Positions 1 through 64,000 of a DNA stretch of 64,000 nt are shown piece after piece. The stretch spans positions 66,774,001 through 66,838,000 of the forward strand of contig OZ024746.1 of NCBI GenBank assembly GCA_964016885.1, written 5' to 3'. Numbering within the stretch: the stretch's first letter is position 1; every line of letters begins with the position of its first letter. A program made the position numbers and the translations under genes. Source of the DNA: Eledone cirrhosa. Lineage: Eukaryota. Under the pieces are notes generated by a model, which worked only from the letters and a program-made list of their open reading frames with translations, made no database searches and had not been told where the DNA came from.

Positions 1-436
1 TGACCTCAGGTATATATGCTATTCTTCTATTTATGCATGTATGTATTTAAGCTCCTTTTCAGCCCCTTAATATATTATAATTGTGTAAGTCAACAAAATT
101 CGTGTGTAAAACACGACCAATGATCATATTCATGGACACAGCTGTGACAGAAATCTAATGGTGTAACATTATGTCTATGATTTAGAGCTATATTACTGGT
201 ATTTAACGCGCTATTACTGCATTTAGGACATTAGTATTATATTTAGAATACTAATACGGCTATATAGAGCAGTGCTACTGTATTCTGTTTCAACAGATTC
301 TGACACGACCGACAGAATACACTATAATCTGGAAAGTTTCGTTTCACATAGATTTTATGGTATTATATTTGTTTCTAAAATTCGGATGAAAAACATCATT
401 TAACCAAATGAAAAATATTATTAAAAAATGCGGTGG

Positions 437-585
437 ATTGGCAGTATCGGTAGAGGGTCGGACGCCATGCTTTCCAGAATAGTTACGTCCCTTTACGATC
501 TGAGTTGAAATCCCACCGAGGTTGACTTTGCCTTTCATCCTTATGGGGTCGATAAAATAAAGTACCACTAAAGTAAAAACAATTA
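437..585 (+). mobile_element. tRNA-derived SINE (octopus-type family), internal 3' deletion
   Basis: A-box-like TGGCAGTATCGG, B-box-like GAGTTGAAATCC, shared body CTTTGCCTTTCATCCTTAYGGGGTCGATAAAATAAAGTACCA seen in at least 8 copies in the window. Confidence 0.85.
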
Positions 586-636
586 TTAAAATTTACATGG
601 GTATTGAACACTCATTGTTGCATCTATCAACATCAC

Positions 637-672
<36 letters not shown>

Positions 673-1059
673 GTACATGGATACGTACATACGTTCGTAC
701 GTACGTGCATGCGTGCGGTCGTGCTAGCGTCCGTGCAGTTTTAAAACTGATAACCACAGACATACAATAATAATAGTCATATAAGCTTCATGCTTAAAAG
801 AAAAGAAAAGGAAATGTCCACCTATCAGACGTTAGTCTTCCATCAGGAGTAGAGGAAACAAAATATGAGGTTCATAGAAGATTATACAAATGGGTGTATA
901 TAAGAGTTTGTATGATTTGGTGGAGAACTGCATGCATTCTTTGCGATTTTACATAGGTGTGTCTGGGTGTACAAACATCGTATTTATATGGGTTTAGTCC
1001 GGGAGTGTTACAGATATATATATAATGTGCCCAGTCAACACGATAAATGTGTTTGGTAT

Positions 1060-1221
1060 TAGGAAGGGCATCCAACAGTCGAAAACCTGCCAGATAGTTC
1101 TATACGGGAGAGACACGTCATCCAACCAATCTTGCCTCAAGTGGGACAACTCCCGTCTAACCCATGCTAGCGTTGAAGATAGACGTTAAACGATGATGAT
1201 GACGATGATGATGATGATGAT
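1060..1221 (+). mobile_element. 3' tail of a SINE/LINE ending in (GAT)n
   Basis: AGGAAGGGCATCC...CATGCTAGCGTTGAAGATAGACGTTAAACG followed by (GAT)n, a typical retroposon 3' end. Confidence 0.5.
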
Positions 1222-1392
1222 TTAAAAGAAACACAACCATGACTGACATCCAATGTTTGAATTTTGATAAAATTATACATTTTATTCTAATCAACAGCTA
1301 GAAGAAAACTATATTGCATGTAACTATATTGCATGTATAATAAAACTATATTGCATGTATAATAAAACATTCCACGCATTATTTTACATATA

Positions 1393-1531
1393 TAGTTACG
1401 TCCCTTTACGGTTTGAGTTCAAATCCCGTCGAGGTTAACTTTGCCTTTCATCCTTACGTGGTCGATAAAATAAAGTACCAGTAATGTACTGGGTAATTGC
1501 TGGCCTTGTGCCTAAAGTAGAAACAATTATT
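1393..1531 (+). mobile_element. 5'-truncated SINE, same family as 437-585
   Basis: Matches the family from TAGTTACGTCCCTTTACG to AGAAACAATTATT. Confidence 0.85.
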
Positions 1532-1532
1532 T

Positions 1533-1574
<42 letters not shown>

Positions 1575-1595
1575 TACACAAACACACACACACAT

Positions 1596-1627
<32 letters not shown>

Positions 1628-1703
1628 AAAGTAGCGAAACAAACGGTTATTAAACAATTTTCTAAATAAATTAAAAAATGTTTAAATAATCACCTGTTCA
1701 GAT

Positions 1704-1784
1704 GCTGTTACCGACGGTTTCATCATTCCGAAAGATTGGAAATCCAACGAATTTCCAATGGAAAGGAATGAATCTTCAGACAGC
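1704..1784 (-). ncRNA. Type I hammerhead ribozyme (also at 2161-2241 and 2618-2698)
   Basis: Minus strand: stem I GCUGU/ACAGC, CUGAAGA, long stem II UCAUUCC...GGAAUGA with inner hairpin AUUGGAAAU/AUUUCCAAU, GAAA, stem III ACC-GUC-GGU, GUA cleavage triplet. Confidence 0.88.
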
Positions 1785-3067
1785 CCTATTTCCACGCTAT
1801 AAGGTATAGCAAGTAAATATTATGCTCCCTGCCCAACGCATGCGGTCAAGCCGTTAAAGTGACACACACGCAAATCAGGTCGCTGATAAAAGCTGGATAT
1901 TATAAACATGTCGAATTGCCACTAAAATTAGCGGCATTATTCAATGTTTTGTTCTCTACGTAAGGAGAATAAATTATAGAAGTGGATGGATACCTCAACA
2001 GGTACAATGTACTTGTAGAAATATTCAAGTTGTTTATAATACATGTGGTTCAATGGCACTAATTCGAGATACCAGAACAATATAAAAGTAGCGAAACAAA
2101 CGGTTATTAAACAATTTTCTAAATAAATTAAAAAATGATTAAATAATCACCTGTTCAGATGCTGTTACCGACGGTTTCATCATTCCGAAAGATTGGAAAT
2201 CCAACGAATTTCCAATGGAAAGAAATGAATCTTCAGACAGCCCTATTTCCACGCTATAAGGTATAGCAAGTAAATATTATGCTCCCTGCCCAACGCATGC
2301 GGTCAAGCCGTTAAAGTGACACACACGCAAATCAGGTCGCTGATAAAAGCTGGATATTATAAACATGTCGAATTGCCACTAAAATTAGCGGCATTATTCA
2401 ACGTTTTGTTCTCTACGTAAGGAGAATAAATTATAGAAGTGGATGGATACCTCAACAGGTACAATGTACTTGTAGAAATATTCAAGTTGTTTATAATACA
2501 TGTGGTTCAATGGCACTAATTCGAGATACCAGAACAATATAAAAGTAGCGAAACAAACGGTTATTAAACAATTTTCTAAATAAATTAAAAAATGATTAAA
2601 TAATCACCTGTTCAGATGCTGTTACCGACGGTTTCATCATTCCGAAAGATTGGAAATCCAACGAATTTCCAATGGAAAGAAATGAATCTTCAGACAGCCC
2701 TATTTCCACGCTATAAGGTATAGCAAGTAAATATTATGCTCCCTGCCCAACGCATGCGGTCAAGCCGTTAAAGTGACACACACGCAAATCAGGTCGCTGA
2801 TAACCACATGTATTATAAACAACTTGAATATTTCTACAAGTACATTGTACCTGTTGAGGTATCCATCCACTTCTATAATTTATTCTCCTTACGTAGAGAA
2901 CAAAACGTTGAATAATGCCGCTAATTTTAGTGGCAATTCGACATGTTTATAATATCCAGCTTTTATCAGCGACCTGATTTGCGTGTGTGTCACTTTAACG
3001 GCTTGACCGCATGCGTTGGGCAGGGAGCATAATATTTACTTGCTATACCTTATAGCGTGGAAATAGG

Positions 3068-3148
3068 GCTGTCTGAAGATTCATTTCTTTCCATTGGAAA
3101 TTCGTTGGATTTCCAATCTTTCGGAATGATGAAACCGTCGGTAACAGC
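3068..3148 (+). ncRNA. Type I hammerhead ribozyme (inverted copy of the array HHR)
   Basis: GCTGT-CTGAAGA-TTCATT...AATGAT-GAAA-CCGTCGG-TA-ACAGC; predicted cleavage after 3143. Confidence 0.88.
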
Positions 3149-3327
3149 ATCTGAACAGGTGATTATTTAATCATTTTTTAATTTATTTAGAAAATTGTTT
3201 AATAACCGTTTGTTTCGCTACTTTTATATTGTTCTGGTATCTCGAATTAGTGCCATTGAACCACATGTATTATAAACAACTTGAATATTTCTACAAGTAC
3301 ATTGTACCTGTTGAGGTATCCATCCAC

Positions 3328-3374
<47 letters not shown>

Positions 3375-3383
3375 AACTGACTA

Positions 3384-3439
3384 ACTGCCTGATGAGGTTA
3401 TAGCCATTCAATGGCTATCATCGAAATTTATATAGCAGT
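3384..3439 (+). ncRNA. Minimal type I hammerhead ribozyme in a ~110-bp insert (3373-3484) between two (TA)n tracts
   Basis: ACTGC-CTGATGA-GGTTATAGCCATTCAATGGCTATCATC-GAAA-TTTATA-TA-GCAGT, followed at once by AATAAA. Confidence 0.85.
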
Positions 3440-3479
3440 AAATAAAGGATATGAGTTCATGTAATTGACTTATGTTTCG

Positions 3480-3522
<43 letters not shown>

Positions 3523-4400
3523 AGAGAGAGAGAGAGAGAGAGAAAGATGGGAGAGACATATGAGAAATCAGATATATGGGCCAAAGTAGTGAATGAATAG
3601 AGATGTTTTAAAAGATTAAAGAGATCGAAATGTATTGAATTTTAAATGAAAATAATTTATCAATCCATTCCTGTGGATATAAATCTATATTTAATCTCAG
3701 GTGTTAAATATTTTCGTTCCAGTACACTGCTGTAAAGCTATCTCTCGGAATTTGTTGAATATTTAATAAGGTCTCAGGCCTGTCAGTGACATGTTTAATT
3801 CATTATACTTTATATAACATACAAATTATATCGACTAATATATTGAAATAGCAGAATCGGAATGATCAGCCAAAGTATTAGATCTAACAGGTAGGGTAGG
3901 TAGGCGTATATGCATACATGCATCTATATTTTAATGTATCTATGGATGATTATGTATGCAAACAATTATGTATGCATAAATTTGTATATATATGTGTGTG
4001 TGTGTATTTGCGCGGGTGTGTGTGTGTGTGTGCTTGCGTGTATGTGAATGTGTTTGTTTGTGTGTTTATGTGTGTGTGTTTGTGTGTGTACATGTATGTT
4101 AATAGACCAGATTACAGTCCGATTTGCTCATCAGGCTTGTTAATCAAGCAAAGCTAAAATCGCATCTGATTCCACCGCGTAACAAACGATGTACACACAC
4201 CACCAAATATAATTATTGACGAATGAACGCACACACCGAGAGACAGTCTCAAAATGCACACACACATATATAGAGGTACGTACGTACGCGTATATAAGTA
4301 TATATATACACACACACAGACTCACAGACACACACATACACACATACGTGCATATATCTATCTATCTATCTCTTTCTCAGCGCCCTTGTGGCAAATAAAG

Positions 4401-4523
<123 letters not shown>

Positions 4524-4529
4524 GTATAT

Positions 4530-4562
<33 letters not shown>

Positions 4563-5504
4563 CATTAGATAAACGAGGATGTTTCGATTACATCTATTAC
4601 ATTTTATCGACCTCTTATGCGTATTTCGCAGAGAATTATCCTAAGGTCACATGGTGACGTGACAAAAAAAATATACTCTTTGTCACATCGCTATTCTGTA
4701 GAGGGGATCGATATCCTCTCTGTCCAGAATTATATATTTTGATTTGTTGACGATCAGTAAAACATTTCTCCAGTCATATTTCATGAAGTCAAATAACTTT
4801 ACCTTACCTAATACAGCTTCATTACCCACTATCAACTAAGAGTATTAAACTTCCATGGGATTTAACCCCAATTTGTTTGCATCCATAAACCGACATATGA
4901 TATATACTTGTTGATGTCATCTATCCCATTTATACTTGCATAGCAAAAGTTCAAATGATTTAAACGTCACATATATCTCGATACCAAGAATCATAAGACA
5001 TATGTGGGAACTGTCATAAGAGAAGCTGGAACTTAAATTGAAAACACATTAGCAATACAGAACGCAGCGTTTTCACAAAGTTTAGAATAAAAGTTCAACC
5101 AAAAATAATTGAAATCTTGTTTTAAGTTGAAATGAACTCTGTTGAATAAAACGAGGGATATCAGACAAAATACAAGGTACAGAGAAAACATCGGACACGC
5201 ACATACAACATACATTGACTAACATCATTCATCCGACAATGTAGAACGTGGTTTGCTCAACTTATGGGAAAGATGACGAGGATATTATAGACAAAATAGG
5301 GCATACAACAAAAGGAACTTGGAACATTTCATTAATTTCCTTTTACCTAAACGTCCTGGTGAAATGGTAAGGGCACCGTAACGTCAAACAGCATTTCTTT
5401 TAAAAGCTGCGGAGCCCACGTTTCTCCAGCTGTGACCAAAGATAGAGAGAGAGGGAGGGTAATAGAGAGAAGAAAATGCGATAAAGATATAGATGCAGAG
5501 ACGT

Positions 5505-5645
5505 CCCCATTACTAGACTGATCCTTTTTTTTTTTTTATTCATCTCGAAATGCTGAAAGACAATATATACGACGGTGGGATTTGAACTAACAGTGCAGAG
5601 AGTCGGAACGAATACCTCAAAGCATTCACTCCGGCGTTCTAGCCA
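5505..5645 (-). mobile_element. Diverged related SINE
   Basis: GGGATTTGAACT (reverse B box) plus degenerate family body. Confidence 0.5.
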
Positions 5646-6452
5646 CTACAAACATTTTTTTGAATTTTTATGAAGCTACAAAATGAAAAACATCAGAATT
5701 CCGATATAAAAAGACGGATGATATAATGCTTAAATATTCATCTTTAGGGAGAAACTATTACAACCCCTCTATTACAAAGAGATAATGAAACCCATTGTCG
5801 AAACCAAAAAATAGATGACTTATCATTTTTACAATGTTGACAAGAATAGAATTTTGAACACAACGGACGAAAATAGAAACAAAGTGTCTGAACAAAACAA
5901 ATTTAAACCAAATAAAATTATTAGTTGATTAACAGTTGAACTAGTTTCCTGAAATTGATTACTCACACACGTTCAAAATTAGGCAAAATCTATGGATTTA
6001 AAAAGAACTCATAAAAACGACGACATGTTCATAAGGTAAATAACCAATAAATAGAGATTTGAGGAACGAAACTCTTCAACTTACACCAGTTTATATAGGA
6101 ACATAATCTCTAATACAGCGAAGCTTTCTGAATGGCTCGCCTAAGTCACCTAAGGGAAATCTTTCTGATTTGTTTACCCCAACTCTTGATTTTATCTTTC
6201 TATCATTTTTACGATCGAGGAAAACACCGTGTACGAATTCTGAAGAAACATATCAAAACAACCTAAGTTACCGCCCTTTTTTTAATGTGGACACGAATGA
6301 AGATGAGCCATATCCCATGCGGCCCGCTTCTCGAAAAAGGTTGCCCATGCCTGCTCTAATATGTCGTCTGTTGTGGCTCTATACATTTACGAAGATCCCG
6401 AATTGTGTTATGACAAAGATTTCTATAAACACATTTCATTGACTCTGTGGAC

Positions 6453-6562
<110 letters not shown>

Positions 6563-7078
6563 GAGGTGGGGTGTTTAGAATATTTGTGATAGCAAATTAT
6601 TATAGCATGAATCAGATTTACGAATTTCTACTTTTATTGTTCATATGTATCCTAGAGTATACACTTCTCTATTCCATAAACTATTTATTTTAATGTATGA
6701 AAGAGCAATTAGAACCAAAATGGAAATTGAATACACGAAAATTATTATTTGGTTTAAGGTTGAAATATATATATTGAAAGGAATAGTCAAACTTATTAAA
6801 TGTGTGAAACCAATATTAAGTGCATTCAAATAAACTGAATTAATTAAATATATCACATTAGTAATATTTTCTTTTATTCAAATGAAGACAGGAAAATTCG
6901 TTTAAAACACTGACTAGAAGCTGTAAAAACATTATAAGGAAGGCATTAACCATATTTATCTGAACAAATTCTTATTTTGTTTTATTTTTTCTACTTTAAA
7001 GAAAATCAATATAATGGTAACGACATCAAATTTCCCCGTGCATTTTATACAATCGCTTTTTTTAAATTTGTTTGCGTG

Positions 7079-7111
<33 letters not shown>

Positions 7112-7115
<4 letters not shown>

Positions 7116-7339
7116 ATCATAATAAATTTGAAGACTAAAATCCAAAGAGGGTTCGATAAGGATAAATATATATCAAATATATAAGAACCGTAGACCAAAT
7201 ATTTATTAAAATAACAGATTAAAGTTTAAGCAAAGAATCGCTGCTTTCACCCTTAATGGGATTTTCTGAGTTTCAGAAGATCCCGTTAAGGGTGAAAGCA
7301 GCGATTCTTTGGTTAAACTTTAATCTGTTATTTTAATAA

Positions 7340-7342
<3 letters not shown>
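7112..7342. mobile_element. Fold-back insertion (inverted arms ~7199-7269/7273-7342); family also at 35518-35688 and 36385-37445
   Basis: Near-perfect palindrome between (TA)n tracts; contains the HHR-like string CAGAAGA-TCCCGTTAAGGGT-GAAA. Confidence 0.8.
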
Positions 7343-7372
<30 letters not shown>

Positions 7373-7395
7373 TGTGTGTGTGTGCTTGGGTGTGT

Positions 7396-7464
<69 letters not shown>

Positions 7465-7549
7465 GGTGTATGTATATATACATAACATGTAACCCTGTAC
7501 AACCTGTCGCATTGTTGACCTTTCAACATGACTGCAATTCACACACACA

Positions 7550-8072
7550 TCCCTACTGACCCTTATCACAGCAATGAACCTCTTTACTACACACACTCAC
7601 ACACACATATATTTGTCTTAAAAGACTTATTTTTCAGTGACTTCTCAATCAGGCGAAAAAGGACACTCTTCGACAAACCTACATTTGGCGCAAAATCAAT
7701 TTTTAACATTCACGTGACCTCTACCGACCAATCAAAATTGTTTTGACCACAAGAATTGTTGCAACACGAATTGGCGCAAAACTTATTTTAATACCTCTCG
7801 AGTCACTTTTTTCACACAGAACAGGTAGAATTTCCAAAACTAATCAGATTAGAGCAAACATCACGGGCGCTCTATCTCAAAATTATTTTTGAAAAGCATT
7901 AGAAATGCGCAACCGGTAAAAACTTAAAACGAAAACTGAATACTAACCAATACTTATTACTAACTTTTAATTATTCCTAATTAAACTACTTTTCACTGGG
8001 AACAATTTGTCAGCATTTTCTTTTCCTTTTACTAATATATCACAACTCGTGTGTTACACCTCTATTCTTTTA
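7550..8072 (+). mobile_element. Solo 3' tail (pLTR) of the PLE family at 30381-35457
   Basis: Colinear similarity to 34880-35457 (TTGGCGCAAAA, GACCTCTACCGACCAATCAAAATTG, CACCTCTATTCTTTTAA), ends in (TA)n. Confidence 0.85.
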
Positions 8073-8073
8073 A

Positions 8074-8155
<82 letters not shown>

Positions 8156-8865
8156 ACGTATATCTATTAAATTTAAATGAGAAAAAACTCTAATTCTTGT
8201 AGCATAAACAAGATAGAGGAAAAAATGTTACTATCTAACTTCGCTTGTATATATTTCTCTAGAAATATTTATTTGTATTGTTATTTTTTAGCTTCAGCTC
8301 AGTTCTGCTGGGACAGACCAATGGTAAAATGTTTTCTAGTTATGACCTCCTCACCTTTCTCTCAAGAATTGCCTATATATGATTACATTAACTAATGTGT
8401 CTGTCTGCTTTCAAAATGACATGGTGTGATTTCAGGGAGATTTTAATGTTATTCGTATTGTACCAAGCGACCAGGTAGAGGTTGTTTTTTTGTGGGGAGG
8501 GGGGTGTATTATTGTATCTAACATAACATACTGATGATGACCAATGACATCAGAGATATTCAATTTTCTGTATTCTTATTTCCTTTGACAAATATTTTGT
8601 ATGCAGCATTGCTGTTAGAAATATCCAGTTGACGAAGATTCCAATGGTTGAAAGATTCGAAAATCCCATTTAAATGAAAGTATCATTTGATTCAACATTG
8701 AGACTAAAGGTGAATATATTGAAAATATATATCATTTTGCTGGCAGTTAAACTAAGACTCCATGACACTACTTCAGCATTCATCACTACGTAATTGTAGT
8801 TAATAAATCTCAATTTCGGTCAAAGAGTAAAATTAGTTTGTTATCTGAAAATAAATTGTCCATGC

Positions 8866-8923
8866 ATGTTCATGACATTTGCAGCAACATATGTATATAT
8901 GTTGCTGCAAATGTCATGAACAT
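8866..8923. repeat. Perfect hairpin, 27-bp arms
   Basis: ATGTTCATGACATTTGCAGCAACATAT-gtat-ATATGTTGCTGCAAATGTCATGAACAT. Confidence 0.9.
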
Positions 8924-9331
8924 CTTGCTCACACTGAAGTTTCTTTCGGAAGTTATGCAGGTACTTAATTTATAAAACTTATTAGAGTGTTTTAACACAA
9001 TCGTTAGGTCGTGATATAAGAAATATTAATTTTTTAGATGATTTATGTAAATAGCTAATTATGATTATTAAAGACACGTGAGACATCTTTGACAAATTCT
9101 AATTTATCGCAGTACTGTGAAAACCCTAGACACGTTTCAGTATTATCAGGTGACATAAGTAGAGTATACTATTACCAATATTATAAATCTAATTATAACT
9201 GAATTAGAAATATATGAAACATCAGTCATCAACGTCAGTATAACAGATTCAGTCAACGAGAAAGGTGAAGGGTTGAAGACATTTATCTAACATAAAATGT
9301 AACATGTACTGATAATATTGGAACCAAAAAT

Positions 9332-9514
9332 GGCGAATTGGCAGTATCGGTAGAGGGTCGGACGCCATGCTCTCCAGCATAGTTACGTCCCTTTACGGTC
9401 TGAGTTCAAATCCCGTCGAGGTTAACTTTGCCTTTCAACCTTACCGGGTCGATAAAATAAAGTACCAGTAATGAACTGGGTAATTGCTGGTCTTGTGCCA
9501 AAAGTAGAAACAAT
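9332..9514 (+). mobile_element. Full-length SINE with 16-bp target-site duplication
   Basis: Complete family sequence; TATTGGAACCAAAAAT at 9316-9331 and 9515-9530. Confidence 0.92.
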
Positions 9515-11988
9515 TATTGGAACCAAAAATATAATAAGAAAAGAATATATCAATGCGTTTTGATATTAAAGAATACATCAATGCGTTTTGATTCAAATAT
9601 TTTATGATACATATGTTCTTTGACATTTGCATTAAGTATGTCTCGTAGCCTGATAAACATTTCCTGTAATGTGCATATTAATAATATACATTCATAATAC
9701 AAAATATTGATACATAGGAAATGTAAATATGACTGCACATAACTCTTGTCGTAGCATTCCTGGTTCATTTATTTAAATAATTGAAACTTTCGCTTGACAT
9801 AATATGAATTTACCTAATCTACATAATTATATCATAGTTCTTGTCAGCTTAGCATTTTGCAAACAAGTGGTGTGTGAAGTATTAAGCAAATTCAATTGAC
9901 GGACCAACTAATGTAATATAGCCGTAGGAGATTGCAATGATTTTAATGCTATTTGGTTTTACTAAAAAAGGTAAGAAAATGAAATGTAGGACAATGTGTT
10001 CATTTGTTGATTAACGTTTAGGTTATAGTCTTTTAGCTTGTAATTTTTTTTTTATAAAAGCTATTTGCAAATGGAAACTAATATATTGCTTGAATTAATT
10101 TATACACGAAGTATTAAGAAAATGGTATTTTGCCGTAATTTGATAATACGGATTGGATTTTCTACTTTCCCCTTTAATTATGTTAGATACATAAATGTCT
10201 TTTTTGCATTAGCAAATGTCTAAATGTGGTAAACAAAAGAGAAATATTGCGAAGGTGCCGCAGCCTTAGTGTCAGATCAGAAACTAAAATGTTTTATTAT
10301 GTATTGAATGCAAGACCTTCATTAATATGGGTAAGTTTTTATTGGAATTAAACAAAGGAATGTTTTACATGATGATACATGATGCGATGTTATATTTAGA
10401 ATATATTAAAATACATACAATAACAATATATAACTATGCATTGAACATAGTAGAGAGAAATTCCCTTTTACCTATTATTTATGGCTAAAATGTATATGAG
10501 CCCACAATAATTTTGAGACTTCACAAAATAAGTGGGAAGGAAATCGAATATAATGTAAGGAAAAAATAACACAAGGCATTTTATTAAAGAATGAAAAGAT
10601 TTGAATGCATCTTTCTTATGGTATGTATCATTTTATAATTAACAAGTTTGGTTAGATTGTAGTGTCGAGTTAAAGTCCTTTTATCTACTTTCTATGCAAA
10701 TCCATGAAATCTGGAAAATGTTCAGTGGTGTGAACTCCCAGCAGCGTGTATAATAATTAAGAACATAACATTATTTTTGTGGGACATTTCAAAATAATAC
10801 ATGTTGCAGCACAGGGCCGGTTGTAGTATAGTGTTCTTCCCCCATTATCCGATGTTTGAGATGCAATCGAGAAACAATAGATGTGATAATTACCCATTTC
10901 GTTAATATATTTTGTACCCCGAAATGTATATATCTCCAGTGCAGAGATAGCGTGTCTATGCTTACATATTAAGTTGATGTTTGCACATTAAATAAATGTA
11001 CATATAACGTAGATAAAGCACAGGCCACTCTTGCAGCAGAACTGACATGAACAGCCATAGACATTACACATTTTACCTGGCGTTTGCAAAGTTGTTATGT
11101 GTGTCTGTTCCGTCCACATATACTTGAAGGTAAATAGTAAATCGGCTTATAACTTCTTATGAAAAATACCATTAGTAACATTTGCCGATTTCTCTCATTC
11201 ACATATCAATACGTTTTCTGACAGCATCTTAATTACCTGATATTCTACGGCATTGTGTGTTTCTTAAATATAAGACTAATCTAGCGAAGCTGTTCTGAAA
11301 GTCATCGTGTAGAAAGTGTCATGTGGTTTATCTAGAGGTTATATTTGCCTAGCGAGGCTAAATATATGTTCATTAACTGTTTGTTATTTATCTCGAGAAA
11401 CACTGTCTGTGTTTATATCAACGCTTCAGTTCTATAATAAAATCTTTAAAATGTTATAGATCTTCCCATTTAAAGAGACAATTTTCTGAGACAGATTACG
11501 ACATATCTTCATATTAGAAATAACGTAAATCTATTGAAATGAAAGGTGTCTTCAGTAAAATGTATGAATTAAAATTAAAAACTCCCCATTAAAAATGTGC
11601 ACATCTGATACAAATTATCAACACCAGGGCAATGTCACAAATAAAAGATGAATCAAAGATCACTACCTGAGAACGTCATATCTTTATGAATAATACTGGA
11701 AATAAAAATACTAAATTGGCGATTAAAGTGTGCTGAAGGGACGGTAGAATTGTACTTAAGGAGTTAGTAATAGAAGATATAGGAAGTCAACATGTGAAAG
11801 AAGTATTATCCAGTATTTTTCATAAGGAAAAGATAACTAAACAACAAGCAGAGTTGGTTTCTGTTAAATAAATTATATTGGGGAGAAGTAAAACTAAAGT
11901 AAGACAACTCCACAGCCACCACAACTTCTACAACAAAAGAAAACATTAACAAAAATAAGTTCAATGACCATCTACACTGCATGCCAAT

Positions 11989-12037
<49 letters not shown>

Positions 12038-12071
12038 CAGCAGTAGCAGCAGTCGCAGTTGTAGTAGTAGT
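11989..12071. repeat. (AGT)n/(AGC)n microsatellite
   Basis: Direct inspection. Confidence 0.95.
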
Positions 12072-14319
12072 AAAAACATTAAAAAGAAGAAGACGAATAA
12101 ATGCTTAATATTAACGAATTTCATCAAATATATTTCTTCTGTACATTTCAAAAAATATCCTTCAATCATTATGATGTCATTAGGAGTGGATTAGCAAATA
12201 CTGTTTTGCACTCTGCGGAATTACTTTATACAATGTCATTAATTTTCATTTAAAAAATGCTATATGTAATTATATTACGAAATATGACAGCCATCACTAG
12301 TTAGCTCATGCTTTAGAGATAGTGAGATGCATTGGAAGAGAGAATTAGAAAGAGATGAGAGAAAGAGAGAGATGTGATTGGTATGAAGAGAGAATAATTC
12401 ATTATAATCATATGGTTTAGATTTGAAAATTTCAGGAAAATATATTCTTTAAAGGGCATGTTTTGTTGTTCCAGCATCCATTACCCTATCATTTTAAAAC
12501 ATATATATCGAGAGTGTGCCTCATATATTTGTATGTTTTCATGGAGATTTGATTCCTACTACTAGTTGGTTAAGTGATGGCGTCAGTATCACCGCATAGG
12601 CTGAAACAATTAATTAATTTTTAAGTAACACTGCCTCTAAGAATTGTTTGTCTAATATGTAGCTAAGACGATATAGTCCCTCAAATGTACAAACCTATTA
12701 ATTGATTGCTATTTAACTCTGGTCTATGAAGCTGTTTTCAAAAGGAATACACAATGTTTCTTTATTGATAGGACAGCGATCTATAAGAATTCGTATTTCT
12801 ATTGATGAGTGTTGTACAATTTTCTGATCCGGTACATTGGCAGCCACGCCACTTACAATTTAGTGAACAACTCGAGTACCTCTGTTTGGATATGAGTTGG
12901 ACATATGTAAACACCACACAATATTAACGCTACATTTTCACTTTAATTTACGTTTCCTCATTTTCCTACTATGTAAATTATTTCTAAAGAGTGAAACTAC
13001 GGAATCATTTTTAAAATTGCACGTGCCATTCATTCATCACATGTGTGGCGTTTTACTTGAGTAAAAATGAAACCAATATTTTAACGACATTGCATACAAA
13101 ATCTGATTGAAAGTACCATATAGTCGATTGAAGCACTCCATAGTAAGTGCATATCGTTGATGATTGGAAATGATTACTTGGCATAGCATGAGTGTGTGAG
13201 GTGCTGGATAAGTACACGAACTTGCTACTTATTTTCTATTGTAATATTCATAAAACATTTCATCGTTTTGGTAACATTGATTCCTTAATCATGATTGTAG
13301 AGGATGGGGGTAATAGAAAATAGGGAGATGGTTACGTTATTGATAATACTTAATGAGTCTGTGATTAGAAATTGGTCTGACACCTTCGGGTGGAGGTATA
13401 TTTCTTTAAAAAAAAAAAGAGCTTTACTTAATGAGGTTTAGAAATTAACATAATTTGATGTTCATCCAATTATTACTATTAGAAATACTGTCAGTCATCG
13501 GGTGACTGCAATATCGTTTTTAGCACATGATAGGTGATTAACCTGGAACTCCTATAAAATACAGATTTTGCATAAATCATGCAATATAATGAATAATTAT
13601 AACGATTTTATTGACCTGTTTGGTATAGGGAAAGCCGTTGAAAGTGCTGTGTGAATGTCTAAACAGCAACAATCGTATATATGTATTCGACTCATACAGT
13701 ACACAAAAGAAAGCGTGCATCTTTCTAAAGTATAGAAATAACAAATATGCACCTGAAATAATTTGGGTGAATGTTTCACAATATATAAAAGATTATTGAC
13801 ATTCCTTACTAGGTTATGAATCATTTTTCATACAATAAAATTAACAATGTTGTAAATTAAACATAATGAAATAAATACCAACTATGATTGAAGTCCAAAA
13901 GCAGTAAATCAGACGATCGTAATATTGAAAACCTTTTTAATATTATATGATTATCTGACGTGAACGAATCATGTTTATTTTTACAACACTAAAATACTTA
14001 AAAGAAAATAGTTTAATAGAAATGCAAGATCAATTATTTTAACAATAAAGATAAGTCCTCAAATTGATTGCAACGTATGTTAAACATCTAATTTATAATC
14101 TTGATTAAGGAAAGGAAAATCTGATACCAAAACGACACTAGCTCAAATTGTAGGGCAAATTTAATCACTGATCAAATTTTAATATTGGGCACTCATCATG
14201 TCAACGTTACAATTATGGTTTCTGATATGATACATGTCGTTATTAGCGATCGTATTTATATATGTGGACCCGATATCAAATGTCCCTGACTCTAATTTGT
14301 TTTTCACTTTTTCATTGAT

Positions 14320-14503
14320 AATAATTGTTTCTACGTTTGGCACAAGGCCAGCAATTAACCAGTGCATTACTGGTACTTTATTTTATCGACCCCGTAGGGA
14401 TGAAAAGCAAAGTTAACCTCGACGGGATTTGAACTCAGAATGGCAAAGGCCGTAACTCTATGCGTCAAAGCATGGCGTCCGACCCTCTACCGATACTGCC
14501 AAT
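14320..14503 (-). mobile_element. SINE, same family
   Basis: Reverse complement of the family consensus. Confidence 0.88.
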
Positions 14504-14560
14504 AATATGAGGAAAAAGGTAACGGATGGATCGTATTGCATCAATAATAGAAACCATTGG

Positions 14561-14743
14561 ATTGCCAGTATCGGTAGAGGGTCGGACGCCATGCTTTCCA
14601 GCATAGTTACGTCCCTTTACGATCTGAGTTCAAATCCCGCCGAGGTTTACTTTACCTCTCATCCTTACGGGGTCGATAAAAATAAAGTACCAGTAATGCA
14701 CTGGGTAATTGCTGGCCTTGTGCCTAAAATAGAAACAATTATT
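14561..14743 (+). mobile_element. SINE, same family, head-to-head with 14320-14503
   Basis: Full family sequence. Confidence 0.88.
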
Positions 14744-14820
14744 GTTGATTTTGATAGCCAGGGGTAGCAGCTGCAGCACCAGCCCTCCAGCGGCAATAGC
14801 AGCACCAGCATCGGTAGTAA

Positions 14821-14873
<53 letters not shown>

Positions 14874-15719
14874 AATGATGCTTAATAGAATTGATGAGAT
14901 ATGTAAATCGAAACGAACTGGAATTGATAATGAGGGAAAAAATGACTTGATAGTAATAATTATATAATTAAGAAAATAGGAAGTAGACAATCCACTTCTT
15001 ATCTCGGACGATATCAGAAAATTTCATTATACATTTGAAGAGGTTTATTGACAGGGGACTAAATTCATTGAATTATGTGTGTTCACTTGCAGCAAAGAAG
15101 AAACTTATAAAATTGACATACACGAAAAGTGGGAATGATTTTACAATTATACTAAATGTAAACTGGTATTCGTAAATCTTTATTCATACAGACGTTTCTG
15201 AATTTCAGTAGTTCAATTACTAAATAATTCCACCTAGAACAAACATCAATTCATCACATTTCAAACTGAAAGACAAATGGGAGTTAGCTTACAAACTTTG
15301 ATTAGCCAGGCCAAGAACGCTGACTAACTTAATTACACGTTTCCATTGAAAAACTTGCTCCATGGCATTTGTTACTATTAAAAGAATCTGACGTATCTTT
15401 AATTAATAATTATTTTCCCGTCAGCAGTTTTGCTGTATTCATTATTTATTTTTTAATGTGAATGTTAAACATTGGGGGTTAGAATAGAATATATAAAGAA
15501 AAAGAAACATAATTCTATTTCAGAATGTTATCCATTTGTTGTATGATTTTACTCATATGTTATACTCTATTTCACGAGTTTATTAAATTGCTTTTGTAGA
15601 ACTAAACAATAAAACAATGTCTCTAAATATAGTTGGTATCATTTGACGTCGGCGGTATCTACATGATGGTTTGTGATTATATAATCAATTTTAGAAACAA
15701 TAGGTGGTTTTACATCAAC

Positions 15720-15965
15720 GATCATACACGATTTGTAACAATAGCCTGATACAGCGTTCCTTTGTCAGTGTTGAACATACGAACAACGATGGTTGCTGGA
15801 CACTACGGCTTAATACGGGATGTTTGATTACAAACACACCGAGCATTATAATAAATGTTCGGTGAATCCATACGTACATATATATATGTGTGCATGTATG
15901 TATATATATATATACATACTGCTGTACGTCGGTATACATATATGAATGTACGTGTACATACTTAT
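15720..15965 (+). mobile_element. Decayed copy of the 436-bp HHR element at 55059-55542
   Basis: Shared TGTCAGTGTTG...ACGATGGTTGC...TATAATAAATGTTCGGT...CCATACGTACAT...CTGTACGTC; ribozyme segment mutated or deleted. Confidence 0.7.
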
Positions 15966-16267
15966 ACCTGATACATAATCTAATATAAATCCCTCTTGTG
16001 AAATTGTTTTTATTTCCTTATTACTTATCTACCGTTGTAGACAAATTATCTGGACTACTAATGCAATTTACAATATGAGACAATGGCACTCTTCTTTCCG
16101 TCTATCTTTCTGGTTTGCTGCAATCTTTTCCCAGAGATCCACCTGAGACGTCGCTCATTCTCTTCACCCCGTGCCTTAGTCGCTAGGGATTCTTTCCCAA
16201 TTGTTTTCTTGTCCTAGTCTTATGACTTTCATAAACTTTATCCCGATATTCTTATACACACACACAT

Positions 16268-16335
<68 letters not shown>

Positions 16336-16429
16336 GCGTACGTGAAAACACACACGTACACTCACACACACACACACACACACACATATATACGCCCACA
16401 CGTGAAAACACACACGTACACTCACAACA

Positions 16430-16490
<61 letters not shown>

Positions 16491-16517
16491 TTATATATAT
16501 TTAGGAAAAGAGTCAGG

Positions 16518-16613
16518 ACCCCGACGGCTGAGCTCCGGCCGTTTCGACAGCCATTTCTGAACTAACGCAGTATTGTTAGCAGAGCAGTTGTCTGGCTGAA
16601 TTTATCAAGGGGT
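16518..16613 (-). ncRNA. Type I hammerhead ribozyme, U3-A8 core variant
   Basis: Minus: ACCCC-UUGAUAA-AUUCAGCC...GGCUGUC-GAAA-CGGCCGGAGCUCAGCCG-UC-GGGGU. Confidence 0.78.
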
Positions 16614-17502
16614 AATTCCATATATGGGCATGTACTCCTGTCAAACAGTTCTCAAAGTTGTTTTTTATCAGGGGAGTGGTCAAAGTCTTTGTAAACACAG
16701 TTACATTCCTTCATATCTGGGGGTGGGGGTGGCTGAACTTTCCTGTAGAACAAGGGGAGCGAGTAATATGATAATCTGACCTGTGGATGTAAGCCGGTCA
16801 TGCGTTAAGAGGGAATTCTATACAGCTATCTCTAAAAGGGGTTAGGGAACATATGATAAATAAAGAGATTAAGCGTTGGCTAGGAGGCAAAGCAAAATTC
16901 CAAATTAATAAAATTTATAAAATTTAAGCAAATAGAATCTGATACAAAATTCTAAATTAATAAAATCTACAAAATTTAGTTATTAGTTCATCCAAAACAA
17001 TAAAACATCGTCTCGTTATGGTAAATTATCAATAATATCGTCTGTAATGATGCCCCCCCTCCCCCCACACACACACAAAACAGAGGAAACACCGGCTATA
17101 TTTTCAGCTAGTGCTATATAGATACAAAAGGGTGGTGATACTAGGGTTACTCAAAGGGAGAATGAGGCTGAAAGTAAGCGATGAGCCGCCTAATTGTAAA
17201 GGAGAGTGCAACTAATGAAGAAAAAATGAAAGTAATGGGAGGGGGAGAGGAAGAAAGTAAGAAAGATGAAGAAAGAAAATTGTTACTTCTACCTAAATAT
17301 GCTGGGGTTTCCTCTATCTTAGTCGGCAAATAGGAAAAAATGTTACAGCCATTGTCTACCCACCCGGGTCATGGCGAGGGGAGGGGTTGAAGGTAAGGTA
17401 TGCCCTATGCATTCTATTTGTTTACAAAGACTTTGACCACTCCCCTGGTAAAAACAACTTTGAGAACTGTTTGACACCAGTGCATGCCCATATATGGAAT
17501 TA

Positions 17503-17592
17503 GCCCTTGATAAGTTCAGCCAGACTACTGCTGTGCTAACTGCGTTATTTCAGAACTAGCTGTCGAAACGGCTAGAGCTCAGCCGTCGGGGT
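17503..17592 (+). ncRNA. Type I hammerhead ribozyme, U3-A8 core variant
   Basis: GCCC-TTGATAA-GTTCAGC...GCTGTC-GAAA-CGGCTAGAGCTCAGCCG-TC-GGGGT. Confidence 0.8.
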
Positions 17593-18025
17593 CCCGACTC
17601 TTTTCCTATTACCCACTCTACCATCCAAAGTATCGAGTACTCTGGTGCAGTATGGTCCACCTGGTTCCTTACCACAGTTCCTTCATTATATATATATATA
17701 GTTGAAAAAATGGTAGTTAAGTTCTCTTATAATGAAAATAAAAAAATAAAAAGGAACGGGACATGTGAAATGAAGGAAAAAACAAAGAAAAAGAGGATTG
17801 AAGGAAAGAACAAAAGAGATAAAGAAAGGAAGAAAATGAAGGATAAAGATCTTTAGCAGAGTTGTTTTTAGCATGAATTGTCCTTTTATCATGTGGTGTG
17901 CGTGTGTATATACGTGGGTGCAAATATTTGCATACAGGTGTGTATCAATTGATTATTCCCGTCTATTGAAGATTATTGTCGAATGGAGGACCATAAATAA
18001 AATAGTTCATTTTTCTGTCATAGGT

Positions 18026-18127
18026 AATAATTGTTTCTACTTTTGGCACAAGGCCAGCAATTTTTACAGTAGATTACTGGTACTTTATTTTATCGACCCC
18101 GTAAGGATGAAAGGCAAAGTTAACCTC
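18026..18127 (-). mobile_element. 5'-truncated SINE
   Basis: 3' half of the family on the minus strand. Confidence 0.8.
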
Positions 18128-19949
18128 ATAATAAATGGTTGGTGATAGTAATTATTGATAACCTGGCGTACAGGCAACGATAGTAAAGCACAGCTTAGAG
18201 AAATAATCATGTATTCCACGACATCTATCCTATATTGACAATATTTTTTCTTACCTCATTCTTATAATTTCATTTAAAATTCATAACTTTATGTATATTT
18301 TCCTTGTAGTTGATAAGATTTTATTTTTATTGAGATAATATTTTTCTAACGGAATCAGAGGAAACGAGAAGATATTGTATACCAATTAACCGATTCCTAA
18401 AAATGTTAAATATTTGGCACCGATAATTCCATAATCGTTTTGTCGCTAAGCCAGTGTATATAATATTTGATTACTGTCTAACATAACGTTTGCGTTCGTG
18501 TGTGTGCATATATAAGCAGTGTTCACAAAATATGTAATTTGCCCTTAACGATAGCAACATCTTAGAGAATCTCATTCTTTAAACAATTATCAGCATGAGA
18601 TAAATCTACATTCAGAGGTTTACCAGCTTGTCTTAAATTCAATCCAACTAAAATTATATAGAAATACTTATCAAATGTGAATAACTGTGTCAGTTATAAA
18701 TTATATTTCTACATAAGATCAGCTCAAATTTGTTGCCACAATTTTCCAATCATCTTGCATTTCCCTGTTTCTCCGACCGAGTCATACGACAATTATATGA
18801 ACATCTGTAGCTCCAATTAGCGAATCATGCAGACTCAACTTTAAAAAAATAATAGTTTATGTGTGTGGGTATGTGATTGTCTGTAGGTGTGTATGTGTTT
18901 ATGAGTATATGTGTTGTGTGTTTTTGTGAATAACTGTGCCTATGTATATCTATGTGTCTGCGTAGATGTGTTGTTTTGAAATCTCAAGTAACTATTTACC
19001 AGTATATTTACGTATATTCATTAAACATATTCAAAATTTCGCCGTTACAGAAATAATTTAAACTTTAGTATGCATCCGTCATAAAGTTTAAATTATTTCT
19101 CCTCTAATTTGGGGAAGTTATTTTCTGATTTTTGTTCATGAGTAATGGCTTTTATTAGATATTTGTTTAATATCAGTGCCTCATTAGACAATGATTTTAA
19201 AATAGTGTTCTTTTCTATAGTATCCAGTAGTTTGGTATTTTAATGTCTCGAGTATATTTTAATTATCCTCAAACAACTTTCCACACACATTATTGAAATC
19301 ATTCATTTTAATTTTTTATTAATATTGTTTTAATTTTCAGAATTGATTTCTTTATATTTTCACAAAATTTATTTTCAACGACTTGAAACATAATGGCACT
19401 TTGAAATATTTAATGCCTTAGAGACAAATAGGATTTTATGAACACCCATAAATAATTATCATCTCTTACCAACGCATGTATTTAATAGTATAAAGTTTGT
19501 TGATTTTGTGAGAAATTACCAGTGAGCTTTTGGCACTTTGGGTATATGATAGAAATAGACAAGTAAAGGTTAAAAAAAAAATATGTATATACTGATATTT
19601 TCTGTAGGAAATATGTAAAATGATTGGTATCCGTTATATATTAAATCGATTCAATCGATCAATAATAACTTTATTAACCTAATAATTAACTAAGACGAAT
19701 TCGCCTTTGGCAGATTTGATACCATAAAACATGTTTTGAACAAAATATAAGTTCGATTTTCTGCATTCATGTTATTTTGTCAGTTAACTTCACCACGATA
19801 ATATTCTATAAGTTTATATAGAAAGACGTAAACATATGTTGCATCACGGACGCTAAGCCTCAAGAAAAAATAAACAAAAAAATCCACGAATATCAGGACA
19901 AGTAATCTGTTTCAAGGAACAGATATCGCCGGAATGCATATTTACAAAT

Positions 19950-20430
19950 TTACAGTCGTAATCCACTCATTGAAAAACAGGAGCTGATAGATCCAAGCCA
20001 CGTTACATACAATTACAGCACAATATTTAGCAATGTTAAGATCAATGACAATCCAGATCACACAGTGGCTAATGCCATCTTTGTATTTGGAAGGGTGATA
20101 AAGGAAGTGTGGAACAAAACTGATGTGTTTGCGCACGCAAAATACAGAAGATCTTGCAATATTATTATCTTATTTTATGTATTGGATGCATAGATGGTGT
20201 GACATCAAGTGCTAAGGAATGCTTTACATATATACGCTGAGGTACATGACGTAGATCATGAACATCATATGGAATGACAAGTCTAAAAAGTGTTCATACT
20301 AGAGAAATACCCGTCCCATAGAATGAAAGATATGTGAGTGTAACTAAATGACCACAGCCTTGGATATAGAGAGTAAACACTGATATGTGAATCGACATCT
20401 CTGAATCTGAGGACAGAAACTAGTAGACGA
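19950..20430 (+). pseudogene. Decayed RTE-clade LINE RT C-terminal region
   Basis: Hand translation VANAIFVFGRVIKEVWNK...ILFY resembles the RTE motif IAKASxAFGRLxxRVW...LLYG; stops and frameshifts. Confidence 0.55.
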
Positions 20431-22379
20431 TATTGATTCACTTTTCATATCACGAGTTAAGACATTTTAAATGAATACTCATCGAGCCTTTCGGTGGACT
20501 TCTTACAATAATGAATTATAGGATGAAATAAATGTTTCAATAAATCCGTTTTTCATCTGTCATATATCACAATTCGTGTATATTTTTGCATTCCCACATG
20601 TTCTCGTCGATTTGGTTTTAACAATCGTTTTAATTATAATTTAGCTCCCTAACGCCTACACATCGATTACAAGTAATTAGTATAAACATCTGCAATATGA
20701 TAATGATAATACAAATGTTACACGGGCGGTGGTAGGGTCAAAAGAAAGAGAATAGAATGTTGGTGGAAGGGGAGATTAGAAGATTATGAGGTCAAGGGAT
20801 TGATAAAATTCATTTTATTTACTGTTAATAGAAGGGTGTACGTAACATTCTACGGAGTATGTGAAAGGTCATTTGCTAGTGTCCTGATGGAAATGACAGG
20901 TATTAAACGAATGAGGGAGAAGAAAGAAAGTGTCATTTATGTTACGGACTTAATCTAACAAACAATCATGTACATACATGTGTGATATCTTGAAATGGGC
21001 GACTGTTGGAGATGAGGTACGAATATATTCAGATTGAATTGAATGCTTACAGAACAATATGAAAAATGTAAATGTAATGAATCGCACTAAGCTATATATT
21101 TTGGTTTAATCGGTATCAACATAATTTATGTTATTGAACCACGAGTTTTTAATCTAATCCGCGTTGGGTTTAAACTCACTGTCTAAAGTCATACTATTAA
21201 ATACTGTAAGTAGCTTACACGTGTAATTTATTGATTTCGCCTCTTAAATGTTCAAAATTTGTGCAAGCTTTATAGATATGATGTTTTTTTTTTATAACAT
21301 TATGTTATAACTAGAAATCTAATTTTGTACGCTGTTTAAAATAGCACTAATTACATATTTCCTATCATTAGAGGTAATAAGGTAAAACAGGTTGGATATA
21401 AAAATTGTCTTCAAAATTTATCAAATTATTAAAAATAAATTTGTGAAACAGATGGGCTTCATTGAAGTGCTAAAAAGCTGATGTGTTACGTGCAAACAGG
21501 TGTTTGATAGCTATATATATTCTATTTTGTTCAAATCTATGCCTCTTTCTTCAGACTAGAGATGCCTATGGTGCCCTTAAAATCCCAAGCCATCATTTCA
21601 AATGTAGATGATTGCACACTTAACGAAGTGAAAATAATATAAATGGAGTATAAGGAACCACGAAATATTTTATCGTATCTAAATCATATAATATATGTAA
21701 GTAATGAATACCATTGTTTTGTCATAATCCCAGTGTGGTTTCTATGAAAAGGGAGCAGATGTCATCCTAATAAAACTGTAATATCCAGCTACCGACCATA
21801 CAAAAATAAAAGTTAAAATAAATGTTAACAATGGGTCTGCATCCATTTATGCATGCAGGTTAACAAAAACAATGCTTATAACTATTTTGATTATCAAGGC
21901 GTGTTCAGTTCTAAAATGGATATAGTGAATAGAAAAAAGCTAGAAACATACTAGAAGGACAAGCGAGATAGATAAAATTATATCTGAGAATCTTTGACAT
22001 GACTATTTCTATGAATGGCTTGGAAGGGACCAACGCAACGCACATCATATTGCCAAGTGGACAATCCAAAGTGACAAGTGTATATCTGCTGATGTCAGCT
22101 TTCTTTCTTATGTAGGTTATCGTTATGTTATTATCCTTGTGTATGTCACTGCCTTCCATCTCATATTTATTTTCTCATTCAATCTCGAATATTAGAACAA
22201 TAGAGATAAAAGAAACGCAGAGAATTCCTCATAGTTAAGTATTTAGACATGACAGTTTGTATTTTACGAAACTTCAGGCTGTTGGCAGCTTTGTCAATAT
22301 GTCTAAATATATATTTGGAATGAACTCAATCAACTCAATGCATACACCCGTAGATACAGGAAGATTGCGGGAGATGATT

Positions 22380-22458
<79 letters not shown>

Positions 22459-22459
22459 C

Positions 22460-22516
<57 letters not shown>

Positions 22517-22551
22517 TATATATATATATACACATACATACATATATATGC

Positions 22552-22582
<31 letters not shown>

Positions 22583-22601
22583 CACACATATATATATACA
22601 T

Positions 22602-22698
<97 letters not shown>

Positions 22699-24420
22699 CA
22701 TGTATATCATCATTATTATTATTATTATTATAAGGGATATTTGTATTTTTAAATTCCATTGTGTTTGTATATGTGGAACTTGTGCGGTATGTGTAAAATG
22801 CGAAGGAACGTTGATTTCTATGACTTAGGGTTATCGATGTGGACGTTATTAACAATTTATTGATTTTTGTCGACAAAATAGGCGGCTGTTCTTTTTTTAT
22901 TTTCGTTCAGTATTGAAAACTCTGTACACTTGAACAAATTATCGATATACAATCAGCGGTTTTCATGTGATGTAAAAAAAAGAATGTCACATGACAGATA
23001 TTTAGTTGGATCCCTTACTACATATCTTGACTTGTTAAATATAGCAGCCCCCATTTATTTCAAATTACATAGTCTATAAAACTTCCATGTAGCCACATGC
23101 TACTGTAGCCATAGCTACACAATATCATGAGAAAATCGGATTCTCACAGCAGGAACCACTTTCATTACATATGTATTCTATAAGAATAGATTCGGATATA
23201 AACAACAACAAAAAGATTCTGATATAAACTATAAACGTAGAGATGATATGAGAACAAGCGAATCATATGCACTAAAAGAACAGCTGAGATTCAAGCATAT
23301 GGATCTAAATGAAGCTTAAAATGTCTCAGCAGAGTGAAACGCACTTGCAGTAAAATTGTTTCGGTTACAATTATCCGTTTCGGAATAACACCAAATCCTG
23401 TTTCGAGATAATGTTTTATCTCCCATAAACACGCTGCTATATGATACTCACAACTGTGAAGTGAGATTGTATTGATTTCATTTCTGACACCATCCAGTTT
23501 TAAGAGAAGTAGTTCAAAATATAATAAATACACTTTAATTGAATTAGTGGAATTCACGCCTCAGAAGGATGACAGTTAATATACGACCTCCAGAACGGAT
23601 AATAAAGCATGATGCTGATTTGAAATGATACATGATAAAATAAGAAAGAGAAATATTTATTATATTAATATAGTACATATTTAATTGGTTATGGTGGTGG
23701 GGTGTTTGCTATTAAGTGTTAGGTTTACCCTGAAAAAGGATTTGATTTGAGTATTTGAATTTTCTCGGAAATTCAAAATTTTATTTTCACTGAAATTCAA
23801 ATTTAAAATTTCATCTGAAAAGGACTTGATGCACGAAGTAATGCAAGATGTTAAGTATATTTTTCGTCTAATCTGTACTCAGCTACTGAAATTTTGGAAC
23901 ACAGCATCTGACTATTTATTTCTATTATCATTTAGTATACACAAACACAAAGACGCACACGCACACGCCCACGCATACACACATATATACAGACACATAT
24001 AAACGCAATAATAATCCCCTCAAGTACGCACATACTAAATATATACACAACCAAACTCACACTCATTCATAAATAAACACACAGAAAAACACGCATACAC
24101 AGACTAATACAAAGGCAGTTTTATTAAAATGCACTTCATATCATACAGATAACAGTAACAATGATAGACCCGAACTCTCCGCCACGACACCCAGCCCAGT
24201 TTGGCGGTGCATTTATCTACGTATACTTAAACGTTTAGCCTCTTCTCTCTCCGACATAGATCCTTTCTTGATGAAGGACTAAATTCCGATACTTTGAAAC
24301 ATTCCTTTTACTTTTCTAACAAGCGTGAAAATAACATGAATTTCTGATAATGTATCCCTGTGTTCATCTTATTTATCTTGTATCGTGACACTAGACTGCC
24401 AGTGAGTTTGATTAAAAGAT

Positions 24421-24598
24421 AATAATTGTTTCTACTTTGGCACAAAGCCAGCAATTATCCAGTACATTACTGGTACTTTATTTCATCAAAACCGTAAAGA
24501 TGAAAGGTAAAGTTAACCTCGACGGGATTTGAACTCAGACCGTATATGGACGTAACTATGCTGGAAAGCATGGTGTCCGATCCTCTATCGATACTGCC
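24421..24598 (-). mobile_element. SINE, same family
   Basis: Reverse complement of the family consensus. Confidence 0.88.
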
Positions 24599-27335
24599 TA
24601 ATAATACATCTGTCTTTTGTCGTGAGCAACAGTGCGCCGTTTCTGCTGATAGTGAATTTCTAAATTTCCACGTCAACTCGCATAACCTAATTTTATTTAT
24701 ATTTGCGTGAGCTTAATTTCTCTTCCCGTCTCCCTCTTTCTCTCATTCCTTCACTGTCCCCCATTCCACTCTTTCCGTATTCCTCCCACTATGTCTCACC
24801 TGACTGGCACCTACCACAAGCAATTAGGCCGCAAGCTTTGTCAGTCATGATTTTTCTTCGTTCCACATTTCCCCACAGAAATCCATGTTTTTCTTGCTAC
24901 TGGTATCCATGGTGCACATATGCATGCACAATATGATGCCTATTTATTTTAAGCCATATTCCGTTAGCATTTATTTCTCCTTTTGTCAGAACCTACTGTC
25001 CTTAATTTTTTTCATTTTGTTATTGTTTCACATGAATGTCAAACATAAATCGATCATTCGATCTTTTGCACGATACTCTAACACAAGAGCAATGCCACTA
25101 TATTGTGTGACAGTGAAATAATAGCCAGGGGGTTGACATGGGAATAATGCATCTATGATTTGCCTTTTGCAACAGAGTGTATTTTATGCGGATACTGTAT
25201 TTCTGTATAAAATATCAACTTTGATAAAATAATACACACGCACACACACACACATATATATATATAAACTAATTCGATATCGAGCTATACAGAAAATGTT
25301 CACACCTCAAATCATCTCATTGACATTGAAAAACTATTCCCCATAAATTGCCGTTCAAAATCAATGTTCTTTTTAAAATATAATTAGTGGAAAAATATTC
25401 GCATTTGATAAGACGTATAAGATATTTTTGGTTTTGTGATGAAGTGCTTAATCATCGTAAAATATACAAATTCATAATAGATATCTATAGAATATCGATA
25501 TATGATTGATTTTACTAGATCCCTTAACCCACAAATAGAAAAGCTAATGCTTCCATAATAATAGATATGTTTTACTCTCAAAACTATAAAAATTTATAAT
25601 ATTTACATGGCATATTGAGAAACAAAATGATTGGTTAAGCTTCAAAGCTAAAATAAAATTCAGGTCAATGAATATGATAAAGTTATATACTATACATTTG
25701 AGAAAATTAATATGTTTGTTGCCGCTTTTGTTCGTGTATGCGGGTGTTCAATTGATATAAACATATATACATGGTAATGTTTACATGTCTATATATAAAC
25801 ATTGAATAGACACACACATACTTAAACATTGTCACATTTATGTGTTATACATTAAATTTGAAAGATTATGAATATTCTTAATTCATACTCGAGCATAATG
25901 GGAATCCTCACAATAGGTTTACATCAGACAATAACAGTTTGATAGATACTTATCTCTAAACCTTATGAGTTCTCATTAATCTAATTGTAATCATCTGTGC
26001 TCTGTCTATATACATTTTGGCATTAAATAAGCAAATTAGCACTTTCCGTCCTAATTTCTACTACATTTTTATAAATTTATCAGTTACGTTTTTCCTTTGG
26101 ATTGTTTGAAGGATAAATTATTTGATGAGGTCCCCAATTAGGGTCGAAACTTAATTAAAACAATTAATTATATATTGCAGTTTATGGGGTAATACGTAAA
26201 CTTTATGTATTTCAATGTCTATATATTCAATGTGTTAAACTCTGTACTGTATATGTTCAGTTGAAACTTAAAGCTTGATTCGGTTGCTTAGAGTATAATA
26301 TCTCGCTGAGGAATCTAAGCTAAGTGTATATCCAAAGTTCACCATTTTTTATGCATAGTCCCTAAGATGGGATATATAAGGTTATCCCTGAATCTGCTCT
26401 AAATAATCTCAGGATATTTATTTAGATGTTCAAGAATATACATACAGTTTTATTTTAGTCTTAACTAATAATCCACTCTCAGTAAGGTGAATTTTAAATA
26501 GTTTTAGGATCTAATTAGTGCGAATTACATACGTAAGATCAGGTAACAAGTATGACAAACGTTAGAAACAAATAATATAATATAGTATAGAAGACTTGTC
26601 TGTCATTTCATACCCTATGCGCAAGCATATTGTATAAAATAGGTGACAGATGATAACATTAACTTTAAATGTATATAGGCTTTAGGTATGTGCATAGAAT
26701 GATGAAATAACAAAAATGTTGAACACATTAAAACGATCAGCTGCTGTTTTTTTGATTTGTTTTTTGTATAGGGAATCGTCTCAATATACATCATAACAAA
26801 CCGATATTAACATAGATTTTCGCTCAATCATACGCTTTTTTATTAGCGCAAAGCGTACACAAAACTAATAATTGTAGCAGGCGATTAAAAACAGGGAATT
26901 AAAAATGAATTTTATTGTAAGCAGAAACATTTTCTGCTAGAACGCTTCGTCTCCGAACGATCGGCTCTTTAAACAGTCTAAATAGCTTAGTTAGCTTAGC
27001 GAGGTAGCTGATGACTAATTGGTAATCATAGCAACATACAAACATTTAATTACGACTTGTGCTCTGTTGGAAATAGTTGTTGCCGTGTAAGTCCTCATAT
27101 ATTCGACAATGATCTACGAAATCATAGTGTGCAACTGGTTACTGACATCAAATGAGTTGTATACAGATCTGCGTGAAATAATTTGGTGCGATTGGTTAAG
27201 GGGATTGACTCTTGTTCTTAGATAACCAAATATGTAAGAATGTTTTCCCGAGAATATACCACGCCGACTATATAGAGTTTGCAGACAAAAACAAATTCCT
27301 ATCTTTCAACTGAAATGCGCCTACAGCATAGTATT

Positions 27336-27508
27336 TACCGTATTTCTCGACGCCGAAGACACTTCGTCGTCGAGGACGCACCTTAATTTAGTCAACCAAA
27401 AATTTGGAAAAAAAATACTAATCAACCTTCGGCCTCCAGGACCCATGGTAGATTTTTGAAACTTATTTCAGGAAAAAAGTAGCGTCTTCGATGCCGGGCA
27501 ATTCGCTA
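27336..27508. mobile_element. pogo/Tigger-like MITE (non-autonomous DNA transposon)
   Basis: Imperfect TIRs TA-CCGTATTTCTCGACGCCGAAGAC / GTCTTCGATGCCGGGCAATTCGC-TA, TA at both ends. Confidence 0.6.
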
Positions 27509-28227
27509 TCAAACAAGAGTAATCTACTCAAAGTAAAATTAGGTGTGAATCAAATGTAAATGAAATAATTACTGCAGATAGATTAAAAGTCGTTTGTCGT
27601 TTAGCTAACAGTAGTTTGATGCTAGAGCTTCTTCTTTGGTGTGGGGGAAACAAACCATATGCCAAAGCTGTTGTTATGGATGTTCCTTTCCCAATTAGGA
27701 ATGAAATAATACTATTTATCCCCGAATAAATCCAATGTCAGATTCATTTAAAAGATGTAAGATTCATTTTTTTTTTATTTGTTGCCGCATTTAGTGAACT
27801 TGTATAATACCGTGGCAACTTCGAGGATTCTGAACATTACTTCAAATTGGAACTTAAATTGCCGGAATTTAAAATTGCTTAAATTATCGGAATAATATGA
27901 AACAAAGTGAACATGGATAGAATTTGAACTTAGAACGTAGAATGTTAGATCATAATCATATGAATTGATGTATGTTGTCAGACGTGCGACTGGATCTGCA
28001 ATCTTAACATCGTAATAGTTTCGAGGGGTTGTATTTAATATACAGAATATTTAGAGCTTCAGATAGAATGCTTTGCAGTATTAATTCCGTCTTAAATTTG
28101 CATTCATCATTTCAAGGTTGATAAAACATGTACCGTGAGAGGGGCTAGTGCGAGGGAGGGTTTTTCATAATTCCTCTCTCGCTCTCTCTAAATATATATA
28201 TATATATATATATACAGAGAGAGAGAG

Positions 28228-28309
<82 letters not shown>

Positions 28310-28934
28310 AATGGGTTTTTTTTTAAATAAAAAAAGTGAGATGACCTACAAGGTTGAAAGTTTAAGGAAAAGAAATCGAAGATGCAACTAAAGTCTTTTT
28401 AAGAATATTTGTTTGTTTCCTTTACCGGTTTCACAGTTCTCATGCTTTTCAAACGTAGAATTGAGACGGAGGGTCTCTGGTTTTTCTCCGAAAGAAATCG
28501 GGTGTGTTCGAACCAAGAGAGTGAATGTGCGCCACGAGGATTGAAATGCTCAAGATACACTGTCTATCACTATGGCACACCTACTATTCAATTTTTCTCA
28601 TATGAAACAGAATAATATAGTAAACGTATATATGACCGTTTGCAGGGTGTGTCAGGTAGAAAGATTAGGAACGTGAGAGAGGCTAGAAGAAATGAAATGT
28701 GTTTGTGTTTGCACATGCATGTACATGACATTTATGAGGGACGGTATATCTGTTATCTAGTTGCTGGCGTCAGTTTTCCAAATAATAAGAATAATCGAGA
28801 GAAAGAAAGAAATGATTTACACGTAAAACATATTACTATACACACATATTATATTGCATTTCACCTCTTTTGGCATGTTCTCCAGAATTCAGAATATATT
28901 ATTTCTATTACATATTTAACGAAAATCCGTTTAG

Positions 28935-29011
<77 letters not shown>

Positions 29012-29610
29012 ATGTGTACATATATAGGTGTGGACACAGAAAAGTAAAGAACTAACACATTCTGTTATATGCTATTCTCTGAATTATTCTATATATAGTC
29101 ACTGATCTAGAAAGAAATATAAATTATCAAAAAATTCCCTAGAACATTTCCTTATCAATAGTCATGCGATGCTGTTGGCAGCTTTAACGTGCAGAAAATT
29201 ATTGAGTAGTACAGTTCATTTATGTTCTGCTGAAATTCTGTTTGTTATTGCATTGTATTAAAACTGTCCTACAAATAATAATTCGATCTGCAATTCACAG
29301 TTGAATGATTTGATATTAATCCGAGTGTGATAGTTGTTTTAATTCCGGTGTTTCAGGAAATAGTTGATTTGAGACAACTAACTGAAGAACATCCCTGTGA
29401 GTATGCTATCTCAGCACAGGAAAGATATGTGGTAGAAATTTATGACTGACGAACTTTATCGCCAACATGTCAAACAATGCAACCGTAATATGATCTAAAG
29501 TTGTTTTTCGTATCAAAGAGTAAGCAGGAAATATATGCATAGTGTTTGACATGTCAATATCTTCTAAATTGCATTGTATTTCCTTGGTTTTGCACATGGC
29601 TCCATTGTAT

Positions 29611-29692
29611 TTTTTTCTTTTCTTTTCTTTTCTTTTCTTTTCTTTTCTTTTCTTTTCTTTTCTTTTCTTTTCTTTTCTTTTCTTTTCTTTTT
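29611..29692. repeat. (TTTTC)n microsatellite
   Basis: Direct inspection. Confidence 0.95.
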
Positions 29693-30284
29693 CTCATCAA
29701 TTCAATATGTTATTTGTTAAGTGATATATCGACTCGTGTAAATAAAAAGCAAAACGTTATTGAATTCTAGTAATTGGATGATAAAAGACCCATTGCACGT
29801 AAGATATGACATATATAACTTCCATCAGAAATGCTTTTTTATGCTAATTCTTATTACTTCTATCTTTGTACGAAATCCTGAAATCCAATCTTCAGGAAAC
29901 CGTTCTTTTTATGGCAGCAATGTTTCAAAGTTCTTTTGTAAAACCACCTTCACAGAATATTGTTAGACACAGCAGCAGTCGTATGCAATGATTCCGATAC
30001 TAAACTTACTTACATTCTTCATCGGTATACAATTGCTTATATAATTCTCAGAGTGGGAATATGCGGATGTGTAAAAAATATTGGAGTTAAATACACCTGT
30101 TTTCATGAAACACAACAATACATCTGCCACGATAATTTAATTCTCACAGAGCAACGAACAATGGATTGCGTTATTTAAACGAATGGCGTGATATGATTTG
30201 ACAAAGAGTAACTTCATGATATAACAAACAAACCCACACATATGCACAAACATACACACATACACCCACTCACGCACATACACA

Positions 30285-30384
<100 letters not shown>

Positions 30385-30957
30385 TAAACGGAATAGAAAA
30401 TCCTCACAATTTGTTCACAGTTGAAAAATGGTTTAATTAGGAATAAAAGAGTATTAGTGATTGTATGGGTTAGTATTCAGTTGTGGTTTTAAGTTTTTAA
30501 GTTTTTACCGGTTGCGCATTTCTAAATGCTTTTCAAAAATAATTTTGAGATAGAGTGTCCGTGCTGTTTGCTCTGATCTGATTAGTTTTGGGAATTCTAC
30601 CTGTTTTTATGTTAAAAAAGTGGCTCCAGCGTTACTTTGGTGTTGCAAAAATTCTTGTGGTCAAAACAATTTTGATTGGTCGGTAGAGGTCATGTAAATG
30701 TAAAAAATTGATTTTGCGCCAAGACTGTTTTTATGTTAAAAAAGTGGCTCCAGCGCTACTTGGTGTTTGCAAAAATTCTTGTGGTCAAAACAATTTTGAT
30801 TGGTCGGTAGAGGTCATGTGAATAAAAAATTGGTTTTGCGCCAAGATTGAGAAATGACTCTTTCACAACAAATATGTGTGTGTGTGTGTAGTAGTAGTAA
30901 GGTGTTCGATGTTGTGATAATGGTTAGCAGGGATGTGTGGCAAATGGCTATTAAGAT

Positions 30958-31048
<91 letters not shown>

Positions 31049-31367
31049 GCAGAGTAATTCGTGGTAGCAGGGATGGTCAGTAAGAATGTGTCTGAAAGCA
31101 ATGGGGGGTATTTTAGCATGTCAAAAGATATTATTCAGCTTTTGTCTTATACGGAGAAGTACGTGTGTGTGTGTATAAGTCTCTTTGTATGTTAATGTAC
31201 GCGTGTGTATGTGTGTGTATATATATATATGTGTGTGTGTGTGTGGGTGGACCAGTATGTTTTCCCCCTGGTAAAATGGTGTACATTATTCGATTTTTTC
31301 AGTAAAATCGGTTCTCTTAATAGAACATCAAACATCTTAACAATAAAAGGTGTGAAATGATATTCAC

Positions 31368-31437
<70 letters not shown>

Positions 31438-31440
<3 letters not shown>

Positions 31441-32032
31441 TGGCTGCCAACTCGTTTTCGAGTACGGCCACTACTTTATATCCATGTAGGAGAACCCCTA
31501 CCGATGCGCTGAACGAGTGTGACTTTTTAGTCCAGCCAGCCACTTGAAAACTCTGGTACAAACACTACACTTGTGACAATTATTGACACAGTGCTAGGCC
31601 CATAGTACCATGTGACGACAAGTGCAGAGAGATCTCCAGATACAAAGCAATGCCTGTGCCGTGAAGCTTTTATAGTGAGCAAAGGCATGCACAAAGCCAG
31701 TCCCACTCTCTTAACCAAGATGATATTTACCAAAAAGAAGAACAAGTCAACATCATTGGATCCCATGAGGGTTGCAGTTATTATATCAGAGTTTTCCTTC
31801 TCCTAGAATTCTGCCTTAACAAAGGCTAAGGGGTCATCTCTCCCAGTGATTTTGGATGGCCATTGACTCTTAAGAGCTCCTTTGCCCTTTGACAGGTTTT
31901 GTTTTTAATCCTGCAGGATGTCCAAAGTCACCCTCCTCACCAGAAACCTTGGTGGGGTTGCCAGTTTAGTCGCCAACGACCCGACCATGAGACAGGTTGT
32001 ACTGGGATACATGTAGCACCAAGTGGTGACCT

Positions 32033-32035
<3 letters not shown>
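31438..32035 (-). mobile_element. Secondary insertion into the (TA)n of the left PLE arm; probably an RTE-type LINE 5' UTR fragment
   Basis: Absent from the right arm; GC-richer; TTTTCCTTCTCCTAG...AAGGCTAAG and minus-strand CTGGCAACCCCA resemble RTE 5' regions (from memory). Confidence 0.5.
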
Positions 32036-32078
<43 letters not shown>

Positions 32079-32278
32079 TATATACATACATATATATATA
32101 TATATATATACACATATATTTTTTTGTGTAGCACCATAGAGCATGTGTGTTTACGTATGTCATTGTGTTTATATGTGGGTAGAGATGTGTGCTGATGTAG
32201 GTATGTATGTTGACGTGTGTATGTTGTGGGTTCGTCTTAGGGAGAAGTGTTTAGACCGGGTCCGTATTTGTTAATGAA

Positions 32279-34215
32279 GAAAGAATGGGAAGAATTAAAT
32301 AGATTAAAAACCGACAGAACCATTACAATTAAAGAGGCTGATAAAGGGAGTACAGTAGTCCTAATGGAGACAGAATTCTATATCAACTTAGCGCTCTCCA
32401 CTTTGGAAAACGAAATATACTACGAAAAGGCTGAACACTACAATCAACAGAAAATTATGAGAAACTTAAAAACTCTAATCAACCAATACAAAGAAGGACT
32501 CACTAACAAGGAATTCAGCTTCATCACAGACTTCACAAGTAAATCCAGCCTTTTCTACGGTATCCCTAAAGTACATAAAAGCGAATCAATAAGTAAGGCA
32601 TGCAAGGAAGCCACAGACATAGTCATCAATGTCCCCTCACCCAATGATCTCAAATTAAGACCTATCATAGCAGGCCCCGCTTGCGAAACGCACCGTCTTA
32701 GCAACTTCATTGATACCCTTCTCAAACCCTTCCTCAAACACATCAAAAGCTATATAAGGGACGACCTAGATATGCTCAATCACCTCCCTAATATGCCACT
32801 TTCTGAACAAACCCTACTAGTGACGTTCGATGTAGTGAACCTATACTCCAACATCCCCCACAACCTAGGAATAGAAGCTATCCAATTCTGGCTGGATAAT
32901 TTCCACAATGAACTCCCAAAACGCATCAAAAAAGAATTCGTGATAGAGGGACTCAAATTTATCTTGAAGAACAATTACTTCGTTTTCAATAACAAACCCT
33001 ACAGGCAGAAATCTGGGACCGCTATGGGAACGAAAACAGCCCCCACTTATGCCAACCTAGTCATGGGATACCTGGAAATCACCCTCTACACTAAAGTCCT
33101 AAACAAATTTGGAAACACCCTCCACTTACACATTGAAAGGAACTGGAAGCGATATCTAGATGACTGCTTCATCCTTTGGCACGAAAACATCGAAAAACTT
33201 AAAGAATTTCACACCCTTATAAATGGGCTCAACACGAATATTAACTTCACGATGGAATACAGCGATCAACAACTCCCCTTCCTCGACATCCTCATTAAGA
33301 TCCATAACAAAAAAATAGAAACAGACATATACTACAAGCCCACAGACTCCAAGCAATATCTCCCCTTCAACTCTTGCCACCCTAGACACGTTAAAATTAA
33401 TATTCCCTACAACTTAGCCAAGAGAATCTGTACTATAGTCTCCAATAAAAACATCTGCTACTTACGGCTACAAGAACTAAAGGACACACTCATAGGCAGG
33501 GACTACCCTGCATCACTAATTGACAATGGAATCCAACGTGCCCTAAAACTCAGTACCCAGGACCTTAGACACCCTAAAGTAAATCAACCGAAACTAAAAG
33601 CTCTTCCATACATCTCCACACACAACCCCCTCAACAATGAGGCCTTTGATACCATCCTCCAGAACATCCCTGTGTTGAAAAAGGACCATAGAATGAACCA
33701 AATTCTACGAACACACGATATCATAAAGAGCAAAAGACAATCCAAGTCAATGAAAAACATCCTAACACATGCCAAAGTACTGCCAACCACAACAACGAAA
33801 CCCACAGTTAAAAAAATGCGATAGACCCAACTGTGGCATTTGCATCAACCTAATAGAGGGTTCGGAATTCTATTTCAAAGACGGACAACGTTTTATAGTA
33901 AAACACAATTTCACATGTGCATCGGAAAATCTAATATATGTATTAACTTGCACAGGTTGTCGAGAACAATACATAGGCCAGACCAAAAACAGCCTCCGCC
34001 AACGCATGACTGTCCATAGATCCCAAATTAAAATTCGGGAATACAGGAAAATACCACTGAGTGAACACATTGATACCTGTGCCGCCCAAAATCATCCCAA
34101 CTTCAGAATCTTTGCCCTCTACAAATTTAAAGATAATGCCACCCACACCCAGCGCATCAGCAAGGAATCTTAATTCATTAACAAATACGGACCCCGTCTA
34201 AACACCTCTCCCTAA
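32279..34215 (+). pseudogene. PLE polyprotein: reverse transcriptase plus C-terminal GIY-YIG endonuclease, disrupted by a +1 frameshift (A7 at 33810-33816) and TAA at 34171-34173
   Basis: IKEADKG, FYGIPKVHK, LRPII, FDVVNLYSNIP, GTAMGT, RYLDD, PFLD, YYKPT; linker CDRPNCGIC; NLIYVLTCTGCREQYIGQT...RQRM..H; natural end FINKYGPRLNTSP* at 34215. Confidence 0.95.
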
Positions 34216-34618
34216 GACGAACCCACAACATACACACGTCAACATACATACGTACATCAGCACACATCTCTACCCACATATAAACACAATGACATACGTA
34301 AACACACATGCTCTATGGTGCAACACAAAAAAATATATGTGTATATATATATATGTATGTATATATATATGTGTTTATATATATATATATATAGTGAATA
34401 TATGTATGTGTATATATATATAGTGAATATCATTTCACACTTTTTATTGTTAAGATTTTTGATGTTCTATTAAGAGAACCGATTTTACTGAAAAAATCGA
34501 ATAATGTACACCATTTTACCAGGGGGAAAAAAATACTGGTCCACCCACACACACACACACATATATATATACACACACACATACACACGCGAACATTAAC
34601 ATACAAAGAGACTTATAT

Positions 34619-34668
<50 letters not shown>

Positions 34669-34765
34669 TTCTCCGTATAAGACAAAAGCTGAAAAATATC
34701 TTTTGACATGCTAAAATAGACACGTTCTTACTGACCATCCCTGCTACCACGAATTACTCTGCTAT

Positions 34766-34847
<82 letters not shown>

Positions 34848-34965
34848 ACACACTTATCTTAATAGCCATTTGACACACATCCCTGCTAACCATTATCACA
34901 ACATCGAACACCTTACTACTACTACTACACACACACATATTTGTTGTGAAAGAGTCATTTCACAA

Positions 34966-35211
34966 TCTTGGCGCAAAACCAATTTTTTATTCACATGACC
35001 TCTACCGACCAATCAAAATTGTTTTGACCACAAGAATGTTTGCAAACACCAAGTAGCGCTGGAGCCACTTTTTTAACATAAAAACAGTCTTGGCGCAAAA
35101 TCAATTTTTTACTTTCACATGACCTCTACCGACCAATCAAAATTGTTTTGACCACAAGAATTTTTGCAACACCAAAGTAACGCTGGAGCCACTTTTTTAA
35201 CATAAAAACAG
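34966..35211 (+). promoter_or_regulatory. Duplicated ~122-bp module in the PLE pLTR with E2F-like TTGGCGC and CCAAT motifs
   Basis: Two tandem copies starting 34966 and 35088, mirrored at ~30600-30846; related single module at 7684-7800. Confidence 0.45.
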
Positions 35212-35453
35212 GTAGAATTCCCAAAACTAATCAGATCAGAGCAAACAGCACGGACACTCTATCTCAAAATTATTTAGAAATGTGCAACCGGTAAAAACTT
35301 AAAAACTTAAAACCACAACTGAATACTAACCCATACAATCACTAATACTCTTGTATTCCTAATTAAACCATTTTTCAACTGTGAACAATTTGTCAGCATT
35401 TTCTATTCCGTTTACCAATATATAATAACTTGTGTGCTACACCTCTATTCTTT

Positions 35454-35522
<69 letters not shown>

Positions 35523-35699
35523 TAAAATAACAGATTAAAGTTTAAGCAAAGAATCGCTGCTTTCAACATTAATGGGATTTTCTGAAATATTTTAATAATT
35601 ATTGGCTCTAGGGTTCTTATATATTTGATATATATTTATCCTTGTCGAGTCCTCTTTAGATTTTATCTTCACATTTATTATTATTACTATATATATATA

Positions 35700-36031
35700 T
35701 ATCATATATCATATATTGAGTTATCAACTCAAAAGAGTATTTTACAATTAAATACCTCAAAGAAGGGAATATTTCCGAGCCGTGTAAAACAAAAATGAAT
35801 ATATGAGAGGGATGAACACCGATACAAGTATACATGTGTTCGAATTGTAAATGACCAAGTTAGCTAGGTTGAAAAATACTAATTGCCAAATATTGGTTTG
35901 TTATTTATATTGATTTATTACTTTAAATCGAGACAGGCAAACCATAGTATTCTAAATTAGTATTGTTCGAACTTGGTCATTTACAATTCGAACACATGTA
36001 TAGTTGTTCATCCATCTCATATACTCATTTG

Positions 36032-36032
<1 letters not shown>
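35700..36032. mobile_element. Fold-back insertion, same family as 62985-63270
   Basis: Inverted arms ATACATGTGTTCGAATTGTAAATGACCAAGTT / AACTTGGTCATTTACAATTCGAACACATGTAT; shares ATATTTCCGAGCCGT with ~63030. Confidence 0.75.
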
Positions 36033-36120
<88 letters not shown>

Positions 36121-36169
36121 CCACCCACACACACACAGAGACATATATATATATACATATATACATGTA

Positions 36170-36241
<72 letters not shown>

Positions 36242-36286
36242 TACATATATATATATCATATATATATATCATATATATATACATAC

Positions 36287-37513
<1,227 letters not shown>

Positions 37514-37520
37514 GTATATG

Positions 37521-37551
<31 letters not shown>

Positions 37552-37554
<3 letters not shown>

Positions 37555-38237
37555 TGTATATATATTATCAAATGATTCTATGGACATACTTTATAGTATA
37601 TTGCTCTGATTATTTAATCTATTAATTCATCATTGAGCCACATAGTGAATGGTTTCCAAATCATATATATGTGTGACTTTGTCTAGTTTGTGTATATGTA
37701 AATCTTTATATTTGATAATCTCCCATAAGGTTGAGATGCAATTTGGGCAATATTGGGCTGCGCATTCTAGCAACCAGCCCACTCGCCGTAAGCCACCAAT
37801 CACATTCTTTCTGACTTGACCACTGCCACGTCACAATGCTTAGCCATTTTGAAATTCGTTTCTGGCGAGTTTTTTTCCAGGTGAGTTCGAAGCTCGAGAA
37901 TTTATCCTTGATAGGATATTTCCGAAAGCGAACGAAACCCTAAGGGTAGAAACGTTATCCTGGTATGTGTATATGCATTTTTTCTTCTAACTTTAATTTT
38001 ATACCTAATTGTGTATGGTTGACGGTATATTTAATCGATTTCCACGTGCTATTGAAATGTTGGGTAAATAGCGGTTGACCGCGAATAGATTGGTGTCTAC
38101 TATTTCTTCATAGGTACCTTTTAATCTTATAGGCTGGTTTAATTGTTGTTTTTTTTGTGTGGTTGATTATGTTTATTGGGAAAGGAAATGGTGTATGTAT
38201 ATTAACAAATGATTCTATGGACATACTTGATAGTATA
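37552..38237 (+). mobile_element. 637-bp monomer with ~49-bp terminal direct repeat, between (TA)n tracts
   Basis: TGGTGTA...CAAATGATTCTATGGACATACTT.ATAGTATA at 37552 and 38189; only a 3' HHR-like half (GAAA-CCCTAAGGG-TA, ~37935-37949) is recognisable. Confidence 0.65.
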
Positions 38238-38251
38238 TATATATATATATT

Positions 38252-38316
<65 letters not shown>

Positions 38317-39124
38317 ATCCGAGTGTGTCCCCTTTCTCAGCCCAATTATGTTGTCCAAGGGAAAGGGTAATATCTGATACAGTTTGACACCAGTAACGTT
38401 GCAATAGATTTCTACAGTTGAGTGGACTGGACCAACCGGAAATAAATTGTCTAAATCAAGGATACAACACATCGCTCGTATTTGTATGTAATCATCTATT
38501 AATGAAGTTATTCACATGTAATATTCAAATTCTGGCTTATTTTATAAGTAATATGCGAAGGTATTTCAATATGTGATATGCACCTTCAAAGTGATACAAT
38601 TATTTATGTACTTAGCTTACACAACAAATCACTTACTTGAAAATACTCTCTGTAACAGACAAAACTTTTAGTAGTATTGTTTATTGCATTACCAATTGAA
38701 TAATAACCATTATTATTAATTCAGCAATTCTGTTCAGAGAGTGGACATAATTAAATAGTGAACATAGGTGAAGAAAAAATTCGATGGTTGTGGTTTTCAT
38801 AGCTATCCAGGTGTTGAGAGATACACATCAAAGCTGACATTAATGTCCTCTGAAACAATATGCTAGATAAGACTTTTTACCATGCAACAAGAGCAACCAA
38901 TATGTCAACTCACATTATTTTAATGTTCATTTACTTTCTCGGGTAATTCTCTAAATAGGTTCGTTTGACTTGCTGTCGACAATATGTTCTGCTGCTACTA
39001 TGACTACTAATACTGCTGCTATTCTGATGACTTCTACTACATCTACTACTACAGTTGTTACTAGCACTATTGGTATTACTACTGATTTTACTGCGCCTGT
39101 TCTTACGAATATTACTATTGCAAA

Positions 39125-39275
39125 TAATAATCATTCCTAGCTTTGTCACAAGGCCAGCAATTGGTGAGAACGGAAAGTCGTTTATATCGACCCCATTATT
39201 TAAATATCTTATTTTATTCACCCTGGATGGAAGACATGCAGAGTTTATCTCGGTGAAACTTGAACTCAGAAGCCA
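39125..39275 (-). mobile_element. Diverged related SINE
   Basis: CACAAGGCCAGCAATT and TTGAACTCAGA shared with the family. Confidence 0.55.
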
Positions 39276-39389
39276 AAGTGTCAAACAAAATAACGCAATG
39301 GCATTTTACTCGACATTTTACAAACTCTGCCAGATTTGTACAACTTTAAGCTCTGTAGGTATACGTACTAAATACAAAACATGGAATTT

Positions 39390-40545
39390 CGAATTTCTTT
39401 ATTTGGAATCTTTGTAGTGTTGGTATAAAAGGTTGAATAATTTAAAATAAAATTAGAAAAGAGCATCTGCGCGGGGAAAAGAAAACATTAAAATCCAAAT
39501 TCAGGGGCATAAATTCCACCAGCACCATTACCTCAAAGTAGTATCCATCATCAAATATAGCAGGGAAATAATAAGATGAGAAAAGACCTTGAGGATGTAG
39601 ATAGAAACATAAGGAACTCGATGAAATTACGCAAGGAATTACGCCCACGGGCAGATATCGAGAAGCTATATTTCAAATTAGAACAGGAAGGACGAAGGCC
39701 GGTAAGCTTAGAAGTGTATGAGGCGATAGAGGGAGGGGACTTGTGAAAGTAGGTTGCTAGGAATGATGGGGTTGTTCGATACAATAGAACGGCAAGGTAG
39801 GGAAACATTTTATCAGAACTAGGAAGGAACCATAAGCTAGAAATAGTTACACGAAAAGTAATTCTAAACTATTGAAGGGCATCGAGATAAGAAGTCATTC
39901 TAGCGACAATAAAAGCCGGCGCAGGATGAACATGGGGCTTTATTTACGACTCGCTTGATCAAGCCATCAGAAATACATATATCAGTAAGAAAATAAATAA
40001 GGAAGACAACATATTTACATTCAGAAGACGAAAAGACAGAGAATGTGAGCTCACCAGTATTATAAAAACTAGGGACAGGACAAAGTTGCCATAACTTTAC
40101 ATTGGCGAATGTCTAAAAGTCTGTATTTTAACAAGTAAAGAAACGGTATGACCGAAAACCAGACTGTTTTCTCGATAAAAACATGAACCTATTATGGTTC
40201 CTGAAGATTCAAACAGATGAGCAAATTGAGTATTTTTCCACAGATTCTCTTATGCTCAAGGAAGGGGATCTGTGTTTCGGATACATAATATTACTTGTTC
40301 ATTTAATTCTAAAAAGGTAGAGAAAGAACGTTCAAATATATAAAACTATGGAAACCTAAAGTACAGATAATCTAGAATTGGCCTCCTCATTATCACCACA
40401 ACTGCAATAGAAGCTTAAGGGACAATGAATAGAAGTTTAACTGGTTCGTGAAGAATGTCGGATATAGTGTGGGAAATCCTGACACTACAGGCTATATGTT
40501 TGTTTTGCACAGCATAAATAATAGCTAAATTTGCAGGTGACAGTA
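39390..40545 (+). pseudogene. Decayed R4/Dong-like (RLE-type) non-LTR retrotransposon, 3' half
   Basis: Ordered fragments: KTLKSKF, VVSIIKYS, LRPRADIEKLY..EGRRPVSLE, DQAIRNTYISKKINKED, QDKVAITLHWRMSK, AIEA*GTM, LQAICLFCTA; these parallel LHPRSDVDRLY, QDQAIRT, RHDKVA..IHW, IGALG, LQK..LLGTA. Confidence 0.8.
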
Positions 40546-41686
40546 TGATATTTAGCAATACAAATGCTGTCAGAGTAAATAATGAGATTCGGATTATCAA
40601 AATGCGCCTAGCCACATTTGAATAGAGGAAATTTAATCAAAAATAATTATATCATATTAGAAAAACTAACAGCGAGATGCAAGAAATTGACTAAAGATAA
40701 ATATGAAAATACCATAAACTAAACCACGTACAAAACATACAAAGGGAAGAATGGCTAAGAATATATATTATTGTTTTAATACTTTAAACAAAATGAAATG
40801 CAAAAACAAAAATACGTTAATAGACATCGAATTACTAATTATTATCTTAATAAACTGCAGTTAAATTACTGCTCACTGGACCCGAATTGAACAGCCAAGA
40901 TAAACCGAGAAAACGAACAAGAAAAAACATTAATGCATTTATAATGCAGCAAATAATATTTGAGAACGATTATATTTACACTAAATATAGGAGGTTATGA
41001 ACCATACAAAACTCGTAAAGTATGATAAAGTATCCAGCATTAGACTACAGCAATATATTTTAAAAACTATAAGAGGCAGCTAATAAAATAATGTAATAAA
41101 CAGCCTAGAAACTAGAACAAAAATTATTTCTATCTCTGAAGAATTAAAAAAGCACCAAACCGAAATTGAATTCTCAGGTGGTTACGACCTTGACAAGAGG
41201 AATAGCAACAGATATGCGTTCAAATCCCAAATCTATTTTAAAAGGGCGTCAAAATACTACGATTGAACGATGGCAAGCTAATTTCTTACATGTCAAATGC
41301 ACCAAAATATGATAGAGAGTATGTAGATTATATAAATCCCCAATGCTATCTCAAACATACAAGAGCCAAAGCCGAGAAAAAAAGCCTTCTCATCAGAAAT
41401 AACTTAAAGCACGCAATGAAATAGAATGCATTACGAAACTGCTGAATGGTTGGAGATAGGAGAGAATCAAGAAACTATATTCTCACTATCTACTAAATCT
41501 TAACCATGAAATAGAATAACCATGTACACAACATGACTGAATTTTACATACACTGGAAGTAATGCTAGCGTTAGGAAATAATTGAAATTGGTGGATTAGA
41601 TATACACCAGAAAATAACTCAGATAATATGTAAGTGAACCCGTAGTTAATCAAGCAGATACTGCAGTTAAAATGAAATGCCTCGTA

Positions 41687-41770
41687 GAAGAAGAAGAAGA
41701 AGAAGAAGAAGAAGAAGAAGAAGAAGAAGAAGAAGAAGAAGAAGAAGAAGAAGAAGAAGAAGAAGAAGAA
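41687..41770. repeat. (GAA)n microsatellite
   Basis: Direct inspection. Confidence 0.95.
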
Positions 41771-41781
41771 TTATAATTCTA

Positions 41782-41871
<90 letters not shown>

Positions 41872-42959
41872 GGAATAAAGAAAATGCGAAGTTAGATGCA
41901 GACGTTAAACAATCCTTTATTAACAAAGCTTTTATACATATTTCAATGGTAATGTGTTGCAATAATCATAAGGCCCAATCTCACAAGTTCTATGTTTCTA
42001 TTGATATGTAAATAATGTAATCATCAACGACATATTATAAGCTTTTGAAGGCGAATCAGACGTACAATGATATGCATGCTGATGAGTTTATATAATTTGA
42101 AATATATTGTATATATTATTTAAAATATACACGAAGGCGTGAAAATTGTAGCTACAACACGTCCACACGATTAAATTCTGTAACATTGGAAAAGCAGTGT
42201 TAATATGTCTATACTCTAATCTTGTCAGATTTTCATCAGCGACACAATTAGTTCCTCAATGTAATGAATCGTATTGTTTTCGGAGCTGGATTGTGGCACT
42301 GTTTGTTCAGGTGCAACGTGGGCGAAACAAAATGGGTTTGTTTATTCATAGCTTTGCTGTCAAGTTAACTCTCATATACCAGAACGAACTCTTGCTAAAT
42401 CAAAACAGCAAATACAATTACACATTTTTCTCACAATAAGATTCACATTTCCCCAGCACGTAATTCACAAATAGGTTTAGATAATTCGAAGTGCAGTTCA
42501 GGTAAAGATTCTGGTCATGATTTTAATTCAAATCCGCGGAGCTTTATTTTGTTTTTCCTTCTTCCAGAATCGATAAAATAAGTAAACGTCAAGAGGTGTT
42601 TGATTTAATTGACTCTCTTCTCTACCAAAACATTTTGGCTTTCAGACAATGAATATGATAAGCAATATCTTGTCACTGGGGGCTTGGTCTTTGTTTTCGA
42701 GACAATAATGTCTGATAATATCCCAGCAGGTATTCGCCGAACTATAATTTCAACTCTTAATTGAAAGACAACAGTGTAAGATGACAACAGTTTACTACAG
42801 CCAAAATAATTCTGTCACCACAGACAATGACAGTTACGTTCTTAAAAACGTTCGTTCCAATCGAGTTCCAAATGTATTCCCCAGTTCTACAGATTCATTT
42901 CTAGCCTAAGTTTATTTCACAGTCATCTGAATCTCCAGTTAGACTTAGAAATTATTACC

Positions 42960-43460
42960 CCATCGTCAATTAGCTTGAACATTTTCCGTTTTGCATTTAT
43001 ATAATTATTTGGCCTGATCTGATGAATAACGATTTAGCGTCCCATTGTCCTTCGATTGCTTACTATATTTTGAAAGAGACGTTGAATTCTGCAATCGACT
43101 GTTATTAAACGTATACAGGCGTTGCGAAAAGCATTTTTGGTCAGACCTATGTACATTTATTTCCTGTAAATCAGCTTCGTATACGAGGTGCCTGGGCAGT
43201 CATATATTCTCCAGGGCACATCGAGGTTGGTCTCTACATTTATATTGCCGGGGTGCCATATTTTTAGTTTGTGTTTATGCTTGTTCAGGATTTGTGATAA
43301 TATATTACTGGAGTAGACGTAGAGCGTCATAATCGTAATCTTGTTGAAGAACTTATAGTGGCGGGTGGTGAGAAAATGCTTTCTTATAAAAGAGAGAATA
43401 TGTCCGGCTGTGTTCGTAAATATATTGAGAATGTGGATTATAAGTATAGTTGTGTTTGTG
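42960..43460 (-). pseudogene. Decayed PLE linker plus GIY-YIG endonuclease (second PLE type)
   Basis: Minus: TNTAGHILSFIRKHF..FFNK..SQILNKHKHKL; YKCRDQPRCALENI*L..LVYEA; MYIGLTKNAFR; FNNSRLQNSTSLSKY. Confidence 0.8.
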
Positions 43461-43465
43461 TGCTT

Positions 43466-44047
43466 GATCAAATGTGATTAGTTGAGATAATATAAGATGA
43501 TAATAGTTATGTCAAGTTTATACATCTTAATAATAAATAATCTGTGTATCAGAGTTACAGAACCTTCAATTCACTTACAGGTTCAAGCCACGTGGCATAG
43601 TCCATTGTTTATCTGTGCGGTCATGCGCTTTTGTTTTTGACACCACAGCAGATGCACAAGTTCGTAAATTCCAATGCAGATAGAAATCTATTTTTGCTCA
43701 CCCGGACATTGACGGAGGATCCAATATTCCTAGTTCAATATGTGTGTGGTGTTATTTTGGTCGCACAAATCAATCACTTGGTTCAATATTATGGAGTATG
43801 GTTTTCTGGTCTTCGTAACAGTGTCAGATATACAACCACTGACACTGTTACGAAGACCAGAAAACTGTGGTGTCAAAAGCAAACGCGCATGACCGCACAG
43901 ATGAACAATGGACTATGCCACGTGGCTTGAACCTGTAAGTGAATTGAAGGTTCTGTAACTCTGATACACAGATTATTTATTATTAAGATGTATAAACTTG
44001 ACATAACTATTATCATCTTATATTCTCTCAACTAATCACATTTGATC
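43466..44047. mobile_element. Fold-back element with ~185-bp inverted arms and a nested 27-bp-arm hairpin (43801-43865)
   Basis: 43466-43649 is the near-perfect reverse complement of 43865-44047. Confidence 0.88.
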
Positions 44048-44646
44048 ACATTTGATCATATTTCCCTATCCCGTTTTCTCCCCCCATAATTATAATATTT
44101 TTATTTTTATTTGAAAAAATCGGTTGTTTTACATTGCGTTTTCCCCTCCAAATATTCGCTTATATTTCTTTATATATTCTCTATATATTTTTTTACATAT
44201 ATATTTTTTATCTTTATTATTTCCACTTTTATCCTCCTTTATATTTTACCTTATTCTTACTTTTATACATTATTATAGTGTAATCCTCCCCATGCCTTAT
44301 TATACATTATTAATTGTAGATTATTATTATTACTCTTTTTCCATTTCTAATTATCTCATGTACTTTCTCCTCCGTTATATATATATATATTGTATGCCCT
44401 TTGTGTTTGTGTAGCCTCTGCACACCCTCTGCACCATACTATCGACGCCACCCCATCTATGGTTCAGCTAACCACTCGACTCCCGGGAATGAATATGGCC
44501 GCAGCTAGTAAAAAAGGACCCACACTGCACCCTCCCGCACCAAAATTAGACTTATCGTCCCCTACTTTTGCTCTTTACTCTCTTTACTCTTTGTTCTTGA
44601 ATGTTTGGTTGGTAGAGTCCATAACACCAATCAAACCCCTTTTATA

Positions 44647-44691
44647 GCTCTGACGAATCCTACGGTTACGTAAGGAAGAAACATTGTAAGC
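44647..44691 (+). ncRNA. Minimal type I hammerhead ribozyme near the 3' end of a ~350-bp insert between TA tracts
   Basis: GCT-CTGACGA-ATCCTACGGTTACGTAAGGAA-GAAA-CATTG-TA-AGC then AATAAA. Confidence 0.82.
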
Positions 44692-44736
44692 CAATAAAAA
44701 TATTTTGATGTTGTGGACGTTCTTGTGTTCTTTATC

Positions 44737-44779
<43 letters not shown>

Positions 44780-44866
44780 GGAAAAATTTGAACAGGAACA
44801 AAACAGAGAGGCTGTACAACGAATGTTTATTAATTTCACGCTCTGGAGAGTGGGGTGGTGGTGGGG

Positions 44867-44900
44867 AACGACGTTTCGGGCATAAGCGCTTCCTCAGGTG
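44867..44900 (-). ncRNA. Minimal hammerhead-like motif with a stem II mismatch
   Basis: Minus: CAC-CUGAGGA-AGCGCUUAUGCCC-GAAA-CG-UC-GUU; PLE-type GAAACGUC minimal stem III, very short stem I. Confidence 0.6.
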
Positions 44901-45002
44901 AGAAGTGTGTGGGAACAGAGTTCAAAGGGTATGTAGGGGAGTGGTGGAGAGACAGATAGCGAAAGGAAACGGTGCGAATGAAATAAAAAATAAAAAAAAT
45001 AA

Positions 45003-45049
<47 letters not shown>

Positions 45050-45070
45050 ATATATATATATATATATATA

Positions 45071-45127
<57 letters not shown>

Positions 45128-45165
45128 GCATATATATATATACATGTGTACATATATATATACTC

Positions 45166-45248
<83 letters not shown>

Positions 45249-45825
45249 CATATTTATATGCATATATGAATGTTAGTACGTATATGTTTATATTCATGTA
45301 TGTAAATGTAAGTTAGAGACATTAAGCACAAAATATCCCCCTCGCCGTTATTATCTTACAACTGGTATTACTCCTATTATATCTAATACTATTTATTATA
45401 AATGATATTATACGTATTACTACTAAAAGTATTACTTATGTTAATATCCCCTTTTGTTGTGTATCTCCTATGATTTCTACAACATGTATTTCGTTACCAT
45501 CATATATTAAGTCTGCGTTCTGGTACATTCGTCTACCCAACTTGATTTTATCTTCTTTACTGTTGAATAGCATCTAATTGAAAGAGCAAATTGTACAAAA
45601 ACAGAATGTCAATGGAATGGTCACCTTATACAATCCGAGAGAGATGCCAAGATGATTTATTGACTGCGACGCATTCTAATACTTGCTCTTTCACTCATTG
45701 AACCTATTCAAGTATCAAGCAGCACACAACATACCATTGATAGAAATATAACTCAACTGATACCTCTCACACACACACACACACACACTCTCTCTCTCTA
45801 TCTATCTATCTATCTATCTATCTAG

Positions 45826-45865
<40 letters not shown>

Positions 45866-45912
45866 ATATCTATCTCTCTATCTCTCTATCTATCTATCTC
45901 TCTCTCTCTCTC

Positions 45913-46074
<162 letters not shown>

Positions 46075-46124
46075 GGAACTCTGAAATATATATATATATA
46101 TGCATATATATATATGCATCTCTC

Positions 46125-46224
<100 letters not shown>

Positions 46225-46764
46225 AATAGGGAGATATAAGGAGAGAGATGGTTAGATAGATAGATAAATAGATAGATAGATAAGCGTGTGCTGAGTCTTG
46301 AGTGCGTGCATAAATGGAGCCACAGTAAAATGAGGGGATTAAGGGTTGGAATTTATGTGAATAAGTATCATTCTAAGTCTATGTTTGAATGACAGACTGA
46401 ATAAAAATGTTTTTTTTTTGTTTTTTGTTCTTAAATCCTCTAATGTCAAGCATTAAAGCAAACACATCTAGTACCAGAGTCGGAATTGCTATCAAAATCT
46501 ATATAAATATATATATATATATGTGTGTGTGTGAGTATCTATATAAAAAGATATATGATTGTGAGTGTGTCTGTCTGCAGAGGCATGCAACATACCTCCG
46601 TCGTTTCCGAAGACAAAGGATACAAACGTTGACAAGACTAGTCCATTTAGTTTCAAATGAAATACGTTTTCAAGCTGAGTGAACAGCAGTAACATTACAT
46701 AGAGCTCTTTACGCAGTCAAAGGACGGGACTCCTAAACGCGAGCGTAGAACAAAGAAGGAGTGG

Positions 46765-46938
46765 TAAGATACCTCGTGGACCAAAACGCCCCAGAGTACT
46801 CGATACTTAGGGTAGTAGAGTGGGTAATATGAAAAGAGTCAGGACCCCGTCGGCTGAGCTCTGGCCGTTTCGACAGCTAGATGCGAACGGATCTAGCTGT
46901 CGAAACGGCCGGATCTCAGCCGTCGGGGTGCTGACTTT

Positions 46939-46945
<7 letters not shown>
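46765..46945. mobile_element. Short fold-back fragment of the 16.5-kb family (3' half of HHR only)
   Basis: Palindrome centred ~46885 with GAAA-CGGC..GCCG-TC; tail matches 17600-17680. Confidence 0.85.
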
Positions 46946-46979
<34 letters not shown>

Positions 46980-46980
<1 letters not shown>

Positions 46981-47175
46981 CGAAGGAAATGTGGTAAGGA
47001 ACCAGATGGATCATAACGCACCAAAGTACTCAATACTTAGGGTAGTAGAGTGGGTAATAGGAACAAATAGGACCCCGACGGCTGAGCTCAAGCCGTTTCG
47101 ACGGGCTAATTCTGGACTCCAGAATTAGCCGTCGAAACGGTTTGAGCTCAGCCGTCGGGGTCCTACTTGTTCCTA
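46980..47175. mobile_element. Second fold-back fragment of the same family
   Basis: Palindrome centred ~47117, GAAACGGTTTGAGCTCAGCCGTCGGGGTCC. Confidence 0.85.
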
Positions 47176-47752
47176 TATATATATATATCTAGTAATAAGA
47201 ATATTTATATTTGTGTATGTTTAATACAATTATAAATATGGAGGGTAGTACTAAGTACTAGCCGGTTACCGGTATCACGTGTTTGCATTACACCTCACAT
47301 AACATATACCTACATTATCACCATATGTCTCTCTAACAAGTTGCACGCTACCTTAAACATTTCTAACACTTATAACATGCTTTAACATCCCACACGAAAT
47401 ATATTTATTTCAACTGCATTATAACTCTTTCTTCATACATGCCTTATTGATTGTATTGACTCCTGCATTCTGAACCCATAACATTAACTGTTCTCCAATG
47501 TTAAGATATCTTATATCTTATATCTTATGTGTATCCAATCCCACATTTTTCCTTGCTTATAACTGTTTTTCCTGTACTTGTTGCTTATACCTCTTACACT
47601 TTCAACCAGTGCTGCCTGTAATTGTGTCGTCTCAGGCATAACATCTTTTTAACTCCTGACTCTCCACGTGATATCTATGACACTAACAACAATTATGTAC
47701 GCTAAATGTTCTGAATGACTAGGATTTTAGTCATATGTTTTGACATTTCCTA

Positions 47753-47799
47753 TGCTCCGATGATTCCAGACTTCCCTCTGGAAGAAACAATTATCAGCA
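47753..47799 (+). ncRNA. Type I hammerhead ribozyme, U4C variant, near the 3' end of a ~650-bp insert
   Basis: TGCT-CCGATGA-TTCCAGA-CTTCCC-TCTGGAA-GAAA-CAATTA-TC-AGCA then AATAAA; stem III mismatch. Confidence 0.72.
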
Positions 47800-47850
47800 A
47801 ATAAATGTTCTAAACTAAAATTTGATGTTCTATCACTTTGTATATATACA

Positions 47851-47894
<44 letters not shown>

Positions 47895-48751
47895 GTTCTA
47901 TTTAAATTGTTGGGATACAACAAGCAAATATTTTTATATCTGATATATACAAATTATTTGAGTAAAAATACGATAAATGGAAACTATATTTATAAATCCA
48001 TATTTATTTCAAGGACACCAAGTTAAATTATGGTGTGCTTTCATCAGTTAAAATATAATATAGATCAGTTTTATAAATACATATTGACATACCCTTAAAG
48101 AATGCTACCATTTCTGTTGGAAGCTCCCGGATAGTGGGGTTATTAAATTTACTTAGTCTATTATACAAATTAGTGTCGGATATGTTTAAACCACAGTAGA
48201 TTTTAAATAAGCCGTTGGGGTATGGAAAAGGGGAAAGAAAAGAAAGAGAAAAAAGAGAAAAAAAAGAAAAGATCAAAATCTAAGAGGAAAATAAGAAAAC
48301 AAGAGAAAGAGAAAGAGAAAGAGAAAGAGAAAGAGAAGAGAAATAGAAGAAAAAAGAAAAAAGAAAAAACAGAAAAAGAAAAACAGAAAAAAGAAAAAGA
48401 AAAAAGAAAAAAAAGAAGAAAAAAAAGAAAGAGAAAGAGAAAGAGAAAGCTCTAAGTGATAGGTTGTTGTATTAGCGTAACTTTTAAGATGAAGTGAAAA
48501 AATAAATATTTATTGGATGAGTTAGGAAGAGTAAATAAGCGTGAATAGAAAATAAATAAATAATAATAACTGGAGAATTTTAACCAGTGTTTAAATATGA
48601 TTAAATGTTTAGTTTATCAATTAAATTATCAATTAAATTATTGAGATCTATACATTAAAATTGAGATCTATATATTATTAAAAGATCTATATATTATTAA
48701 AAAATCTATATATTATTAAAAAAATATATTCATATATATACATACGCACAT

Positions 48752-48785
<34 letters not shown>

Positions 48786-49252
48786 ATATACATACAGATA
48801 CATATATATACATACAATAAAAGATTTTTTATGTTTAAGATATATGAATTTTTCTAAACTTATAGATTTTTCGGAGAAATCAGAGAAAAAATCGGAGAAA
48901 AATCATTTCTATGTAATAGCAAAACAGCGTGAAGGAAATTAAATTATTTACTTATATTAAATGTTATAAATGTTAAGATAATAAAGGAAATTTAAGATTA
49001 TACAAACATTATATTATTTAATAGTAAGTTATAATTTTATAAATTTCATAAATTTTATATCTAATAAATCCACCTGTTATGTAGTTGTGACTGTTATTAT
49101 ATAAGTTTGTTTAGCATAAACCGTAAGAAATCGCTTATAACAGAGTGCATTCGAATTGTATGTATATATACATATACACAAACGCCACATAGATACACAT
49201 ACATATATGTACACATACCGGTAGACATGCATCATACATATATATATATATA

Positions 49253-49315
49253 TAACAAGGGCGGTGCCCCAGTATGGCCTCAGCCGGATGGCTGAAACAG
49301 GTAAAAGAGTAAAAT
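49253..49315 (+). mobile_element. 3' tail fragment of a second SINE type
   Basis: GGCGGTGCCCCAGTATGGCC...GGCTGAAACAGGTAAAAGAGTAAAA; family recognised from memory. Confidence 0.5.
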
Positions 49316-49320
49316 ATATA

Positions 49321-49541
49321 TATATCCAAAATTAAGATAAATTAAATGAATTCAATCTAAATCGAAATTGTGGGTGTCATGCCTTAACGGCGTGCGCCAT
49401 ATCGCCCGGAAAATAAGCTCAAAGACTTTTACAAAGTCTTTGAGCTTATTTTCCGGGCGATATGGCGCACGCCGTTAAGGCATGACACCCACAATTTCGA
49501 TTTAGATTGAATTCATTTAATTTATCTTAATTTTGGATATA
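49321..49541. repeat. Perfect 109-bp-arm palindrome, 3-nt loop
   Basis: 49321-49429 is the reverse complement of 49433-49541. Confidence 0.95.
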
Positions 49542-49974
49542 GATATATAAATATGGCTTCTTGATTGTAAAGCTAACTCTGTTGAAAGGAATTGACTGCT
49601 ATTTCTAGTTGTCGAATACCTATTCACGCCACTGAGACGAAGCCGCTGTGATGTGTAAAAACAACACGTGGTAGCGGCCAGTTGAGGATTTTGACTCGAA
49701 GTGTAAACATGGATTGCTGTATTATTGTCCTTCCTTGTTGATAATCCAATAATATCCACTTTCTCTGACTTACCATCTGATTAATTGGTGAAATATATTT
49801 CTTTAATGAAATATTATTCAGGGAAGATTAAAAGGTATCTATTTTTGAAGTTCTAGTTAACTTTATTTATTTGTTACCTACTAGCCATGCGTGGTTACAC
49901 GCTTGTAAAAATTATCTCCTGTGATTATTCATGTTTATATTTATTTATATATATGTTGATCAATTTCTAGTTAT

Positions 49975-50100
<126 letters not shown>

Positions 50101-50438
50101 GAAATATAAAGTACTTAGTATAATTAAAGTACATAATATATAAAATAAAATAAAAATGAATTATAGTTTTAAAAGGAATTACGATTTGTAAATATATTCT
50201 TACAATGTTAAGCAATATAAATTTAAAGCAATATAATTTTTAAAAATATTTTAAAATATTTTAGGATATAATTTTGAAAGAAGGATATGTCTAAAAAATT
50301 CAGTATAAAATGAATTTAAATTTTTTTTATATATAATATAATATTTAACTCTCAGTATGTTTATCTTAATTTTTATAACCATATGAGAAATTTTCAAAGA
50401 GAAACTTTCAAAAATAGGAGAAACTTTCAAAGAAAATA

Positions 50439-50640
50439 TCCAGCTTATTATGGGACCTTAAATTAAGGAACGTTAAATATTCGTTACTTTGGAATATTAT
50501 TTCAAAAGCTACTCCATTTAACTCCTCTTCCGAAAATTGCGATCTTTGTATAGAGGAAATATTCTTTATATTAAAAAGCAAAAATTCCCTGAACGTAAGA
50601 AGCAATCTTTTCAGTTGCTGCAAACATAGATTGAATATAA
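50439..50640 (+). pseudogene. C-terminus of PLE GIY-YIG endonuclease (not in the ORF track, no start codon)
   Basis: Open frame SSLLWDLKLRNVKYSLLWNIISKATPFNSSSENCDLCIEEIFFILKSKNSLNVRSNLFSCCKHR, matching the W..I..A.PY...C.LC..E...LN.RS.L...CRH pattern. Confidence 0.82.
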
Positions 50641-51130
50641 ATTTAAAATGTAATATATATCTCATTCTATTAAATATATTGAACCTATCGATAAATCATT
50701 AGATTCCTTCATTTGACTGCTTAAAAGTCTCATTATAAAAAAAAAATTTTCCTAGAAAATTTTTCTCGATAAACATACTTAAAGCTCTTAACAGGGGAAA
50801 ATATTTTCTTTGAAAGTTTTTCCTATTTTTGAAAGTTTCTGTTTGAAATTTTCTCATATGGTAATAAAAATTAAGTTAAACGTACTGAGAGTTAAATATA
50901 TTATATATAAAAAAAATGTTAATTCATTTTTATACTGAATTTTTTAGACATATTCTTATTTTAAAATTATATGCTAAATAGTTTTTAAATATTATTTAAA
51001 ATAATATTGCTTTAAAGTTATATTGCTTAAAATTGTAAGAATATATTTCCAAATCGTAATTCCTTTTAAAACTATAATTCATTTTTATTTTATTTTATAT
51101 ATTATGTACTTTAATTATACTATGTACTTT

Positions 51131-51226
<96 letters not shown>

Positions 51227-52384
51227 CATGTCTACCGGTATGTGTACATATATGTATGAGTATCTATGTAGGGGTTGTGTATATGTATATATACATACAA
51301 TTCGAATGCACTCTGTTATAAACGATTTATTACGGTTTATGTTAAACAAACTTATATAATAACAGTCACAACTACATAACAGGTGGATTTATTATACATA
51401 AAATTTATAAAATTTATAAAATTATAACTTACTATTAAATAATATAAGGTTTGTATAATCTTAAATTTCCTATATTAGCTTAACATTTATAACATTTAAT
51501 ATGAGTAAATAACTTAATTTCCTTCACGCTGTTTTGCTATTACATAGAAATGATTTTTCTCCGATTTTTTCTCTGATTTCTCCGAAAAATCTATAAGATT
51601 AAAAAAATTCCTATATCTTAAACATAAAAAATCTTTTATTGTATGTATATATATGTATCTGTATGTATATATATATGTATATGTATATATATATATGTGT
51701 GTGCGTATGTATATATATGAATATATTCTTTTAATAATATATAGATATTTTTATAATATATAGTTTTTTTAAATAATATATAGATCTCAATTTTAATGTA
51801 TAGATCTCAATAATTTAATTGATAATTTAATTGATAAACTATACATTTAATCATATTTAAACACTGGTTAAAATTCTCCAGTTATTATTATTTATTTATT
51901 TTCTATTCACGCTTATTTACTCTTCCTAACTCATCCAATACATATTTATTTTTTCACTTCATCTTAAAAGTTACGCTAATACAACAACCTATCAATTAGG
52001 GCTTTCTCTTTCTCTTTCTCTTTCTCTTTCTCTTTCTGTTTTTCTTTTTTTTTTTTTCTTTTTTTTTTTTCTTTTTATTCTTTTTATTTTTTTTTTTTCT
52101 TTCTATTTCTCTTTCCCCTTTCTCTTTCTCCTTCTCTTGTTTTCCTTATTTTTCTCTTAGAGTTTGATCTTTTCTTTTTTTTTTCTTTTTTCTCTATCTT
52201 TTCTTTCCCTTTTTCCATACTCCAACGGCTTATTTAAAATCTACTGTGGTTTAAACATATCCGACACTAATTTGCATAATAGACTAAATAAATTTAATAA
52301 CCCCACTATCCGGGAGCTTCCAACAGAAATGGTCGCATTCTTTAAGGGTATGTCAATATTTATTTATAAAACTGTTCTATATTA

Positions 52385-52449
52385 TATTTTATCTGATGAA
52401 AGCACACCATAATTTAACTTGGTGTCCTTGAAATATGTATAATGAAATA
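52385..52449 (+). ncRNA. Type I hammerhead ribozyme at the 3' end of the 48-52.5-kb PLE
   Basis: TATTTTAT-CTGATGA-AAGCACACCA...TGGTGTCCTT-GAAA-TATGTA-TA-ATGAAATA; the left-arm copy (~48003-48055, minus) lacks stem III and the cleavage site. Confidence 0.85.
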
Positions 52450-52510
52450 ACTATGGATTTATAAATATAGTTTCCATTTATTAATATATCGTATATATAT
52501 ATATATATTC

Positions 52511-52608
<98 letters not shown>

Positions 52609-52852
52609 TTACATTGCTACTTCGGAACTGAAAATAGTTATTCTAATACTTAAGTAAATAAATACTTTACAATATTACCCTGCATCTAAATGAAAAGTCG
52701 TTTAGTAATTATTTTTACTACTTTCCACTAACAAATTTTTGAAAGTTACGCCAACTTTAATTTGAAATAATACATGTGAAGTATAATATGGAAGGCATCA
52801 TATTTATGGCGTCAACGTATGTCATCCTTGGTGTTCCTTTTCCAGTGTGTCC

Positions 52853-52902
<50 letters not shown>

Positions 52903-52965
52903 CTGTTTTCACATATATATACATACAGAGAGAGAGACAGAGAGACAGCGAGAGAGAGGGGGGAC

Positions 52966-53003
<38 letters not shown>

Positions 53004-53015
53004 GAGAGAGAGAGA

Positions 53016-53117
<102 letters not shown>

Positions 53118-54854
53118 AAATCATACATAGATGCATAAGAATATTATATATGAGATTCTCGAATATTGAGTTTTCAAAATGGACTACAGAAATATGAATA
53201 GTAAGGAAACAAAGGTAGACTGATCTTCATATTTACCTTCTTATATGGCCTTATATGAAGCTGTAAGTATACAAGCGTAGGTAAACATAACATGAAATGT
53301 TTGTTTTTATATTATATTCCACGCAAACATATTCATTAGTATAATCTTCTACCATGAAACAAAACTTAGAATATAGAAGGATCTCCGCAACTTCACTGAT
53401 CATATTCCAAATTGAATAAAATAAAAGAAGCTGAAAAGATAATTCCAATGAAGAAAAGATACATGAAATGAAAACTGCCACTTTCCCTGATGAATATTGT
53501 CACGTTCTAGCTTACAGCTCCACAATAAAATTTCCCTTCGCTGAAGAGTAACTTATTGACTAATGATGTCGTTTTTTTTTTTGAATAGTTGACAAAACGT
53601 CCTTAAGATATGCATAAAAACCGATTATATGGATTCAGTATTTCTATATAAAGAGACCACTCATTCTAATATATATTTTCAATATATCCATATATTTATA
53701 TATTTATGTATGGACCCGTAACTCCTGGTTGACTTCTAGGGTCACTGTAGTGACATACTCAAACTATTGATTAGAATGGGCGCTTCAAAATTTTAAACGA
53801 AGCATGCATTTCCCGGCATGCATTTTAATCCAAGCATGCATTTCCCGGTCTAAACACACCAGTTTAATCCAGAGACTGTGAGATTGATAATGGCCTGGGA
53901 CTTTCTTATCGAGTTCGAAGTAATCAAAAGCGAAGTTGATATCGGCAAGATTTGAGAACCGTAATTAACACCACAAATATTCTAAACCACGTTGTAACAG
54001 CACTGCAATTTCGCCACCTCCTAGATCTATAAATAAAATATAGTTTAATACCGCAATCTCAGCTATTCTCATTCAAGTCATAACACGAGCTGAGTGTTCT
54101 ATTAACTAGTCAAAGAACGAGTGTTTCTCATGTGCGTTTTTCTTACTTTCATCATCATTATCTAACAGTTGGAGGAACCTGTATCTCACAGAGGAACCCG
54201 CAGAGTAATAGTGATAATAAGTTATTTGATCTGCTTTCGGAAAACCAAAACTCACTATTATGCTTTTGCGTAATTATTTCTAAATTACTCAATGTTATAA
54301 AGAAACACATGTATACATACATATAAAAAGATTATATTTAAATAACGATATTCTATATATCTATGAATTCAGTTGCGAGACAGTTCTGAAAGATTCGCGA
54401 TGTTAAAATTGAAATCCTATCAACGCATAGAATGAAATGAAACTGTATTTTATTTAATATTTTCAATCGGGGTTAGGTTCTTTTTCTTGACATAAATTAT
54501 AGCGTTAGTTATTGGTCGAAGGAGAGAAAGTTGAAGCTTAACCAAGCTGAAGATATCGTTATAGTTACTCAGACGAAGCTGGAGGCGAGAGAGAAGTAAA
54601 CAAAAGGGGAATAATAAAAGAGTAGCCTCACACTCATGAACTTGTCTCGGTCAGTGCGAAATAGCTTTAGAGTATAAACCTATACGGATCATTATATATA
54701 TTTTCAATTCTAGGTTTTCAGAATGTTACGGCAGTCTCTCTCTCCCGCTCTCTCTCCCTCTCTCTCTCTCTCTTTCTCTCTTTCTCTCTCTCCATCTCAT
54801 ATATATATACATATATGCATATATATGTATATATGTATATATACATATTTGTGT

Positions 54855-54886
<32 letters not shown>

Positions 54887-54931
54887 ACATATATATACGC
54901 ACACACACATATATATATATTTATACATATA

Positions 54932-55015
<84 letters not shown>

Positions 55016-55027
55016 TATATGTATATA

Positions 55028-55058
<31 letters not shown>

Positions 55059-55061
<3 letters not shown>

Positions 55062-55540
55062 CCGTACTATGAGTGAGAAATGAAATTTCGTTTCATTCTT
55101 TTCCATTTATCGTTTTCGGTATGTCCGGCTGACTAACTAACTCGGTATGCAAATTAGGCTGCTCAGCCGTTAATATGCATAAAGAGAGAGTATAAACTTT
55201 CAAACGTTCAATCATCTGACAGAAAGGTATACGATGCTGACGATAGCTAATAAGCTTGAAACTAGTACATCGTTCCGGTGTCAGTGTTGGACAAAAGGGT
55301 GACGATGGTTGCCGAGCACTGTACGGCGTAATTCGGGCTGTTTGTTTACAAACAAATCCAACACTATAATAAATGTTCGGTAACCCATACGTACATATAT
55401 ATATATATATGTGTGCATGTATGTATATATATACATACTACTGTACGTCTGTACATATATATGTATATACGTATTTATACTTATATTTAAGTTGCAGCCG
55501 TACTATGAGTGATAAATGAAATTTCGTTTCATTATTTTCC

Positions 55541-55542
<2 letters not shown>
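55059..55542 (+). mobile_element. 436-bp HHR monomer with 48-bp terminal direct repeat, between (TA)n tracts
   Basis: CAGCCGTACTATGAGTGA.AAATGAAATTTCGTTTCATT.TTTTCCAT at 55059 and 55495. Confidence 0.88.
55231..55273 (+). ncRNA. Minimal type I hammerhead ribozyme, canonical core
   Basis: ACGATG-CTGACGA-TAGCT-AATA-AGCTT-GAAA-CTAG-TA-CATCGT; palindromic stem III ACTAGT; predicted cleavage after 55267. Confidence 0.92.
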
Positions 55543-55564
<22 letters not shown>

Positions 55565-55571
<7 letters not shown>

Positions 55572-58248
55572 TTAGAAACACACAGATACATGCGGACACA
55601 CACATATATACATGAATGCATCCGCACCCAACTGTGAGTTAAGGGTGCCAACTTCACCGATGTTGCTCAATGAATGACTGGGACAGACCAATTCAGTTGA
55701 ACTAGACTGAACCAGTATCAGAGTTAAAAATACATTATGAAGAGAGAAGAAACATTTAGATATAATTAGTAATAAAATGTATCATACCTAAACTGCTCCT
55801 AAATTCCTCGACTACGTAGTTTCGTGGCATAAACAAAAACAATATATCAAAGATATAGAGTCCTTGCGAGGTCTGCCGACTTATCAAGAGGATACCTCAT
55901 TTTACTAGTCTCAAGAACGCGTCTACACGACGTGAGAAAGAATCCCAAAAGGCGGAGGGGGAGATAGTCACGCGATATAACGGTCGAGAAACAGAGCTAA
56001 GCCTCCTATAACCACGAAGAAAATACCACGGAGGCGGAGGGGGTATTCATATCGAGGCCGTAGAAGAGGTGGTGAAGAAGGCGAAAAGTATGAGTAATGG
56101 AAGCTTTCCAGTTGTCCCCACACTTCAAAGATTGCTCGACCAGAGGGAGTTATTAACAATATATTTAGAAACACACAGATACATGCGGACACACACATAT
56201 ATACATGAATGCATCCGCACCCAACTGTGAGTTAAGGGTGCCAACTTCACCGATGTTGCTCAATGAATGACTGGGACAGACCAATTCAGTTGAACTAGAC
56301 TGAACCAGTATCAGAGTTAAAAATACATTATGAAGAGAGAAGAAACATTTAGATATAATTAGTAATAAAATGTATCATACCTAAACTGCTCCTAAATTCC
56401 TCGACTACGTAGTTTCGTGGCATAAACAAAAACAATATATCAAAGATATAGAGTCCTTGCGAGGTCTGCCGGCTTATCAAGAGGATACCTCATTTTACTA
56501 GTCTCAAGAACGCGTCTACACGACGTGAGAAAGAATCCCAAAAGGCGGAGGGGGAGATAGTCACGCGATATAACGGTCGAGAAACAGAGCTAAGCCTCCT
56601 ATAACCACGAAGAAAATACCACGGAGGCGGAGGGGGTATTCATATCGAGGCCGTAGAAGAGGTGGTGAAGAAGGCGAAAAGTATGAGTAATGGAAGCTTT
56701 CCAGTTGTCCCCACACTTCAAAGATTGCTCGACCAGAGGGAGTTATTAACAATATATTTAGAAACACACAGATACATGCGGACACACACATATATACATG
56801 AATGCATCCGCACCCAACTGTGAGTTAAGGGTGCCAACTTCACCGATGTTGCTCAATGAATGACTGGGACAGACCAATTCAGTTGAACTAGACTGAACCA
56901 GTATCAGAGTTAAAAATACATTATGAAGAGAGAAGAAACATTTAGATATAATTAGTAATAAAATGTATCATACCTAAACTGCTCCTAAATTCCTCGACTA
57001 CGTAGTTTCGTGGCATAAACAAAAACAATATATCAAAGATATAGAGTCCTTGCGAGGTCTGCCGACTTATCAAGAGGATACCTCATTTTACTAGTCTCAA
57101 GAACGCGTCTACACGACGTGAGAAAGAATCCCAAAAGGCGGAGGGGGAGATAGTCACGCGATATAACGGTCGAGAAACAGAGCTAAGCCTCCTATAACCA
57201 CGAAGAAAATACCACGGAGGCGGAGGGGGTATTCATATCGAGGCCGTAGAAGAGGTGGTGAAGAAGGCGAAAAGTATGAGTAATGGAAGCTTTCCAGTTG
57301 TCCCCACACTTCAAAGATTGCTCGACCAGAGGGAGTTATTAACAATATATTTAGAAACACACAGATACATGCGGACACACACATATATACATGAATGCAT
57401 CCGCACCCAACTGTGAGTTAAGGGTGTCAACTTCACCGATGTTGCTCAATGAATGACTGGGACAGACCAATTCAGTTGAACTAGACTGAACCAGTATCAG
57501 AGTTAAAAATACATTATGAAGAGAGAAGAAACATTTAGATATAATTAGTAATAAAATGTTTCATACCTAAACTGCTCCTAAATTCCTCGACTACGTAGTT
57601 TCGTGGCATAAACAAAAACAATATATCAAAGATATAGAGTCCTTGCGAGGTCTGCCGTCTTATCAAGAGGATACCTCATTTTACTAGTCTCAAGAACGCG
57701 TCTACACGACGTGAGAAAGAATCCCAAAAGGCGGAGGGGGAGATCATCACGCGATTTAACGGTCGAGAAACAGAGCTAAGCCTCCTATAACCACGAAGAA
57801 AATACCACGGAGGCGGAGGGGGTATTCATATCGAGGCCGTAGAAGAGGTGGTGAAGAAGGCGAAAAGTATGAGTAATGGAAGCTTTCCAGTTGTCCCCAC
57901 ACTTCAAAGATTGCTCGACCAGAGGGAGTTATTAACAATATATTTAGAAACACACAGATACATGCGGACACACACATATATACATGAATGCATCCGCACC
58001 CAACTGTGAGTTAAGGGTGCCAACTTCACCGATGTTGCTCAATGAATGACTGGGACAGACCAATTCAGTTGAACTAGACTGAACCAGTATCAGAGTTAAA
58101 AATACATTATGAAGAGAGAAGAAACATTTAGATATAATTAGTAATAAAATGTATCATACCTAAACTACGTAGTCGAGGAATTTAGGAGCAGTTTAGGTAT
58201 GATACATTTTATTACTAATTATATCTAAATGTTTCTTCTCTCTTCATA

Positions 58249-58252
<4 letters not shown>
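55565..58252 (-). repeat. HHR-bearing tandem array: 593-bp monomer x~4.4 (55565-58166) plus ~90-bp inverted tail, flanked by (TA)n
   Basis: Unit starts at 55565, 56158, 56751, 57344, 57937; near-identical copies. Confidence 0.95.
55805..55892 (-). ncRNA. Type I hammerhead ribozyme, U3-A8 variant (also at 56398-56485, 56991-57078, 57584-57671)
   Basis: Minus: UCCUC-UUGAUAA-GUCGGCA...UGCCAC-GAAA-CUACGUAG-UC-GAGGA; palindromic stem III ACUACGUAGU; GUC triplet. Confidence 0.85.
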
Positions 58253-58317
<65 letters not shown>

Positions 58318-58320
58318 TTC

Positions 58321-58360
<40 letters not shown>

Positions 58361-58766
58361 TTCTCCCTCTCACTTTCACTGACCCTCTCTCCTCTAGCCA
58401 CCTCATTGTTTCACTCGTCTGCCCCTCTAGCAGTCCTTTTCTCACTCACACTCGCTAGGGGCAGGCGTGTCTTTTTGCTCGTCCGTACAATCTAGAACTT
58501 ATGTTCAGTATTCGCCGTGGACTTGAATTTTCTTTCTTCGAGTTACTCACACACTCTTCGATTTGTTGTTTCCCTTTCTTTCTTTTTTTTCGCTTTTTTT
58601 GACTGTTTTTCTCTTTTCTCTTTTCTTCCCTTTTCCCTTCTGTTATCCTATATTTTCCTTACCTCTCTCCTTCGTTTTAACAATAACTTACATAGTTAGT
58701 TTTAAGCATGCCTTATCTAGCAACTACACAGCCACTTCTCTTCTTTTCACACACACACACACACAC

Positions 58767-58825
<59 letters not shown>

Positions 58826-58979
58826 TAAGGATACTATTTATGGTTATGTATATAATAAAACCTTTTATAGTTATATATATTTTAAACTCTAAATAGTGAA
58901 AGACAGTAATTCATTACTATCTTATTACCAGTAAGATAAATAGCTCAATGTAATAACATCAGGTTATTTTACAGAGCAG

Positions 58980-59157
58980 TTATATAGAAATTACATGAAT
59001 CAAAGTTCAGTTTGGATTCTTCGGAGCAACTATTAATGATTTTTTACATAGCTTTTTTAAATAGTTGCCCCGAAGAATCCAAACCGCGGTTTGGAGGAAA
59101 CGATTGTAAGCAAATAAATGATTTAAACTGAACTTTGATTCATGTAATTTCTATATA
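58980..59157 (+). mobile_element. Short fold-back insertion carrying an HHR
   Basis: Outer arms TATATAGAAATTACATGAATCAAAGTTCAGTTT / AAACTGAACTTTGATTCATGTAATTTCTATATA; the left arm has most of the HHR deleted. Confidence 0.82.
59065..59113 (+). ncRNA. Type I hammerhead ribozyme, U4C variant
   Basis: TTGCC-CCGAAGA-ATCCAAAC-CGCG-GTTTGGAG-GAAA-CGATTG-TA-AGCAA then AATAAA; the left arm shows TTGCT, which would complete stem I. Confidence 0.78.
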
Positions 59158-59311
59158 TGTATGTATATATATACAAATAAAATATATGAGTTCTTGTGAA
59201 TTTGATTTTGTGATGAACATACGAAACTCCAGAGTAACAAGACTCAATATTTAGACCTAATAAAATGAATATGAAATCTTTACTTCTCTATTAAGTACTC
59301 GTTTTGCTCAA

Positions 59312-59347
<36 letters not shown>

Positions 59348-59504
59348 CAGAAGGGATATTGAATTTGTTGGTAATTCAACAAATATAAATGTTTATAACA
59401 GATTCAGAGCACTCGACAGTTTTCTGGAGTATAATATCCAAGGAAAACTTCAACCGGTAAGTTATGCTCCTTGGCTATGTCAACATTTATAAAACAGACT
59501 TTGC

Positions 59505-59564
59505 ATTTTATCCGATGAAAGCGTACCAAAGTCTTTGGTACCCTTGAAATATATATAATAAAAT
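59505..59564 (+). ncRNA. Type I hammerhead ribozyme (U4C), homolog of 52385-52449, in a ~265-bp insert (59345-59610)
   Basis: ATTTTAT-CCGATGA-AAGCGTACCAAAG-T-CTTTGGTACCCTT-GAAA-TATATA-TA-ATAAAAT; flanks similar to 52350-52481. Confidence 0.82.
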
Positions 59565-59604
59565 AAATATGGTTTTATAAATATAGATTCCATTTATTTA
59601 ATAT

Positions 59605-59698
<94 letters not shown>

Positions 59699-60028
59699 AT
59701 ATATATTCTAGCTAGATAGTACAACATAATTTGAGCGTTTCTACTAATATTTATGTAATTTATTTATTTTATAATTGTGGATGCGTATATATGATCTAAG
59801 AACTTGTTACTCTAATACTTGTATTTTTAACTATTCGATATCACCAATGGTGTTTATATATAGCGCACGCTAGATGAAACGTGATACAAAATTTATTGCT
59901 TTGTAAACAAGAAATCCACTGAAATAAAAGAAAATAACGCAGACAATTTTCTAGACGCTATCTTCAAAATACTGTTGTATATTTCTTCTATTATTTCAAT
60001 GTTCATTTTTCTATTATTTCAATGTTCA

Positions 60029-60213
60029 GGGCGGGAGATTGGCAGTATCGGTAGAGAGTCGGACACCATGCTTTGAAGCATAGTTACGTCCCTTTATGAT
60101 CTGAGTTCAAATCCCGCCGAGGTTAACTTTGCCTTTCATCCTTACGGGGTCGAAAAAATAAAGTACCAGTAATGTACTGGGTAATTGCTGGCCTTGTGCC
60201 TAAAATAGAAACA
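60029..60213 (+). mobile_element. Full-length SINE with 16-bp TSD
   Basis: ATTATTTCAATGTTCA at 60013-60028 and 60214-60229. Confidence 0.92.
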
Positions 60214-62495
60214 ATTATTTCAATGTTCATTTAAATGAATTGGTATTCTTAGTAGCTTTTTACCTTTGCCCCTTTATCATAGACACCACTAATCAATGTG
60301 TCCTTAATATCTCATGTTTTGATGGTATTTTCTATCTACTGGTTGGTTATGATGATTGTTAATCCACAGTAAGTAAGGTGAGCTGGACTAAGGTATCCTC
60401 AGAATATAGACCTGTCCCGACATTTTACAACGAATGATCTCATTTGCTGTTTCAAAATTTCAATCGTTTTCGAATGAGGTTGGACCTTAATGTATTCTTA
60501 AGTGATTCTAGATTAAAGCATTTAATTTGACGTTTTAAACATATGTGAGGATTCTTCGCTAAATAAATATGGTTTGAAAAGAAATTTGTACGTTCTCACT
60601 TCAGATATTCACCTCTGATAAAAATGACGATATGTTGTTCATTTAAATCACCATCGGTTTTGTTGCTTCCACTAGGGACTTTTCTTCACACTACTATTTT
60701 TGTCCTTGTACTTGCAGTATAGACACATTCCAGCCCCACTTTATCAATTATCTAGCCCATACGTTTTAAGGCCCATTTTCAAACAATATTCTGCATCCAG
60801 AACTCGTATGGTTTGCAAATGTATAAGCTCCAATATCTCGTCAATTATTTTCATTTCGGCCCTCGATTCAGCTCGTTGCCAAAATAAAGGCGCAAAAGTT
60901 ATATTAGGTCACAGCATAACATTTGTTGCTTTTTCTACAATTCTTTGCTTGGAAACGGTCATCCAATTGGGAAAGCTGGAGTCAGTATACTATTCTAATG
61001 TATCTAATTTAGTCTCTATATGTCCGTTCTGGTTTTCGGCTGAGTGGAAAATTTAACGATTTCATATATATGAATTGAACTCTGTTGCGCTGTACATATT
61101 GCTAAATATTTTATTTTATGTAGTTACAGATTGTATAGAAGTCAAATCTATCTTAGGCAACATTTGTAGACATTCACATACACATGAAGTATTCCAGCTT
61201 CATGTGCAAGTAATCAACGTATTATGTCTAACTGGCTATTTGTTGTGAAGGTAATATTGTCTAAGTTAGGACTTCTATAGTTCATGATATATCTAATGGA
61301 ATGTGTGTAATACATTGTTATCTTATATATCCTGTAGACAAATTAGGCCAGGTTGCATATATATGTGCGTGTCCTTGCCTATATGTGTATTGGACTGTGT
61401 ATGTGTTTCTGTTCATAATTTGTATGCGTTCCATTAAGCAGTTGGTTGCACATGTTTTGCTAGGTTTTGTCATGGTAAGGAGAAAAATATTCGACTCACT
61501 GCAGCATATATTTGCTTTAGCTGTGCGAGTCAAGTAAGAACGAATGTGAACATTTTAATAAACTTATGCAATCATATATCTTGTATATTTTTAATACACC
61601 GCATATAGTAAAACAGAGGTAATAAGAACTTCGTTAACTATATTTCACAGAGACAATATATACTCGCACGCATAGCACATTACGCAGACATACATATATG
61701 TATATCAATAATTTAGTATTTACATTCACTTGTATTTCATTACAGTAAATATGTACTTGTAAGTAGATTGTATGAGAGTGTTTAAACCTTCGATGTTGAC
61801 ACATAGAAAAAAAGGAAAATAAAGAAACCTCATTTAAGAAGAGTATAATCTATTTGTAGGGTAGGTAGCAGCAACATATAAAGCCTTTATAATCCCAGCA
61901 TTTTGATCTTTACGAAATAATGTATTCGTTCCTTCTGCACGCTTCACTTAGATTTCTATACAACGAAACTTAGAACACGTTATATAAGATATTACTCCGA
62001 AAAATCCTGCCTGATATATTGGAAATTCTCATGTATTAAATACGGTATTTTGCTAAGTGAATGTATATTATTGATGCAACCTTTAAAGATTTACTAAACA
62101 TTTCTAACTCGGAAAATGTTAAATAAATGTCATAGTATTTTATCGGCACATGTGTAATGAAGAGAAAGAAAGATTATATTTCTTCGTATATGTTGATTAA
62201 CAGTGCTTTGAAGAGAAAATCTTCTCTTTTTACAAACTTAAGCACTGGCGATATATGTAAAGTTCAAAGAATATCTCGAAGAACCGTAATTATTGTATAT
62301 TAACTGTTACGGCTCCATTCTACATTTATTTTTTAATGAAACGTGGAGGAAGAAAAGGAAGAAAGCAAGAGGAAATATATTGGGATACTTAATTTCATGA
62401 CATTCTTATGGGTTCAAATAATTCTAGATTCAATATTCCCTTCCTTTCAATATAAAAATACCCCCATATACAAAATATGTATTATTGCGTAACAC

Positions 62496-62565
<70 letters not shown>

Positions 62566-62704
62566 GGTTAATATCCCCACAGGTACTAAGTACCCCTGGA
62601 TATATATAGGGTGTCTATGATACAGTGGTTGTTCCATGGTATTAATTTGACATACCAGAACTATAAAATTGAAATAAGCGGAGCAAGTAAGATTCAAGCA
62701 ATGT

Positions 62705-62950
62705 TTTAAAATAAATTAAAAAATATAATTAAATATTTACTTATTCCATTTGCTTTTACCGACGGTTTTACCTTACAAAATATAGGAGATCCTAGGGACC
62801 TCCAATGGAAATGTTCGGATCATTAAAGAGCATTTTCCTTACCTAGGAAAAAGTCCCAGGAACGGCAAATATATATTGCCACCTGTCAGCTAGCACAGGA
62901 TCGTCGGTAAAAGCAAATGGAATAGGTAAATATTTAAATTATATTTTTTA
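62705..62950 (-). mobile_element. Diverged relative of the 457-bp array family with a decayed HHR and an inverted tail
   Basis: TTACCGACGGTTT and TCCAATGGAAA shared with 1704-1784; core decayed to TTAATGA/AAAA; inverted copy from ~62899. Confidence 0.65.
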
Positions 62951-62984
62951 ATATATATATATATATTAGAGGTATATATTGAGT

Positions 62985-63260
62985 TAGGAACTAAAACTAG
63001 TCTCTTACAATAAAATAGCTCTAGGAAAGATATTTCCGAGCCGTATATTATAATTGAATATAAAAGAAAAGCGAACACAGATATATACATATATGTGTTC
63101 AAATTGCAAGGGACCAGATTCGCTAGGTGAAAAAAATACTAACTGTAGACAATAGTCTATAGTTAGTATTCTTTTCACCTTAGCGAATCTGGTCCCTTGC
63201 AATTTGAACACATATATGTATATATCTTTGTTTATCTGTGTTAGTTTTTCTTTTATATTC

Positions 63261-63270
<10 letters not shown>
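62985..63270. mobile_element. Fold-back insertion (~100-bp arms, centre ~63152) between TA tracts
   Basis: Direct inspection; related to 35700-36032. Confidence 0.82.
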
Positions 63271-63300
<30 letters not shown>

Positions 63301-63324
63301 CCTGTTTGTCCCGATTCTCATATA

Positions 63325-63872
63325 TATCTTTTTCGCCCTATCTCTACTGCTCTGAGCCGATGTTACATTAAAGCCAGAGTCCTGGTGTTTCTCCAGTGCA
63401 AGGCGCATACAATAGTCCACCACAATGATAAAAAGGTAGAGAGCCAATGTATCTCCCTGGAGCACACCAGCCAGTATCTCAAAGAAGTCCGTCATCCCAT
63501 CAGGTGTAAAGACATTGGTGTAATGACTTTGGTGTTGGTGTAGAGCAGTGATATCAGGTCCACTCTCTTCTTGGGGATTCCATAAGCCTGTAAGATCTTC
63601 ATCAGACAGTAATGGTCCAGAGAATCAAAGGCCTTTCTAAAGTCAATGAAAACCATGACCGCTGGAAGGCACTTTGCTCTAGCTCCCTCTAATATCCTCC
63701 TCAGCATCAGGATGTGACTGGTGGTTGATCTTCCCTCTCTGAAGCCGTTCTGGTTGTCCCTGAGCTTCTTCTCTATCTCGGGCTGGATCCCGTCAAGAAT
63801 CATCCTGTTGAAGGTCTCGGCCACAAGTGACGTCAGTGAGATCCCCCTGTAGCTGTTGGAGTTAGAGAGATC
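63325..63872 (-). pseudogene. RTE-clade LINE reverse transcriptase, N-terminal RT motifs (inverted 5' segment)
   Basis: SYRGISLTS, QNGFREGRST, FIDFRKAFDS, AYGIP, GVLQGDTLA.YLF; frameshift near 63500. Confidence 0.9.
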
Positions 63873-63880
63873 TCTAGAGA

Positions 63881-64000
63881 GATGCTGATTTTGCCGATGA
63901 CATAGTTTTGGTGACAAATACAGTGAAGGAGGCAGAGGATTTGATGCAGGAAGTTGAGACTATGTCGATGAGTGTGAGGCTGAGAATGAATGAGAGTAAG
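63881..64000 (+). pseudogene. Continuation of the same RTE RT on the opposite strand (FADD motif), running off the window
   Basis: DADFADDIVLVTNTVKEAEDLMQEVETMSMSVRLRMNESK. Confidence 0.88.

Follow-up and report, generated by a model that had tools for sequence, protein, structure and literature searches.

An array of hammerhead-bearing repeats in Eledone cirrhosa that turns back on itself raises two questions on animal retrozymes, namely by which enzyme they are mobilised and whether arrays of them are inserted ready-made or grown in place. We analysed a window of 64,000 nucleotides (contig OZ024746.1 of assembly GCA_964016885.1, forward strand, 66,774,001 to 66,838,000), in which all positions below are counted. 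The element spans 1623-3334 and consists of direct 457-bp units and a head-to-head inverted block, set in a TA microsatellite. The direct repeat (1623-2803, minus strand; TRF and self-comparison) has a period of 457, 2.6 copies (2.58 head-to-tail units) and 99% matches, with its sense 3' end at 1623. The inverted arm (2802-3334, plus strand) is 533 nt long, or 1.17 monomers, contains a 76-nt direct repeat (2802-2877 / 3259-3334) and is 100% complementary to 1975-2507. An earlier sequence-only reading had described about 2.6 direct monomers followed by a more-than-monomer inverted block of about 530 bp, and these figures bear it out. That reading placed the limits at 1626..3333; the array stands, and its exact ends were moved to 1623-3334 because both share TATA letters with the flanking (TA)n. 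The left (TA)n-rich target tract lies at 1536-1627 (TRF and sequence) and the right (TA)21 tract at 3331-3372 (TRF), and both outer ends run into these tracts, sharing 3-7 TA letters with them. The hammerheads read along the minus strand in the long arm but along the plus strand in the inverted one, so that the arms meet 5'-to-5' at 2802/2803, where two letters, AA, are common to both arms and the TA repeat is absent. Both outer ends are thus sense 3' ends, located 86 nt (left) and 191 nt (right) after a predicted cut site, and the 105-nt sequence between these two end points (3230-3334, plus strand) corresponds to a 'tail'. Only three positions differ across the whole element (1681, 1766 and 1945). 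All are in copy 1, clustered within 265 nt (p about 0.06), and the monomer alignment confirms the earlier statement that the inverted block has the variants of copies 2 and 3 (3/3 positions).

We then investigated the 457-bp unit. It has a GC content of 35%, no LTR, a longest open frame of 69 codons (in the doubled unit) and no ORF encoding RT and GIY-YIG; ARAGORN detected no tRNA genes. With our own descriptor, a type I hammerhead core is found in all three direct units and in the inverted arm. The predicted motifs lie at 1704-1784 (copy 1, with one stem II variant), 2161-2241 (copy 2) and 2618-2698 (copy 3) on the minus strand, with predicted cut sites after 1709, 2166 and 2623, and at 3068-3148 on the plus strand, with a predicted cut after 3143. 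Each comprises a 5-bp stem I, the core CUGAAGA, a stem II region of 51 nt, GAAA and a 3-bp stem III; the core and the NUH cut site (CUGAAGA, GAAA, GUA) are conserved. A stricter hammerhead scan gave 10 matches in the window, against a mean of 0.05 over 20 shuffles. The Rfam hammerhead model was matched neither at the gathering score nor among the 18 matches at E<=10. At the foot of stem II, all four copies and a decayed relative described below have U.U in place of G10.1-C11.1. Thus, the earlier description of a canonical hammerhead with an extended stem II is correct as to the core and the 51-nt stem II, but not as to 'canonical', given the U.U base and the tiny helix III. The catalytic fold lies above the free ensemble by 5.6 kcal/mol alone and by 6.1 kcal/mol with 100-nt flanks, and the near-palindromic stem III allows a predicted duplex between two copies at -11.3 kcal/mol, a pairing known from dimeric animal hammerheads. 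None of the 40 variable read sites listed (of 72) falls in the 31 positions of the core, stem I and stem III, where about 2.7 would be expected, a weak difference (p about 0.06, hand estimate). A search of metagenomes with an 18-nt core pattern was discarded, as 18/18 loci were chance matches with similarity ending at 18-24 nt.

The minimal hammerheads in the pseudo-LTRs of Penelope-like elements (PLEs; available text of PMC4209133) share with the array motif the 5-bp helix I, the long helix II and a palindromic helix III suited to dimers, whereas the array lacks their conserved G10.1-C11.1 pair and has a stem II region of 51 nt. The same text reports hammerhead pairs on opposite strands, 100-700 bp apart. 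It had been proposed that one transcript across the locus could both self-cleave and form more than 500 bp of dsRNA. The 533-bp duplex does appear in the predicted fold, but the two outcomes would compete rather than occur together. In the modelled fold of the 1712-nt plus transcript, the duplex takes up the 3143 motif completely (81 of 81 nt), and one of the three motifs would keep stem I in the folded minus transcript. Right after the right TA tract lies a separate 111-nt fragment (3373-3483, plus strand), which carries a different PLE-type hammerhead (3384-3439, predicted cut after 3434) between two (TA)n tracts. A plus-strand transcript would therefore carry predicted cuts at 3143 and 3434, 291 nt apart.

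Reads indicate that the unit belongs to a large family. The stretch, whole or in part, occurs in nine of the 15 runs listed; no RNA run is recorded among them, which makes no statement on expression. Four runs were compared with one monomer (2250-2706), as contigs from which a circular RNA cannot be told. All four contain the head-to-tail joint of period 457. Run X3 alone has 184 contigs, some of them identical to the window; their summed word depths run into the thousands. The left end point with loose (TA)n ends recurs in five contigs of X3 and one of X1, the latter with a flank unlike that of the array locus. In four X3 contigs TA begins a short way upstream of the hammerhead, as would be expected of uninverted copies truncated at the 5' end. 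For the right end point no read support is displayed, and one X3 contig has 19 unaligned letters there. None of the 15 read joints listed (of 24) changes strand, and the 2802/2803 junction is not seen among them; it may have been missed because it is a single locus in a deep family, maybe absent from the sampled individuals. Starts and ends on GCATGC and AATT in run X13 (many near 2429), which we take to be restriction ends of a RAD library, were set aside as element ends. A 487-nt cyclic contig in X2 was likewise not taken as a circular RNA, since a tandem array fits equally well.

A decayed relative of the unit lies at 62557-62860 on the minus strand (71% identity over 259 nt, E 2e-25) and passes into (TA)n precisely at the homologue of position 3334. 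With about eight TATA/ATAT clusters per unit, such a shared right end would be a coincidence of about 1 in 8. After this relative, the hammerhead core of which is mutated, comes a TA-ended fold-back of 160 nt (63074-63232), the whole spanning 62557-63265. We did not count 63040-63265 as a homologue of the left end of the array, its likeness being unclear. By sequence criteria (head-to-tail units, low GC, predicted hammerheads, multiple copies), the 457-bp unit is a non-coding non-LTR retrozyme, and the array locus is one ordinary copy among many.

We found the same layout in two other elements of the window. The first is an array of 4.4 units of 593 bp with (TA)n at both ends (55565-58254, minus strand; self-comparison). 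It consists of a direct part (55565-58166) and a 93-nt inverted arm (58162-58254), with 5 nt of junction microhomology. Each full unit has a predicted hammerhead with a 57-nt stem II and a U3-A8 core variant, as described for schistosome PLEs (available text of PMC4209133). The end points of this array lie 80 and 245 nt past the cut site, which gives a tail of 165 nt. Its differences cluster in copy 4, five of six events falling within 330 nt (p about 0.005). The second is a 5'-truncated and frameshifted PLE, also with (TA)n at both ends (30371-35457, plus strand; RT 32241-33824, GIY-YIG 33766-34173). It carries an inverted copy of its own 3' region (1.3 kb, 30371-32284) with a tail of about 33 nt at one end. 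An insertion of about 600 bp (about 31439-32035) later entered the left arm, within a TA tract. The linker of the PLE has a CX4CxxC motif of the Neptune/Nematis kind, and the best matches of the element among named relatives are proteins of Octopus bimaculoides (57% and 55%). Motif scans found no hammerhead in this PLE, and its 3' region has no similarity to the 457-bp unit.

Other fold-back structures and repeats are scattered through the window. The region 48005-52435 has 1253-nt inverted arms at 94% identity, a second inverted pair (50014-50439 / 50801-51222), a near-perfect 236-nt palindrome (49314-49548) and a predicted hammerhead (52393-52441) about 50 nt before a TA tract, with a related piece at 59505-59642. 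Just left of the 593-bp array is a small hammerhead with a palindromic helix III (55237-55267), and a related stretch is found at 15750-15966. A family of pieces of about 200 nt stands between TA tracts at 7081-7363, 35515-35716, 36354-36644 and 37275-37507, some of them head-to-head or folded back. Further inverted pairs and short fold-backs with arms or palindromes of 120-184 nt, some of them TA-ended, occur at 46761-47188 and 43465-44048. A dispersed SINE-like repeat of about 190 nt is present in at least eight copies, two of them as an inverted pair; copies lie at 424-575, 1390-1532, 9326-9519, 14312-14744, 18018-18127, 24417-24606 and 60031-60225. A different reverse transcriptase fragment, likely of a LINE, occupies 63259-63959 on the minus strand (Pfam RVT_1, E 1e-14).

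These layouts recall what has been reported for PLEs. Their hallmarks are an inverted 5'-truncated copy, a tail of 30-40 bp on one side and a bias for microsatellites (available text of PMC8557442). Purified protein of one PLE cleaves and extends both strands of AT-rich DNA; two internal RNA start sites bound the tail, and mainly uncut RNA is used (available text of PMC11167929). As described in these two papers, insertions of endonuclease-bearing PLEs share with the array a partial tandem with an inverted 5'-truncated copy, a one-sided tail-like extension, a microsatellite target and a 3' end shortly downstream of a hammerhead. The array differs from them in having no ORF and in being built of whole-unit multimers. 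We therefore propose, with a probability of roughly two in three, that the element arose in one event, by PLE-type priming from both ends of a cut (TA)n tract and a join through 2 nt of microhomology. The (TA)n target, the two TA-fused outer sense 3' ends and the 5'-to-5' arms support this reading, as does the presence of the same layout in a hammerhead array and in an RT- and GIY-YIG-encoding PLE of the same window.

Under two-end priming, the retrozyme RNA would be transcribed, self-cleaved (probably by a dimeric hammerhead) and circularised by analogy with other animal retrozymes. A PLE RT/GIY-YIG protein would cut both strands of the (TA)n target, and cDNA synthesis would start at two preferred internal sites, +86 and +191 from the hammerhead cut; the intervening 105 nt would make up the PLE 'tail'. 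Since three cut sites are read through in one arm and one in the other, the template would be either a monomeric circle or multimeric RNA left uncut; from a cleaved linear monomer, no more than 86 or 191 nt could be copied without a jump of the enzyme. Two cDNAs of about 1180 and 533 nt would then be joined via the 2-nt microhomology. The spacing of the arms (a gap of 86 nt and an overlap of 64 nt, modulo one unit) was too weak to argue for twin priming on a single molecule. The outer end of the inverted block looks like an RT start site, not a stopping point, because the 71% relative also ends there in (TA)n. The earlier proposal of a single integration event from a more-than-monomer RNA is well supported by the near-identical arms, the 2-nt microhomology and the lack of TA at the junction. 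A more specific form of two-end priming, in which a PLE enzyme dimer rolls round a circular retrozyme RNA from both ends of the break and two more-than-unit cDNAs fuse head-to-head, is possible but tentative.

Several observations run counter to two-end priming. The 2802/2803 junction does not appear among the listed read joints, and displayed reads do not back the right end point. The tail of the array, at 105 nt (165 nt in the 593-bp array), exceeds the published 30-40 nt. Both ends of the array share 3-7 TA letters with the target, unlike the starts made by PLE protein in vitro, which have no homology to the target (available text of PMC11167929). The same source places the starts 111-118 nt into the ORF and the hammerhead cut at 26, about 85-92 nt upstream of them; the match of 86 nt to this lizard element is possibly a coincidence, as the distance from cut site to end is 49, 51, 80 and 245 nt for other elements in the window. 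Differences clustered in one unit per array are not expected from a single circular template; they would be explained by a multimer of mixed composition, by RNA-to-RNA jumping, by subsequent gene conversion or by misassembly. An autonomous partner PLE was not found in the window, the one PLE of which is truncated, frameshifted and without a hammerhead match.

Alternatively, priming might have occurred at the left end only, with the RT jumping after 2.58 units to the nascent cDNA and copying 533 nt back, as the sequence-only reading had inferred. AA would anneal at 2506-2507, and the product would be captured by the right TA end. Such a template switch is feasible, since the sole possible fold-back template inside the nascent strand (2507->1975) matches at 100%, the inverted block has the copy-2/3 letter at 3/3 sites and the junction has 2 nt of microhomology. 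Nonetheless, we do not favour it and regard it as rather unlikely. The sharing of alleles does not separate it from two-end priming. It requires that two paired bases hold together a loop of 294 nt (about 565 nt for the 593-bp array and about 1.9 kb for the PLE), and the point at which copying stops would have to coincide with the terminus of a diverged relative. Moreover, the inverted arm of the 593-bp array differs from its nearest possible template at 1/93 positions, where earlier copies match, and it is two-strand priming that has been demonstrated in vitro for a PLE (available text of PMC11167929).

It is improbable that a short PLE-end insertion later grew by unequal crossing-over and was inverted by DNA repair or by a second insertion. 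Local amplification of retrozymes has been discussed (available text of 10.64898/2026.07.22.740005), and the clustering of differences in one unit per array suggests later recombination or conversion. Against this, each arm is longer than one unit and has a TA-fused family terminus at its end, TA is absent at the junction and the 533 nt common to the arms are identical. For the inverted layout, retrotransposition is needed in any case, although the long arm may still have grown by one unit. We consider an assembly or sequencing artefact, such as a chimeric fold-back read, very improbable. PLE structures are known to trouble assemblies (available text of PMC8557442), the arms are 100% identical and the junction is absent among the listed read joints. 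On the other hand, the right flank past the TA tract is unique and does not mirror the left flank, and inverted pairs of the same layout with arms at 92-94% identity exist in the window (30371-35427 and 48005-52435), a divergence that a read chimera cannot produce. Finally, 5' inversions with short microhomology are known for L1, and an RT fragment of another retroelement is present at 63492-63959, but twin priming by a LINE-type enzyme is hardly credible, as a poly(A) end is absent, a target duplication is not discernible, internal 3' ends recur and a nearby PLE has the identical layout.

Comparison with metazoan non-LTR retrozymes places the unit among them. As described in the available text of PMC7229834 and 10.64898/2026.07.22.740005, these share with the array non-coding low-GC tandem units with one type I hammerhead each, a short near-palindromic helix III, a multi-copy family and coexistence with PLEs. 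The unit length of 457 bp compares with 150-450 bp as typical in the former and 51-972 bp in the latter. The inverted more-than-unit arm, the (TA)n target and the two fixed 3' ends are seen in the array but not in the text available from either source, and the very long stem II and its U.U base also set the array hammerhead apart. In Xenopus, one of nine retrozyme elements cleaved (available text of 10.64898/2026.07.22.740005). Non-autonomous Chlamys PLEs such as MRC1 also form non-coding multicopy head-to-tail insertions, but they are found in green algae and belong to a clade without canonical hammerheads (available text of PMC8557442). O. vulgaris has 336 recently active PLE insertions, and the words 'ribozyme' and 'hammerhead' are absent from the main text of that report (PMC13282606). 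In literature that covers subscription journals thinly, we found no hammerheads reported in octopus and, in main texts, no PLE signature of inverted copy and tail on retrozyme arrays. The retrozyme unit type and the PLE layout are known, and their combination on a retrozyme array, for which we found no paper, may be new.

PLEs have been named as candidate movers of retrozymes (available text of PMC7229834), and a later argument for them from co-occurrence and homology leaves the mechanism undecided (available text of 10.64898/2026.07.22.740005). Young arrays with the PLE signature at both ends and with arms longer than one unit provide evidence from the insertion site itself for ready-made multimers driven by PLEs, and the ends of this array define the RNA sites +86 and +191 from the cut site. 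If an enzyme dimer does roll on circular RNA, the array would be genomic proof of rolling-circle reverse transcription of an animal circular RNA by a PLE, and several young families (457 and 593 nt), with tails of 105-165 nt, would be active in this genome.

What the first reader, a model, noticed from the sequence alone, without database searches (positions are those of the whole stretch)
55565..58252. 593-bp x4.4 array with one U3-A8 hammerhead per monomer: candidate circular-RNA retrozyme
Seen: near-identical, non-coding monomers at a non-integer copy number. The array ends are out of register with the predicted cleavage site (between 55810 and 55809 on the minus strand), and the array has TA flanks and an inverted tail. 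Self-cleavage of a minus-strand transcript would release 593-nt monomers. Inference: concatemeric cDNA from rolling reverse transcription of a circular RNA. The monomer is larger than the few-hundred-nt metazoan retrozymes I recall.
Basis: partly seen in the sequence, partly recalled or inferred. Interest (0 to 1): 0.82.

Follow-up and report, generated by a model that had tools for sequence, protein, structure and literature searches.

The report
Penelope-mobilised hammerhead retrozyme tandem array
This is a 4.4-copy tandem of a non-coding 593-base repeat with a predicted self-cutting (hammerhead) RNA motif in each full copy, likely pasted into a TA repeat by a Penelope-type retrotransposon; it is a new family of a known kind of animal mobile element, and whether a circular RNA was the template is untested.

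Summary
In detail: period 593, 4.39 copies (55565-58166), a 93-nt inverted tail, (TA)n flanks, and a type I U3-A8 hammerhead on the minus strand of each full copy. It is a new family of animal non-LTR retrozyme, i.e. a non-autonomous Penelope-like (PLE) terminal-repeat multimer. U3-A8 is a published PLE variant and 593 nt lies inside the published 51-972 bp range.

Instead, other copies in a public run join (TA)n at the same two monomer positions (1-2 and 166-167) as this array's two outer ends. That fits PLE internal initiation at two fixed sites, so out-of-register ends do not show a circle. An unrelated 457-bp hammerhead array with the same layout and a 5'-inverted RT/GIY-YIG PLE lie in the same window.

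A circular template remains my best guess (about 0.5): all four units share two alleles that are rare in the family pool. Cleavage, expression and circularity were not testable. Unexplained: flankless closed contigs of the monomer in two runs labelled as other organisms.

The parts
55541..55564 (.). left (TA)n target tract; 3' side of the element
55565..58166 (-). direct array, 4.39 copies of the 593-bp monomer (units start at 55565, 56158, 56751, 57344, 57937); inferred RNA strand is minus
   Evidence: strand from hammerhead and fold z -5.5 vs -0.9
55565..55566 (-). distal 3' end (monomer position 1-2), 245 nt downstream of the cut; inferred reverse-transcription start site
   Evidence: same position joined to (TA)n in 5 contigs of run X1; distance
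55632..55787 (-). intron-like stretch, 156 nt (donor 22 nt after the cut, branch point and acceptor); consensus match only
   Evidence: 60 of 2000 shuffles match the same pattern
55805..55892 (-). type I hammerhead, copy 1 (U3-A8 core 55887-55881; predicted cut 55810/55809)
56398..56485 (-). hammerhead, copy 2; second pair of stem II broken at 56472
56991..57078 (-). hammerhead, copy 3 (identical to copy 1)
57584..57671 (-). hammerhead, copy 4; second pair of stem II broken at 57658
57427..57756 (.). 330-bp patch holding 6 of the array's 7 substitutions
58162..58166 (.). 5-nt microhomology at the inversion junction
58162..58254 (+). inverted tail = monomer positions 258 to 166; spans the cut site and helix III but not the 5' half of the core; its outer end is the proximal 3' end, 80 nt downstream of the cut
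   Evidence: same position joined to (TA)n in 7+2 contigs of run X1
58252..58358 (.). right (TA)n target tract

Best explanation
The array is a non-coding tandem of hammerhead-bearing 593-bp units between TA repeats, likely written in one event by a Penelope-like reverse transcriptase/endonuclease acting in trans, most likely on a circular monomer RNA. Shown: the array, the motif, the TA flanks, the inversion with microhomology, and that other family copies end at the same two monomer positions. Inferred steps: (1) a minus-strand transcript is cut by the hammerheads and ligated to a 593-nt circle (about 0.5); (2) a PLE endonuclease opens both strands of a (TA)n tract; (3) each 3' end primes at one of two fixed internal sites, 80 and 245 nt downstream of the cut, each just 3' of a predicted long hairpin and each starting with ATA; (4) one cDNA runs 4.39 turns, the other 93 nt; (5) the two cDNAs join head to head through 5 nt of microhomology. 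Confidence that it is a PLE-mobilised non-autonomous element is about 0.9; the number given here is for the whole scheme including the circle.
For: Fixed ends: run X1 has (TA)n joined at 56159 (5 contigs) and 56323/56324 (7+2 contigs), the two outer ends of this array; one more contig folds back at 56383, 4 nt from this array's inversion point. A purified PLE initiates at two internal sites on either strand in AT-rich DNA (PMC11167929). Tandem plus 5'-inverted copy, tail and (TA)n target are PLE features (PMC8557442). U3-A8 and palindromic helix III are PLE hammerhead variants (PMC4209133). Same window: a 457-bp hammerhead array with the same layout, proximal end 84-86 nt after its cut, and a 5'-inverted RT + GIY-YIG PLE. 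For one monomer as template: all four units carry C at position 442 and A at 521, which hold at most 0.6% and 0.02% of summed depth in X1 and are absent from the closed contigs of X4 and X5; none of the 7 substitutions is shared by two copies. RNA-strand fold z -5.5 against -0.9 for the other strand. Active hammerhead fold is 1.1 kcal/mol above the minimum in copies 1 and 3. Animal retrozymes of three species are expressed as circles (PMC7229834).
Against: No RNA, cleavage or circle was observed. The purified PLE uses unprocessed RNA and hammerhead mutants insert normally; minimal PLE hammerheads cleave poorly; 8 of 9 Xenopus retrozyme dimers did not cleave in vitro. X1 may be another individual or species, so the two shared alleles could be population-wide, not array-specific. 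Five of 6 mutation events fall in 330 nt (P about 0.006) and one column has three alleles (P about 0.026), which uniform error on one circle does not predict. No sequence link to the PLE in the window, and no autonomous partner was found. Similarity of the two start sites is modest: 9 of 12 nt, reached by 5 of 253 pairs of ATA sites; 8 of 10 nt, 7 of 136 pairs, in the 457-bp family. This array's own inversion junction is not among the joints listed for X1.
Confidence: 0.5

Rival explanations
1. Same PLE machinery and start sites, but the template was a linear, uncut multimeric transcript of a source array (or repeated re-initiation on linear RNA); no circle is needed.
For: Unprocessed RNA is the main substrate of the purified PLE; low activity of PLE hammerheads; 2 of 4 hammerheads here have a weakened stem II, active fold 3.3 and 3.9 kcal/mol above the minimum; the diverged patch in copy 4 could be inherited from a mixed source array; head-to-tail joints are common in X1 (5 contigs, depth 3524).
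Against: All units share two alleles that are rare in the X1 pool, and the copy-4 alleles are not among those listed at 5% or more, so a source array would have to be both homogeneous and rare.
Confidence: 0.3
2. An ordinary PLE-type partial tandem (1.4-2.4 units) was inserted and later grew locally by unequal crossover; the patch in copy 4 is an older unit or a gene-conversion tract.
For: Copies 1-3 are nearly identical while copy 4 differs at 6 sites; local amplification is the model discussed in the 2026 preprint; it also explains the shared rare alleles.
Against: No variant is shared by a subset of copies; all 6 copy-4 changes are on one branch relative to the X1 majority; a second family shows the same multimer plus inversion layout, its inverted arm itself longer than one unit (533 vs 457 nt).
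Confidence: 0.14
3. The inversion arose by self-priming on an antisense template, as proposed for rotifer Penelope elements, not by priming from both target ends.
For: Proposed from palindromes at inverted junctions (PMC3846280); one X1 contig has a near-perfect fold-back at 56383.
Against: Here both outer ends are fixed family sites joined to TA; the 457-bp array's junction joins points about 160 nt apart, not a hairpin; the purified PLE extends both target strands.
Confidence: 0.04
4. The unit number or the tail is an assembly artefact.
For: Short-read-proof confirmation is missing; no listed contig spans the monomer in X1.
Against: Copies carry private variants; head-to-tail joint seen in 3 of 3 contig runs laid, and both ends recur in X1.
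Confidence: 0.02

Closest known systems
Metazoan non-LTR retrozymes (Cervera and de la Pena 2020, PMC7229834; Li, Clavereau and Pollet 2026, bioRxiv 10.64898/2026.07.22.740005)
   Same: Tandem non-coding units, one type I hammerhead each, GC below 50% (41.8%), highly self-paired RNA strand, 593 bp inside 51-972 bp, few units (75% of families have at most 7), PLE in the same genome.
   Different: The three validated circles have canonical C3-G8-type hammerheads and 220-390 nt units; this one has a PLE-type U3-A8 core and a long domain II. In the parts I read, these papers do not describe fixed ends, TA targets or 5' inversions for retrozymes. Expression is unknown here.
Pseudo-LTRs of endonuclease-positive Penelope-like elements (PMC4209133, PMC11167929, PMC8557442, PMC3846280)
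   Same: Hammerhead variant with palindromic helix III, tandem plus 5'-inverted copy, two internal 3' ends, AT-rich/(TA)n target, intron-like signals kept in DNA, an ATG inside the ribozyme 21 nt before the cut (26 nt in the anole element).
   Different: No RT-endonuclease ORF; the two ends are 165 nt apart (published tail 30-40 nt); the intron-like stretch follows the ribozyme, whereas in D. virilis the intron ends at the 5' end of helix I.
MRC1 and other non-autonomous Chlamys PLEs of Chlamydomonas (PMC8557442, PMC9940879)
   Same: Non-autonomous, multicopy head-to-tail insertions made by PLE enzymes.
   Different: Algal; most Chlamys lack canonical hammerheads.
L1 twin priming (recalled, Ostertag and Kazazian 2001; not read here)
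   Same: Two target-primed cDNAs joined by microhomology give a 5' inversion.
   Different: L1 primes at a poly(A) end and at variable internal sites; here both sites are fixed and internal.

Membership tests
Non-LTR retrozyme | Tandem repeat with a type I hammerhead in at least two consecutive units | tested here: met
   Core and helices I and III in 4 of 4 full units; strict stem II in 2 of 4
Non-LTR retrozyme | No protein-coding capacity | tested here: met
   0 of 7 frames hit Pfam; no homolog of the 87-codon frame among proteins of 47-153 aa; 155 of 500 shuffles as long; 8 of 10 family variants in it are non-synonymous
Non-LTR retrozyme | Unit size in the published range and GC below 50% | tested here: met
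   593 bp vs 51-972 bp, above the 150-450 bp of 2020; GC 41.8%
Non-LTR retrozyme | Highly self-paired RNA strand | tested here: met
   z -5.5, 0 of 100 shuffles; other strand z -0.9
Non-LTR retrozyme | No LTR, PBS or PPT | tested here: inconclusive
   No LTR layout in the self-comparison; PBS and PPT were not searched
Non-LTR retrozyme | Self-cleavage of the transcript | not testable with these tools
   Only predicted folds
Non-LTR retrozyme | Expression as monomer-length circular RNA | not testable with these tools
   No run on record as RNA was listed
PLE-mobilised element (pseudo-LTR type) | Tandem units with a 5'-truncated inverted copy | tested here: met
PLE-mobilised element (pseudo-LTR type) | Two fixed internal 3' ends (tail signature) | tested here: met
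   Positions 1-2 and 166-167 recur in X1; spacing 165 nt, longer than the published 30-40 nt
PLE-mobilised element (pseudo-LTR type) | Insertion into (TA)n / AT-rich DNA | tested here: met
PLE-mobilised element (pseudo-LTR type) | PLE-type hammerhead variant | tested here: met
   U3-A8, 5-bp stem I, palindromic helix III; the extra nucleotide after A9 is absent in my fold
PLE-mobilised element (pseudo-LTR type) | Retained spliceosomal intron | tested here: inconclusive
   Consensus match, 60 of 2000 shuffles; same pattern in the 457-bp family, 50 of 2000; pattern chosen after seeing the sequence; no RNA
PLE-mobilised element (pseudo-LTR type) | Sequence homology to the pseudo-LTR of an autonomous PLE | tested here: inconclusive
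   None to the one PLE in the window; whole genome not held
Autonomous PLE | ORF with RT and GIY-YIG endonuclease | tested here: not met
Viroid-like infectious circular RNA | Replicates without a DNA copy; ribozymes in both polarities | tested here: not met
   Genomic, high-copy, TA-joined; descriptor hits only on the minus strand of the monomer

The most novel reading that the evidence does not exclude
The 590-nt circle moves between animal hosts. Fourteen runs with 11 organism labels in 10 studies hold half or more of its sampled words (10 labels in 9 studies if the possible source study is left out). In the two other-label contig runs laid (X4, X5) it is one closed, flankless contig of unit length plus 30 nt at depth about 8, both with a 3-nt deletion that is only 9% of the X1 pool, while 1.9 Gb of raw DNA reads of organism D show no true match although another run labelled D holds 0.67 of the words. 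That would be a retrozyme with an extrachromosomal, horizontally spreading stage. Trace DNA from a high-copy carrier (food, parasite, cross-contamination) or close relatives explain the same data more simply.
Probability: 0.07. Interest if true: 0.85.

Novelty: new member of a known kind. Interest (0 to 1): 0.36.

Why it matters
As a repeat family it is ordinary. Its value is as a clean test case. A 2020 review says animal retrozymes show no conserved motif that points to their mobilising partner (PMC7761336), and the 2026 preprint links them to PLEs by co-occurrence and phylogeny and leaves the mechanism open. This insertion and the 457-bp one carry the PLE integration footprint directly (two fixed ends, TA target, head-to-head join). 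The family looks young and high-copy, so long reads plus RNA data could decide whether PLE tandems come from circular or linear templates.

Tried and rejected
Rfam: 0 matches at gathering score; one mir-268 match at 25 bits against a cut-off of 47 in 55700-56000, taken as a chance match to a hairpin. No whole genome is held, so copy number and partner could not be mapped. Pattern scans: metagenomes 0 and 2, GTDB 1, viral 0; all 3 loci are 62-66% GC and share only the 20-mer, rejected as chance. No RNA holder listed; this says nothing on expression. Matches at 56171-56224 in X4, X5 and X22 are to a CA-rich low-complexity stretch and were set aside. Coding: removing the intron-like stretch would put an ATG in the ribozyme in frame with the 87-codon frame, but there is no homolog, no Pfam match and no synonymous bias; longer and shorter proteins were not searched. 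Covariation among family variants is uninformative: of 12, 5 keep a predicted pair, 3 break one, 4 are unpaired. My relaxed descriptor missed this array's hammerheads because of the bulge in stem II and gives 0.37 hits per shuffled window; 2 of its 8 hits (13340, 21424) I regard as chance and 1 (52393) as uncertain. The start-site comparison for the 457-bp family used a wrong offset and was redone. Earlier findings of the scan: none. Paper searches: 'Penelope' + 'twin priming' 3 papers, seen as listing only, none on PLE mechanism by title; 'non-LTR retrozyme' + 'rolling' + 'reverse transcription' since 2020, 0.

Full report
Observation. The window looks like animal DNA: most 2-kb bins have 27-39% GC, and there are 53 tracts of 10 or more TA units. 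Between two TA tracts lies a direct array of period 593 from 55565 to 58166 (4.39 copies), then a 93-nt inverted copy of monomer positions 166-258 joined through 5 nt of microhomology. The copies differ at 7 sites: one in copy 2, six in copy 4. Each full copy has, on the minus strand, a type I hammerhead with a 5-bp stem I, a U3-A8 core, a 57-nt domain II and a palindromic helix III; the predicted cut is at 55810/55809. The descriptor hits 5 of 2000 shuffled monomers. Copies 2 and 4 break the second pair of stem II; the active fold is 1.1 kcal/mol above the minimum in copies 1 and 3, and 3.3 and 3.9 in copies 2 and 4. Two helix III palindromes could form a 10-bp duplex of -12.9 kcal/mol, so dimeric cleavage is open. 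Rfam does not recognise the motif. The minus strand folds far better than shuffles (z -5.5), the plus strand does not (z -0.9). Nothing points to coding.

The family elsewhere. No genome is held. Of 24 runs listed, 20 hold the stretch or part of it, 14 hold half or more of the words, none is on record as RNA. I laid one monomer (55904-56496) on four runs. In X1, 1666 contigs map, with summed depth of 1e5 to 6e5; this is no copy number but shows a large, varied family. Of the 13 loose ends printed (88 more not shown), 6 are from X1. Three of them are (TA)n joined at 56159 (5 contigs), 56323 (7) and 56324 (2), i.e. monomer positions 2, 166 and 167. These are the two outer ends of the array in the window. 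A fourth is a fold-back at position 226, 4 nt from this array's inversion point. The other two (56013, 56442) are short and uninformative. Depth steps up near the same two positions, though the first step overlaps a CA-rich stretch that unrelated sequence also matches. The head-to-tail joint is present in X1, X4 and X5. So the ends are fixed sites, not permuted ones.

What fixes the ends. A purified anole PLE nicks AT-rich DNA on both strands and starts reverse transcription at two internal sites of its RNA, with no difference between strands; unprocessed RNA is the main substrate and hammerhead mutants insert normally (PMC11167929, parts 1-2 of 4 read). Partial tandems, a 5'-truncated inverted copy, a tail at either end and (TA)n targets are standard for endonuclease-positive PLEs (PMC8557442, 12 of 28 passages; PMC3846280, 10 passages). 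U3-A8 was reported in Schistosoma PLEs with about 1300 hits, and palindromic helix III in several invertebrate PLEs (PMC4209133, parts 1-2 of 4). Here the two ends lie 80 and 245 nt after the cut, each just 3' of a predicted hairpin of -21.0 and -27.6 kcal/mol (no shuffle control for these two), and both begin with ATA, which could pair with a TA primer. The geometry fits two cDNAs primed from the two target ends and joined by microhomology; this is my inference, by analogy with L1 twin priming (recalled).

Same window. At 1623-3334 an unrelated 457-bp family has the same layout: TA, 2.6 direct copies, 533 nt inverted, TA, with a C3-G8 hammerhead per unit, a proximal end 84-86 nt after its cut and a donor-like site soon after the cut. 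At about 32110-34340 a 5'-truncated PLE with RT and GIY-YIG domains has an inverted copy of its 3' end; its CX4CXXC linker fits Neptune as described. It shares no sequence with the monomer, so it is only an example of a possible helper. The architecture is thus common in this genome.

Circle or line. For one monomer as template: all four units have C at 442 and A at 521, at most 0.6% and 0.02% of depth in X1 and absent from the X4 and X5 contigs, and no substitution is shared by two copies. Retrozymes of coral, mussel and axolotl are expressed as circles (PMC7229834, parts 2-4 of 6), and a circular template for PLE tandems was proposed in 2014. Against: the in vitro results above; 8 of 9 Xenopus dimers did not cleave; X1 need not be the same individual or species; and the clustering of 5 of 6 mutation events in 330 nt (P about 0.006) and three alleles at one column (P about 0.026) are not what uniform error on one circle gives. 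Position 315 is not listed as a variant, so the family's majority base there is not settled. I put the circle at 0.5, a linear uncut multimer at 0.3, local expansion at 0.14.

Comparison with what is known. It meets the sequence-level definition of a non-LTR retrozyme. The 2026 preprint (10.64898/2026.07.22.740005, parts 1-3 of 5) gives unit lengths of 51-972 bp and argues that these elements are non-autonomous PLE derivatives, so neither the size nor the PLE link is new. It is not an autonomous PLE and not a viroid. Cleavage and circular RNA, the functional criteria, were not testable. In the texts I read I did not find fixed ends and 5' inversions described for retrozyme arrays; my searches were made, the library lacks most subscription papers, and I read no supplements, where such structures may be shown. 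PMC7761336 (12 of 16 passages) and PMC9940879 (2 passages) were seen as passages only.

Unexplained. X4 and X5, labelled as other organisms, each hold one closed contig of 620 and 621 nt (unit of 590 and 591 plus 30) at depth about 8 with no flanks, both with a 3-nt deletion at 56155 that is 9% of X1; X22, raw Hi-C reads of organism D, has 0 true matches in 1938 million letters (5 partial reads on the CA-rich stretch), although X6, another sample labelled D, holds 0.67 of the words. Contigs drop rare variants and library types are not on record. Trace DNA from a high-copy carrier or related species is the simple reading; horizontal spread of the circle is not excluded (0.07).

Verdict. Interest 0.36, for being a young, clean example in which the PLE footprint and the circle-versus-line question can be tested.

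Noticed in passing
window 1623-3334: Second, unrelated hammerhead array: (TA)n, 457 bp x 2.6, 533 nt inverted, (TA)n; C3-G8 core, cuts after 1709, 2166, 2623 (minus) and 3143 (plus); fold z -5.0 sense, -3.6 antisense; a 75% relative at 62519-62811.
   Followed up: partly
window 55060-55530: A 438-bp-period element just left of the array with a compact minimal hammerhead on the plus strand (core at 55237, cut after 55267); 80% relative at 15750-15966.
   Followed up: partly
window 32110-34340: 5'-truncated, frameshifted Penelope-like element (RT, CX4CXXC linker, GIY-YIG) with inverted 3' copy, lying at the centre of a larger inverted pair 30375-31438 / 34347-35424.
   Followed up: partly
window 47925-52527, 49314-49548, 63044-63273, 14320-14743, 43465-44048, 7199-7343: Many long inverted or fold-back repeats; one (51202-52527) has a possible hammerhead at 52393-52441.
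   Followed up: no
window 55155 region to 56166 and 2076-2084: The unit junctions of the 593-bp family (56155-56163) and the 457-bp family (2076-2084) share the same 9-mer, although the families are otherwise unrelated.
   Followed up: no
window 57427-57756: Six of the array's seven substitutions lie in 330 bp of copy 4; none is listed at 5% or more in run X1. Conversion, template switch or local assembly error are open.
   Followed up: partly
window 55810-55740 (minus): The predicted hairpin right after the cut buries the donor-like site, which might keep the intron-like stretch unspliced; the proximal 3' end lies inside that stretch.
   Followed up: no
window 63492-63959 (minus): Fragment of a LINE-type reverse transcriptase, unrelated to the PLE.
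   Followed up: no
window 430-575, 1392-1532, 9337-9519, 14320-14743, 18026-18127, 24421-24598, 60038-60219: A dispersed repeat of about 180 bp, 85-95% alike, in at least 8 places, probably a SINE-like element.
   Followed up: no
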